Under the pieces are notes generated by a model, which made no database searches, was not told the origin of the DNA, and worked only from the letters and a program-made list of their open reading frames with translations. From assembly GCA_964016885.1 (NCBI GenBank), contig OZ024743.1, positions 23,870,001-23,934,000 of the forward strand: a stretch of 64,000 nt of DNA, in the 5' to 3' direction. The stretch comes from Eledone cirrhosa. Lineage: Eukaryota. Below are positions 1-64,000 of this stretch, in pieces (the first letter of the stretch is position 1; every line of letters starts with the position of its first letter). The position numbers and the translations under genes are program-made.

Positions 1-282
1 TTGGGCTTCTTAGGGCTTTTGGGAGGCGTTACGTCTAGCCGATTTTCCCGAAATTTCAAGGCATATTATGCACATAAAAAAATTCATTTTCTTGATCCCA
101 TAGGGCCCGCATTAGGTGAAAACCTGCATTGTTCCTGCTTCATCGAGGAAAATCTTAAAGATTATCCAACCATCAGAGTATTCGGTTTATTTACATATTG
201 TCCAAGCATGCAGTTTTTAGGTCTATTGGCGGCTCGCGTTCCAAAATACCTTATCCCGTGCAACGCCGGGTACCACTGCTAG
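1..282 (+). mobile_element. Helitron-type 3' terminus (element runs off the left edge of the window)
   Basis: GC-rich subterminal hairpin cccgtgcaacgccggg (255-270), then CTAG (279-282) and a T. This is the Helitron 3'-end signature. Confidence 0.6.
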
Positions 283-993
283 TAAATTATAAAGTTACTT
301 TTTAAATTAATATTTTGCAGATTCCTAATCGTTCAAAAAATCTAATTCGAAGAGCAATTTTTTAAAAAAATGGTGTAATAAAAGAAAGTTAAACGAAGTT
401 TATTTTTTCTGACTTTGTTTATTAATTTGTTTCTTTTGTAAATCATGAGAGTTCTCTCATACCGCCTCGTCCGGTATCGTGGAATTAGCGATGTTTGAGT
501 TATCTTCCTCATATTGTTTTTCTGATATAGTAACAATTATATAAAATTGTTTGTATAAATATTAACAGTGGGTATTTCCAAAGTTTACATGATCCATGTT
601 AAAACGAATAAATGGGGAACATTTATCAACTGTTGATACAAATCATTTTTGATTAGAGACAAAGGTAGCTTAATTTTTTATCACTTTGTTCTTTAATAAA
701 TACAAATGCACTTTTGCCTCAAAAATCATTAGTGAGGTTTTCCAGTGCTCATCGCGATATCGTTGTCTTTTGTCCTGGTAGTGGTTCGTTTGTCCACCTC
801 TTGTTCATGCCATAACTAAATGTTTCCAGCTTTTTTGAGAGTTGTTCCCAACAGCCAGCAGAAGACAGAAAATCTATCAAGAATTAACCAACACCGAGTA
901 ATTTTTTTACTTCGATCATACCTTTACTTATACAATATTATGTAATAAATATTGGAATAAAGTTTTACTGATACTGTATGTATATATATATAT

Positions 994-1428
994 GGCATAC
1001 GTCAAAACGACCGGTCTCAAAAGTGAAACTAATTTTTGATAGTTACGTACACGTTATAAGAGTTATTTAAATTTATATATATAAAATAAAGGAGCAAATA
1101 AGAGCATGATATGAAGTCAGTCATGTGTGTGTGTATATATGTGTGTGTGTGTGTAAACGAATGTAAAAGAATATATGTAGGGCATAGATAAGGTTTCCTA
1201 GAATTTTACACACACACGTGTATATATTATAGTGTGTATGTGTGCATATATAAGTGTATATGTGTGTGTACTTTTACATTCGTTTACACACACACACACA
1301 TGACTGACTTCATATCATGCTCTTATTTGCTCCTTTATTTTATATATATACATTTAAATAACTCTTATAACGTGTACGTAACTGTCAAAAATTAGTTTCA
1401 CTTTTGAGACCGGCCGTTTTGACGTATG

Positions 1429-1430
<2 letters not shown>
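994..1430. mobile_element. Foldback MITE with ~170-bp TIRs, inserted in (TA)n
   Basis: Starts ggcatacgtcaaaacgaccggtctcaaaagtg and ends cacttttgagaccggccgttttgacgtatgcc. The arms are near-perfect reverse complements (994-~1169 vs ~1271-1430). TA repeats flank both sides. Confidence 0.85.
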
Positions 1431-1477
<47 letters not shown>

Positions 1478-1493
1478 TAAAATAACAGATTAA

Positions 1494-1544
1494 AGTTTAA
1501 GCAAAGAATCGCTGCTTTCACCCTTAACGGGATCTTCTGAAACT
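1494..1544 (-). ncRNA. Type-I hammerhead-like motif, variant core CAGAAGA (Penelope-like terminal repeat)
   Basis: Minus strand reads agttt-CAGAAGA-tccc gttaa gggt-GAAA-gca...tgc-TT-aaact. Stems I, II and III are all present; the core has U4>A. Confidence 0.45.
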
Positions 1545-1626
1545 AACAAAGTCAATCTGTAAACGCAGGAGTGGATATTTCAAAAAACGTTGTAACCGGA
1601 GGAAGACAGGAAGACGATATATATTT

Positions 1627-2338
1627 GGCACTACAACGCTATTAGCTGTCAGTCGAAGCAGCCGATGAAAGCAAAACATCGTTTATTTCCGTATTACTAC
1701 CACGCGTAAGTGGAGTTACTTAAATGAAATTTTTTTTTTTTCACGCGTTTTTTTTTTTATTTTTTATTAAAGCATATAGATGTAAGTGGAGTTACTTAAA
1801 TGAAAATATAGGTGGCCCTTAAAAGGGCCAAATTAGAATATACCGCTGCGTTTTTACAGTTTTACTAGTTACACATACACACATATATATATATACACAC
1901 GGTGTCCCCTCCAAAATATATACAAACTTTGGCACTACAACGCTATTAGCTGTCAGTCCAGTGGAAAACAGGCGAAGGTGACGTCACTCGTCAATATCGT
2001 TTATTTCCGTATTACTACCACGCGTAAGTGGAGTTTTCACGCGTTTTTTTGAGAGAGAGAGGGAAGAGGAGAGATAGGGAAGAGAGAGAGAGGGAAGATA
2101 TAAAAGGGCCAACTTAGAAAACAAATAGAAAACAAGTCATGGTTATAAAGCATATCGATGTAAGTGGAGTTACTTAAATGAAAATATAGGTGGCCCTTAA
2201 AAGGGCCAAATTAGAAAACAAATTTAAGTTAATTAGAAAACAAGTCATGGTTATCAATGTAGAAAACAAGTCATTCATAAATTTAAGTTTTATAATCAAT
2301 TTTTTTCACCAACAATAAGCTAATAGCGTTGTAGTGCC
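1627..2338. mobile_element. Rearranged copy of the GGCACTACAACG-TIR MITE family
   Basis: Left TIR ggcactacaacgctattagctgtcagtc at 1627 and again at 1931; right TIR remnant gctaatagcgttgtagtgcc ends at 2338. The internal sequence matches the MITEs at 43670, 45941 and 48183, with internal duplications. Confidence 0.75.
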
Positions 2339-2373
2339 CGCAATTCAGTATCTTTACGTATATTGCGATAGAT

Positions 2374-2610
2374 ACGAGGGTTGACAAAGATACTCTCATG
2401 GAATATGACCAAATGAGGTTTATTTTTCAACATAGTCTCCCTTGCGTTCCACACACTTCTTCCATCGGTGTTGCAGTACTGAGATCAATGCTTTCCTCGG
2501 CAGTGGCAGTTGTAGGACGTCCAGACATTGGGTCATCTTCAAGAATCCCCTATCCTTTCCTAAATTCGGCTGCCCACTTTTGCACAAAGGAAAATTGTGG
2601 TACAATATTG
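2374..2610 (-). mobile_element. Internally deleted mariner transposon fragment
   Basis: Terminus tacgagggttg. The minus-strand peptide ends QHRWKKCVERKGDYVEK*, the typical mariner transposase C-terminus. Confidence 0.75.
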
Positions 2611-3239
2611 TAAGGTCTGCTTATAGCATTATCCATCTTTCAAAAATGAAGGTCCACATTTCGTCGACTTTAATACATTTTATTACATTTTATTGTATTG
2701 TAAACATTAATGGACATTTTATGGACATTTTATTACAAAATTTCAATTTAGTTCGATTTTTTTAAATTTATTTAACAAACATGGAAAAATAAGAAAAAGA
2801 ATAAAATAAAAAATAATTTGATTGCCTTTAATAAAGAAGATAAATAGAGTGGAACTGATTCCAGGACATACTAATGAAACAAGGTTTTTTCCATTACTGA
2901 TATTATCTGTCTACCGCAAGTCCTGGTAGAAGATGCTACACGAACTAAAGTATTTTACTGAAGGACGCAACATGTTGCAGGATCGAAGAAACGAGCCCAT
3001 GACTTTATAATGGTTAGTCCAGTACCGTAACCCCTAAGGTCTTCACAGAGGAAAGGTAAATCATATTATAACAGATTAGATGGGTACTATGTTAGATATT
3101 GCTATGTGTCATATTATACCAAAGAGGAAGTGTGCTGTATAATAAACATTGATATCAGGTTGATTCAATAACTACCCGGTCCCAAATATGAACCCATGAA
3201 CTTATGGTCGTCAATCAAACACTTTAACCATTGTATGAA

Positions 3240-3465
3240 GGCATGTGGCTGAGTGGTTGGAGAATTGGATTCGCAATCGTAAGGTTGTGAGTTCGATTCC
3301 TGGACCAGGCGATGCGTTATGTCCTTGAGCAAGACACTTTATTTCACGTTGCTCCTTCTACCTGGAGTTGCGACCGATAGATAGTATTAGCAATTGGAAA
3401 GACCAACGGAAACATTGTTCCCTCGGTCCGATTTGGCGAAAGTCGATCGTTCCTATGTATGTATG
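3240..3465 (+). mobile_element. tRNA-derived SINE with CORE-like body and (TATG)n tail
   Basis: A-box-like tggctgagtgg, B-box-like gagttcgattcc, central gtccttgagcaagacactt, and a tatgtatg tail. Confidence 0.7.
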
Positions 3466-3544
3466 TATACACGTATGGATGGATGGATGTGTGTCTGTAT
3501 GCATGTATGTATACATGTATATATGTAAGTATGTATGCGTGTAT

Positions 3545-6016
3545 GAGAACAACTGGAAGGACTTCAGGAGTTCGGTCTATGAGGCTTCAGCAGAGGTCCT
3601 TGGCTTTGTCACAAGAAAACAAGGACTGGTTTGATGAGAATGACCAGGAGGTCAAGGCTCTGCTAGACAGAAAACAAAAAGCACTTGATGTAGTTCTTAA
3701 AGGTGGTAGCTCTGTTGGTGACAAGTGCAGGTGAAACTCAGGGCTATGCAAAATACCTGGTGGAGCAACAAAGCAGATGAAGGTCAAGTGGCATCTGACG
3801 GCAACAATGTGAAACTGCCACACTTTCTACTCACAGAGGTGTATGGCCCTTTCAGCTCTCCAGTGGCCCCTTTGAGATCGAAAGATGGCAAGCAATTACT
3901 GCGCGACCCAAAAGACACTCGACAGATAGAGAGATCACTTTGATGAGCTCATAAACCAGCCATCCCAGGTTGATGATGATTTCATTTGTTCCATTCCTAT
4001 TGAACCAGTGAAGCATATGAGATGGCTAATGTATCTTCTCTTGCAGAGGAGACTTCTGTTGTGCATAAGCTGAACTGTGGTAAGTCTCCTGGTATGGATG
4101 GTCTGAGTGGAGCGGTTTTGAAGTGTGGTGGTGAAAACTTCACGCAGCGCCTGACTGACCTCATGAAAATGGTGTGGGAAGATGAGAATGTCCCACAAGA
4201 AGGATGCGCTAATGGTGATTCTCCATAAAGGAAAGGACGGCTAGGACAAATGTGGCAATTATCATGTCATATCCCTTCTTTCAGTAGTTGGTAAAGTCGT
4301 GTCGAATATTGATAGATAGATTGATCCCAAGAGTTGCTCTGAATGTGTTGCCTGAGTCGCAGTGTGGGTTCAGAAACGAAAGAGGAACAGTGGATATGAT
4401 CGTTTCTGCTCGGCAGCTGCAAGAAAACTGTATCGAACAATGTATGGACCTTTACCAGGTCTTTGTTGACTTGACAAAGGCCTTTGACACTGTCAATCGA
4501 ACTGCGTTTTGGGAAAAAAATCCAAGGTAGAGTAGAAGATTCTGCATCTTTTCCATGATGACATGAAGGCTTTGGTCAGTATTGGTGGTAGCATCTCTAA
4601 ACCAATATCAGTTGAAAATGGAGTGAAGCAGGGGGACATTCCGGCTCCAACTCTGTTTTCCTTATATTTTACGATAGTGTTTCTCACGGCATTCAAATAT
4701 TGTTCTCATGGGGTTTACACCAGGTATCGCACTTCAGGAAGGTTGTTCAACACCAGGCGCTTTGGTACAAGCACAAAGGTATTAACATCTATAATCCGAG
4801 AGTTTTTGTATGCAGACGACTGCGATCTTTTTGCACACTCACAAAGTGACATGCAGCATATTATGAACTCTTTTTCTGCAGCTTGCAGCACTTTGGGCGT
4901 CACAATAAGCTTGGAAAAGACTGTTGTGATGTATCAGCCAGTACCTGGAAACGAGTACACTGCACCAAGTGTGTACGTGTACGGAAAGAGGCTAAAAGTT
5001 GCTGACAAGTTTGTTTACCTTGGTAGTACGTTGAACACTTCATGCACACATGATAATGAAATATCCTTAAGAATCAGGAAAGCCAGTGATGCTTTTGGAC
5101 GGCTGCATCAATGTTTATGGTCTAGACGAGGTATCACTATCGAAACCAAGGTGAAAGTGTATCTGACTTGTGTCGTCTCCTCTTTGCTTTATATTTGTGA
5201 AACGTGGGTCACATACAGAAAGCACCTCAAGGATCTGGAGAGATTTCACCAACAATCTCTTCATAAGTTACTTGGGGTGTGGTGGAAAATGTTCGCCAGT
5301 GATTTGGAAGTTCTAGAACGGAGCAGGTGCGTGACTATAGAGAGCATAATCTTTCGGTATCGGTTGAGGTGGTGCAGTCACGTGGTCCAGATGTCTGATG
5401 ATCGTATTCCAAAGCAACTTCTCTATGGAGAACTGTGTGAAGGAAGGCGACCACCACATAAACCAAAAAAGCGGTACCAGGACTGTATCAGGGGCACCTT
5501 GGCTTGTGCTGGAATTTCATCTGACGAATGGGAGAAAATGGCTGACGAGCGTGTGAAGTGGAGACGTTTGATCAAGTCAGGTGGTGAACACTTTGAAACT
5601 CGTCGGAGAGAACACCTAACACTGAAAAGGAAGGTGAGGATTGAGACTGTTCTGAACTGCCTGCTGTAGAACATCATCTGGTTTGCCAGCACTGTGGTCT
5701 AGTCAGCCTGAGCAAAGCTGGTTTGATTAGACATGAACAAAGTCATATCAGTAGACCTCATGTAGATCATGATCTGAAAAGGTGTAAGAAATGTACAAGC
5801 ATGGGAGGTCTTAAAAGATACATGTGAACATACAGCCAGAACAAAGCAATGGAAGGTTTCGGGGGAGCCTAAAATTGCCATGTGTGTGCCAGAGGGTGCA
5901 AGTATTTGGCTGGTTTAAAGAGTTACATTTGTGCTTCACATTTTTGAACATTTTATCGGGCGATGGCAATACTTGAACACGAGTTTGCAGCCATCATGTA
6001 GTATGTATGTATGTAT
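3545..6016 (+). mobile_element. 5'-truncated, frameshifted RTE-clade LINE (same family as 60154-64000)
   Basis: Fragments DWFDENDQEV, SPGMDG, LPESQCGFR, FVDLTKAFDTVNR, GVKQGDIPAPTLF and LYADDC, plus decayed C2H2 remnants at ~5670-5940. The 3' end gcagccatcatg is followed by (tatg)n. Confidence 0.92.
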
Positions 6017-6529
6017 GTCGGGTCACTCTTGAGTGCTATTGGTAACATGTAACCCAGTACAACCTGTCGCATGGTCGGGTCGTCAGCGACTAAACCAGCA
6101 ACCCTACCAAGTTTACTTGGTGAGGAGGGTGATTTTGGACACCCTGCAGGACAAAAAACAAAACCTGACAAAGGGCGGAAGATCTCATAAGAGTCAACGG
6201 CCATCCAAAAGTGTGTAAATATGTATATACACATGTACATATGTATGTATATGTATATGTGTATATACATGGGTGCATGTGTATGTACATGAGCGGGGAC
6301 ATAGAAATAATCGGGCTGGCAACCGATTGCGCGGTTAAACCACTGGGAGTGAAGGACCCCTAGCCTTTGTCAGGGCATTCTTCTAGGAGAAGGCAACTCA
6401 GGAAACTGGGATAACTCCGATATAAAACCAGAGAGTGGGATTGGCTCAGTGCACAGTCTTTCCTCATTTAAAAAAATATCTTCATGCACAGGCATTGCAC
6501 GATAGAATTAATTAATAATTATTAATAAT

Positions 6530-6600
6530 GGTATATCGTGCAATGGTCATACTCGATAACGAGGGGGCAGCCATCATGTATGCATACATGCGTGTATGTA
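6530..6600 (+). mobile_element. Isolated 3' tip of the RTE family
   Basis: atcgtgcaatggtcatactcgataacgagggggcagccatcatgtatg is almost identical to 63928-63975. Confidence 0.8.
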
Positions 6601-6633
<33 letters not shown>

Positions 6634-6837
6634 GTGTGTGTGCTTGCATGTGTGTATATATATATATATATATATATGTGCATGTGGGTGTGTATATATA
6701 TATCTCCATATATTTATTCAGCTGATATCGGCTGGATTGGTTGGAATATTCTGACGCGAATTCTTTCTGCTCTGTTAAATCGAAACAAATCTAGAATTTC
6801 TATTTGAGGTTTTCTATATAAGAGACCGGCAGACCAT

Positions 6838-7465
6838 GTTGATACTATGAAGGCCATTTGTACTAAGCCGCCTGGACTATTGCTCCCAGCTGTGGTCACC
6901 CCATAGTATCAAACTAACCACGGAACTTGAGACAATCTAACGAAGCTACACCAAGAGGATTGCACGATGAAGGAGATGAGCTACTGGGAGAGGCTAAAAG
7001 AACTGAAACTCTACTCCTTGGAACAAAGACGGGAGAGATACGCAGTGATATACATATGGAAAATCCTGGAGGGACTAGCGCCAAACTTTGGTATTGAGAG
7101 CGGGACCAACCCCCAAACAGGACGTCACTGTGTGGTGACAAAGGTCCCGTCTTCCACATCTAGAACAAGAAGCAGATATTGCAATAGACTGGGGTTCAAA
7201 GGCCCTCAACTCTTCAACAAACTGCCGAGGGATTTGAGAGATCTACATGGTGTGACCGTGGATATTTTCAAGAAACTTTTTGACACCCTGTTATCCAGGA
7301 TCCCGGATGAGCCCACATCATGGTACAAAGGTAACCTAAGGGCAGCAGCAACGAACTCCCTCTTACATCAATGGCCAGCCAACACAGGCTGGAGATAGAA
7401 TGTGTAGCAACAAGGGCAGTGCCCAATCATGGTCTCAGCCAGATGGCTGGAACAGCTAAAAGAGT
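6838..7465 (+). mobile_element. 3' fragment of a CR1/L2-like LINE
   Basis: Peptide SYWERLKELKLYSLEQRRERYAVIYIWKIL...GPQLFNKLP is typical of post-RT CR1-group C-termini. Related pieces lie on the minus strand at ~10425-10592 and ~14380-14610. Confidence 0.75.
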
Positions 7466-7490
7466 ATATATATATATTTAATATAGAAAT

Positions 7491-7542
7491 GGCTTCAACA
7501 GGACTAGAACTGTTTCATTCGGAGGAAATCATCAGAAAAGCC
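7491..7542 (-). ncRNA. Degenerate hammerhead-like motif (Penelope-like terminal repeat)
   Basis: Minus strand reads ggctttt-CTGATGA-tttcctccgaat-GAAA-cagttctagtcctg-TT-gaagcc. Same family as the palindrome at 58860-58980. Confidence 0.45.
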
Positions 7543-7773
7543 GACTGTCAATGTAATATGGTGGTATTTATACATTTTCTGGTGGTAGGGGAGGGTAGTA
7601 AATTGATGCTAAGTAGACAAACACATACACACTGACAGGCACTCCTAATTTTCAAGATTCATTTATTCCAAACAAACAAAGGGTTTTCATTGAGTGGCAA
7701 TATTAAAATGCTCTGCTAAAAGATATAAATATGTGTGTGTGTGTTTGTATATATATATATATGTGCGTGTGTT

Positions 7774-7828
<55 letters not shown>

Positions 7829-7857
7829 TTGTATATATATATATATGTGCGTGTGTT

Positions 7858-7902
<45 letters not shown>

Positions 7903-7907
7903 TTGTG

Positions 7908-7938
<31 letters not shown>

Positions 7939-7941
7939 TTG

Positions 7942-7976
<35 letters not shown>

Positions 7977-7977
<1 letters not shown>

Positions 7978-8936
7978 CAAATTTCAATAATATTAAGACA
8001 CCCTATAGTGAAAAGTTTGGCCAATAAATGGAACAAGATTTTACGAACTCCTCCTATGGTTTTGGAGATAGACCCCCATAACCATATATATTCTGAAACT
8101 ACATTGCCCAGGGTACTTGTATAAGTATATTTCATTTTAATCAACGGGTTCATCGGGGGCACAGAACCGCCGCTGAAACTTTACCTTTATATGAAATTTA
8201 AACCATAGGCAAATGACAAGATATGATGCCTATTCACAAAATTTCAGCAAATTTCAATAAAATTAAAATACCCTAATGGGGGTTAAACCCCCTATTAGGG
8301 TTCACCGGTGGCACAAACCCCTGCTGAAAATGTTTTCCCTTCGATTTATATGCAATTTAAACCATAGGTAAACGACATTCACATCATTTCAGCAAATTTC
8401 AATAAAATTACAATACCCTAATGGGGGTTAAACCCCCTATTAGGGTTCACCAGGGGGCACAAAATCGCTGCTGAAAATTTTTTCGGTTCGATTTATATGC
8501 AATTTAAACCATAGATAAATGAAGAGATATGATGCCTATTCACAAAATTTCAATACTATAAGACACCTTAATGGTGGTTAAACCCCCTATTAGGGTTCCC
8601 CGGGGGTACAAACCCCCGCTGAAAACTTCTCCCTTTCAATTTATATGAAACTTAAACCATAGGTAAATGACAAGATATGATGCCTATTCACAAAAGTTTT
8701 CAATTGATATTTTAAAAAAAATTATTTACAAGAAACAAAATAAGAATAAGATTTAATAATGCAATTTTGATTTGATATATTACAAAAAATGATGTTTTCC
8801 AATTTTTCATGCATTATATTTTACATTGAACAATATTGAGTTTTTCTCCATAAATTATATCACTGATTTAAAATCAAATATCATTTTCTTACAAAAAAAT
8901 GTGTGAAACGCAGCAAGGCGCTGGTAATTCGGCTAG
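7977..8936 (+). mobile_element. Non-autonomous Helitron-like element with an internal ~150-bp tandem repeat
   Basis: About 4-5 diverged ~150-bp units. The 3' end has hairpin cagcaaggcgctg (8911-8923), then CTAG (8933-8936) and T. Confidence 0.55.
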
Positions 8937-9000
8937 TATATATATATATGTGAGTGTGTGTATATATATATATGTGAGTGTGTGTATATATATGTGCGTG

Positions 9001-9975
9001 AGAGGTGTAGGTAGAAACTCCATCCTCTGCCCCATATGCAAACTATGGGTACACAAGAGATGTAGTGGGATCTGAGGAAGTTTAGTTAAGAATGTAGGCT
9101 TTACATGTAGCAGTTGCATCAGGACAGTAAGCAGCAAACAATCACTGAAAACAAGTGACATCAATGTCTGGGAGGACTTGGTAAAAACAATACCGAATTA
9201 GCAGCGGAGGGGGGGGTGTTCTGAAAGAACGGGATGGAAGAAGTTGAGGGAGCTACTGCCACAGCTGGATACAAAAGGCTTTTCTCTCAGAATAAACGGT
9301 AGACTGTATGATGTGTGCATATGAACGGCAATGTTGCATGGTAGTGAGAGCTGGGCGCTGTGTGTAGAAGACTTGCGTAGATTAGAAAGGAATGAAGCTT
9401 GTATGCTCCGATGGATGTGTAATAGTAATATACGCGAACAGCAAAGCATAAACAAACTGAAAGAGAAACTAGGCATAAGAGAAATCAAATGTTGTGTGCA
9501 GGAGAGGAGATTATGTTGGTATGGACATGTGATTCGTATGAAGGATGACAGCTACATAAAGTCCCAGAAAGACTTGAGATGAAGTGATAAAAGCCGACCT
9601 TGCCCAATTGCACCTCTGAAAGGCAATGTCACAGGACCAAGATCTCTGGCATTATGAGGTAATACAGAAACCCCAACTTCCCACGGGCCCAGGCCAAGGC
9701 TGAAACATACATACAGTATGCACCACTCCATCCCACCCGCCAATATATCTTTCATGAGAACAGGCCGAAACACTGTAAAGTGGTCGTGATGGTGACACGG
9801 TAAAAAACACCCAGTCCACACTGTAAAGTAGTCGTGGAGGAATCACAACAAAAAATACCCAGTACTCATTGTAAATGAGCTTGGCATTAGGAAGGGCATC
9901 CAGCTGTAGAAACCAAGCCAAAATCAGTTCTTTATGAGCAAGACATGGTCACCTGACCTAACATTGCCAACAATA
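9001..9975 (+). mobile_element. Deleted 3' fragment of a second RTE-like LINE family
   Basis: Peptides LHGSESWAL..LERNEACMLRWM..WYGHVIRM. Homologous to the minus-strand element at 10592-14200, including its 3' UTR ~40-bp repeats. Confidence 0.8.
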
Positions 9976-9979
9976 GAAG

Positions 9980-10360
9980 GCACATGGTTCAGTGGTTAGA
10001 GCATTGGGCTTGCAATTGAAAGGTTGTGAGTTTAATTCTCGGACCGGGTGATGTGTTGTTTCCTTGAGCAAGACACTTTATTTCACATTGCTCCAGTTTA
10101 CTCAGCTGTAGAAATGAGATGATAGGACTGGGGTCCCTATCATTCCACTGCAAAGTGATCGTGGAGGTGCCACAGCAAAAAAAAAAAGAAAACACCCAGC
10201 ACTCACTGTAAATGAGGTTGGTGTTAGGAAGGGCATCCAGCTGTAGAAATCAAGACAGAATCAGTTCCCGTATGAGCAAGAAAAGGTCAGCCGACCGGAC
10301 ACTGCCCACAACAGGACAACCCATGCTAGCGTAGAAGAACTGACATAAAATGATGATGAA
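9980..10360 (+). mobile_element. tRNA-derived SINE with RTE-type (TGA)n tail
   Basis: Head ggcacatggttcagtggttagagcattgg, body ccttgagcaagacactt, and a 3' region shared with the second RTE family. Copies at 14611-14920 (-) and 30897-31230 (-). Confidence 0.75.
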
Positions 10361-10591
10361 ATATAACAGAGTTTTATAGCTTGCTTGAAGCATTGATGAA
10401 TAGGAAACACAAATTTAAATTTTGAAAACCAAGTTGAGGGCCTTTGAACCCCAGGCTATTGCAATAGCAGCTCCTAATTCTAGATGTGGAAGACGGGACC
10501 TTTGGTACCACACAGTGATGTCCTGTTCGAGAATTGGTCCAGCTCTCAATGCGAAAGTTTGGTCTTAGTCCCCCCAGGATTTTCCATATGT

Positions 10592-13500
10592 ATCATCATC
10601 ATCATCATAGTTTAACGTCCATCTTCCACGCTTGCATGGGTTTGGACGGGAGTTTTCCCACTTGAGGCAAGAGTGGTTGTCTTGCTCGCATAGGACTGTC
10701 TGGCGGGTTTTCTACGACTGGATGCCCTTCCTAACACCAACCACATTTACAGTGTGGACTGGGAGGTTTTTACCGTGTTACCTACACGGCCACATTACAG
10801 CGTGGACTGTGTTTTTTTGTCGTGACACCTCCACGACCTCATTTGTTTCGGACTGGATGTTGTGGTACCAACATAACTTTACATTGAAAGGGGTGGGGGT
10901 GTATTTTTGTTAGAGGTGTCTACTGACTGTAGTAGGTTTCACTTTGTACTTAGGTAAGGCGGGTCTTCTGTATTACTGTGTAGCGCCAAAGATCTCGGTC
11001 CAGTGACATTGTCTTGGAGAGGTGTAAGTGTGTAAGGTCGGAATTTATCAAGTCGTCCCAGGTTTTTCTGGGTCAGCCTACTCCATGGCTACCATCTATT
11101 TTTATTGCCCTACACTTTTTTATACAGCTGTCGTCTTTCATGCGCATCACGTGACCATACCAACGTAGTCTTCTCGAGTAAACAACATCTGATCCCTCTT
11201 ATTTCTAATTTTTCCCTTAGTTCGTTTATGCTTTGCCGTTCACGTATATTACTATTACACATCCAGCGGAGCATGCAAGCTTCGTTCCTCTCCAGTCTGC
11301 GTATATCCTATGCACACAATGCCCAGGTCTCACTGCCATGTAACATTGTTGTTCGTATGCAGGCATCATACAGCCTGCCTTTCATTTTTAGAGAGAACCC
11401 TTTAGCGGCTAATAGTGGTATAAGCTCTCTGAACTTTTTCCATCCAGTTCTGACTCTAGCTACTGTACTTTCAGAGCACCCTCCCCCACTGCTGATTTTG
11501 TCACCCAACTAACGGAAGGTGTTCACTATTTCTATAGAACCATCTGTGCAATGGAATGAGCTAGTATTCTGTGGGCACTTGCTGCTACTTATTGCACCAG
11601 AGCACCGGCCACATATAAAATCTATATTCTTAGTTAGCTTACCTGTGATCCCACTACATCTTTTATGCACCCATACTTTGCATTTGGGACATAAAATGGA
11701 GTTTCTACCTACTCCTTTCCTACACACTGAGCATGGCCATTTCCCGGATGGGACCGGTGCCCTATTTTCCTTCCTGCAAACTAGAACTTTAGTCTTAGCC
11801 AGGTTAATTTTAAGGCCTTTTGATTCTAGGCCGTGCTTCCATGTTTGGAATTTCTTCTCTAGCTCGGCCATTGATTCAGCTATGAGTGTCAGGTCGTCTG
11901 CGTATAGGAGTTCCCATGGGCAGCTAGTCTTGAACTCCACTGTTATAGCCTGAAGGGCAATAATAAATAGTAGGGGGCTAAGAACAGAGCCCTGATGAAC
12001 ACCAACTTTTACGCTAAACTCTTCACTATATTCGTTGTTAATTCTAACCTTGCTGACTGTTTCTTTATACATGGCTTGTATAGCTCTCACAAGCCATTCA
12101 TCAACACCTGGTTTTCTAAGAGCCCACCAGATAATGGAACGGGGGACTCTGTCAAAGGCTTTCTCCAAGTCGACAAAAGCTAAGTATAGGGGTTTACTTT
12201 TAGCTAGGTACTTCTCCTGTAGTTGTCGTACAATGAAAAGAGCGTCTGTGGTACTTTTACCTGACACAAACCCGAACTGCATTTCATCTAGATCAATTCG
12301 TTCACTGATTAGTTGAGCTATTACTTTTTCTGTGGCCTTCATGACCTGGTCGATTAATTTAATGCCTCTATAGTTACCCCTACCTAGGGCATCTCCTTTA
12401 CCCTTGTAGCAGTTAATGATGATGCTGCTATGCCAGTCCTTCGGAACAACCCCATTCTGTATGACTTGGTTTACTATCTGGGTAACCATGGTGTGTCCCA
12501 CCATTCCAGCAACTATTTCCGAAGGCCCAGCCGCCTTACCCATCTTCATATCTTTGATTGCCTTACTTATTATACTACCTTCGACTAACACTGCTGGTCC
12601 CTCTATTGGATGGATGTGGGGGAGACTGTCTTTTTCCCATTTATTCTCATTTAGTAGCCTTTCGTAGTGACACTTCCAAGCTACCTTCTTATCAGCGTCA
12701 GTGATGGCAAGTACTCCATCATCATTAAGGACACACTTCTCCCCAACAATATCACGGTTTTCCTTGACACATTGCCTAGCAATCCTGAACACCTCAAGGT
12801 TTTGGTCCTCGCGTTGTAGAACATGCTTGAACTTTCTTTCCTCTGCTTCCCTTCTTGCGAAGTACACTTGTCTCCTAGCTTCCCTCCTGCCCACTTGATA
12901 GTCTTCTCTACTTCCCCCATACTTTCCAAGCCTTCTTTTTGGCCTTGACTCCTCCATCTTACTGTTCCACCACCACGTTACTCTCCTCCTGCCTATAGGC
13001 CTGCTCCAGCCACAGACTTCATCTGCCGCCATCAGCAGGTTTGCTTTCAGGAATCCCCACTGTTCCTCTATATTGTACGACTAATTGCTCCTCCTTACTG
13101 TCGAAAGCATCAAGTAATATGCTTTTAAATTTATTACTGGCTGTGGGGTCCTTTAGCTTCCATATTTTTCTCCTGAGGATAGTCCTCTTCTGTTGTCGAG
13201 TATGTCTCGTCCTGACTATGAGGTCGCTAATTATGAGTATGTTGGGAGGTGCATTCTTCATGGGGGAGGGATTTAGTGTTTACAACAGACACTGTCACGT
13301 CTTCTGGTAAGGATATAAACTACCTGGCTGGTATGTTCCCCTGTCTGTAGGTGATCAAGTTATTGTCTCATTTTTTGAAGATAGTGTTACAGATAGTTAG
13401 GTTATTTGCGTCACAGAATTCCAGGATTCTGGAGCCTTCCTCATTTCTAGTACCAAACCCATAGCCTCCATGGATTCCATCATAGCCGTCACAATGTTGT

Positions 13501-14200
13501 CCAACGTGACCATTTAGGTCGCCAGCAATAATTATATAGTCACTGTCGGTTATTTGGGAAGTAGTGAGCATCAGTGTCTCATAGAATCTGTCTTTTATAG
13601 TGCCAGGCAGTCCGGATTGGGGTGCGTACACAGATATTACTGCCACAGTAGTTCTATTTAGAACAAGTCTTATTTTAATTATTGTCATTCACTCTATTTA
13701 CGTCTATTATCTTATCCACCCATTTTTCTGCTAACATGATTCCTACCCCACCCAGCCCATTGTCATTTCCCACCCAGAAAAGCTTATAGCATCGTTTTTT
13801 ACCCACAATGAATCTAGCAGACCCGCCCCTCCTCCTGGTCTCTTGGATACAGCAAACATCAACCTCCTTACTTTCAAGCATTTCTACAACCTCGTTAGAG
13901 CGGCCTTTTAAGGTGCCTACATTCATGGTACCAACTCTGAAGTTTTGGATTGCGTTTGGTGGGTGGGGCGCGGGGAGGGGGATGGGTTGGGGGTTATGTT
14001 AGCCATCCGCGGCCGAAACAAAGAGGAGAAGTCTTTGCCCTTTCGTCCGGCAGCATGAGGTGAATTTGTCGTTATCTTTGGCATTGTCTCCGAGTGTCCA
14101 GATTCTTCAGACTCTCCAGAAATTCCTTAGTCCATCCATCATATCGAAAAACAACCCGGAGAAGTGATAGCATAGGCCGCTGACTTATGATTGGTCCAAA
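10592..14200 (-). mobile_element. Near full-length but disrupted RTE-like LINE (EN + RT + internal Cys-rich finger)
   Basis: EN motifs NVGTL, CIQETR, SVYAPQ and GDLNGH. RT motifs FVDLEKAFD, GVHQGSVLSP and LYADD. Several frameshifts; (tga)n tail at ~10593-10610. Confidence 0.92.
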
Positions 14201-14610
14201 TAATAGTGGTGGAGAGTGGGGGCGGGCAGGAGGGGTATGGGGTAGTTAGCGAGGAGAAGGTTTTAAATAAAGCAATAAACAGTAACAAGCGATATACTGG
14301 GATTTTAAAATACACAAGATTATTTAGAACAGCCAGACAGAATTATAGAATAGCATTGAGAAGGTAGGATTGGATTCTGGGCGATTATAGAGATATATGG
14401 ATGGATGAACCAAAGGGTGGGGAGACAAGAAAATGATATCATTGCATATCTCTCCCGTCTTCATTCCGAGGAGTAGAGTTTCAGTTCTTTTAGACTCTCC
14501 CAGTAGTTTATCTCCTTCACCGTGGCAACCTTCTTGGTGTAGCTTCATTGGATTGCTTCAAGCTCCATGGTTAGTTTGATACTATGGAGTGACCACTGCT
14601 GGGACCATTC

Positions 14611-14920
14611 ATCATCATTTCATTTTACGTCCACTTTTTCCCCTGCTTGCAAGGGTGGGACGGGAACTGATTCTGGCTTGATTTCTACAGCTGGATGTCC
14701 TTCCTAACACCAACCTCATTTACAGTGAGTGCTTTTTTGCCGTGGCACCTCCACGACCACTTTGCAGTGGAATGATAGGGACCCCAGTCCTATCATCTCA
14801 TTCCTACAGCTGAGTAAACTGGAGCAATGCGAAATAAAGTGTCTTGCTCAAGGAAACAACACATCACCCGATGTGAGAATTGAACTCACAACCTTTCAAT
14901 TGCAAGGCCAATGCTCTCAA
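14611..14920 (-). mobile_element. SINE copy
   Basis: Reverse complement of the 9980-10360 element. Confidence 0.7.
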
Positions 14921-14929
14921 TATGTATGT

Positions 14930-14964
14930 GTGTGTGTATATATACATATACATACATACATATA

Positions 14965-14996
<32 letters not shown>

Positions 14997-15368
14997 CATA
15001 CATATACATACATACATACATACATATACATACATACATACATACACATACATACATATACATACATATACATACATATATATACATACATATACATACA
15101 TACATATACATACATACATATACATACATACATATACATACATATACATACATATACATACATACATATACATACATACATATACATACATACATATACA
15201 TACATACATATACATACATACATATACATACATACATATACATACATACATACACATACATACACATACATACATACACATACATACATACATATACATA
15301 CATACATATACATACATATACATACATATACATACATATACATATATATACATATATATACATACATA

Positions 15369-15456
<88 letters not shown>

Positions 15457-15533
15457 CATACATACATACACATATACATACACATATACATACATACATA
15501 TATACATACATATATACATACATATATACATAC

Positions 15534-15582
<49 letters not shown>

Positions 15583-15583
15583 C

Positions 15584-15630
<47 letters not shown>

Positions 15631-16295
15631 CATATACATACATATATATATATATACACATACATACATATATATATACACATACATACATATATATATA
15701 TACATACATACATACATATATATACATATATATATATACATATATACATATATACATATATACATACATATATATATATACATATATATATATACATATA
15801 TACATATATATATATACATATATACATATACATATATACATACATATATACACATATATATATATATATATACATACATATATACACATATATATATATA
15901 TATATACATACATATATACACATATATATATATATATATATACATACATATATACACATATATATATATATATATACATACATATATACACATATATATA
16001 TATATATATATACATATATACATATATACATATATATATACATATATACATATATACATATATATATACATATATACATATATATATACATATATACATA
16101 TATACATATATACATATATACATATATATATACATATATACATATATACATATATACATATATACATATATATATACATATATACATATATACATATATA
16201 CATATATACATATATACATATATATATACATATATACATATATACATATATACATATATATATATACATATATACATATATATATACATATATAC

Positions 16296-16382
<87 letters not shown>

Positions 16383-16416
16383 TATATACATATATACATA
16401 TATATATATATACATA
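14930..16416. repeat. Compound (TACA)n/(TA)n microsatellite, ~1.5 kb
   Basis: Directly visible. It produces the 480-560-aa Y/I/H/T and M/Y/V/C pseudo-ORFs in the track. Confidence 0.97.
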
Positions 16417-16417
16417 T

Positions 16418-16990
16418 TAAGACTAAAATGCAAAGAGGGCTCGATAAGGATAAATATATATCAAATATATAAGAACCGTAGAGCAAATATTTATTAAAAT
16501 AACAGATTAAAGTTTAAGCAAAGAATCGGCTGCTTTCACCCTTAATGGGATCTTCTGAAACTAAAAAAAAAAAAAAAAAAAAAAAAATCAATCTGTGAAC
16601 GCAGAAGTAAATATTTCGAAAAACGTTGCAACCGAAGGACGAGAGGAAGGCAATACTTTGGTTCGTGGAGACATAGTTTTAGGTATTTCTTCCTGCTTGG
16701 TACGGGTATGTTCTTTGTAGAAATATTCAGATGTTTCTACATGATGAATATAAGTCAATAGAGTACTCAATCAAAGGAGCCAAATAGTAATAATAATAAA
16801 TTTGAAGACTAACATCCAAAGAGGGCTCGATAAGGATAAATATATATCAAATATATAAGAACCGTAGAGCAAATATTTATTAAAATAACAGATTAAAGTT
16901 TAAGCAAAGAATCAGCTGCTTTCACCCTTAATGGGATCTTCTGAAACTAAAAAAAAAAAATCAATCTGTGAACGCAGAAGTAAATATTTC
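16418..16990 (-). mobile_element. Penelope-like remnant: ~190-bp direct repeat, each copy carrying a hammerhead-like motif
   Basis: 16418-16620 is repeated at ~16804-16990. The motifs at 16511-16562 and 16897-16948 match 1494-1544. Confidence 0.55.
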
Positions 16991-17329
16991 TAAGCCGACC
17001 TTTGCCAATTGCACCTCTCAAGGGCAATGAAACACGACCATGACATCTGGCGTCACACAGTAATACAGAAGACCCGACTTTCCACAGGAACATATAGACA
17101 ATATTTGTTTTCCTTTGTTTTTTTTATGTCCTATCAACTAATCCAACCTCCAAAATGCTTGCAATTGACTATTTTTTTTAGCATATTAACAACAAATATG
17201 ATTTCCACTGCAATTAAAAATGACTAGCTTTGTGAATGGTTTTTCCATCCACTTTCTGCCTTCATTTTTCTACAAAGCTAATCATTGACGATAGGTTTCA
17301 AAGTTATATTCATTCATAATATGTGAAAA

Positions 17330-18693
17330 AAATAGTCAACTGCGAGCATTGGTGTGATGTAAATGGTAGGAGTAGGTGTTCTGTAATAAATTTACCATAT
17401 GGTGAAGTATGGTTATGGTGAAGTATATGGTGTGGATTGGGTAGATTAATGTACTGTGGTGTGATTTGTTATAAGTAAGGATTTAAATTTCCACTTTGAT
17501 TTATGTTAGAAAAATTTTTTTTTTCATTTTTGCATGTGCTATCAACTTCCAAGAAGCTCGCAGTGGACTTTGCTTTTAGCATATTAACAAAAAAATATGA
17601 CTTCCGCTGCAATAAAAAAATCACTAGCTTTGTAAATGGTATTTCCACCCACATCCTCCCTCTTTTTTCTACAAAGCTAGTCATTTTCATCAGGTTTCTA
17701 TGTCATAACCATTGATAATATGTGCATAAAATAGTAATTTTCAATCACCATTTATGTCAAATTGGGTGGAAGCACACACAAAAAAAAAAAAAAAAAAAAA
17801 AAAAATGCCACATGAAAATTTGTCACACCAAAATCAATAGCTTGGTGTGATGTAGTATGGTGTGGTTCGGTGAAGTTTCTACAAAGATAGTCATTTTCGA
17901 CAGGTTTCCATGTCATAATTATTGATAAGTGGAAAAAAAATAGTCATTGGGAGCACCTTTAATGTCAGATTGGGTGGTAAGCACACGCAGAAAAAAAAAA
18001 AGGAAACGGGAAGAAAATGTTTCACACGAAGATCAATAGCTTGGTGTGATGTAGTATGGTGTAACCTGGTATGGTGTGGTTTGGTTTGGTTTGGTTTGGT
18101 GAAGTTATGAAATGGAAACCAATTGTAAATGATAGATCCCCATGTCATATTCATTGATAATGTGTGGGAAAATAGTCATTTGCAAGCACCTTTGATGTTA
18201 GTTTGAGGTGGTAACCACAAAAAAAAAAAAAAAAAAAAAAAAGCAGGTAGCAAATTTGTCACATTGATGTCCATACCATGGTGTGATGTAAATGGTAAGA
18301 GTAGGTGTTTTGTAATAAATTTACCATATAGTGAAGTATGGTTATGGTGTGGATTGGGGTAGATTAATGTGCTGTGGTGTGCTTAAATGTGGGGACTTAA
18401 ATTTCCACTTTGATTTATGTTAGAAAAAAATTTTTTCTTTCAATTTTGCATGTGCTATCAACTTCCAAGAAGCTCGCAGTGGACTATGCTTTTAGCATAT
18501 TAACAAAAAATATGACTTCCGCTGCAATAAAAAATGACTAGCTTTGTAAATGGTATTTCCACCCACATCCTCCCTCTTTTTTCTACAAAGATAGTCATTT
18601 TCATCAGGTTTCTATGTCATAATCATTGATAATATGTGCATAAAATAGTAATTTTCAATCACCATTTATGTCAAATTGGGTGGAAGCACACAC

Positions 18694-18727
<34 letters not shown>

Positions 18728-18898
18728 TGGCAAATGAAAATTTGTCACACCAAAATCAATAGCTTGGTGTGATGTAGTATGGTGTGGTTTGGTGAAGTTT
18801 CTACAAAGATATCAATGGAAACCTGTCGAAAATGACTAAGTGAAAAAAAAAAGTCAATTGGTAGCACCTTTAATGTCAGATTGGGTGGTAAGCGCACA

Positions 18899-18933
<35 letters not shown>

Positions 18934-19610
18934 GTGAAGAAAATGTTTCACACGAAGATCAATAGCTTGGTGTGATGTAGTATGGTGTAACTTGGTATGG
19001 TGTGGTTTGGTTTGGTTTGGTGAAGTTATGAAATGGAAACCAATTGTAAATGATAGATCCCCATGTCATATTCATTGATAATGTGTGGGAAAATAGTCAT
19101 TTGCAAGCACCTTTGATGTTAGTTTGAGGTGGTAACCACAAAAAAAAAAAAAAAAAAAGCAGGTAGCAAATTTGTCACATTGATGTCCATACCATGGTGT
19201 GATGTAAATGGTAAGAGTAGGTGTTTTGTAATAAATTTACCATATAGTGAAGTATGGTTATGGTGTGGATTGGGGTAGATTAATGTGCTGTGGTGTGCTT
19301 AAATGTGGGGATTTAAATTTCCACTTTGATTTATGTTAGAAAAAAAATTTTTCTTTCATTTTTGCATGTGCTATCAACTTCCAAGAAGCTCGCAGTGGAC
19401 TATGCTTTTAGCATATTAACAAAAAATATGACTTCCGCTGCAATAAAAAATGACTAGCTTTGTAAATGGTATTTCCACCCACATCCTCCCTCTTTTTTCT
19501 ACAAAGATAGTCATTTTCATCAGGTTTCTATGTCATAACCATTGATAATATGTGCATAAAATAGTAATTTTCAATCACCATTTATGTCAAATTGGGTGGA
19601 AGCACACACA

Positions 19611-19642
<32 letters not shown>

Positions 19643-19815
19643 GTGGCAAATGAAAATTTGTCACACCAAAATCAATAGCTTGGTGTGATGTAGTATGGTG
19701 TGGTTTGGTGAAGTTTCTACAAAGATATCAATGGAAACCTGTCGAAAATGACTAAGTGAAAAAAAAAAGTCAATTGGTAGCACCTTTAATGTCAGATTGG
19801 GTGGTAAGCGCACAC

Positions 19816-19847
<32 letters not shown>

Positions 19848-20517
19848 CGTGAAGAAAATGTTTCACACGAAGATCAATAGCTTGGTATGATGTAGTATGG
19901 TGTAACTTGGTATGGTGTGGTTTGGTTTGGTGAAGTTATGAAATGGAAACCAATTGTAAATGATAGATCCCCATGTCATATTCATTGATAATGTGTGGGA
20001 AAATAGTCATTTGCAAGCACCTTTGATGTTAGTTTGAGGTGGTAACCACAAAAAAAAAAAAAAAAAGAAGGTAGCAAATTTGTCACATTGATGTCCATAC
20101 CATGGTGTGATGTAAATGGTAAGAGTAGGTGTTTTGTAATAAATTTACCATATAGTGAAGTATGGTTATGGTGTGGATTGGGGTAGATTAATGTGCTGTG
20201 GTGTGCTTAAATGTGGGGATTTAAATTTCCACTTTGATTTATGTTAGAAAAAAAATTTTTCTTTCAATTTTGCATGTGCTATCAACTTCCAAGAAGCTCG
20301 CAGTGGACTATGCTTTTAGCATATTAACAAAAAATATGACTTCCGCTGCAATAAAAAATGACTAGCTTTGTAAATGGTATTTCCACCCACATCCTCCCTC
20401 TTTTTTCTACAAAGCTAGTCATTTTCATCAGGTTTCTATGTCATAACCATTGATAATATGTGCATAAAATAGTAATTTTCAATCACCATTTATGTCAAAT
20501 TGGGTGGAAGCACACAC

Positions 20518-20549
<32 letters not shown>

Positions 20550-22334
20550 GTGCCAAATGAAAATTTGTCACCAAAATCAATAGCTTGGTGTGATGTAGTA
20601 TGGTGTGGTTTGGTGAAGTTTCTACAAAGATAACAATGGAAACCTGTCGAAAATGACTAAGTGAAAAAAAAAAGTCAATTGGTAGCACCTTTAATGTCAG
20701 ATTGGGTGGTAAGCGCACACACAAAAAAAAAAAAAAAAAAAGAAAAAAAAAGTGAAGAAAATGTTTCACACGAAGATCAATAGCTTGGTGTGATGTAGTA
20801 TGGTGTAACTTAGTATGGTGTGGTTTGGTTTGGTTTGGTGAAGTTATGAAATGGAAACCAATTGTAAATGATAGATCCCCATGTCATATTCATTGATAAT
20901 GTGTGGGAAAATAGTCATTTGCAAGCACCTTTGATGTTAGTTTGAGGTGGTAACCACAAAAAAAAAAAAAAAAAGAAGGTAGCAAATTTGTCACATTGAT
21001 GTCCATACCATGGTGTGATGTAAATGGTAAGAGTAGGTGTTTTGTAATAAATTTACCATATAGTGAAGTATGGTTATGGTGTGGATTGGGGTAGATTAAT
21101 GTGCTGTGGTGTGCTTAAATGTGGGGATTTAAATTTCCACTTTGATTTATGTTAGAAAAAAAATTTTTCTTTCAATTTTGCATGTGCTATCAACTTCCAA
21201 GAAGCTCGCAGTGGACTATGCTTTTAGCATATTAACAAAAAATATGACTTCCGCTGCAATAAAAAATGACTAGCTTTGTAAATGGTATTTCCACCCACAT
21301 CCTCCCTCTTTTTTCTACAAAGCTAGTCATTTTCATCAGGTTTCTATGTCATAACCATTGATAATATGTGCATAAAATAGTAATTTTCAATCACCATTTA
21401 TGTCAAATTGGGTGGAAGCACACACAAAAAAAAAAAAAAAAAAAAAAATGCCACATGAAAATTTGTCACACCAAAATCAATAGCTTGGTGTGATGTAGTA
21501 TGGTGTGGTTCGGTGAAGTTTCTACAAAGATAGTCATTTTCGACAGGTTTCCATGTCATAATTATTGATAAGTGAAAAAAAAAAGTCAATTGGTAGCACC
21601 TTTAATGTCAGATTGGGTGGTAAGCACACACACAAAAAAAAAAAAAAAGAAACGGGAAGAAAATGTTTCACACCAAGATCAATAGCTTGGTGTGATGTAG
21701 TATGGTGTAACCTGGTATGGTGTGGTTTGGTTTGGTTTGGTTTGGTGAAGTTATGAAATGGAAACCAATTGTAAATGATAGATCCCCATGTCATATTCAT
21801 TGATAATGTGTGGGAAAATAGTCATTTGCAAGCACCTTTGATGTTAGTTTGAGGTGGTAACCACAAAAAAAAAAAAAAAAAAAGCAGGTAGCAAATTTGT
21901 CACATTGATGTCCATACCATGGTGTGATGTAAATGGTAAGAGTAGGTGTTTTGTAATAAATTTACCATATAGTGAAGTATGGTTATGGTGTGGATTGGGG
22001 TAGATTAATGTGCTGTGGTGTGCTTAAATGTGGGGATTTAAATTTCCACTTTGATTTATGTTAGAAAAAAAATTTTTCTTTCATTTTTGCATGTGCTATC
22101 AACTTCCAAGAAGCTCGCAGTGGACTATGCTTTTAGCATATTAACAAAAAATATGACTTCCGCTGCAATAAAAAATGACTAGCTTTGTAAATGGTATTTC
22201 CACCCACATCCTCCCTCTTTTTTCTACAAAGATAGTCATTTTCATCAGGTTTCTATGTCATAACCATTGATAATATGTGCATAAAATAGTAATTTTCAAT
22301 CACCATTTATGTCAAATTGGGTGGAAGCACACAC

Positions 22335-22368
<34 letters not shown>

Positions 22369-22540
22369 TGGCAAATGAAAATTTGTCACACCAAAATCAA
22401 TAGCTTGGTGTGATGTAGTATGGTGTGGTTTGGTGAAGTTTCTACAAAGATATCAATGGAAACCTGTCGAAAATGACTAAGTGAAAAAAAAAAGTCAATT
22501 GGTAGCACCTTTAATGTCAGATTGGGTGGTAAGCGCACAC

Positions 22541-22575
<35 letters not shown>

Positions 22576-23245
22576 GTGAAGAAAATGTTTCACACGAAGA
22601 TCAATAGCTTGGTATGATGTAGTATGGTGTAACTTGGTATGGTGTGGTTTGGTTTGGTGAAGTTATGAAATGGAAACCAATTGTAAATGATAGATCCCCA
22701 TGTCATATTCATTGATAATGTGTGGGAAAATAGTCATTTGCAAGCACCTTTGATGTTAGTTTGAGGTGGTAACCACAAAAAAAAAAAAAAAAAAGAAGGT
22801 AGCAAATTTGTCACATTGATGTCCATACCATGGTGTGATGTAAATGGTAAGAGTAGGTGTTTTGTAATAAATTTACCATATAGTGAAGTATGGTTATGGT
22901 GTGGATTGGGGTAGATTAATGTGCTGTGGTGTGCTTAAATGTGGGGATTTAAATTTCCACTTTGATTTATGTTAGAAAAAAAATTTTTCTTTCAATTTTG
23001 CATGTGCTATCAACTTCCAAGAAGCTCGCAGTGGACTATGCTTTTAGCATATTAACAAAAAATATGACTTCCGCTGCAATAAAAAATGACTAGCTTTGTA
23101 AATGGTATTTCCACCCACATCCTCCCTCTTTTTTCTACAAAGCTAGTCATTTTCATCAGGTTTCTATGTCATAACCATTGATAATATGTGCATAAAATAG
23201 TAATTTTCAATCACCATTTATGTCAAATTGGGTGGAAGCACACAC

Positions 23246-23277
<32 letters not shown>

Positions 23278-25062
23278 GTGCCAAATGAAAATTTGTCACC
23301 AAAATCAATAGCTTGGTGTGATGTAGTATGGTGTGGTTTGGTGAAGTTTCTACAAAGATAACAATGGAAACCTGTCGAAAATGACTAAGTGAAAAAAAAA
23401 AGTCAATTGGTAGCACCTTTAATGTCAGATTGGGTGGTAAGCGCACACACAAAAAAAAAAAAAAAAAAAGAAAAAAAAAGTGAAGAAAATGTTTCACACG
23501 AAGATCAATAGCTTGGTGTGATGTAGTATGGTGTAACTTAGTATGGTGTGGTTTGGTTTGGTTTGGTGAAGTTATGAAATGGAAACCAATTGTAAATGAT
23601 AGATCCCCATGTCATATTCATTGATAATGTGTGGGAAAATAGTCATTTGCAAGCACCTTTGATGTTAGTTTGAGGTGGTAACCACAAAAAAAAAAAAAAA
23701 AAGAAGGTAGCAAATTTGTCACATTGATGTCCATACCATGGTGTGATGTAAATGGTAAGAGTAGGTGTTTTGTAATAAATTTACCATATAGTGAAGTATG
23801 GTTATGGTGTGGATTGGGGTAGATTAATGTGCTGTGGTGTGCTTAAATGTGGGGATTTAAATTTCCACTTTGATTTATGTTATAAAAAAAATTTTTCTTT
23901 CAATTTTGCATGTGCTATCAACTTCCAAGAAGCTCGCAGTGGACTATGCTTTTAGCATATTAACAAAAAATATGACTTCCGCTGCAATAAAAAATGACTA
24001 GCTTTGTAAATGGTATTTCCACCCACATCCTCCCTCTTTTTTCTACAAAGCTAGTCATTTTCATCAGGTTTCTATGTCATAACCATTGATAATATGTGCA
24101 TAAAATAGTAATTTTCAATCACCATTTATGTCAAATTGGGTGGAAGCACACACAAAAAAAAAAAAAAAAAAAAAAATGCCACATGAAAATTTGTCACACC
24201 AAAATCAATAGCTTGGTGTGATGTAGTATGGTGTGGTTCGGTGAAGTTTCTACAAAGATAGTCATTTTCGACAGGTTTCCATGTCATAATTATTGATAAG
24301 TGAAAAAAAAAAGTCAATTGGTAGCACCTTTAATGTCAGATTGGGTGGTAAGCACACACACAAAAAAAAAAAAAAAGAAACGGGAAGAAAATGTTTCACA
24401 CCAAGATCAATAGCTTGGTGTGATGTAGTATGGTGTAACCTGGTATGGTGTGGTTTGGTTTGGTTTGGTTTGGTGAAGTTATGAAATGGAAACCAATTGT
24501 AAATGATAGATCCCCATGTCATATTCATTGATAATGTGTGGGAAAATAGTCATTTGCAAGCACCTTTGATGTTAGTTTGAGGTGGTAACCACAAAAAAAA
24601 AAAAAAAAAAAGCAGGTAGCAAATTTGTCACATTGATGTCCATACCATGGTGTGATGTAAATGGTAAGAGTAGGTGTTTTGTAATAAATTTACCATATAG
24701 TGAAGTATGGTTATGGTGTGGATTGGGGTAGATTAATGTGCTGTGGTGTGCTTAAATGTGGGGATTTAAATTTCCACTTTGATTTATGTTAGAAAAAAAA
24801 TTTTTCTTTCATTTTTGCATGTGCTATCAACTTCCAAGAAGCTCGCAGTGGACTATGCTTTTAGCATATTAACAAAAAATATGACTTCCGCTGCAATAAA
24901 AAATGACTAGCTTTGTAAATGGTATTTCCACCCACATCCTCCCTCTTTTTTCTACAAAGCTAGTCATTTTCATCAGGTTTCTATGTCATAACCATTGATA
25001 ATATGTGCATAAAATAGTAATTTTCAATCACCATTTATGTCAAATTGGGTGGAAGCACACAC

Positions 25063-25094
<32 letters not shown>

Positions 25095-26880
25095 GTGCCA
25101 AATGAAAATTTGTCACACCAAAATCAATAGCTTGGTGTGATGTAGTATGGTGTGGTTTGGTGAAGTTTCTACAAAGATAACAATGGAAACCTGTCGAAAA
25201 TGACTAAGTGAAAAAAAAAAGTCAATTGGTAGCACCTTTAATGTCAGATTGGGTGGTAAGCGCACACACAAAAAAAAAAAAAAAAAAGAAAAAAAAAGTG
25301 AAGAAAATGTTTCACACGAAGATCAATAGCTTGGTGTGATGTAGTATGGTGTAACTTAGTATGGTGTGGTTTGGTTTGGTTTGGTGAAGTTATGAAATGG
25401 AAACCAATTGTAAATGATAGATCCCCATGTCATATTCATTGATAATGTGTGGGAAAATAGTCATTTGCAAGCACCTTTGATGTTAGTTTGAGGTGGTAAC
25501 CACAAAAAAAAAAAAAAAAAGAAGGTAGCAAATTTGTCACATTGATGTCCATACCATGGTGTGATGTAAATGGTAAGAGTAGGTGTTTTGTAATAAATTT
25601 ACCATATAGTGAAGTATGGTTATGGTGTGGATTGGGGTAGATTAATGTGCTGTGGTGTGCTTAAATGTGGGGATTTAAATTTCCACTTTGATTTATGTTA
25701 GAAAAAAAATTTTTCTTTCAATTTTGCATGTGCTATCAACTTCCAAGAAGCTCGCAGTGGACTATGCTTTTAGCATATTAACAAAAAATATGACTTCCGC
25801 TGCAATAAAAAATGACTAGCTTTGTAAATGGTATTTCCACCCACATCCTCCCTCTTTTTTCTACAAAGCTAGTCATTTTCATCAGGTTTCTATGTCATAA
25901 CCATTGATAATATGTGCATAAAATAGTAATTTTCAATCACCATTTATGTCAAATTGGGTGGAAGCACACACAAAAAAAAAAAAAAAAAAAAAAATGCCAC
26001 ATGAAAATTTGTCACACCAAAATCAATAGCTTGGTGTGATGTAGTATGGTGTGGTTCGGTGAAGTTTCTACAAAGATAGTCATTTTCGACAGGTTTCCAT
26101 GTCATAATTATTGATAAGTGAAAAAAAAAAGTCAATTGGTAGCACCTTTAATGTCAGATTGGGTGGTAAGCACACACACAAAAAAAAAAAAAAAGAAACG
26201 GGAAGAAAATGTTTCACACCAAGATCAATAGCTTGGTGTGATGTAGTATGGTGTAACCTGGTATGGTGTGGTTTGGTTTGGTTTGGTTTGGTGAAGTTAT
26301 GAAATGGAAACCAATTGTAAATGATAGATCCCCATGTCATATTCATTGATAATGTGTGGGAAAATAGTCATTTGCAAGCACCTTTGATGTTAGTTTGAGG
26401 TGGTAACCACAAAAAAAAAAAAAAAAAAAGCAGGTAGCAAATTTGTCACATTGATGTCCATACCATGGTGTGATGTAAATGGTAAGAGTAGGTGTTTTGT
26501 AATAAATTTACCATATAGTGAAGTATGGTTATGGTGTGGATTGGGGTAGATTAATGTGCTGTGGTGTGCTTAAATGTGGGGATTTAAATTTCCACTTTGA
26601 TTTATGTTAGAAAAAAAATTTTTCTTTCATTTTTGCATGTGCTATCAACTTCCAAGAAGCTCGCAGTGGACTATGCTTTTAGCATATTAACAAAAAATAT
26701 GACTTCCGCTGCAATAAAAAATGACTAGCTTTGTAAATGGTATTTCCACCCACATCCTCCCTCTTTTTTCTACAAAGCTAGTCATTTTCATCAGGTTTCT
26801 ATGTCATAACCATTGATAATATGTGCATAAAATAGTAATTTTCAATCACCATTTATGTCAAATTGGGTGGAAGCACACAC

Positions 26881-26912
<32 letters not shown>

Positions 26913-28698
26913 GTGCCAAATGAAAATTTGTCACACCAAAATCAATAGCTTGGTGTGATGTAGTATGGTGTGGTTTGGTGAAGTTTCTACAAAGATAACA
27001 ATGGAAACCTGTCGAAAATGACTAAGTGAAAAAAAAAAGTCAATTGGTAGCACCTTTAATGTCAGATTGGGTGGTAAGCGCACACACAAAAAAAAAAAAA
27101 AAAAAGAAAAAAAAAGTGAAGAAAATGTTTCACACGAAGATCAATAGCTTGGTGTGATGTAGTATGGTGTAACTTAGTATGGTGTGGTTTGGTTTGGTTT
27201 GGTGAAGTTATGAAATGGAAACCAATTGTAAATGATAGATCCCCATGTCATATTCATTGATAATGTGTGGGAAAATAGTCATTTGCAAGCACCTTTGATG
27301 TTAGTTTGAGGTGGTAACCACAAAAAAAAAAAAAAAAAGAAGGTAGCAAATTTGTCACATTGATGTCCATACCATGGTGTGATGTAAATGGTAAGAGTAG
27401 GTGTTTTGTAATAAATTTACCATATAGTGAAGTATGGTTATGGTGTGGATTGGGGTAGATTAATGTGCTGTGGTGTGCTTAAATGTGGGGATTTAAATTT
27501 CCACTTTGATTTATGTTAGAAAAAAAATTTTTCTTTCAATTTTGCATGTGCTATCAACTTCCAAGAAGCTCGCAGTGGACTATGCTTTTAGCATATTAAC
27601 AAAAAATATGACTTCCGCTGCAATAAAAAATGACTAGCTTTGTAAATGGTATTTCCACCCACATCCTCCCTCTTTTTTCTACAAAGCTAGTCATTTTCAT
27701 CAGGTTTCTATGTCATAACCATTGATAATATGTGCATAAAATAGTAATTTTCAATCACCATTTATGTCAAATTGGGTGGAAGCACACACAAAAAAAAAAA
27801 AAAAAAAAAAAATGCCACATGAAAATTTGTCACACCAAAATCAATAGCTTGGTGTGATGTAGTATGGTGTGGTTCGGTGAAGTTTCTACAAAGATAGTCA
27901 TTTTCGACAGGTTTCCATGTCATAATTATTGATAAGTGAAAAAAAAAAGTCAATTGGTAGCACCTTTAATGTCAGATTGGGTGGTAAGCACACACACAAA
28001 AAAAAAAAAAAAGAAACGGGAAGAAAATGTTTCACACCAAGATCAATAGCTTGGTGTGATGTAGTATGGTGTAACCTGGTATGGTGTGGTTTGGTTTGGT
28101 TTGGTTTGGTGAAGTTATGAAATGGAAACCAATTGTAAATGATAGATCCCCATGTCATATTCATTGATAATGTGTGGGAAAATAGTCATTTGCAAGCACC
28201 TTTGATGTTAGTTTGAGGTGGTAACCACAAAAAAAAAAAAAAAAAAAGCAGGTAGCAAATTTGTCACATTGATGTCCATACCATGGTGTGATGTAAATGG
28301 TAAGAGTAGGTGTTTTGTAATAAATTTACCATATAGTGAAGTATGGTTATGGTGTGGATTGGGGTAGATTAATGTGCTGTGGTGTGCTTAAATGTGGGGA
28401 TTTAAATTTCCACTTTGATTTATGTTAGAAAAAAAATTTTTCTTTCATTTTTGCATGTGCTATCAACTTCCAAGAAGCTCGCAGTGGACTATGCTTTTAG
28501 CATATTAACAAAAAATATGACTTCCGCTGCAATAAAAAATGACTAGCTTTGTAAATGGTATTTCCACCCACATCCTCCCTCTTTTTTCTACAAAGCTAGT
28601 CATTTTCATCAGGTTTCTATGTCATAACCATTGATAATATGTGCATAAAATAGTAATTTTCAATCACCATTTATGTCAAATTGGGTGGAAGCACACAC

Positions 28699-28730
<32 letters not shown>

Positions 28731-28906
28731 GTGCCAAATGAAAATTTGTCACACCAAAATCAATAGCTTGGTGTGATGTAGTATGGTGTGGTTTGGTGAA
28801 GTTTCTACAAAGATATCAATGGAAACCTGTCGAAAATGACTAAGTGAAAAAAAAAAGTCAATTGGTAGCACCTTTAATGTCAGATTGGGTGGTAAGCGCA
28901 CACAAA

Positions 28907-28940
<34 letters not shown>

Positions 28941-29616
28941 GTGAAGAAAATGTTTCACACGAAGATCAATAGCTTGGTGTGATGTAGTATGGTGTAACTT
29001 GGTATGGTGTGGTTTGGTTTGGTTTGGTGAAGTTATGAAATGGAAACCAATTGTAAATGATAGATCCCCATGTCATATTCATTGATAATGTGTGGGAAAA
29101 TAGTCATTTGCAAGCACCTTTGATGTTAGTTTGAGGTGGTAACCACAAAAAAAAAAAAAAAAAAAGCAGGTAGCAAATTTGTCACATTGATGTCCATACC
29201 ATGGTGTGATGTAAATGGTAAGAGTAGGTGTTTTGTAATAAATTTACCATATAGTGAAGTATGGTTATGGTGTGGATTGGGGTAGATTAATGTGCTGTGG
29301 TGTGCTTAAATGTGGGGATTTAAATTTCCACTTTGATTTATGTTAGAAAAAAAATTTTTCTTTCATTTTTGCATGTGCTATCAACTTCCAAGAAGCTCGC
29401 AGTGGACTATGCTTTTAGCATATTAACAAAAAATATGACTTCCGCTGCAATAAAAAATGACTAGCTTTGTAAATGGTATTTCCACCCACATCCTCCCTCT
29501 TTTTTCTACAAAGCTAGTCATTTTCATCAGGTTTCTATGTCATAACCATTGATAATATGTGCATAAAATAGTAATTTTCAATCACCATTTATGTCAAATT
29601 GGGTGGAAGCACACAC

Positions 29617-29651
<35 letters not shown>

Positions 29652-30830
29652 TGCCAAATGAAAATTTGTCACACCAAAATCAATAGCTTGGTGTGATGTA
29701 GTATGGTGTGGTTTGGTGAAGTTTCTACAAAGATAGTCATTTTAGACAGGTTTCCATTGATAAGTGAAAAAAAAAAGTCAATTGGTAGCACCTTTAATGT
29801 CAGATTGGGTGGTAAGCACACACAAAAAAAAAAAAAAAAAAAAAGAAAAGGGAAGAAAATGTTTCACACCAAGATCAATAGCTTGGTGCGATGTAGTATG
29901 GTGTAACTTGGTATGGTGTAGTTTGGTTTGGTGAAGTTATGAAATGGAAACCAATTCTAAACGATAGATTCCCATGTCATATTCATTGATAATGTGGGAA
30001 AATAGTCATTTGCAAGCACCTTTGATGTTAGTTTGGGTGGTAACCACAAAAAAAAAAAAAAAGCAGGTAGCAAATTTGTCACACTGATGTCCATACCATG
30101 GTGTGATGTAAATGATAGGAGTATGTGTTCTGTAATAAATTTACCATAAGATGGTGCTGTTTGATATGGTGTGGTTTGGGATAGATTAATGTGGTGTGGT
30201 GTGCTTTGTTATAAGTAAGGAATTAAATTTCCACTTTGATTTATGTAAGGAAAAAATTTTTTTCCTTCACTTTTGCATGTGCTATCAACTAATACAACTT
30301 CCAAGATGCTTGCAGTAGACTATGGTTTTAGCATATTAACAAAAAATATGACTTCCGCTGCAATAAAAAATGACTAGCTTTGTAAATGGTATTTCCACCC
30401 ACATCCTCCCTCTTTTTTCTACAAAGCTAGTCATTTTCGACAGTTTTCCATGTCATAATTATTGATAATATGTGCGAAAAATAGTCAATTGCAGCACCTT
30501 TGATGTCAGATTGGGTGGTAAGAACACACAAAAAACAAAAAAAGAAACAGGAAGAAAATTTTTCACACTGAGATCAAAAGCATGGTGTGATGTAGAATGG
30601 TGTAGTTTGTTCTGGTGTGGTTTGGATTGTTGTAGTTATGACATGGGAACCTATTGCAAATGATAGGTTTCCATGTTATATCCATTGATAATGTGTAAAA
30701 AAATAGTCATTTGTGAGCACCTTTGATATCAGATTGGGTGGTAAGCACACATACAGAAAAAAAAAAAACAGGAAAAAAAATGTTCTCACTGAGATTAATA
30801 GCATGGTGTGATGTAGTATGGTGTAGTTTG
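17330..30830. repeat. Satellite array: 14 conserved ~910-bp monomers plus degenerate flanking units
   Basis: Anchor ccatttatgtcaaattgggtgg recurs at 17748, 18662, 19578, 20486, 21394, 22303, 23214, 24122, 25031, 25940, 26849, 27758, 28667 and 29585. Each monomer has three poly(A)-ended subrepeats. Confidence 0.97.
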
Positions 30831-30896
30831 ATGTAGTTTAATGTGATATGGTTTTCCAACCTCCGACATGCTCACAGCTGACTATGCTTTTACCAT

Positions 30897-31230
30897 CATC
30901 ATCATCATTTTACGTCCACTTTTCCCTGCTTGCAAGGGTGGGATGGGAACTGATTCTGGCTTGATTTCTACAGCTGGATGCCCTTCCTAACACCAACCTC
31001 ATTTACAGTGAGTGCTGGGTGGTTTTTGCCGTGGCACCTATACAACCACTTTGCAGTGGAATTATAGGGACCCCAGTCCCTATCATCTCATTTCTACAGC
31101 TGAGTAAACTGGAGCAATGTGAAATAAGGTGTCTTGCTCAAGGAAACAACACACCACCTGGTCTGAGAATTGAACTCACAACCTTTCGATTGCAAGGCCA
31201 ATGCTCTAACCACTAAGCCATGTGCCTCCA
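30897..31230 (-). mobile_element. SINE insertion with a 7-bp TSD
   Basis: Same family as 9980-10360. Flanked by ttaccat at 30890-30896 and 31231-31237. Confidence 0.8.
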
Positions 31231-31719
31231 TTACCATATTAACAACAAATATGACTTTCACTGCAATCAAAAATGACAAGCTTTGTGAATGGTATTTCCA
31301 CCCACTTTCCGCCCTCTTTTTTCTACAAAGCTAGTCATTTTCAACAGGTTTCAAAGTCTTCATTGATAATATGTACAAAAAATAGTTAATTGCGAACACT
31401 TTTAATGTCAGATTGGGTGGTAAGCACACACACAAAAAAAGACAAAAAAAAGCAGGTGTGATGTAGTATAGTGTAGTTTGTTATGGTGTGGTTTGGTTTG
31501 GTGTAGTTTGGTATGGTTTAGTTTGGTGTAGTTATAACATGGAAACCTATCATAAATTTACCAAGGTATGGTATAATCTGGTTTGGTGTAGTGTAGGTTA
31601 GTGTGGTGTGGTGTGTTATTGTGTTGCATCGTATAGCGTGATTCTCTTTAAATTAAAATCATTAAAATGTAATGCCTATCTTCTATATCTTAAAGAGTGA
31701 CCTTAAATGTGATTGCAAA

Positions 31720-34700
31720 TGACTTTTTTCTCTGGATTAATGTTAGATTTAGGGTTAGTGTTAGGGTAAGTTTTACTGTTAATGGTAAGTTTATTGTTAG
31801 TGACTGTGTTACTGTTAACATTACTGTCACTGTTAGTGTTACTGTAACTGTTACTCTTACAGTTACTGTTTGCGTTACTGTCTGCATCAGCGTTAGCATT
31901 TGCATAAGCGTCTATGTAAGCTTTTGTGTTAGTGTCTATGTAGACTGGTGTTAGCATCTGCGTTAGTGTTTGCGTAAGTGTCAGCATCTATGTCAGCATT
32001 TGCGTCAGCGTCTGCATTGGTGATAGTGATTGTGTCAGCATTTCCCTTAGCGTCTGAGTTAACATTAGTGTTTGTTTCAGTGCCTACGTCTACGTCAGCT
32101 TCTGAGTCAGCATTATCATTAGCGTCCACGTCAGCACTTGTGTCAGTGTCAGCGTTTGCATCAGCGTGCACGTCAGCATTTGCATTAGTGTTTGAGTCAG
32201 TGTTAGCATCAACGTTTGCATTTGTGTAGGGGTTAGCATTTGCGTCAGCATCTGCATCAGCATTCACATTAGCATTAGCGTTTGCGACAGCGTTTTCTTT
32301 AACGTCTTTGTCAGCATTTCCGTTAGCGTCTGTGTCAGCGTGTACGTTAGCTTCTACGTCAGTGTTTCCGTTAGCGTCTGTGTCAGCGTGTACGTTAGCT
32401 TCTACGTCAGTGTTTCCGTTAGCTTCTACGTCAGTGTTTACGTTAGCTTCTACGTCAGTGTTTCCGTTAGCGTCTGTGTCAGTGTTTCCGTTAGCATCTA
32501 TGTCAGTGTTTACGTTAGCTTCTACGTCAGTGTTTCCGTTAGCGTCTGTGTCAGCGTGTACGTTAGCTTCTACGTCAGTGTTTCCGTTAGCGTCTATGTC
32601 AGTGTTTCCGTTAGCTTCTACGCCAGCGTTTCCGACCGCGTCTGTGGCAGCGTCAGTATTTACATCTACATCAGCGTCAGCGTTTCAGTTAATGTCAGCG
32701 TTTACGTTAGCTTCTACGTCAGCGTTTCCGTAACGTCTGCGTCAGCGTTTTCCGTTAGCATTAGCGTTTCCATCAACCTTTCCTGTGGCGTCCGCATCAA
32801 TGCAGCGTCTGCATATCCCATGTAAGCGTTAACTTCAGCATTTGCGTCAGCGTTAGCGTTAGCCTTAACCCTAGCGTCCGCATCAGCATTTGCATTAGCG
32901 TCAGCATACACGTCAGCGCCTGGCAATACTGCCTCAACATTTGCGTCAGCGTTAGCTTGGCTTTGGCTTCAGCAATCCGCATCAGCAATTGCGTTTTGGA
33001 GATCAGCTTCGGCGGTAAGGGTAAACGCTAACTTCTACGCCTGCTTCTACGTAACAACTACGTCAGCGTTTTGTTAGCTTCTACGTCAGCGTTTACGTTA
33101 GCTTCTACGTCAGCGTCTGTGTCAACGTGTGTTAGCATCTGTGTCAGCGTTTATGTTAGCGTCTGTGTCAGTGTTTATATTAACATCTGCGTCAGTGTTT
33201 ACGTTAGCATCTGTGTTAACGTGTGTTAGCGTCTGTGTCAGCATTTTCATTAGTGTTTGCATCAGTGTTTCCTTTAGCTTCTACGTCAATGTTTACGCCT
33301 GCGTTAAGGTTCACATTAGCATCGCTGTCATCGTTTGCGTCAGCATTTGTGTTTGCTTTAACATCTGCATCAACATTTGCGTCTGTGTTTGCATTAGTGT
33401 CTGCATTTGCTTTAGTGTTTGCATCAGCGCGAGCATTTGTGTCAGTGTCGACGTCAGCGTTAGAGTCTGTGTAGCATTTACATCAGCATGTGCGTCAGAG
33501 TCTTTGTCAGCATTCGCCTTTGCACCTGCATCAGTATTCACGTTAGTGTTTGTGTCAGCGTAAGCGATTGTGTCAACATTTGCGCTAGCGTTTGTGCCAG
33601 CATAGCCATCTTCGTCAGTGTCAGCTTTGGCGTTAGTGTTTCCATTAGTGTTCGTGTTAGTGTTTGTGTTTGATTTTGTATTAGTGTTAGCATTTTTGTT
33701 AGTGTTAGTGTTCAGGTTAGTGTTAGTGTTCAAGTTATGATAGTGTTCATGTTAGTTTTAGTGTTAAGGTTAGTGTTAGAGATTGTGTTAGTGTAAGTGT
33801 TCAGGTTACTGTTAGTGTTCAAGTTAATGTTAGTGTTCAAGTTAATGTTAGTGTTCAAGTTAATGTTAGTGTTAGTGTTAGTTTTAGTGTTAAGGTTAGT
33901 GTTAGAGATTGTGTTAGTGTTAGTATTTGTTTTTGTGTTAGTATCTCTGTTAGCATTAGTGTTTAATGTTTCCATTAATGTTAGTGATTGTGTTAGTGTT
34001 GGTCTTTGTTTTTGTGTTAATGTTAGCATTAGTATTTCTGTTAGTGTTAGCATTAGTGTTTATGTTAGTGTTCAGGTTAATGTTAGCTTAGTTTTCAGGT
34101 TAGAGTTAGTGTTCAAGTTAATGTTAGTTTTAGTGTTGAGGTTAGTGTTAGAGATTGTGTTTGTGTTTGTTTTTTTGTTAATATTTGTGTTAGTATCTCT
34201 GTTAGTGTTATTTTTCGTGTAAGTGTTCAGGTTAGTGTTAGTTTTAGTGTTAAGGTTAGTGTTAGTATTTGTTTTTGTGTTAATATTTGTGTTAGTATCT
34301 CTGTTAGCATTAGTGATTGATGTTTCCATTAGTGTTAGTGATTGTGTTAGCGTTAGTCTTTGTTTTTGTGTTAATGTTAGCATTAGTATTTCTGTTAGTG
34401 TTAGCATGAGTATTTGTGTTAGTGTTCAGGTTAATGTTAGCTTAGTTTTCAGGTTAGAGTTAGTGTTCAAGTTAATGTTAGTTTTAGTGTTAGAGATTGT
34501 GTTTGTGTTAATATTTGTGTTAGTATCTCTGTTAGTGTTAGTTTTCATGTAAGTGTTCAGGTTAGTGTTAGTTTTAGTGTTAAGGTTAGTGTTAGTATTT
34601 GTTTTTGTGTTAATATTTGTGTTAGTATCTCTGTTAGCATTAGTGTTTGATGTTTCCATTAGTGTTAGTGATTGTGTTAGCGTTAGTCTTTGTTTTTGTG

Positions 34701-36020
34701 TTAATGTTAGCATTAATGTTAGCATTAGTATTTCTGTTAGTGTTAGCATTAGTGTTTATGTTAGTGTTCAGGTTAATGTTAGCTTAGTTTTCAGGTTAGA
34801 GTTAGTGTTCAAGTTAATGTTAGTTTTAGTGTTGAGGTTAGTGTTAGAGATTGTGTTTGTGTTTGTTTTTTTGTTAATATTTGTGTTAGTATCTCTGTTA
34901 GTGTTATTTTTCGTGTAAGTGTTCAGGTTAGTGTTAGTGTTAGTTTTAGTGTTAAGGTTAGTGTTAGTATTTGTTTTTGTGTTAATATTTGTGTTAGTAT
35001 CTCTGTTAGCATTAGTGATTGATGTTTCCATTAGTGATTGTGTTAGCGTTAGTCTTTGTTTTTGTGTTAATGTTAGCATTAGTATTTCTGTTAGTGTTAG
35101 CATGAGTATTTGTGTTAGTGTTCAGGTTAATGTTAGCTTAGTTTTCAGGTTAGAGTTAGTGTTCAAGTTAATGTTAGTTTTAGTGTTAGAGATTGTGTTT
35201 GTGTTAATATTTGTGTTAGTATCTCTGTTAGTGTTAGTTTTCGTGTTAAGGTTAGTGTTAGTATTTGTTTTTGTGTTAATATTTGTGTTAGTATCTCTGT
35301 TAGCATTAGTGTTTGATGTTTCCATTAGTGTTAGTGATTGTGTTAGCGTTAGTCTTTGTTTTTGTGTTAAGGTTAGCGTTAATGTTAGCATTAGTATTTC
35401 TGTTAGTGTTAGCATTAGTGTTTATGTTAGTGTTCAGGTTAATGTTAGCTTAGTTTTCAGGTTAGAGTTAGTGTTCAAGTTAATATTAGTTTTAGTGTTA
35501 GTGTTGAGGTTAGTGTTAGAGATTGTGTTAGTGTTTGTTTTTGTGTTAATATTTGTGTTAGTATCTCTGTTAGCGTTAGTGTTTGTTTTAGTGTTGAAGT
35601 TAATGTTAGCTTAGTTTTCTGGTTAGTATCAGTTTTCAGATTAGTGTTTGTGTTAGTGTTACCTTTAGTGTTAGTGCTCAGGCCAGTGTTAATGTTTATG
35701 GTAGTGTTAGTTTTAGTCCTAGTGTTCAGGCTAATGTTTGTGCTAATGTTAGTTTTATTGTAAGTGTTCAGGTTAGTGTTAGTGTTTGTATTAGTGTTTA
35801 CGGTAGTGTTAGTTTTAGGGCTGGTGTTCAGGTTAGTGTTAGTGTCAGTTTTAGTGTTAGTGTTTGTGTTAGTTTTCAGATTTTGTGTTTGTGTTAGTTT
35901 TCATGTTAGCGCTAAGTTCACTGTTAGAGCCTGTGTGAGTGCAAGTGTTAGGGTAAGTTATTTTTAAAGTTCGGTTTTAGCTTAAAGTTAGGTTTTCTAC
36001 TTTCCAGGAAAAAAGTTGAT
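31720..36020. repeat. Hexamer-periodic telomere-like array (TTAGTG/TTAGCG/TCAGCG) with a ~342/354-bp higher-order repeat
   Basis: 6-bp periodicity throughout. Repeated ORFs at 33730, 34072, 34426, 34768 and 35122 are spaced 342, 354, 342 and 354 bp apart. Confidence 0.9.
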
Positions 36021-36339
36021 CCTCTCTAACTTGAGTGGTGTGATATAGTGTGGTAAAGTATAGTGTTTCATAGTCTTGTGTGGTGTTGTCTATTGTTGTA
36101 TAGTGTAGTATGGTATGTTTCATAGAATGGTCTGATGTGAGGTCGTACAGTGTTTCGTAGTGTGGTGTTGGATAATGTGGTATGGTATAATGTTTGTCAG
36201 TGTGGTGTGGTGTGGTGTGGTATGGTATGGTATGGTATGGTATGGTATAGGTTGATGTAGTGTGGCTTAGTTTGATTATAATAATACAAATAATAATAAC
36301 AATAATAATAGTAATAATAATTGTTGTTCTTGTTCATTT

Positions 36340-36675
36340 TCTTTGTCTTCTTCTGTGCCTTTGTTTTCTTCTGTGCCTTTGACTGCTTCTGTGCCTTTGA
36401 CTGCTTCTGTGCCTTTGACTGTTTCTGTGCCTTTGACTGCTTCTGTGCCTTTGACTGCTTCTGTGCCTTTGACTGCTTCTGTGCCTTTGACTGCTTCTGT
36501 GCCTTTGACTGCTTCTGTGCCTTTGTCTTCTTCTGTGCCTTTGTCTTCTTCTGTGCCTTTGACTTCTTCTGTGCCTTTGACTTCTTCTGTGCCTTTGACT
36601 TCTTCTGTGCCTTTGACTTCTTCTGTGCCTTTGACTTCTTCTGTGCCTTTATCTTCTTCTGTGCCTTTATCTTCT
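36340..36675. repeat. 18-bp minisatellite (ttctgtgcctttgactgc variants), ~18 units
   Basis: Directly visible. The minus strand is open in two frames (KAQKKS repeats and KGTEEV repeats). Confidence 0.92.
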
Positions 36676-37180
36676 CCTCTGCCATCTAAATACCAAAAAC
36701 AAAGAATGTAAAACATATATGTTGCCTGTCTCTCAGACTTTACGAAGTGCTGAGGAGATAAAGTTAATTTAAAGAGCAGTGTGCTCATGCACTGTGATCC
36801 TATAATATAGCTTATAAGCTATTTCATAACTAAAAAACAATGTCAAACATCAACAAAAGTATATACAAATATCTTTGAATGTTTAAGTTAAACCTAAATA
36901 GATCGTATCTACAAGTCATTCGGTTAAGACTGAACTAAGATCATATCTATAAATCATTAGGTTTAGACTGAACTGAGATCATACTTTCTTCTTCTTTTCA
37001 TCATCTTCGTTTCCCGTGTCTTCTTTGTCTTTGTTGTCATTTTCATTTTAGTCGTCTGCTTAGTTGTCTTTTTCTTCTTTTCCATCTAAACATAAAAAAA
37101 AATTGTAAACAAATATATAGCTGATCTCTCAGACTTTCACGAAACACCGAGGAGATACAGTTAATATAACGAGTGGGGAG

Positions 37181-37221
<41 letters not shown>

Positions 37222-37544
37222 TAGCATGGTGTTATGTGGTCTGGTGTGGTACAACATGGTGTGATGTGGTGTGGTATGATATGGTGAGGCAGGGGTGGGT
37301 GGGGGGACACAACGTTAGATTAATGTTAACAATACACATGTAGCATCCACATGTGATGAGAAGGGGGAAACAGTGTTTAACTAATTTTAACATTACATGT
37401 CGCATCCATCTACAGGTGAGTTAAGACTGAGGTGTAATCATATGAAAAGGTCAATTTAAAACTACACTGAGATTCTGCTTAAAATGATGGTCAATGAAGT
37501 GTTTACTTACTCAGATCCTTTGAAATAACTTTCTTTCTCTTACT

Positions 37545-38130
37545 GTAACTGGTGTAGTGTAGTGGAGTGTGGTTTAGTGTAGTGGACAGTGGTGTAGTGT
37601 AGTGGAGTGTGGTTTAGTGTAGTGGACAGTGGTGTGGTGTAGTGTAGTAGAGTGGTGTAGTGTATTGTAGTGGTGTAGTGTAGTGTAGTGGAGTGTGGTT
37701 TAGTGTAGTGGACAGTGGTGTGGTTAGTGGAGTGTGGTTCAATGTAGGGTGGGGGATATGGTGTAGTGGAGTGTGGTGGGATGTAGTGTGGTAGCATGTG
37801 GTGTGATGGCATGTGATGTGATATGATGAAATGTGATGTGATGAAATGTGATGTGATGTGATGAAATGTGGTGTGGCGTGGTGAAATGAGGCGAGGTGAG
37901 GTGAAATGAGGCAAGGCGTGGTGAAATGAGGCAAGGCGAGGCGAGGCAAGGCGTGGCGAGGCTTTGCAAGGCAAGGCTTTGCGAGGCGAGGCGAAGCTTT
38001 GCAAGGCGAGGTGAGATGAGGCGAGGTTTTGCGAGGGGAGGTTTTGCGATGCGAGGCGAGGCGAGGCAAGGCTTTGCAAGGCGAGGCGAGGCGTGGCGAG
38101 GCTTTGCGAGGCGAGGCGAGGCGAGATGAG
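37545..38130. repeat. Pentamer-periodic array grading from GTAGT to GTGAT to GCGAG
   Basis: Directly visible 5-bp periodicity. A related (GTGTT)n array lies at 39225-39580. Confidence 0.9.
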
Positions 38131-39195
38131 TTGTGCTATCAACTAATCCAATCTCCAAAATGCTTGAAACTGACTTTTCCCCCCAGGAAAACGGCGGGGT
38201 GAGGTGGTTCCCCCTTCACCCGGATAATCCCTGCTTACTCGGAATTTTCTCTTTGATTCTATTTTCATGCGTTATCAGTGAATATGACTTCCAAACCAGT
38301 CAAAAACAACTAGCTTTGGAGAAAGAGGAGAGGGAGAGGGGAAGAGTTTTGCAGATCTACACCCCACTCACATGTTGTGGGACTTAATCATTTTCGGTAT
38401 ATTTCCTGTCCTATTAATTTCCTGTGCTATTTCCTATGCTATTTCCTATGCTATTTCCTATGCTATTTCCTGTGCTATTTCCTGTGCTATTAATTAATCT
38501 GACCTAGATGCTTCCAATCAACTTATTTCCCTGGGTTAGGTTTAAGGTTTAGTTTTAGGGCTGGGGTAAAGTTTAGGGTGTAGTTTTAGGGTTGGGGTAA
38601 TGTTTAGGGTCTAGTTTTAGGGTTGGGGTAAAGTTTAGGGTTTAGTTTTAGATTTGGGGTAAAGTTTGGGGTTTAGTTTTAGGTTTGGGGTAAAGTTTAG
38701 GGTTTAGTTTTAGGGTTGGGGTAATGTTTAGGGTTTAGTTTTATGGTTGGGGTATAGTTTAGGGTTTAGTTTAAGGGTTGGGGTAATGTTTATATTTAGA
38801 TTTAGCTTGGTTTGGTTTAGATTTAGAGTTTAGGGTTGGGGCTAGATTTAATTTTATGTTTTATTTAGTTTTAGTTTCCAAATCCCAGGAAAAAAAAATT
38901 GATTCAGAGCAACTAAAAGGTCAGATTAGTTGATAGCACTCAAAAGGAGACCGAAGAAAAATCATTAGAGTACATATCTACAAAACGACAATGGTTTTTC
39001 CACCTGCTTTACCCCTCCTTTTTTCTAGAACAACTAATCATTTCCAACTGGTTTGGAGGTCATATTCGTTGATAACATACGAAAAATCTCAGAGAAAACT
39101 CTGGGGTTAAATGAGAGAAGTGCATCCACCTAAGTTTTCCATGAAGAGAGAGTCAATAACAAACATCTTGGAGATCAGATTAGTTGATAACACAT
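38130..39195. mobile_element. Foldback element: diverged ~300-400-bp inverted arms around a 31-bp TTAGGG-containing array
   Basis: gtgctatcaactaatc (38133) pairs with gattagttgataacac (~39178-39193). gttatcagtgaatatgacttccaaaccagt pairs with actggtttggaggtcatattcgttgataac. The core is ~8 copies of ttttagggttggggtaaagtttagggtttag. Confidence 0.7.
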
Positions 39196-39839
39196 GAAAA
39201 AAAGATGAGGAAAAAATTTTGGGTGTTATGTGGTGTGGAGTAGTGTGTTGTGCTGTGTTGTGTGGAGTAGTGTGTTGTGTTGTGTGGAGTAGTGTGTTGT
39301 GTTGTGTTGTGTGGAGTAGTGTGTTGTGTTGTGTGGAGTAGTGTGTTGTGTTGTGTGGAGTAGTGTGTTGTGTTGTGTGGAGTAGTGTGGTGTGTTGTGT
39401 GGAGTAGTGTGGTGTGTTGTGTGGAGTAGTGTGGTGTGTTGTGTGGAGTAGTGTTGTGTTGTGTTGTGTTGTGTTGTGTTGTGTTGTGTTGTGTTGTGTT
39501 GTGTTGTGGAGTGGAGTAGTGTGGTGTAGTGTTGTATGTTTTTATGTGGTGTGGTGAAGTGTGGTGTGATGTGGTGTTGTGCAGTGAGGTTCTTCATCTT
39601 TATCTTTCTCTTCTTCATCTTTGTATTCATCTTCTTTGTTTTGTCTTCCATCTAAACAAAAAAAATATATAAAACATATATGTAGCCAATCTCTCAGACT
39701 TTTACAAAGCTCCAGGGAGATAAATTTAATATAAGTGGTGTGTTCCTGAACAGAGATACTACAAAATAGCTTAAAAGCTATATATATATATATATATACA
39801 CACACATATATATATATATATAAATAAATATAGAAGATT

Positions 39840-40840
39840 ATATTAATAAAAGGAATTCCAACTTTGTCTGATTTACTCGTTTTATTTACAATCCTTTAAA
39901 ATTATAATGGTATTAGAATGAAATAATATAATTTGTATAATTTGAAAATAAATAATAAATAGAGAATAAAGAATAAAGAATAAAGAATAAAGAATAAAGA
40001 ATAAAGAATAAATGAAAAATTGGGGAAAAAGTAATGAAAATGAATATGGAGAAGTGAAAAATAAAATGAAGATTGAAATAAAGTAGGATAAAGTCTATGT
40101 GTGCTATAACCAATCTCAAGGTCAGAAATATGTTGGATAGATTGGTATGAGGAACAAGATGTTAAAATAAGATAATCAAACAAAATGTGTTTGTGTTATA
40201 TAGATGTTGGCCAAATTATAATGGCTGTGTCCGATTCAAGAGATTGAATCGGACACAGCCATTATAATTTGGCCAACATCTATATAACACAAACACATTT
40301 TAATTTACTTGATTTCTGACTTTCAAGTCCCAATTTTAAATCTTGATTTCTCTCTATTAATTTGTTATTTGTTTTCTGCCCTCTTCACTGTATCACCTTA
40401 TATTTATTTTTAAGTTGAGATTGATTATTACACAAACACATTTTGTTTGATTATCTTATTTTAACATCTTGTTCCTCATACCAATCTATCCAACATATTT
40501 CGTTTGTTTGAATTCATATGATTCCAGTTCCTCAGTGAAATAACAACCCAACCAGGAACTGGACATATCAGAGTATTGACAATATTATACACTTCAACAA
40601 CATATATACTTGTCTATACCACACTAATTCGGACTGCCTGAAGAGGTCACAGCCAAAGATGGCTGTCACTGAAATATATATAGCAGTAATAAACGAAGCT
40701 AAATTTTAAACATTTGACTTTTTATTTAACTTTATTTTACATTACTCCGGAGTAACCAAACCAACCTGCGCACTTCGTCGAGTGCTCCAGCCTGCATACT
40801 GAGGTGTTGGTATACAACCAACATATACTCAAAATTTATT
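39840..40840 (+). mobile_element. Penelope-like element remnant with nested inverted repeats
   Basis: Perfect 58-bp hairpin at 40182-40301. A second inverted pair lies at ~40125-40196 / ~40430-40501. A hammerhead motif and AATAAA follow downstream. Confidence 0.6.
40633..40687 (+). ncRNA. Minimal type-I hammerhead ribozyme
   Basis: actgc-CTGAAGA-ggtcacagcc aaagat ggctgtcact-GAAA-tatata-TA-gcagt. Full core, 5-bp stem I, stem II with one mismatch, palindromic helix III. Confidence 0.78.
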
Positions 40841-40864
40841 TATATATATATATATAATATGTTG

Positions 40865-41723
40865 AAAAGATAACACACTAAAGGCTTTATCTCACATAAT
40901 ATCAAGTCTATGATATTTTGATATTTATTTTGAGAACAATACCTTAACATCAGTATGAGTAGCTAGTTATGGCCGGTCTGAACAGAAAGAGCTGAGAGAA
41001 TTCTGGCCGGATACAGCCAGTTTAAATGCTAAAGGGTTAAATTATATTCCAAACACCAGCTTAATTATGAAAAAGTTAGTTAAATCACTCCAAATTCTTG
41101 ATTATTTGAAACATAAACAGCGTCTTTCATTAGAAATATGGATACAAAAGGGTTTATCTACCTAAAAATCTTCCACCATATTTTAAGAATCTTCGTAAGT
41201 TATGTTCCAAATACCAGTTTAATTATGAGAAAGTTAGTTATATTACTAAAACACTCAAAAGTCTTCATAAATTTCGAAATTATTTGAAACTCATAAGCAG
41301 TAACTCTCCTGGTAATGAAAGGATTTAACCTTTAGCATTTACATTACTCTATATATACTCTTGTATTTTTATCTAACATTATATAAAATCTATGAGATTT
41401 TGATATTTATTTTGAGAACAATACTTTAGCATAAATACAAGTGGCCAGTTACAGCTGGTTTCAACAGAAAGAGGTGAGAGAATTCTGGCCAGATACGGCC
41501 AGTTTAAATGCTACAGGGTTAACCCTTTAGCATTTACATTACTCTATATTTTCATGGTAAAGGCTTTACCGCACATAATTATCTCACATAATATCGAATC
41601 TGAGATTTTGATATTATTTATGTTGAGAATAATACCTTCACATCAGTATGAGCAGCCGGTTTGAACAGAAAAAGATGAGCGAATTCTGGTCAGATACAGC
41701 TGGTTTATATGCTAATGGGTTAA
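40865..41723. mobile_element. Cluster of piggyBac-type MITEs joined at TTAA
   Basis: ttaa-cc(c)tttagcattt ... aaatgcta(a/c)aggg-ttaa. The units 41329-41518 and 41523-41719 share the TTAA at 41519-41522. A truncated copy ends at 41036. Confidence 0.75.
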
Positions 41724-42214
41724 GTAAACTGTATTCCTCAATGTTTTATCAATAAAAAATGGAAATATATTCGGTACTAAATATAATTAGAGTGTGACTT
41801 TATTTCTGGAGAATTTATTTACAAATATTCAAGTTTTAAGGAACGGAATCTTGCCTAATTAGAACAAATACATGAAACCTTTTTTTTTTTTCTTCAGATC
41901 TTTCAATTTTTCCAAATATAACATGTTTTGACATAGTTTTGGTATGATTTTACTGGCTTGATAAATGTTTGTATTGAATCATAACAATATAGTGTAGGTT
42001 GAGCTAGATACCCTTTCTAATACCAATCAAAGTAGTTGGTACTAGAAAGAGTATCTAGCTGTAGAAACCATGCCAAAACTGACAGGAATGTATATGAAAT
42101 GTGTCCCCTGTTCTATCTTAGAAAACAGTTGCTCTATTTAAGTATTTTTAACAGAGATAAGTGGATGTAATATTATGGTTATGCCCTTCTTATCACCATC
42201 AGAAATTTGGTGAA

Positions 42215-42590
42215 AAGAGATACAAATGATCTGGAAAAACAAGAGAAGCTTGTCATGGAGTCTGTAAAGTCTAACCACTGTTTAATAAGGATGATACAAA
42301 TGATCTGGGAAAACTAGAGAAGCTTGTCATGGGGTCCGTAAAGTCTAACCACTGTTTAATAAGGATGATACAAATGATCTGGGAAAACTAGAGAAGCTTG
42401 TCATGGGGTCCGTAAAGCTAACTGCTGCTTTAATAAGGATGATACAAATGATCTGGGAAAATTAGAGAAGCTTGTCATGGGGTCCATAAAGCTAACCATT
42501 ACTTTAATAAGGATGATACAAATGATCTTGGAAAACTAGAGAAGCTTGTCATAGGGTCAACAAAGCTAACCACTGCTTTAATAAGGACGA
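42215..42590. repeat. ~74-bp minisatellite, 5 copies
   Basis: gatacaaatgatc recurs at 42219, 42293, 42367, 42441 and 42515. Confidence 0.92.
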
Positions 42591-42847
42591 TGTGCAGTGA
42601 ACCAGAGGGCAATAAATAATTCCGACCTTAACTATCAACGCATCTCTCCAAAAGTAACCAGTATAATAATAACCCCTACCATAGCATTTTGATTCAGATA
42701 TCTACAAACCACTCTCTCCTACTTCTCCAACCCCTGCATACCTTTCTCTCTCTCTCTCCCTCTCCCCTACTTTTCTCTCTTCTTTTTCTACTCTATCTTC
42801 CCCAACAACCCCACTTAAGGGTATTTACATTGTACATTTTACCATTC

Positions 42848-42959
42848 TGCTCTGAGGATACAGTGGTCACAGCATTGGATATTTGAGTTCTGCAAATACT
42901 TGTAAATTTGCACATAGCATAACTTGGCTGTAGTACCACCGTGGAAACATTTGTCAGCA
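42848..42959 (+). ncRNA. Type-I hammerhead ribozyme with an extended stem II
   Basis: tgct-CTGAGGA-tacagtggt...accaccgtg-GAAA-catttg-TC-agca. GUC cleavage triplet; AATAAA lies just downstream. Confidence 0.62.
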
Positions 42960-43151
42960 CACGGAATAAATTACCTTTTTATGATGTCTACCTGTTATTA
43001 TTCATTCTTTATATACACTCCGGAATACAGAAGGATCAGGAACTAAGTTTCTTCAACAATTCTTCCATAACTCATAGAGTAACCTCTCACCGTACGTCAA
43101 CCATATCCAGTGTAGTAATTAACCATTACTACATCTTGGGTAATCCTATAC

Positions 43152-43205
<54 letters not shown>

Positions 43206-43331
43206 AAGTTTTATTTAAATTGTTGGGTTACAACGAGTAAATATTTATAACTGATATAAAAGCACTCAACAAGTATTTGGAGTATATTTACGATAGTAAA
43301 TAAATGGAAACTATATTTATAAAACCATATT

Positions 43332-43395
43332 TATTTCATTATATATATTTCAGGGATATCATATTAAAAATGTTATGCCTTCTTCAGACAAAATA
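43332..43395 (-). ncRNA. Minimal type-I hammerhead ribozyme (left arm of the palindrome)
   Basis: Reverse-complement copy of 43532-43597. Confidence 0.62.
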
Positions 43396-43531
43396 CAATA
43401 TAAACAGTCTTATAAATAGATAGATTTGACATACCTTTCAACTTCATCTTCCATTTAAAAATCAACTTTTAAATGGAAGATGAAGTTGAAAGGTATGTCA
43501 AATTTATCTATTTATAAGACTGTTTATATTG

Positions 43532-43597
43532 TATTTTGTCTGAAGAAGGCATAACATATTTTTAATATGATATCCCTGAAATATATATAATGAAATA
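43532..43597 (+). ncRNA. Minimal type-I hammerhead ribozyme (right arm of the palindrome)
   Basis: tattttgt-CTGAAGA-aggcataacatatt ttt aatatgatatccct-GAAA-tatata-TA-atgaaata. Stem I is 8 bp with two G.U pairs. Confidence 0.65.
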
Positions 43598-43638
43598 AAT
43601 ATGGTTTTATAAATATAGTTTCCATTTATTTAATATCG

Positions 43639-43669
<31 letters not shown>

Positions 43670-43670
<1 letters not shown>

Positions 43671-43917
43671 GCACTACAACGCTATTAGCTGTCAGTCGAA
43701 GCAGCCGATGAAAGCAAAACATCGTTTATTTCCGTATTACTACCACGCGTAAGTGGAGTTACTTAAATGAATTTTTTTTTTTCACGCGTTTTTTATTTTT
43801 TTTTTTATTAAAGCATATAGATGTAAGTGGAGTTACTTAAATGAAAATATAGGTGGCCCTTAAAAGGGCCAAATTAGAATATACCGCTGCGTTTTTACAG
43901 TTTTACTCGTTACACAT

Positions 43918-43950
<33 letters not shown>

Positions 43951-44010
43951 CACACGGTGTCCCCTCCAAAATATATACAAGCTTTGATTACTTTGCTGGG
44001 ACACTGTGTT

Positions 44011-44056
<46 letters not shown>

Positions 44057-44261
44057 GGGAAGGGAGAAATTTTGGGATGCTATACCTGACATAATAAAAA
44101 ACCAAAATACACCCCTAACATTTGTCGGAATATCAATCACGAGAGCAGATAAATAAATATATAAATACATAAATAAGAAATGATAGAAAAGGAAAAGAAA
44201 ATCCCTACATTATGTAATATTCCCAGTCACCCCGACTGACAGCTAATAGCGTTGTAGTGCC
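43670..44261. mobile_element. MITE with 29-bp TIR GGCACTACAACGCTATTAGCTGTCAGTCG (copy 1)
   Basis: Perfect TIRs, flanked by (TA)n. It contains a nested mini-element cacggtgtcc...ggacactgtg. Confidence 0.85.
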
Positions 44262-44364
44262 ATATATATATATAAACATAAACAAAAAAGTTAACCAAGT
44301 TAAAAATGTATTCACTGCGCTACTAATAATATGTTGAAGACATCCGTTGTATTCGTTAGCAACC

Positions 44365-44401
44365 ATGACGACAATACTTCACGCTAAATGCCTTCTATTT
44401 G
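44365..44401 (+). CDS. IFT27: IFT27-like coding exon 1, duplicate copy 1 (MTTILHAKCLLFG)
   Basis: aaccATG start and phase-1 donor G|gtaaat. Identical to the copy at 48871. Confidence 0.6.
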
Positions 44402-45309
44402 GTAAATTGTTTATTTATTTTCCAAGTGTACCAAAAAAATATATCTGCACTCGAATATACATTATGTTGTTGTTTAGTACCAGTTCATTTCCTATCACAC
44501 TTATGATCAAAGGCGTTCCAGAAATCACCATCCCGTTTTCTTTTCAGTCATTGAGTGTGTCCAGAACTTCATTATTTACTGTCATTTTTTTAGGACGGTA
44601 GGGCGTGATTTAGCTACTATGTCTATGAGATTGAGCTACGTCGTAGTGGTAAATTTGTTCAGTGTGTTGAATTTTACATTATCCAATGTGTATTATATTT
44701 TTGTGGAGGTTGAGGGAATGACAATTGAGAAACGATAAAGTATGGAGTTGCTACAGTTGGTGTTACTTATCTTACAAGTTGACAGGTGCACTGTGTCCGA
44801 ACACGGAAGAGCCGAACTCCAACCGTCATCATACCCATCTCTCATATTGACAGCTATTTCTAGCAAGTAGACATCCCTTCGTTGGTTCAGTCAGTATATC
44901 GTGTTGACCGAGAGCGTACATATATTTGGATGTATACAAGATAATGTATATTTATGTGTATGTATATCGGAGTGGGATCGTCTATATATATATATATATA
45001 TATATATATTGATATGAGATCAGATGGTTAGTAGTTTTCCTGCAATATGTGTTGCAAATGGCTACTCTGGGTCTCGAATAATCTCTAGAGAGAGATATAC
45101 AGTGCGCTATCAATAAAACAGGGAAAAAAACACCAGTGTATGGAATCTATAACCTATGAAAGGCAGACTATAGATACGATAATTAAAAATATAAATTAAA
45201 GCGTAAATAAATACCTCTATAACACACGTACCAATCCAAAGATATCTGTTTCGCCAGTAAGTTGTTGACAGAAATGGAATAACCCCGTTTCCTCAGCTTC
45301 AGACAACAC

Positions 45310-45420
45310 TAAGAGAATTTTGGCGCTAAACTTTTCCTTTTGAAAGAAAAATGGCGCCAAACTTTTCCTTTTGAAAGAATAATGTGATTTGTCACGTGAT
45401 TGAGTTCGCGTGATATTACC
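45310..45420. promoter_or_regulatory. Putative promoter motif cluster (E2F-, YY1-, CHR- and E-box-like); second copy at ~47595-47700
   Basis: ttttggcgc and aaaatggcgccaaa, two tttgaa, and gtcacgtga. CpG is retained in an AT-rich background. Confidence 0.4.
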
Positions 45421-45694
45421 TCTAAATATGTGAATACGTACACAGCATTCCCCCCACGAATGGCGAGAGCAAACATATATACACAAACACACCATATATA
45501 TATATATATATACATAAACACACATACATACAATAACGACCAGTACTACGATTCTGGAGGAGCGAATGATGGTGAAGATGAAGCTCTCTGCCGCAGAATA
45601 AATGCCATTTAATTTTAATAATAATACTAATAATATATATATATATAGTTTTGCGAGGTTTTTTTAATATGAAATCGTGTGTCGAAACAAATAT

Positions 45695-45858
45695 TGTTAT
45701 ACTTGGGGAGGGTCATATTTGTGGCAACATTGAGGACCGAATAAATTAGATTACCGATATAAAAGACACAGAAGCGAAAAGCGAAAACCAACCAAACAGT
45801 GAGTGTGTTCTGTTATTAATTCTGGCAATATTACACAAATATGACCCTCCCCAAGTAT

Positions 45859-45862
<4 letters not shown>
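45695..45862. mobile_element. Small MITE with TGT...ACA ends, 29-bp TIR and ATAT TSD (Ginger-like); second copy at 47975-48140
   Basis: atat|tgttatacttggggagggtcatatttgtg ... cacaaatatgaccctccccaagtataaca|atat. Confidence 0.65.
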
Positions 45863-45940
<78 letters not shown>

Positions 45941-45941
<1 letters not shown>

Positions 45942-46188
45942 GCACTACAACGCTATTAGCTGTCAGTCGAAGCAGCCGATGAAAGCAAAACATCGTTTAT
46001 TTCCGTATTACTACCACGCGTAAGTGGAGTTACTTAAATGAATTTTTTTTTTTCACGCGTTCTTTATTTTTTTTTTTATTAAAGCATATAGATGTAAGTG
46101 GAGTTACTTAAATGAAAATATAGGTGGCCCTTAAAAGGGCCAAATTAGAATATACCGCTGCGTTTTTACAGTTTTACTCGTTACACAT

Positions 46189-46223
<35 letters not shown>

Positions 46224-46283
46224 CACACGGTGTCCCCTCCAAAATATATACAAGCTTTGATTACTTTGCTGGGACACTGTGTT

Positions 46284-46337
<54 letters not shown>

Positions 46338-46542
46338 GGGAAGGGAGAAATTTTGGGATGCTATACCTGACATAATAAAAAACCAAAATACACCCCTAAC
46401 ATTTGTCGGAATATCAATCACGAGAGCAGATAAATAAATATATAAATACATAAATAAGAAATGATAGAAAAGGAAAAGAAAATCCCTACATTATGTAATA
46501 TTCCCAGTCACCCCGACTGACAGCTAATAGCGTTGTAGTGCC
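45941..46542. mobile_element. GGCACTACAACG-TIR MITE (copy 2)
   Basis: Same TIRs as 43670-44261. Confidence 0.85.
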
Positions 46543-46645
46543 ATATATATATATAAACATAAACAAAAAAGTTAACCAAGTTAAAAATGTATTCACTGCG
46601 CTACTAATAATATGTTGAAGACATCCGTTGTATTCGTTAGCAACC

Positions 46646-46682
46646 ATGACGACAATACTTCACGCTAAATGCCTTCTATTTG
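46646..46682 (+). CDS. IFT27: IFT27-like coding exon 1, duplicate copy 2
   Basis: Identical 37-nt exon and donor. Confidence 0.6.
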
Positions 46683-48136
46683 GTAAATTGTTTATTTATT
46701 TTCCAAGTGTACCAAAAAAATATATCTGCACTCGAATATACATTATGTTGTTGTTTAGTACCAGTTCATTTCCTATCACACTTATGATCAAAGGCGTTCC
46801 AGAAATCACCATCCCGTTTTCTTTTCAGTCATTGAGTGTGTCCAGAACTTCATTATTTACTGTCATTTTTTTAGGACGGTAGGGCGTGATTTAGCTACTA
46901 TGTCTATGAGATTGAGCTACGTCGTAGTGGTAAATTTGTTCAGTGTGTTGAATTTTACATTATCCAATGTGTATTATATTTTTGTGGAGGTTGAGGGAAT
47001 GACAATTGAGAAACGATAAAGTATGGAGTTGCTACAGTTGGTGTTGTTACTTATCTTACAAGTTGACAGGTGCACTGTGTCCGAACACGGAAGAGCCGAA
47101 CTCCAACCGTCATCATACCCATCTCTCATATTGACAGCTATTTCTAGCAAGTAGACATCCCTTCGTTGGTTCAGTCAGTATATCGTGTTGACCGAGAGCG
47201 TACATATATTTGGATGTATACAAGATAATGTATATTTATGTGTATGTATATCGGAGTGGGATCGTCTATATATATATATATATATATATATATTGATATG
47301 AGATCAGATGGTTAGTAGTTTTCCTGCAATATGTGTTGCAAATGGCTACTCTGGGTCTCGAATAATCTCTAGAGAGAGATATACAGTGCGCTATCAATAA
47401 AACAGGGAAAAAAACACCAGTGTATGGAATCTATAACCTATGAAAGGCAGACTATAGATACGATAATTAAAAATATAAATTAAAGCGTAAATAAATACCT
47501 CTATAACACACGTACCAATCCAAAGATATCTGTTTCGCCAGTAAGTTGTTGACAGAAATGGAATAACCCCGTTTCCTCAGCTTCAGACAACACTAAGAGA
47601 ATTTTGGCGCTAAACTTTTCCTTTTGAAAGAAAAATGGCGCCAAACTTTTCCTTTTGAAAGAATAATGTGATTTGTCACGTGATTGAGTTCACGTGATAT
47701 TACCTCTAAATATGTGAATACGTACACAGCATTCCCCCCACGAATGGCGAGAGCAAACATATATACACAAACACACCATATATATATATATATACATAAA
47801 CACACATACATACAATAACGACCAGTACTACGATTCTGGAGGAGCGAATGATGGTGAAGATGAAGCTCTCTGCCGCAGAATAAATGCTATTTAATTTTAA
47901 TAATAATACTAATAATATATATATATATAGTTTTGCGAGGTTTTTTATATGAAATCGTGTGTCGAAACAAATATTGTTATACTTGGGGAGGGTCATATTT
48001 GTGGCAACATTGAGGACCGAATAAATTAGATTACCGATATAAAAGACACAGAAGCGAAAAGCGAAAACCAACCAAACAGAGTGTGTTCTGTTATTAATTC
48101 TGGCAATATTACACAAATATGACCCTCCCCAAGTAT

Positions 48137-48182
<46 letters not shown>

Positions 48183-48183
<1 letters not shown>

Positions 48184-48767
48184 GCACTACAACGCTATTA
48201 GCTGTCAGTCGAAGCAGCCGATGAAAGCAAAACATCGTTTATTTCCGTATTACTACCACGCGTAAGTGGAGTTACTTAAATGAATTTTTTTTTTTTCACG
48301 CGTTTTTTATTTTTTTTTTATTAAAGCATATAGATGTAAGTGGAGTTACTTAAATGAAAATATAGGTGGCCCTTAAAAGGGCCAAATTAGAATATACCGC
48401 TGCGTTTTTACAGTTTTACTCGTTACACATACACACACATATATATATATATATACACACGGTGTCCCCTCCAAAATATATACAAGCTTTGATTACTTTG
48501 CTGTTGAAGTGTGTATACATTTTTTTGGACACTGTGTTTGTATATATATATATATATATTGGGGAAAGGGAGAAATTTTGGGATGCTATACCTGACATAA
48601 TAAAAAACCAAAATACACCCCTAACATTTGTCGGAATATCAATCACGAGAGTAGATAAATAAATATATAAATACATGAATAAGAAATGATAGAAAAGGAA
48701 AAGAAAATCCCTACATTATGTAATATTCCCAGTCACCCCGACTGACAGCTAATAGCGTTGTAGTGCC
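48183..48767. mobile_element. GGCACTACAACG-TIR MITE (copy 3)
   Basis: Same TIRs. It retains an internal segment (ttgaagtgtgtatacattttttt) that is missing from copies 1 and 2. Confidence 0.85.
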
Positions 48768-48870
48768 ATATATATATATAAACATAAACAAAAAAGTTAA
48801 CCAAGTTAAAAATGTATTCACTGCGCTACTAATAATATGTTGAAGACATCCGTTGTATTCGTTAGCAACC

Positions 48871-48907
48871 ATGACGACAATACTTCACGCTAAATGCCTT
48901 CTATTTG
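48871..48907 (+). CDS. IFT27: IFT27/RABL4 coding exon 1 (proximal copy), MTTILHAKCLLF-G
   Basis: Resembles the IFT27 N-terminus (human MVKLAAKCILAG, from memory). The phase-1 donor joins exon 2 to build the P-loop GSSAVGKT. Confidence 0.82.
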
Positions 48908-49567
48908 GTAAATTGTTTATTTATTTTCCAAGTGTACCAAAAAAATATATCTGCACTCGAATATACATTATGTTGTTGTTTAGTACCAGTTCATTTCCTA
49001 TCACACTTATGATCAAAGGCGTTCCAGAAATCACCATCCCGTTTTCTTTTCAGTCATTGAGTGTGTCCAGAACTTCATTATTTACTGTCATTTTTTTAGG
49101 ACGGTAGGGCGTGATTTAGCTACTATGTCTATGAGATTGAGCTACGTCGTAGTGGTAAATTTGTTCAGTGTGTTGAATTTTACATTATCCAATGTGTATT
49201 ATATTTTTGTGGAGGTTGAGGGAATGACAATTGAGAAACGATAAAGTATGGAGTTGCTACAGTTGGTGTTACTTATCTTACAAGTTGACAGGTGCACTGT
49301 GTCCGAACACGGAAGAGCCGAACTCCAACCGTCATCATACCCATCTCTCATATTGACAGCTATTTCTAGCAAGTAGACATCCCTTTGTTAGATCAGTCAG
49401 TATATCGTGTTGACCGAGAGCATACATATATTTGGATGTATACAAGATAATGTATATTTATGTGTATGTATATCAGAGTGCGATCGTCTCTATATATATA
49501 TATATGCATATATATATTATGAGATCAGATGGTTAGTAGCTTTCCTGCAATATGTGTTGCAAATGGC

Positions 49568-49867
49568 TACTCTGGGTCTCGAATATCCCCCCTCACTGGG
49601 TAATTTTTCAGATTCCCCCCTCTCCGCTTATTAAATTTTGCTAATCCATCTCTAGTGAAAATTTTTGGTAGCATTCCCGCGACAATTTTCTTTATACATT
49701 AAAGAATATTTTATACATTACAAAAAAAAATAATTAATTACTGGAAATCCTATACGTTATAAAATAAATAGGATGGTTTGGGACTAAACGACTAATTCTA
49801 GAAAAATTACCGACCCCCCCCCCCCTCGCTTATTCCAACCACGCCAATTATTTGGAACCCAGGAGTA
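49568..49867. mobile_element. Old non-autonomous DNA element with degenerate TIRs
   Basis: tactctgggtctcgaata ... tatttggaacccaggagta. Confidence 0.45.
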
Positions 49868-49874
49868 GTTAATT

Positions 49875-50165
49875 TACATCACAGAATTCCAGGAGTCTCA
49901 ATCCCTCTTCATTTCTTGAGCCATAACCATAGCCCATGAACTCCACTGAATCCATCCTTGTACTGTCCCACATGTCCATTGAAGTGGCCTGTCAAAATGA
50001 TGAAATCTCTTTCGTCAATATCTGAAGTTATCTGTAAAGTTCCTTATAGAACCGTCCTTTTATTCTTTACTCAGTCTTGCTTGTGGAGCATAGCTAGATG
50101 TGATTGTCACCGTTCTAATATTTTTTGCAGACAACAAGGTCAGAATAATTGCAGTCTTCTATGCT
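49875..50165 (-). mobile_element. Decayed RTE endonuclease fragment
   Basis: Minus strand encodes FIILTGHFNGHVGQ...GFSGVHG, similar to the EN at 13368-13688. Confidence 0.6.
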
Positions 50166-52104
50166 TTTAGCATTGTATCAATCTATGTCCCCATATACAG
50201 AATATCCCCCAAAATTGTATATACACTTTGATTACTTGTACAGGCAATATTTATTAACATGCTGTTTAAGAGTGTATACATATGTATTGTAGGACACCCT
50301 GTATATATATTATTGAGGAGATTGACTATCTCTATCTTCTTTCTTGCTAAAAAATATTTGGCCTATTGATTGTCCAAGCCACCTTAAAAGAGTTTTAAAA
50401 ATGTAGCTCTTTAGCTTAAAAATATCTTCTGAAGAAGCATTTTATGTATATAGTTTTTGTATGAATTTCTAAGATGAGAATTTATCATTATTATACACTT
50501 AATGAGGTCGTGTAGGTGTCACGACAAAAAAAAACACAGTCCACTCTGTAATGTGGCCGTGTAGGTAACACGGTAAAAACCTCCCAGTCCACGCTGTAAA
50601 CGTGGTTGGTGTTAGGAAGGGCATCCAGCCATAGAAAACCTGCCAGACAGTCCTATAAGAGCGAGACATGGTCACCCGACCAATCTTGCCTCAAGTAGGA
50701 CAATTCCTGTCTAAACCCATGCTAGTGTGGAAGATAGATGTTAAACGATGATGATGATGATGATAATGATTTACTTGGAGTAATGTCCACATCGTGGTTA
50801 TAATCACTTTGCAGCCAATCTACACTCTGGCCCTTCTCAGAGGCCTGTTATATTTGGTAACATTCTAGAAATTTCTAATGAAATGTGTTCAGTCTATGAG
50901 TGTGGATTCTTTTCATTCTGTTGTCCATTATCATCATCATCAACATCATTTTATATCCACTTTCCATGCTGGCAAGGATTGGATGGGTTGTACTACCTCC
51001 TTACAGAAGGTACTGGGGTACTTTTTAGTGACATCAGCACTACCTCTTTACAGAGGTTACTGGGGACATTTTATTGTAGCACCACCACTAGAGAAATTGT
51101 CATATGCTCAGCCAAACTAAAGAGTCCTCTATACCATATACTGTTTCCATTCAATTGCTAACCACTTTAAGGTGGCCACCAAATGCTTTACAGTAGTGCC
51201 AACCTCACTTATGAGTTATTCTTGTGCTTGTCATGCTTCTTATTCATTCCACTTAAAACAGAATATATATAGAATCCCTGACCCAGGGATTGAACTCACA
51301 ACTGTAATGCTTAACATTTAATATTCACTATGTAAGACAATTAGAGCCTTTAAACATAATTTTTATTTTTTTATGGTCTTAGACTTAATGTTCTTTCTTT
51401 CTTAAAGGCTCCCATATAGTTTTCATCTTTATTTAAAGCCTACAGAAAAAGTTATCAGAGCCCAGAATATGTGCTGATTCTTTCAATCATCTTATCTACC
51501 CGTGTTGTTCTCTATCTTGACTTTGTTAAAGGCAGAATTGGTAGAGTGTCAGATAAAATGCCATTATGATATTTATTCTGGCTCTTTACAGTACCAATTA
51601 AGTACTGGGGTTGATTTAACATTACCCTTCTTACATGATAAACACACCCAATACATTCTGTAAAGCGGTTGGTGATAGCAAAGACATCCAGCTATATAAA
51701 TTTTTCCAAAGAAAGGGATGGGAGGTCTCTTCAGTTGTGTCAAGTACATGACAAGCTCCCAAGTGTTGGGGATCTACATGATAAATACCCAGTACATGCT
51801 GTAAAGTGGTTGGTGATAGGAATGGCATCTGGCCATAGAAAGCTTGCTAAACAAAGGGTTATGAGGCTGCTTCTGTTGTGTCAAAAACATTACAATCTCC
51901 CTAGTGCTGGTGTCTCAATAAAATGAACTTGGTAGCATGTGGGACTGCATGTAAGTGAGATACGAATCCCCAGCCTGTCTGGAAAGTCAGTAGACCTGCT
52001 TCAGTACTGACATGGACTGAGAAAACCCATCCAACCCTAGCTAGCAAGGAAAGTGGCTGTTAAATGATGATGTGGATGATGATGATGTTATTTCTATTTT
52101 ATAG

Positions 52105-52184
52105 GTAGTTCAGCTGTTGGAAAGACTTCACTTTGTCAAACATTTCATAACGATGGCACAAATTTATCTAAAAACTATAATATG
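52105..52184 (+). CDS. IFT27: IFT27/RABL4 exon 2 (G-SSAVGKTSLCQTFHNDGTNLSKNYNM)
   Basis: tttctattttatag acceptor and gtttgt donor. Contains the P-loop GxxxxGKT and the IFT27-typical F-x-x-DG-x-x-x-x-K-x-Y segment. Confidence 0.9.
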
Positions 52185-53328
52185 GTTTGTATTTTGTTTC
52201 TTTTCTTATCTACAAATGACCAACACTCCACTGATACTGACAATCCACTATCATCTTGTATATAGATAATTGTGTCTATTTTTGGCACAAGGCCAGCAAT
52301 TTGAAGGGAAGGGGGAAAGTTGATTAAATCAACCCCAGTGCATTACTGAGACTTTATTTTAAAGATGAAAGACAAAGTAAACCTCAACAGGATTTGAACT
52401 GAGAACATAAAGTGTTGTAACCTTATGCCACAAAACATGTAGCCTGACTCTACAGAATTTACCAATCCACCAATTGGCTTCCATTGAGATTTAAACTTAG
52501 GTGGGATATAAAGAAGCATGACTAAATTTACACAATTTGCCACTACTTTCCTCAGAATAAGCACAATAATGATCTATTACATAGTCTTAAATACATAATC
52601 GACTCCAATACTTGACAGATACTTATTTTATTGACCCTTAGAAAGATGAACTGTAAAGATGACCACAAGATTTGATGTCAGAATGTAAAGAAGTCTAACT
52701 ATATAATTCAAAGAATTTTGTTAATAAATATTAAAAGTAATACAAGTGTTCTTTGTGATATTAAACAGCAGTCACAAAGTAAAAATAGAAATTTGAACTA
52801 TCTATTGTTTGTTGGCAACAGATTTGACTGCATGACTGGTTACAGTAAATGTCATTTACATCTTTGAAGGACGGTGGATTGGCAGAATCATTAGAGTGTT
52901 GGACAAAATGTTACAGTTCTTTACGGTCTGAGTTCAAATCCTGCTGAGGTCACATTTCCTTTCAAGTTTGATAAAACAAAGTACCAGTCACGTACTGGGG
53001 TTGATGTAATCAACTTTTCTCTCTCTGAAAATTGTTGATCTTGTGCCTAAATTAGAAATCATTTATATCCTTGAAATGTTTGTCAAAAGCCATTCCCATT
53101 TTATAGATAATATTAGATTTCCTGTCAAATATGTATCTAAAAAATCTCTTGTGTCTGTCTGCCTACTTACTTCCCACTTAAATTGACGACAACAGTGATG
53201 AGTTTGTGTAAAATGCTTGCTATATCGGTTTATATAAGGAAATAATGCATGTAACACTACTGTATTATACCTTTAATGATGTTAAATTTCTATATATAAA
53301 AACTACAACATCTAATTTTCATGATTAA

Positions 53329-53547
53329 CCCTTTAGCATTTAAACCGGCCTTATCTGGCCATAATTCTCTTACCTCTTTCTGTTCAAACCAGCTGTAACC
53401 GGCCACTCATACTGATGTTAAGGTATTACTCTCAAAATAAATAATATCAAAATCTCATAGATTCAATATTATGTGAGGTATTATGTAAGAGAAATCCTTT
53501 ACGTGAAAATATAATAGGATATATCGAGTAATGTAAATGCTAAAGGG
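53329..53547. mobile_element. piggyBac-type MITE
   Basis: TTAA TSD on both sides and 14-bp TIR ccctttagcattta. Same family as 40865-41723. Confidence 0.85.
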
Positions 53548-53749
53548 TTAAGCAGCCTGTTGCAAAAAAATGTATAAAACAGTAAATGCATGCATAGACA
53601 AACACAAAACTAAGATAAAGAAATAAATGATGGGGCCTTTGTGTTGTTGGAAGACTTGCTAAAAATAGAAAAAAACTGTTTCAAATCACACCCTTAAGGG
53701 GCGATACAGTGGATACAGTATTCTTAGATACAGTTTGACTGAATAATAT

Positions 53750-53935
53750 AATTGTTTCTACTTTAGGCACAAGGCCAGCAAATACCCAGTGCATTACTGG
53801 TACTTTATTTTATCGACCCCCGTAAGGATGAAAGGCAAAGTCAACCTCGACGGGATTTGAACTCAGATCGTAAAGGGACGTAACTATGCTGGAAAGCATG
53901 GCGTCCGACCCTCTACCGATACTGCCAATCCACCT
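53750..53935 (-). mobile_element. Ceph-like SINE
   Basis: Reverse complement of the 56460-56650 element. Fragments also occur at ~52280-52470, ~52870-53060 and ~55410-55520. Confidence 0.65.
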
Positions 53936-54104
53936 GAATAATATAATAAAGGATAGTTATGGCTGGACTACCTTGGAATATAGGTTTTCTGGATCATGGC
54001 TGACTTGGGGTTAAACAAAAGCAACAACAGTAAGCTAATGTATGTATGAATGTGTGCATGCTTGTTTGTATATCTATCTGTATACATACTCAAGAATATG
54101 TATC

Positions 54105-54490
54105 TTCTTCTTCACCCACTTATTCCTGAGAGGGTCATGGAGGAAAAGTCCTCAAACACTCCCTCCAACAGGTCAGAAGCAACCATCTCCAACTAATCAG
54201 GCTTGATCCCCAAGCATGACCAACCAAGCTCATGGATGTTATCCAACAATCTTGCTTGGGCTCTACCCCTGGGTCTCTTGCCAGTTGGTTTTGCCCATAA
54301 AATCTGTCCAGTGATTCTTTCCTGAGACATTCTAACCACATGCCCATAGTATTGGAGAAGTAGCAGCTCTACCTGAAGTGACTCTATGATTTCTGAGCTA
54401 CGCACTTTGTCGTGTAAAGTTACTCCAAAGAACCTTTGGAGGAATCCCATTTCGGCCACTTGTATTCATGATCCTATTATTTTGGTCATA
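54105..54490 (-). mobile_element. 3' fragment of a third RTE-like LINE
   Basis: AEMGFLQR..GVTLHDKVRS..YGHVVRM..PTGKRPRGR. Confidence 0.75.
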
Positions 54491-55055
54491 TGTATCATCA
54501 TCATCATCATCATCATGGTTTAACGTCTATCTTCCACACTAGCATGGGTTAGATGGGTTTGTCCCATTTGAGGCAGGTTTGGTTGGGTGACTGTGACTCG
54601 CTCATATAGGACTGTTTCTGGTGTGTTTATATTGAATATGTATACACTGTCTGTCTGTATACATAAACATACACTTATAAATGAAATTCACAAGTTTTTG
54701 ATTGGATACCATTTGAAAAATAGTTTATTGCAAACCTGTCCAACCCATACTAGCTTTGGATAATTAATGTTATAATAATATCTAGCATCTCTCATGTTTT
54801 CTTCCCCCTCCCTCTCTCTCTCTCTATATATATTGACCTAGTCCTTAAAACGGAATCTGTGGAAGAGTTAGAGGCAAAATTCCAGACATAGAAGGAAAAA
54901 CCTAGAATTGAAAGGCCTATAATATCATATGAAGTCTTATATCTAATATAATTTATATTAAACAATCTTAGTAGTTAATTTGGACATTCTTGTAGAATAT
55001 AATTGAATTATTTTTCATTTTCTCTTGTTTTTGTTGGCTTACATTTCTTTTGTAG

Positions 55056-55115
55056 ACAACAAATGTGGATATTGTTGTGAAATCTGTCCGAGTTCCCGGT
55101 ACACGATACAGTGTT
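55056..55115 (+). CDS. IFT27: IFT27/RABL4 exon 3 (TTNVDIVVKSVRVPGTRYSV)
   Basis: ttcttttgtag acceptor, gtaagt donor, 60 nt, phase 0. Matches human [20 protein letters not shown] (from memory). Confidence 0.9.
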
Positions 55116-56057
55116 GTAAGTATAATATATTGTGTATTCTCTTAGATATATGGTCTTTTCTTTCTCTATATATATATACACATATTTCTTTTAATTTTGA
55201 ATTATATATAATATATATATATATATCCATGTATTATTGATAGATGTGAGGAAAAGTACTCAATAACAAAGTAGAGTTTTAAATATTCATTTAATATGGC
55301 TAAATAGTGAGCCTTGGTACTCTGGAGTTTCACCTGCACAGACAAGATGATCCTGCCAGTATGCAGGTGGACTCCAGAGTAACAAGGCTCACTACTTTGC
55401 CATATTAAATGAATAATCCCGCCGAGGTTGACTTTGCCTTTCATCCTTACAGGGTCGATAAAATAAAGTACCAGTAATGCACTGGGTAATTGCTGGCCTT
55501 GTGCCTAAAGTAGAAACAATTATATTTATTTAATCAATTTAAACGCCCATGTAGAGCTAATAAGCCATAACAGACTAGTGGAAGTATTGAGTACTCCATA
55601 TAGTTGGTAATCAAAAAGAGCTTGTGAGACGAGTAATAAAAAAAAAAATTAAAAGGGAAAAAAATAAAATAAAAATAAAAATTTCAAATGTTGAAGGCCA
55701 ATGGGAGGCAGATTATGTATAAGGAAATGGAAAGGAAAAGAGGAAACAAGGGAAGCTGTAAAACAGCTAGAAGTTTCTGTTGTTGAATTTTTTCGTAGCT
55801 TCCATGTACTCAAAGATTTTGTTTATATTTGGTAGACCTGTAATCGTACATTGAACTTTCAATTTTGGTATTTTTTTAAAGATTGGTTTCAATATAAAAC
55901 TCTGGAACCTTTTGTTAATGAAATCTTTGTACTAATAACACTTCAAATGTGAACACATTAATTGAAGCTGTTTAACATGAGATTGAGGGCAGTCTTAATG
56001 CAGCCAGTATTGAAAAGGTTAACATTAGTTTCGTTTTAATTTTTCTTTGTTTTACAG

Positions 56058-56117
56058 GAATTTATTATGTTTGATACGCCATCAAAAGATTGCTATTCAG
56101 AATTTATACAAAATTTT
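56058..56117 (+). CDS. IFT27: IFT27/RABL4 exon 4 (EFIMFDTPSKDCYSEFIQNF)
   Basis: ttgttttacag acceptor, gtaagt donor, 60 nt, phase 0. Aligns to human [20 protein letters not shown] (from memory). Later exons were not found in the window. Confidence 0.85.
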
Positions 56118-56459
56118 GTAAGTTGATATATTTAAACTGTTTTATTACATTTCTCCATGTGTCCATCTTCTCATTTGATTCATGTGATCATTTTGGACAT
56201 ATTTTACTATCAAAGCTGATACAGCCTATTTGATACATTGTTGTTTACTACTCCTGTGATTCTCTCTCTCTCTCTCTTTCCTTCCATCTGTCTTTTACTG
56301 TTTTGACCCCATTTTCTCATTTCTGTCCTTTCTGTGTCACTCTCTGCTTCTGTCTTATCTTTCAACCTTCCTATCTTACTATTCTCTCACTCTGTCCTTT
56401 TGTAACTCAACTGTTGAAGTGGTCATTTCACTGTGCTAAGTCCCTTATCATTAGTTCAT

Positions 56460-56650
56460 AGGGTGGTAGATTGGCAGTATCGGTAGAGCGTGAGACACCG
56501 TGCTTTGCAGCATAGAGTTATGGCCCTTTATGTTCTGAGTTCAAATCCTGCCGAGGTTAGCTTTGACTTTCATCCTTATGGGATCGATAAAATAAAGCAC
56601 CTGTAATGCACTGGGGTAATTGCTGGCCTTGTGCCAAAAGTAGAAAGAAT
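56460..56650 (+). mobile_element. tRNA-derived Ceph-like SINE
   Basis: A-box-like tggcagtatcgg, B-box gagttcaaatcc, and body ctttcatcc...tcgataaaataa. Confidence 0.7.
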
Positions 56651-58859
56651 TATATTTTAGACAATTCCCTAAACGGAAATCCCCATATTTCTGTTTTTCC
56701 AACATTTCAATGTCTTTTGTTTGTCCCATATGTTAATTTTGGGTGTCTGTGTAAGGTGACAAAAAGTACCCATCCCACCAGTAAGGTGGTCATGTTAGTG
56801 ACATGACAAATAAGTACTCAGTTAACCCTGTAAAGTGGCCATATTGGTGACATGACAAAAAGCACCCAGTCCATGCTGTAAGGTGGTTTTGGTGACATGA
56901 AAAATAAGCACCCTGTCTACACTGTAAATGTGGTTGGCATTTGGAAGGGCATTCAGCTGTAGAAAACAGGCCAAGTATAGTGCTGTATAAGCACGACATG
57001 GTCACCTGATCTGACTTGTCTCACAATGGGACAACTCATTTAACCCATGCTAGCATGGTTAATGACAATGATGATATATATGTATATCATCATCACTGGT
57101 TAACGTCCATTTTTCCATGTTAGCATGGGTTAGACGAGTTGTCCTGTTGTGGGCAGCTAAATCAGGTGAGCATATCTTGTTTAAACAGAACTGATTTTGG
57201 CTTGGTTTCTACAGCTGGATGCCCTTCCTAATGCCAACCACAATTACAGTGCTTTTACCGGGTGCTTTTTGTCATGACACCAACACAACCACTTCACAGT
57301 GTGGGCTAAGCGCTTTTTGTTTTGATACCACATTATAATAATTCAGTATTGCTATGTCAATTATTGTATTTTTACTATGGAAAGTGATGTCTTTCTTCTG
57401 TACTGTTCATCTTTACTAAAGTTCCAGAGTAGTTTTATAACATCATATTCAATAATGGTGCTACTGTGGTAGAGATTAAATTAAAAAATAAATAACTACA
57501 CTGCCTCAGTGTGAATGTGTGTCTGTGAAACATATACATATACATCAGGTCTGAACTCAAAGGAACCAAACTCTCGCTGTCACTGCCTCCATCTCTCCCG
57601 CTCTCTCACTATTATGAGCAAATGTGGGCTCACACTCTGGCTGTCCTGTGGCCCTGGCGGACAGAATAGAGAAGCCATTTTCCAAGAGGATGGTGAGGGA
57701 GACATGTTGGAAGAGCTATTCCCGCTTGTGAGGCTCACACCTGCAGGTAGCCAACTCTGTGCCAATGGTGTTGAGTAGGGAGGTGACCCTAGGGCCAAGT
57801 ACACCAGAACACTCCAGATTGATTGATGTTCATATGAGTTCAACAGAACCTTTTTTAAGAGTTGAAATTGGATAGTCAGGCTTCTGCAGAATAATTTCAC
57901 TATGTTGTGGTAGCTAAATTTGGACATCCTGTTATCCTGTTACAATATGGTGTATTTTTTCAGTGAAAACACCACATGGACGAAATTTATTATCTCTTTA
58001 TACCATTGTATTCTTCTTAACATGTCAAGTAGTACGTAAAAACGAATAATTGCATTGTAGCACAGGGTGAATAGTAAAAAAAAAGAAAATGGACATTAAA
58101 TGATGACAAAGGTGGGTATGGCAGCGATGACAGCGATGATAACAATTAAATGCACTCTGTATTTTAGTTACATTTCTCTATGTACTGGTTACAAATCCAG
58201 TCAATGTCAGCTTGAGTCAATAAAATAAGTACTAGTCAAGTATTACAGTTATACTGTACACTCAACTTTAAAATTGAGACCTTGTGCCAATGTTATAAAT
58301 TCAGTATTATTATTATTATGACATGTTAGAAAGGGCTTCCAGTCATAGAAACTATGTTAAAAAAAGGCTGAGAGGACCTTCCACATACAACTCTCTAGTG
58401 CTGGTTCCACAAAAAATGCACCCAGGACACCCTGTAAGATAAGTAGTGATTGGAATGGCATGCAGCTGTGGAAACCATGCCAAAAAATAGTCAAGAGGAC
58501 TCTTTAGCATTGGTGGTTTACATGATAAATGTACCTAGTATACTCTGAAAAATGGTTGGTAATAAGAAAGACATTCAACCATAGAAAACTTGCCAAACAA
58601 AGGACTGGGAAGACTCTTCAGTTGTGTCAAAGACATGACAATTTCCCTAGTGCTGGTTTCATGATAATATGCACCAGGTGCACTCTGTAGTGTGCAGAAA
58701 TGTTTTTAAGTGAGATGCAGGCCCCCTGACCCATCTGTGAAGTCAGTAGCTCTAATAAAGTACTGATTTGGACTGTAGCAATTCATCTAGGGAAAACAGA
58801 CATCAAATAATGATGATATATATCATCATCATCTTCGTTTAACGTCCACACATATATAT

Positions 58860-58980
58860 ATATTTAATATAGAAATGGCTTCTACAGGACTAAAACTGTT
58901 TCATTCAGGAGAAATTTCCTGATGATTTCTCCTGAATTAAACAGTTCTAGTCCTGTAGAAGCCATTTCTATATTAAATAT
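58860..58980. repeat. ~55-bp-arm palindrome containing a broken hammerhead core (Penelope-like)
   Basis: atatttaatatagaaatggcttctacaggact...agtcctgtagaagccatttctatattaaatat, with CTGATGA at 58919-58925. Confidence 0.75.
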
Positions 58981-59045
58981 TCATACTTTACTATGTATTG
59001 AGTACCTTACTTACTGTAGTTACTCTCGATTGAACCCAGGATAAA

Positions 59046-59112
<67 letters not shown>

Positions 59113-59399
59113 AAACGTGTGTAATCCTTGGTACAGTTAGGTATATTAAGACTGGGGGGGGGGGGGGGAAGAAAAAATGGCTTCACTTGTGCTTTCAACA
59201 AATTTATTTTCTTCACAAAATCCCAAAAGAATTTTCTTCCGGATTAGAAAAAATTTATATAAAGAAGAATTCTTCATTGAAAAATTTAAACCACTACTGA
59301 ACACGAAAAAATGAATTAAAACTCGGAGGTGAAATTCTATTTCACTACCCCCTCCCCTCTTCTTATGTATACACATGAATATCTGAGTGAACGGTGAGA

Positions 59400-59867
59400 C
59401 ACACACATGTGTGTAGGTATGTATGGATGTATGTATGTGTGGGTATATATGTATGTGGGTATGTGTGTATATATATGTATGGATGTGTGTATGTTTGTAT
59501 GTGTGTGTGTATATATATATATGTATGTGTGTATGTGTGTATATATATGTATATGTATGTGTATGTATGTGTATGTTTGTATATATATATGTGTATATAT
59601 ATGTATATATATATGTAGATAGATATACATACACACACATATAAGCATATATATGTATGTACCTATATATATGTGTGTATGTGTATGTATGTGCATATAT
59701 GTATATATGTGTGTACATATGTGTATGTTTCTGTATGTGTATATGTATGTATGTATGTAGATGTATGTATATATATGTATATATATATATATGTATGTAT
59801 ATATGTGTCTTTATGTGCTCGTGTGTACACATATATATATGTATATATGTATGTGTGTATGTATGTT

Positions 59868-59935
<68 letters not shown>

Positions 59936-60122
59936 TGTATGTATGTATATGTATGTGTGTATGTATGTACTTGTATGTATATATATATATATGTATGTGT
60001 ATATATATATGGATATATATGTATGTGTATATGTATGTATATGTGTGTATGTGTCTGTATGTGTTTGTGTACATATATGTATATATGTATGTCATCATCA
60101 TCATCATTTTTTTTTTTTTCCT

Positions 60123-60153
<31 letters not shown>
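59400..60153. repeat. Compound (TATG)n/(TA)n microsatellite ending in (CAT)n and poly(T)
   Basis: Directly visible. It supplies the spurious first 163 aa of the 1344-aa ORF. Confidence 0.95.
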
Positions 60154-63100
60154 CCAATTCAATGATGTTCCAGAACAATGTAAACGAGATAATTGCCAAT
60201 TTGGGTTCTGGAACAAAAAAGATCATTGGCAATAAGGGCAGGGGCCCCAAGTTATCACAACCTGGGCCCGCCCGTCATCGTGCCATTGTAATAGAGCCAA
60301 ACAGGGCATTTAGTCTTGGCTGCTGGAACGTACGGACGCTGCTTGACAGGGATTCTTTGGAGCGTCCTGAACGAAGGACCGCTCTTGTTGCGAAGGAGCT
60401 TCGACGTTACGATCTTGACATCGTGGCTTTGTCTGAGACGAGGTTAGCTGGAGATGGTCATCTTACGGAATTTTGTGGAGAATATACATTCTTCTGGAAA
60501 GGAAGAGATGAAGGAACCAGAAGAGAGGCTGGGGTAGGATTTGCTGTTAAGACTGTACTGGTGAATAAATTGGAAGAATTCCCAGTGGGGATTAGTGAGC
60601 GTCTTATGTCCATGAGAGTTCCGCTGGACAAGGGAAGATATGCTACCCTGGTGAGTGTGTATGCTCCAACTATGAATTCTGTCGATGAAGAAAAACTGTC
60701 CTTTTACCATGCCTTGAAAGGTGTTTTAAGAAATATCCCTCAGGCAGACAAAGTCATCGTGCTTGGTGACTTTAATGCTAGAGTGGGTAGGGATTTTAAC
60801 ACATGGAATGTAATCGGAAGGCATGGGGTGGGAAAGTGTAACAGCAATGGTATGCTCTTGCTGCAGATGTGTGAGGAGCTGGATCTGTGTGTTACCAACA
60901 CCATGTTCCAACGGAAGAACAAATTCAAGACCACATGGATGCATCCTGCATCTAAGGAATGGCATCTTTTGGACTACGTCCTAGTCAGGATGCGTGACAG
61001 ACAGGATGTGCGGTGTGTTCGTGTTCTTCGTGGAGCTGAGTGCTGGACGGACCACCGCCTGGTACGCGCAAAAGTGAATCTAATCACCAAACGTAAAATC
61101 CGGGCTCCTGGTGTTACCCTGCCCAAAAGATTGAATGCTGCTCGTCTTAAGGATAAAAATGTGAAGAGGACATTGGAAGAAGAGATGCAGGCTGCAGATC
61201 TTGGTGAGGATTGGCCGACCCTTAAAAAGTCGGTTTATGATGTAGGCAGACGTGTTCTGGGATTGGTGCAGAGAAAACATCAGGACTGGTTTAATGAGAA
61301 AGATGTGCATATAGATGACTTGTTGGCTGATAAGAGGCGCGCTCTGTCACGCTACTTGACGGCAAGACCACAGGAGAGGAATACGTTGCATGAGGAGCTC
61401 AGGGATGTAAAATCACGTGTTAGGCGGAGTCTTTCTCAGATGAAGGATCAGTGGTGGAGTGAGAAGGCTGGTGAGATACAAACTGCGTCTGATTGCAATA
61501 ACACAAAGCTGTTGTACAGTCTCTTGCGTGAGGTTTATGGACCGTCTTCTTCTCTGGTGACACCGATTCGCAGCAGGGATGGCAAAGAACTTCTTCGTGA
61601 CTCACAGGGAATTCTACGAAGGTGGCGGGAGCACTTTGATGATCTTTTGAATCAGCCGTCTGTCGTCAGTGAAGATTTCCTCAATCTCATTCCGGAAAGT
61701 CCTGTGAAAGTAGCTCTCGCAGAGCCTCCGACACTTGTGGAGGTTGCAGTGGCTATTTCGAAGCTGAACAGTGGAAGATCTCCAGGTATGGATGGCATAC
61801 ATGCTGAGCTCCTACAATATGGTGGTGAGAGACTCCTGCAACATCTTCACTCTCTGTTTGGAAGGATATGGGCTAATGAATCCGTGCCTGAGGACTGGAG
61901 AGATGCAGTAATGGTGGTCTTGTACAAGGGAAAGGGTAACAGGAATGATTGTGGGAACTACAGAGGTATATCATTGCTTTCTGTCGTGGGGAAAGTTTTA
62001 TGTAGGGTGCTTCTGGACCGTCTGCTGACACACATTGCAGATTGTGTCCTTCCTGAAAGTCAATCTGGTTTTCGTGTTGGACGCGGCACTACTGATATGA
62101 TCTTCTCAGCTAGACAGCTCCAGGAGAAGTGCATTGAACAGGGCTTGGATCTGTATCAGGTTTTTGTCGATCTGACAAAGGCTTTCGATACTGTCAACAG
62201 AGATGCATTATGGAAGGTTCTCCAGAAACTTGGTTGCCCTGATAAGTTCCTTGCTTTAGTTAGGTCTTTCCATGACGACATGAAGGCTTGGGTTAATGTC
62301 GGAGGTAACATGTCGGAGCCTATCTCAGTAAAAAATGGAGTGAAACAGGGGGATATTCCAGCACCGACCCTGTTTGCCATATACTTTGCAATGGTTTTCT
62401 GTATTGCATTCAGGAATTGCGAGCATGGTGTTTACATCCGATATCGAACCTCAGGCAGCATATTTAACATCAGGCGCTTTGCTGCGAAGACAAAAGTGTT
62501 TACATCAGTCATAAGAGACCTCTTGTATGCAGATGATTGCGATCTTGTAGCGCACACAGAGAGTGATATGCAGCACATTTTGAATGTATTTTCTGACGCT
62601 TGCACTGCCCTGGGTTTGACTGTCAGTCTCAAGAAAACCGTCGTCATGTACCAACCTGCACCTGGTAGGCAGTACACTGAACCAAACATCTATGTGTATG
62701 GCAAACGACTTGGAGTGGTTGATCAGTTTGTCTACCTGGGAAGCACTGTCAATCGATACGGCAACCTTGACAGTGAAATCTCACTTAGGATTAGGAAAGC
62801 AAGTGATGCTTTCGGAAAGCTAGAAAGGCGACTCTGGGGTCGGCGAGACATATGCAGGAGGACAAAGGTAAGGGTGTACAGGGCATGTGTACTCTCTTGT
62901 CTTCTTTATGCCTGCGAGACCTGGGTCACATATCGACGCCACCTTAAGCAATTGGAGCGTTTCCATCAGATGTGTCTCAGACGGATACATGGCGTTCGCT
63001 GGAGGGACCACATCAGTGATGTCGAGATTTTGGAAAGCTCTATGTGTGACAGTATAGAAGCTCTTGTGCTTAAGCAGCGACTCCGTTGGAGTGGTCACCT

Positions 63101-63715
63101 TGCCAGGATGAAGGATTCTAGAATACCAAAACAACTCTTCTATGGAGAGTTGGTTAAAGGAAAACGACCGCCACATAAACCAAAAAAGAGGTATAAGGAT
63201 TCCTTGAAGGCCTCTCTGAAAGACGCTAACATCTCTGCTGATACATGGGAAAATATTGCTGCTGATCGTAATAAATGGAGAAAGACTGTATATGAGGGAA
63301 AAGTTGCCTTTGAGGCATCTCGAATCGCACACGAGAAAGTAAAGCGGGACGTGAGGAAGGGTATTGCTGTTGCACTTCCAGACGGCGAGGGTCCTCCTAT
63401 GTTTCTGACATGCAGCGTCTGTGCGAGACTCTGCCTAAGCAAAGCTGGACTCGAAAGTCATCTTCGCAGTCATAAAGTAAGACCAGTGGTTGACTACCAG
63501 GCTGCTGTTGGAGATGCTACTCATCATGCTTGCCAAACATGTGGTAGAGAATGTAAATCAGCAGGAGGACTCAAGCGACATGCAAAAGTACACGAACTCC
63601 AACCACAGCCGACTATTCCCAGTAAATGTTTTGGTTGCCGACTCTGTGCAAGACATTTTGGATCATTGGCTGGGCTAAAAAGCCACATTCGATCGCAGCA
63701 CTGTTAGTTGCTATC

Positions 63716-63753
<38 letters not shown>

Positions 63754-63852
63754 GCTTATGTGCGTGCGTGTGTGTGTATATATATATGAATATGTATATT
63801 ATTATTGTTGTTGTCGTTATTATTATTATTGCTATTATTATTATTATTATTA

Positions 63853-63902
<50 letters not shown>

Positions 63903-64000
63903 TTTTTTTTTTTTTTTTTTTTTTTTTATTGTGCAATGGCCATACTCGATAACGAGGGGGCAGCCATCATGTATGTATGTATGTATGTATGTATATGTAT
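60154..64000 (+). mobile_element. Apparently intact RTE-clade non-LTR retrotransposon
   Basis: Single uninterrupted ORF, short 3' UTR, family 3' end gcagccatcatg and (tatg)n tail. Confidence 0.95.
60162..63707 (+). CDS. RTE ORF, 1181 aa from the first plausible ATG: AP endonuclease, reverse transcriptase, three C2H2 zinc fingers
   Basis: EN motifs WNVRTL, ALSETR, SVYAPT, GDFNARVG, LDY and TDH. RT motifs FVDLTKAFD, GVKQGD and LYADD. Fingers: CSVC..HLRSH, CQTC..HAKVH and CRLC..HIRSQH. Confidence 0.95.
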   Translation: MMFQNNVNEIIANLGSGTKKIIGNKGRGPKLSQPGPARHRAIVIEPNRAFSLGCWNVRTLLDRDSLERPERRTALVAKELRRYDLDIVALSETRLAGDGHLTEFCGEYTFFWKGRDEGTRREAGVGFAVKTVLVNKLEEFPVGISERLMSMRVPLDKGRYATLVSVYAPTMNSVDEEKLSFYHALKGVLRNIPQADKVIVLGDFNARVGRDFNTWNVIGRHGVGKCNSNGMLLLQMCEELDLCVTNTMFQRKNKFKTTWMHPASKEWHLLDYVLVRMRDRQDVRCVRVLRGAECWTDHRLVRAKVNLITKRKIRAPGVTLPKRLNAARLKDKNVKRTLEEEMQAADLGEDWPTLKKSVYDVGRRVLGLVQRKHQDWFNEKDVHIDDLLADKRRALSRYLTARPQERNTLHEELRDVKSRVRRSLSQMKDQWWSEKAGEIQTASDCNNTKLLYSLLREVYGPSSSLVTPIRSRDGKELLRDSQGILRRWREHFDDLLNQPSVVSEDFLNLIPESPVKVALAEPPTLVEVAVAISKLNSGRSPGMDGIHAELLQYGGERLLQHLHSLFGRIWANESVPEDWRDAVMVVLYKGKGNRNDCGNYRGISLLSVVGKVLCRVLLDRLLTHIADCVLPESQSGFRVGRGTTDMIFSARQLQEKCIEQGLDLYQVFVDLTKAFDTVNRDALWKVLQKLGCPDKFLALVRSFHDDMKAWVNVGGNMSEPISVKNGVKQGDIPAPTLFAIYFAMVFCIAFRNCEHGVYIRYRTSGSIFNIRRFAAKTKVFTSVIRDLLYADDCDLVAHTESDMQHILNVFSDACTALGLTVSLKKTVVMYQPAPGRQYTEPNIYVYGKRLGVVDQFVYLGSTVNRYGNLDSEISLRIRKASDAFGKLERRLWGRRDICRRTKVRVYRACVLSCLLYACETWVTYRRHLKQLERFHQMCLRRIHGVRWRDHISDVEILESSMCDSIEALVLKQRLRWSGHLARMKDSRIPKQLFYGELVKGKRPPHKPKKRYKDSLKASLKDANISADTWENIAADRNKWRKTVYEGKVAFEASRIAHEKVKRDVRKGIAVALPDGEGPPMFLTCSVCARLCLSKAGLESHLRSHKVRPVVDYQAAVGDATHHACQTCGRECKSAGGLKRHAKVHELQPQPTIPSKCFGCRLCARHFGSLAGLKSHIRSQHC

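What the first reader, a model, noticed from the sequence alone, without database searches (positions are those of the whole stretch)
43641..49585. First coding exon and upstream region of an IFT27-like gene are tandemly triplicated in front of a single gene body
Seen: three identical 37-nt ATG exons with intact GT donors (44365, 46646, 48871) lie in ~2.25-kb units, while exons 2-4 occur once. The copies are not identical. Copies 1 and 2 share a MITE-internal deletion and SNPs absent from copy 3, and copy 2 has a private gtt insertion near 47043. This argues against a simple assembly stutter. Established: IFT27 is the Rab-like GTPase of the IFT-B complex. Inference: any exon-1 copy could splice to exon 2 and give the same protein, so this would amplify the promoter and first exon without duplicating the gene.
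Basis: partly seen in the sequence, partly recalled or inferred. Interest (0 to 1): 0.75.

Follow-up and report, generated by a model that had tools for sequence, protein, structure and literature searches.

The report
Octopus IFT27 with three first exons
An octopus gene for the cilia-transport protein IFT27 has three near-identical copies of its first exon, each behind a piece of a giant jumping element, ahead of one intact gene body; this likely arose from a recent copying accident and would at most change how much of the same protein is made, a layout already known from plants and flies.

Summary
Confirmed. Three identical 37-nt ATG exons with GT donors (44365, 46646, 48871) precede one seven-exon, stop-free IFT27 gene (187 aa, 160/187 identical to Octopus bimaculoides IFT27). 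The short-read contig over exon 1 is about 3 times deeper than unique flanks (2.9-3.2 pooled, 2.2-4.2 per run), so a single-copy or 2+1 haplotype-stitching artefact is unlikely. A contig from an RNA-like run joins exons 1-2-3 but cannot say which copy is used. Correction: little native promoter is amplified. Only 103 bp of non-transposon DNA precede each ATG. The rest is the end and an inner piece of a giant (24-40 kb) Merlin-type transposon family that covers 83% of the 42.6 kb upstream. All three copies share 1.41 kb; a 0.78-kb transposon spacer occurs twice. The junction has 3-4 bp microhomologies. Likely history: a microhomology-mediated tandem duplication, then a recent unequal crossover, with homogenisation around exon 1. 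Arabis PEP1 and Drosophila hydra have the same layout. Use of the upstream copies is untested. The giant Merlin family is the more unusual by-catch.

The parts
1627..44261 (.). Rearranged, nested complex of a giant Merlin-type TIR transposon family (no transposase found in this copy); its last terminus lies 103 bp before the first IFT27 ATG
   Evidence: 83% covered by family loci elsewhere; termini listed; no tblastn hit of the family transposase in the window
43283..43646 (.). 364-bp palindromic high-copy element between TA runs, upstream of copy 1 only
43670..44261 (.). Copy 1 of the short two-TIR derivative (563 bp of the element's end, inverted, plus about 30 bp of terminus); 8-bp flanks match 7/8
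44262..44364 (+). Copy 1 of the 103-bp non-transposon proximal region / 5' UTR
   Evidence: the equivalent of 44290 onward is covered by the RNA-like contig
44365..44401 (+). IFT27 coding exon 1, copy 1 (37 nt, GT donor; intron to exon 2 would be 7703 nt)
44402..45080 (+). Duplicated start of intron 1, copy 1
45081..45088 (+). Duplication junction 1: 62-bp loss at an ATC microhomology, then a CTAG microhomology join into the transposon interior
   Evidence: sequence at 49586-49655
45085..45862 (.). Spacer 1: inner piece of the giant element (45085-45647) plus a high-copy small TIR element (45646-45866), then (TA)38; four AATAAA hexamers on the + strand
45941..46542 (.). Copy 2 of the short two-TIR derivative
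46646..46682 (+). IFT27 coding exon 1, copy 2 (GT donor; intron to exon 2 would be 5422 nt)
47365..48140 (.). Junction 2 and spacer 2 (2 substitutions and 3 two-base indels against spacer 1)
48183..48767 (.). Copy 3 of the short two-TIR derivative; keeps the ancestral 23 bp that copies 1 and 2 lost
   Evidence: 14 of 14 printed family rows carry it
48871..48907 (+). IFT27 coding exon 1, copy 3, contiguous with the gene body (intron 3197 nt)
49586..49655 (+). Right breakpoint region: 62 bp kept only in copy 3 (ancestral in its repeat family), followed by the octamer that is reused at the junctions
52105..52184 (+). IFT27 exon 2 (single copy)
55056..55115 (+). IFT27 exon 3
56058..56117 (+). IFT27 exon 4 (exons 5-7 lie beyond the window in L013)

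Best explanation
This is a three-copy tandem array of IFT27 exon 1 with 103 bp of host upstream DNA and flanking transposon pieces ahead of one intact gene body, likely made by a microhomology-mediated tandem duplication followed by a recent unequal crossover, and likely near-neutral because every copy would give the same mRNA and protein. Steps: (1) shown: the ATG sits 103 bp from a terminus of a giant Merlin-type element complex. (2) Inferred: a repair or replication template switch joined intron 1 (CTAG at 49652-55, after a 62-bp loss at an ATC microhomology) to the CTAG that opens the element's inner piece, giving two copies now 0.8% apart. (3) Inferred: unequal crossing over then made copies 1 and 2 (3 substitutions in about 2190 bases). 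(4) Inferred: gene conversion homogenised about 700 bp across exon 1. (5) Shown: exon 1 is spliced to exons 2 and 3. Inferred: copy 3 keeps the original gene working, and copies 1 and 2 probably also start some transcripts (about 55%), since their core region is identical. Those transcripts must cross several poly(A) hexamers and the downstream start sites, so output is unlikely to be simply tripled.
For: Depth of the 761-bp exon-1 contig is 26.5 (X1) and 21.1 (X3), against 4.8-7.8 and 5.3-10.9 for the 7 flanking contigs listed per run; pooled ratio 2.9-3.2. The contig matches copy 1 with 0 differences in X1 and X2 and differs from copy 3 at 5 places, as a 2:1 majority would give. Flanking contigs show 0 differences in X1 and 1 in X3 over about 2.8 kb each, so the copy-3 divergence is not this sample's haplotype difference. 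Both lineages carry derived changes against the repeat family. Junction microhomologies. One other family copy (L021) has the same design, element end plus 527 bp of flank duplicated with a 5-bp microhomology. Intact 187-codon frame. Spliced contig from 75 nt upstream of the ATG through exon 3. Precedents with proven use of upstream copies: PEP1, hydra.
Against: Contig depth is a rough measure (the tool warns that it is no copy number). Per-run ratios range from 2.2 to 4.2, and X3 against its deepest flank gives 1.9, so two copies per haplotype is not excluded. The deep sample may be the assembly's own source, so nothing is known about other individuals. No read or contig spanning a junction was seen; the tables were cut. 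The spacer is missing before copy 1, which a simple tandem duplication does not explain without a later replacement or an exchange between two alleles. The conversion tract rests on a post-hoc gap test (P 0.01-0.03). No RNA evidence distinguishes the copies.
Confidence: 0.68

Rival explanations
1. The locus really has two copies per haplotype; copies 1 and 2 are the two alleles of one upstream copy, laid in tandem by the assembler.
For: Copies 1 and 2 differ by only 3 substitutions, one 3-bp insertion and microsatellite lengths, about allelic level. The X3 depth ratio is 2.2-2.5. The (TA)38 and (TA)20 runs at the unit borders are hard to assemble.
Against: The pooled ratio is 2.9-3.2 and X1 alone gives 4.0-4.2. 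The contig takes the copy-1/2 allele in all three runs laid. There is no gap or N in the window.
Confidence: 0.13
2. The transposon drives the duplication: breaks or one-ended transposition at the Merlin terminus repeatedly copy the element end together with the flanking host DNA, here the first exon.
For: Each unit starts at a terminus. L021 shows the same end-plus-flank duplication. 4 of 35 loci hit by the spacer have tandem hits 2-3 kb apart, against 0 of 40 for a LINE control. Transposase-bearing relatives exist.
Against: The novel junction is inside the element and inside the intron, not at a terminus. Without this window the excess is 3 of 34 vs 0 of 40, Fisher P 0.09. L022 and L023 duplicate element interior without a repeated flank. 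0 of 3 further same-orientation end pairs were end-plus-flank duplications.
Confidence: 0.12
3. Whole artefact: one copy per haplotype, or 2+1 haplotypes stitched in tandem.
For: Copy 3 differs from copies 1/2 by 0.8%, a level that alleles can reach (general knowledge). No junction-spanning read was seen.
Against: The expected depth ratio is 1.0-1.5; observed 2.2-4.2. The flanks are almost homozygous in the same sample. The junction is a non-homologous join that occurs twice with small differences.
Confidence: 0.04
4. The downstream copies act as internal exons: an AG 5 nt before each ATG would let exon 1 splice to the next exon 1 as a 42-nt in-frame exon, adding 14-residue repeats to the N-terminus.
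For: The AG at 46639-40 and the frame are read from the sequence (exon 46641-46682 is 42 nt).
Against: The tract is weak: 8 T in 22 nt against 13, 13 and 16 at the real acceptors of exons 2-4. The RNA-like contig runs through this AG into upstream genomic sequence.
Confidence: 0.03

Closest known systems
Arabis alpina PEP1 (PMC3527215; passages read)
   Same: [quoted passage not shown]
   Different: PEP1 has two copies with highly diverged upstream DNA and shown differential expression. Here there are three very young copies with identical proximal DNA that is mostly transposon, and use is not shown.
Drosophila melanogaster hydra, CG1338 (PMC1904467; passages read)
   Same: Tandem first coding exons amplified with flanking transposon fragments (DINE-1); the authors favour unequal crossing over rather than transposition.
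   Different: hydra is a young testis gene with nine copies, at least four shown active by RACE, and the transposon lies 3' of the exon. Here the gene is ancient and conserved, and the transposon lies 5' as well.
IFT27/RABL4 (O. bimaculoides and Argonauta hians homologues P0004, P0005; Chlamydomonas-type structure entries 8ruy_Q, 2yc2_C)
   Same: 160/187 and 149/187 identity; gap-free alignment to 8ruy_Q over the N-terminal 100 residues, where Rab8 and Rab6 need gaps.
   Different: The cephalopod proteins read GxSAVGKT and DTPS at the G1 and G3 boxes, where the solved IFT27 has GEATVGKS and DTAG.
Merlin superfamily DNA transposons (PMC8101967; passages read)
   Same: 5'-GG termini, 8-bp target duplications, and a DDE_Tnp_IS1595 transposase about 0.5 kb inside one end.
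   Different: The copies here are 24-40 kb, with LINE fragments and tandem arrays as cargo; the window's copy has no transposase.

Membership tests
Duplicated alternative first exons on one gene body (PEP1/hydra type) | Tandem copies of exon 1 with proximal upstream DNA and part of intron 1 | tested here: met
Duplicated alternative first exons on one gene body (PEP1/hydra type) | Single intact downstream gene body | tested here: met
Duplicated alternative first exons on one gene body (PEP1/hydra type) | Copies are real DNA, not an assembly error | tested here: met
   Depth ratio 2.2-4.2, pooled 2.9-3.2; more than one copy is firm, exactly three is likely
Duplicated alternative first exons on one gene body (PEP1/hydra type) | More than one copy starts transcripts that splice to exon 2 | tested here: inconclusive
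   A spliced contig exists, but the copies are identical for 193-352 nt upstream and at least 400 nt downstream of the ATG
Duplicated alternative first exons on one gene body (PEP1/hydra type) | Differential expression or copy-number polymorphism among individuals | not testable with these tools
   The RAD runs of other individuals have almost no cover over exon 1
IFT27/RABL4 | Orthology to named IFT27 proteins | tested here: met
   All 3 hits are named IFT27 homolog; 86% identity over the full length. The PDB ranking alone is close: IFT27 is first for P0005, but four Rab8A rows rank above it for P0004
IFT27/RABL4 | Binds IFT25 and works in IFT-B | not tested
   Established knowledge; PMC5145144 passages describe the IFT/BBSome role of IFT27
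Merlin transposons | TIRs with 5'-GG ends | tested here: met
   The 28-bp terminus has 276 exact matches, 143 forward and 133 reverse, 0 in the control
Merlin transposons | 8- or 9-bp target-site duplication | tested here: met
   9 of 9 long elements tested match at 7/8 or better, 7 exact (in two of them an inner nested left end matched only 4/8); the window's short derivative matches 7/8
Merlin transposons | DDE_Tnp_IS1595 transposase inside the element | tested here: met
   PF12762 hits lie 0.4-0.8 kb inside at least 8 of the first 100 listed termini, with frames of 204-303 aa; absent from the window's own copy

The most novel reading that the evidence does not exclude
Ends of giant Merlin transposons seed duplications of the element end plus neighbouring host DNA. 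Here this multiplied the first exon of an ancient ciliary gene whose native upstream DNA had been pushed 42 kb away, so that IFT27 now runs from three transposon-backed start modules kept uniform by gene conversion.
Probability: 0.13. Interest if true: 0.65.

Novelty: new member of a known kind. Interest (0 to 1): 0.33.

Why it matters
As a finding it is a very young example of how multi-first-exon genes begin, with the breakpoint, the order of the two duplications and the source of the flanking DNA still readable. It makes no new protein, and the design is known (PEP1, hydra; this scan's notes list several older animal cases, unchecked). It would matter more if the upstream copies are active or vary between individuals, or if the transposon end works as the promoter. 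The giant Merlin family found on the way (24-40 kb, with cargo) may deserve its own study.

Tried and rejected
Exon-2 peptide alone against the PDB: only unrelated weak hits. No RNA holder was listed by the run search; X4's kind is not on record, and I call it RNA-like only because its contig joins exons. RAD-seq raw reads X10 and X11 gave almost no cover of exon 1 and are uninformative. X2 has the same contig at depth 22.1, but no flank baseline was laid for it, so it is left out of the ratio. Helitron, LTR and CACTA readings of the upstream element were considered and dropped once 8-bp target duplications and an IS1595-type transposase appeared. The short two-TIR piece as a dispersed MITE family: its exact inner junction occurs only in the three copies, although other short derivatives of 0.7-1.2 kb exist. 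A full X-box (consensus recalled, not from a call): 0 matches in the window; only a half-site 8 nt before the ATG, with 13 such half-sites in the window, so it is not used as evidence. A general end-plus-flank duplication rule for the element: not supported. Literature searches (0 papers) listed no report on this locus; searches listed no paper on giant Merlin elements. The library lacks most subscription journals, and I read no supplements; listings only. Look-ups of earlier findings by place and by sequence were empty.
Full report
Observation. A genome search found three full-length copies of exon 1 plus its intron start among 40 scored candidates, all here, and one copy of exon 2. The layout is A-B, spacer, A-B, spacer, A-B, gene body. 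A is a short two-TIR element of about 593 bp; B is 818 bp made of 103 bp upstream, exon 1 and intron start; the 0.78-kb spacer occurs only twice. Copies 1 and 2 differ by 1 substitution in A, none in B (plus the 3-bp insertion), and 2 in the spacer. Copy 3 differs from copy 1 by 11 substitutions in about 1380 bases and keeps 23 bp that copies 1 and 2 lost; all 14 family rows printed carry these 23 bp.

The gene. The open frame around exon 2 found three proteins, all named IFT27 homolog (Octopus bimaculoides, two forms; Argonauta hians). tblastn placed exons 1-4 in the window and exons 5-7 in L013, about 10-14 kb past its end. The seven exons give 187 codons without an internal stop, 160/187 identical to the O. 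bimaculoides protein, with AG/GT flanks. Against solved structures the Argonauta protein ranks IFT27 first and aligns without gaps over its N-terminal half; for the O. bimaculoides protein four Rab8A rows rank marginally above IFT27.

Is it real? Short-read contigs of sample S1 hold a 761-bp contig over exon 1 that matches copy 1 without a difference (X1, X2) and differs from copy 3 at five places (X1, X3). Its depth is 26.5 and 21.1, against 4.8-7.8 and 5.3-10.9 for the seven flanking contigs listed per run; ratios are 4.0-4.2, 2.2-2.5 and, pooled, 2.9-3.2. The table lists only the longest pieces, contig depth is rough, and S1 may be the assembly's source. Still, one copy (ratio 1) or 2+1 stitched haplotypes (1.5) do not fit, and the flanks show only one difference in about 2.8 kb per run, far below the copy-3 divergence. 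Two copies per haplotype is not excluded. I saw no contig across a junction.

Expression. In X4 (sample S2, kind not on record) one 252-nt contig joins 48796-48906, exon 2 and exon 3, so the gene is spliced and its RNA reaches at least 75 nt upstream of the ATG, 29 nt from the transposon end. The copies are identical over this stretch, so the source copy is unknown.

What the upstream DNA is. The spacer's first 563 bp are an inner piece of a dispersed family. Following it showed that A is that family's end and that 83% of window 1627-44261 is covered by the family's other copies. The 28-bp terminus has 276 exact matches. All 9 long elements tested (23.6-40 kb) have 8-bp target duplications, 7 exact and 2 at 7/8. 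IS1595-type transposase hits lie 0.4-0.8 kb inside at least 8 of the first 100 listed termini. GG ends, 8-bp duplications and this domain define Merlin (PMC8101967, passages). The window's copy has no transposase hit and carries LINE reverse-transcriptase pieces. So only 103 bp of host DNA precede each ATG, and distal host regulatory DNA is not multiplied.

Origin (inferred). Copy 3 continues into 62 bp that are ancestral in their own repeat family and then an octamer ending in CTAG, which is specific to this locus. Copies 1 and 2 skip the 62 bp at an ATC microhomology and join at CTAG to the element's inner piece. This is the pattern of microhomology-mediated tandem duplication (established knowledge; listing only). 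The near-identity of copies 1 and 2 points to a later unequal crossover. Copies 1 and 3 are identical over 708 bp across exon 1 but diverged on both sides (gap test P 0.01-0.03, post hoc), which suggests conversion. The absence of the spacer before copy 1 is unexplained; an exchange between two alleles with different upstream insertions, or a later replacement, would account for it. One other family copy, L021, has its end, target site and 527 bp of flank duplicated with a 5-bp microhomology, but three more candidates were not of this kind and the excess of tandem loci is not significant (3 of 34 vs 0 of 40, P 0.09). I therefore prefer ordinary repair and recombination over transposase action.

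Function (inferred). Copy 3 leaves the gene whole. Copies 1 and 2 have the same core region and donors, and no strong acceptor lies before the downstream exon-1 copies, so their transcripts would splice to exon 2 over 7.7 and 5.4 kb and give the same mRNA. They must pass several AATAAA hexamers and downstream start sites. The likely effect is a modest change in dose, or none.

Comparison. Arabis alpina PEP1 has a 2-kb duplication of exon 1, promoter part and intron part, with both exons spliced to one exon 2 (PMC3527215, passages). Drosophila hydra has nine first exons amplified with transposon fragments, probably by unequal crossing over (PMC1904467, passages). Unchecked notes of this scan describe similar, older cases in other animals, two in octopus. 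The finding is a new, very young member of this kind. Verdict: real, ordinary in design, function unproven; interest 0.33.

Noticed in passing
window 1627-44261; G000 C2:282117300-282141347, C1:155773155-155798795, C4:113167263-113207520 and others: Family of giant Merlin-type transposons, 24-40 kb, with 8-bp target duplications, 276 exact terminus matches, LINE fragments and tandem arrays as cargo; some copies keep a 204-303 aa IS1595-type transposase frame near one end. Three paper searches listed nothing comparable. Probably more novel than the finding itself.
   Followed up: partly
L021 (G000 C4:113167263-113171060): Tandem duplication of the element's end, its target site and 527 bp of flank with a 5-bp microhomology; same design as the IFT27 unit.
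   Followed up: yes
window 17350-30854: Array of about 15 units of about 909 bp inside the giant element; L022 holds a much shorter run of the same unit.
   Followed up: partly
window 44306 and 44331 (same in each copy): Two upstream ATGs inside the RNA-covered 5' UTR: a 6-codon frame and an 18-codon frame that overlaps the IFT27 start out of frame (read from the sequence; positions).
   Followed up: no
window 52105-52125 and 56073-56084: Cephalopod IFT27 has GxSAVGKT and DTPS at the G1 and G3 boxes instead of the DTAG of the solved IFT27; shared with O. bimaculoides and Argonauta, so it is lineage-wide and may affect GTPase behaviour.
   Followed up: no
window about 60150-63930: Apparently full-length LINE in intron 4; a 401-bp piece has 40 of 40 scored matches at 100% identity elsewhere, so the family is very young.
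   Followed up: partly
window 40031-40505: Inverted repeat centred near 40243 (read), in a stretch not covered by the other family copies.
   Followed up: no
window 31929-36818: Long simple-repeat tracts (12-48 bp units) with stop-free frames of up to 251 aa, not covered by the family loci fetched.
   Followed up: no
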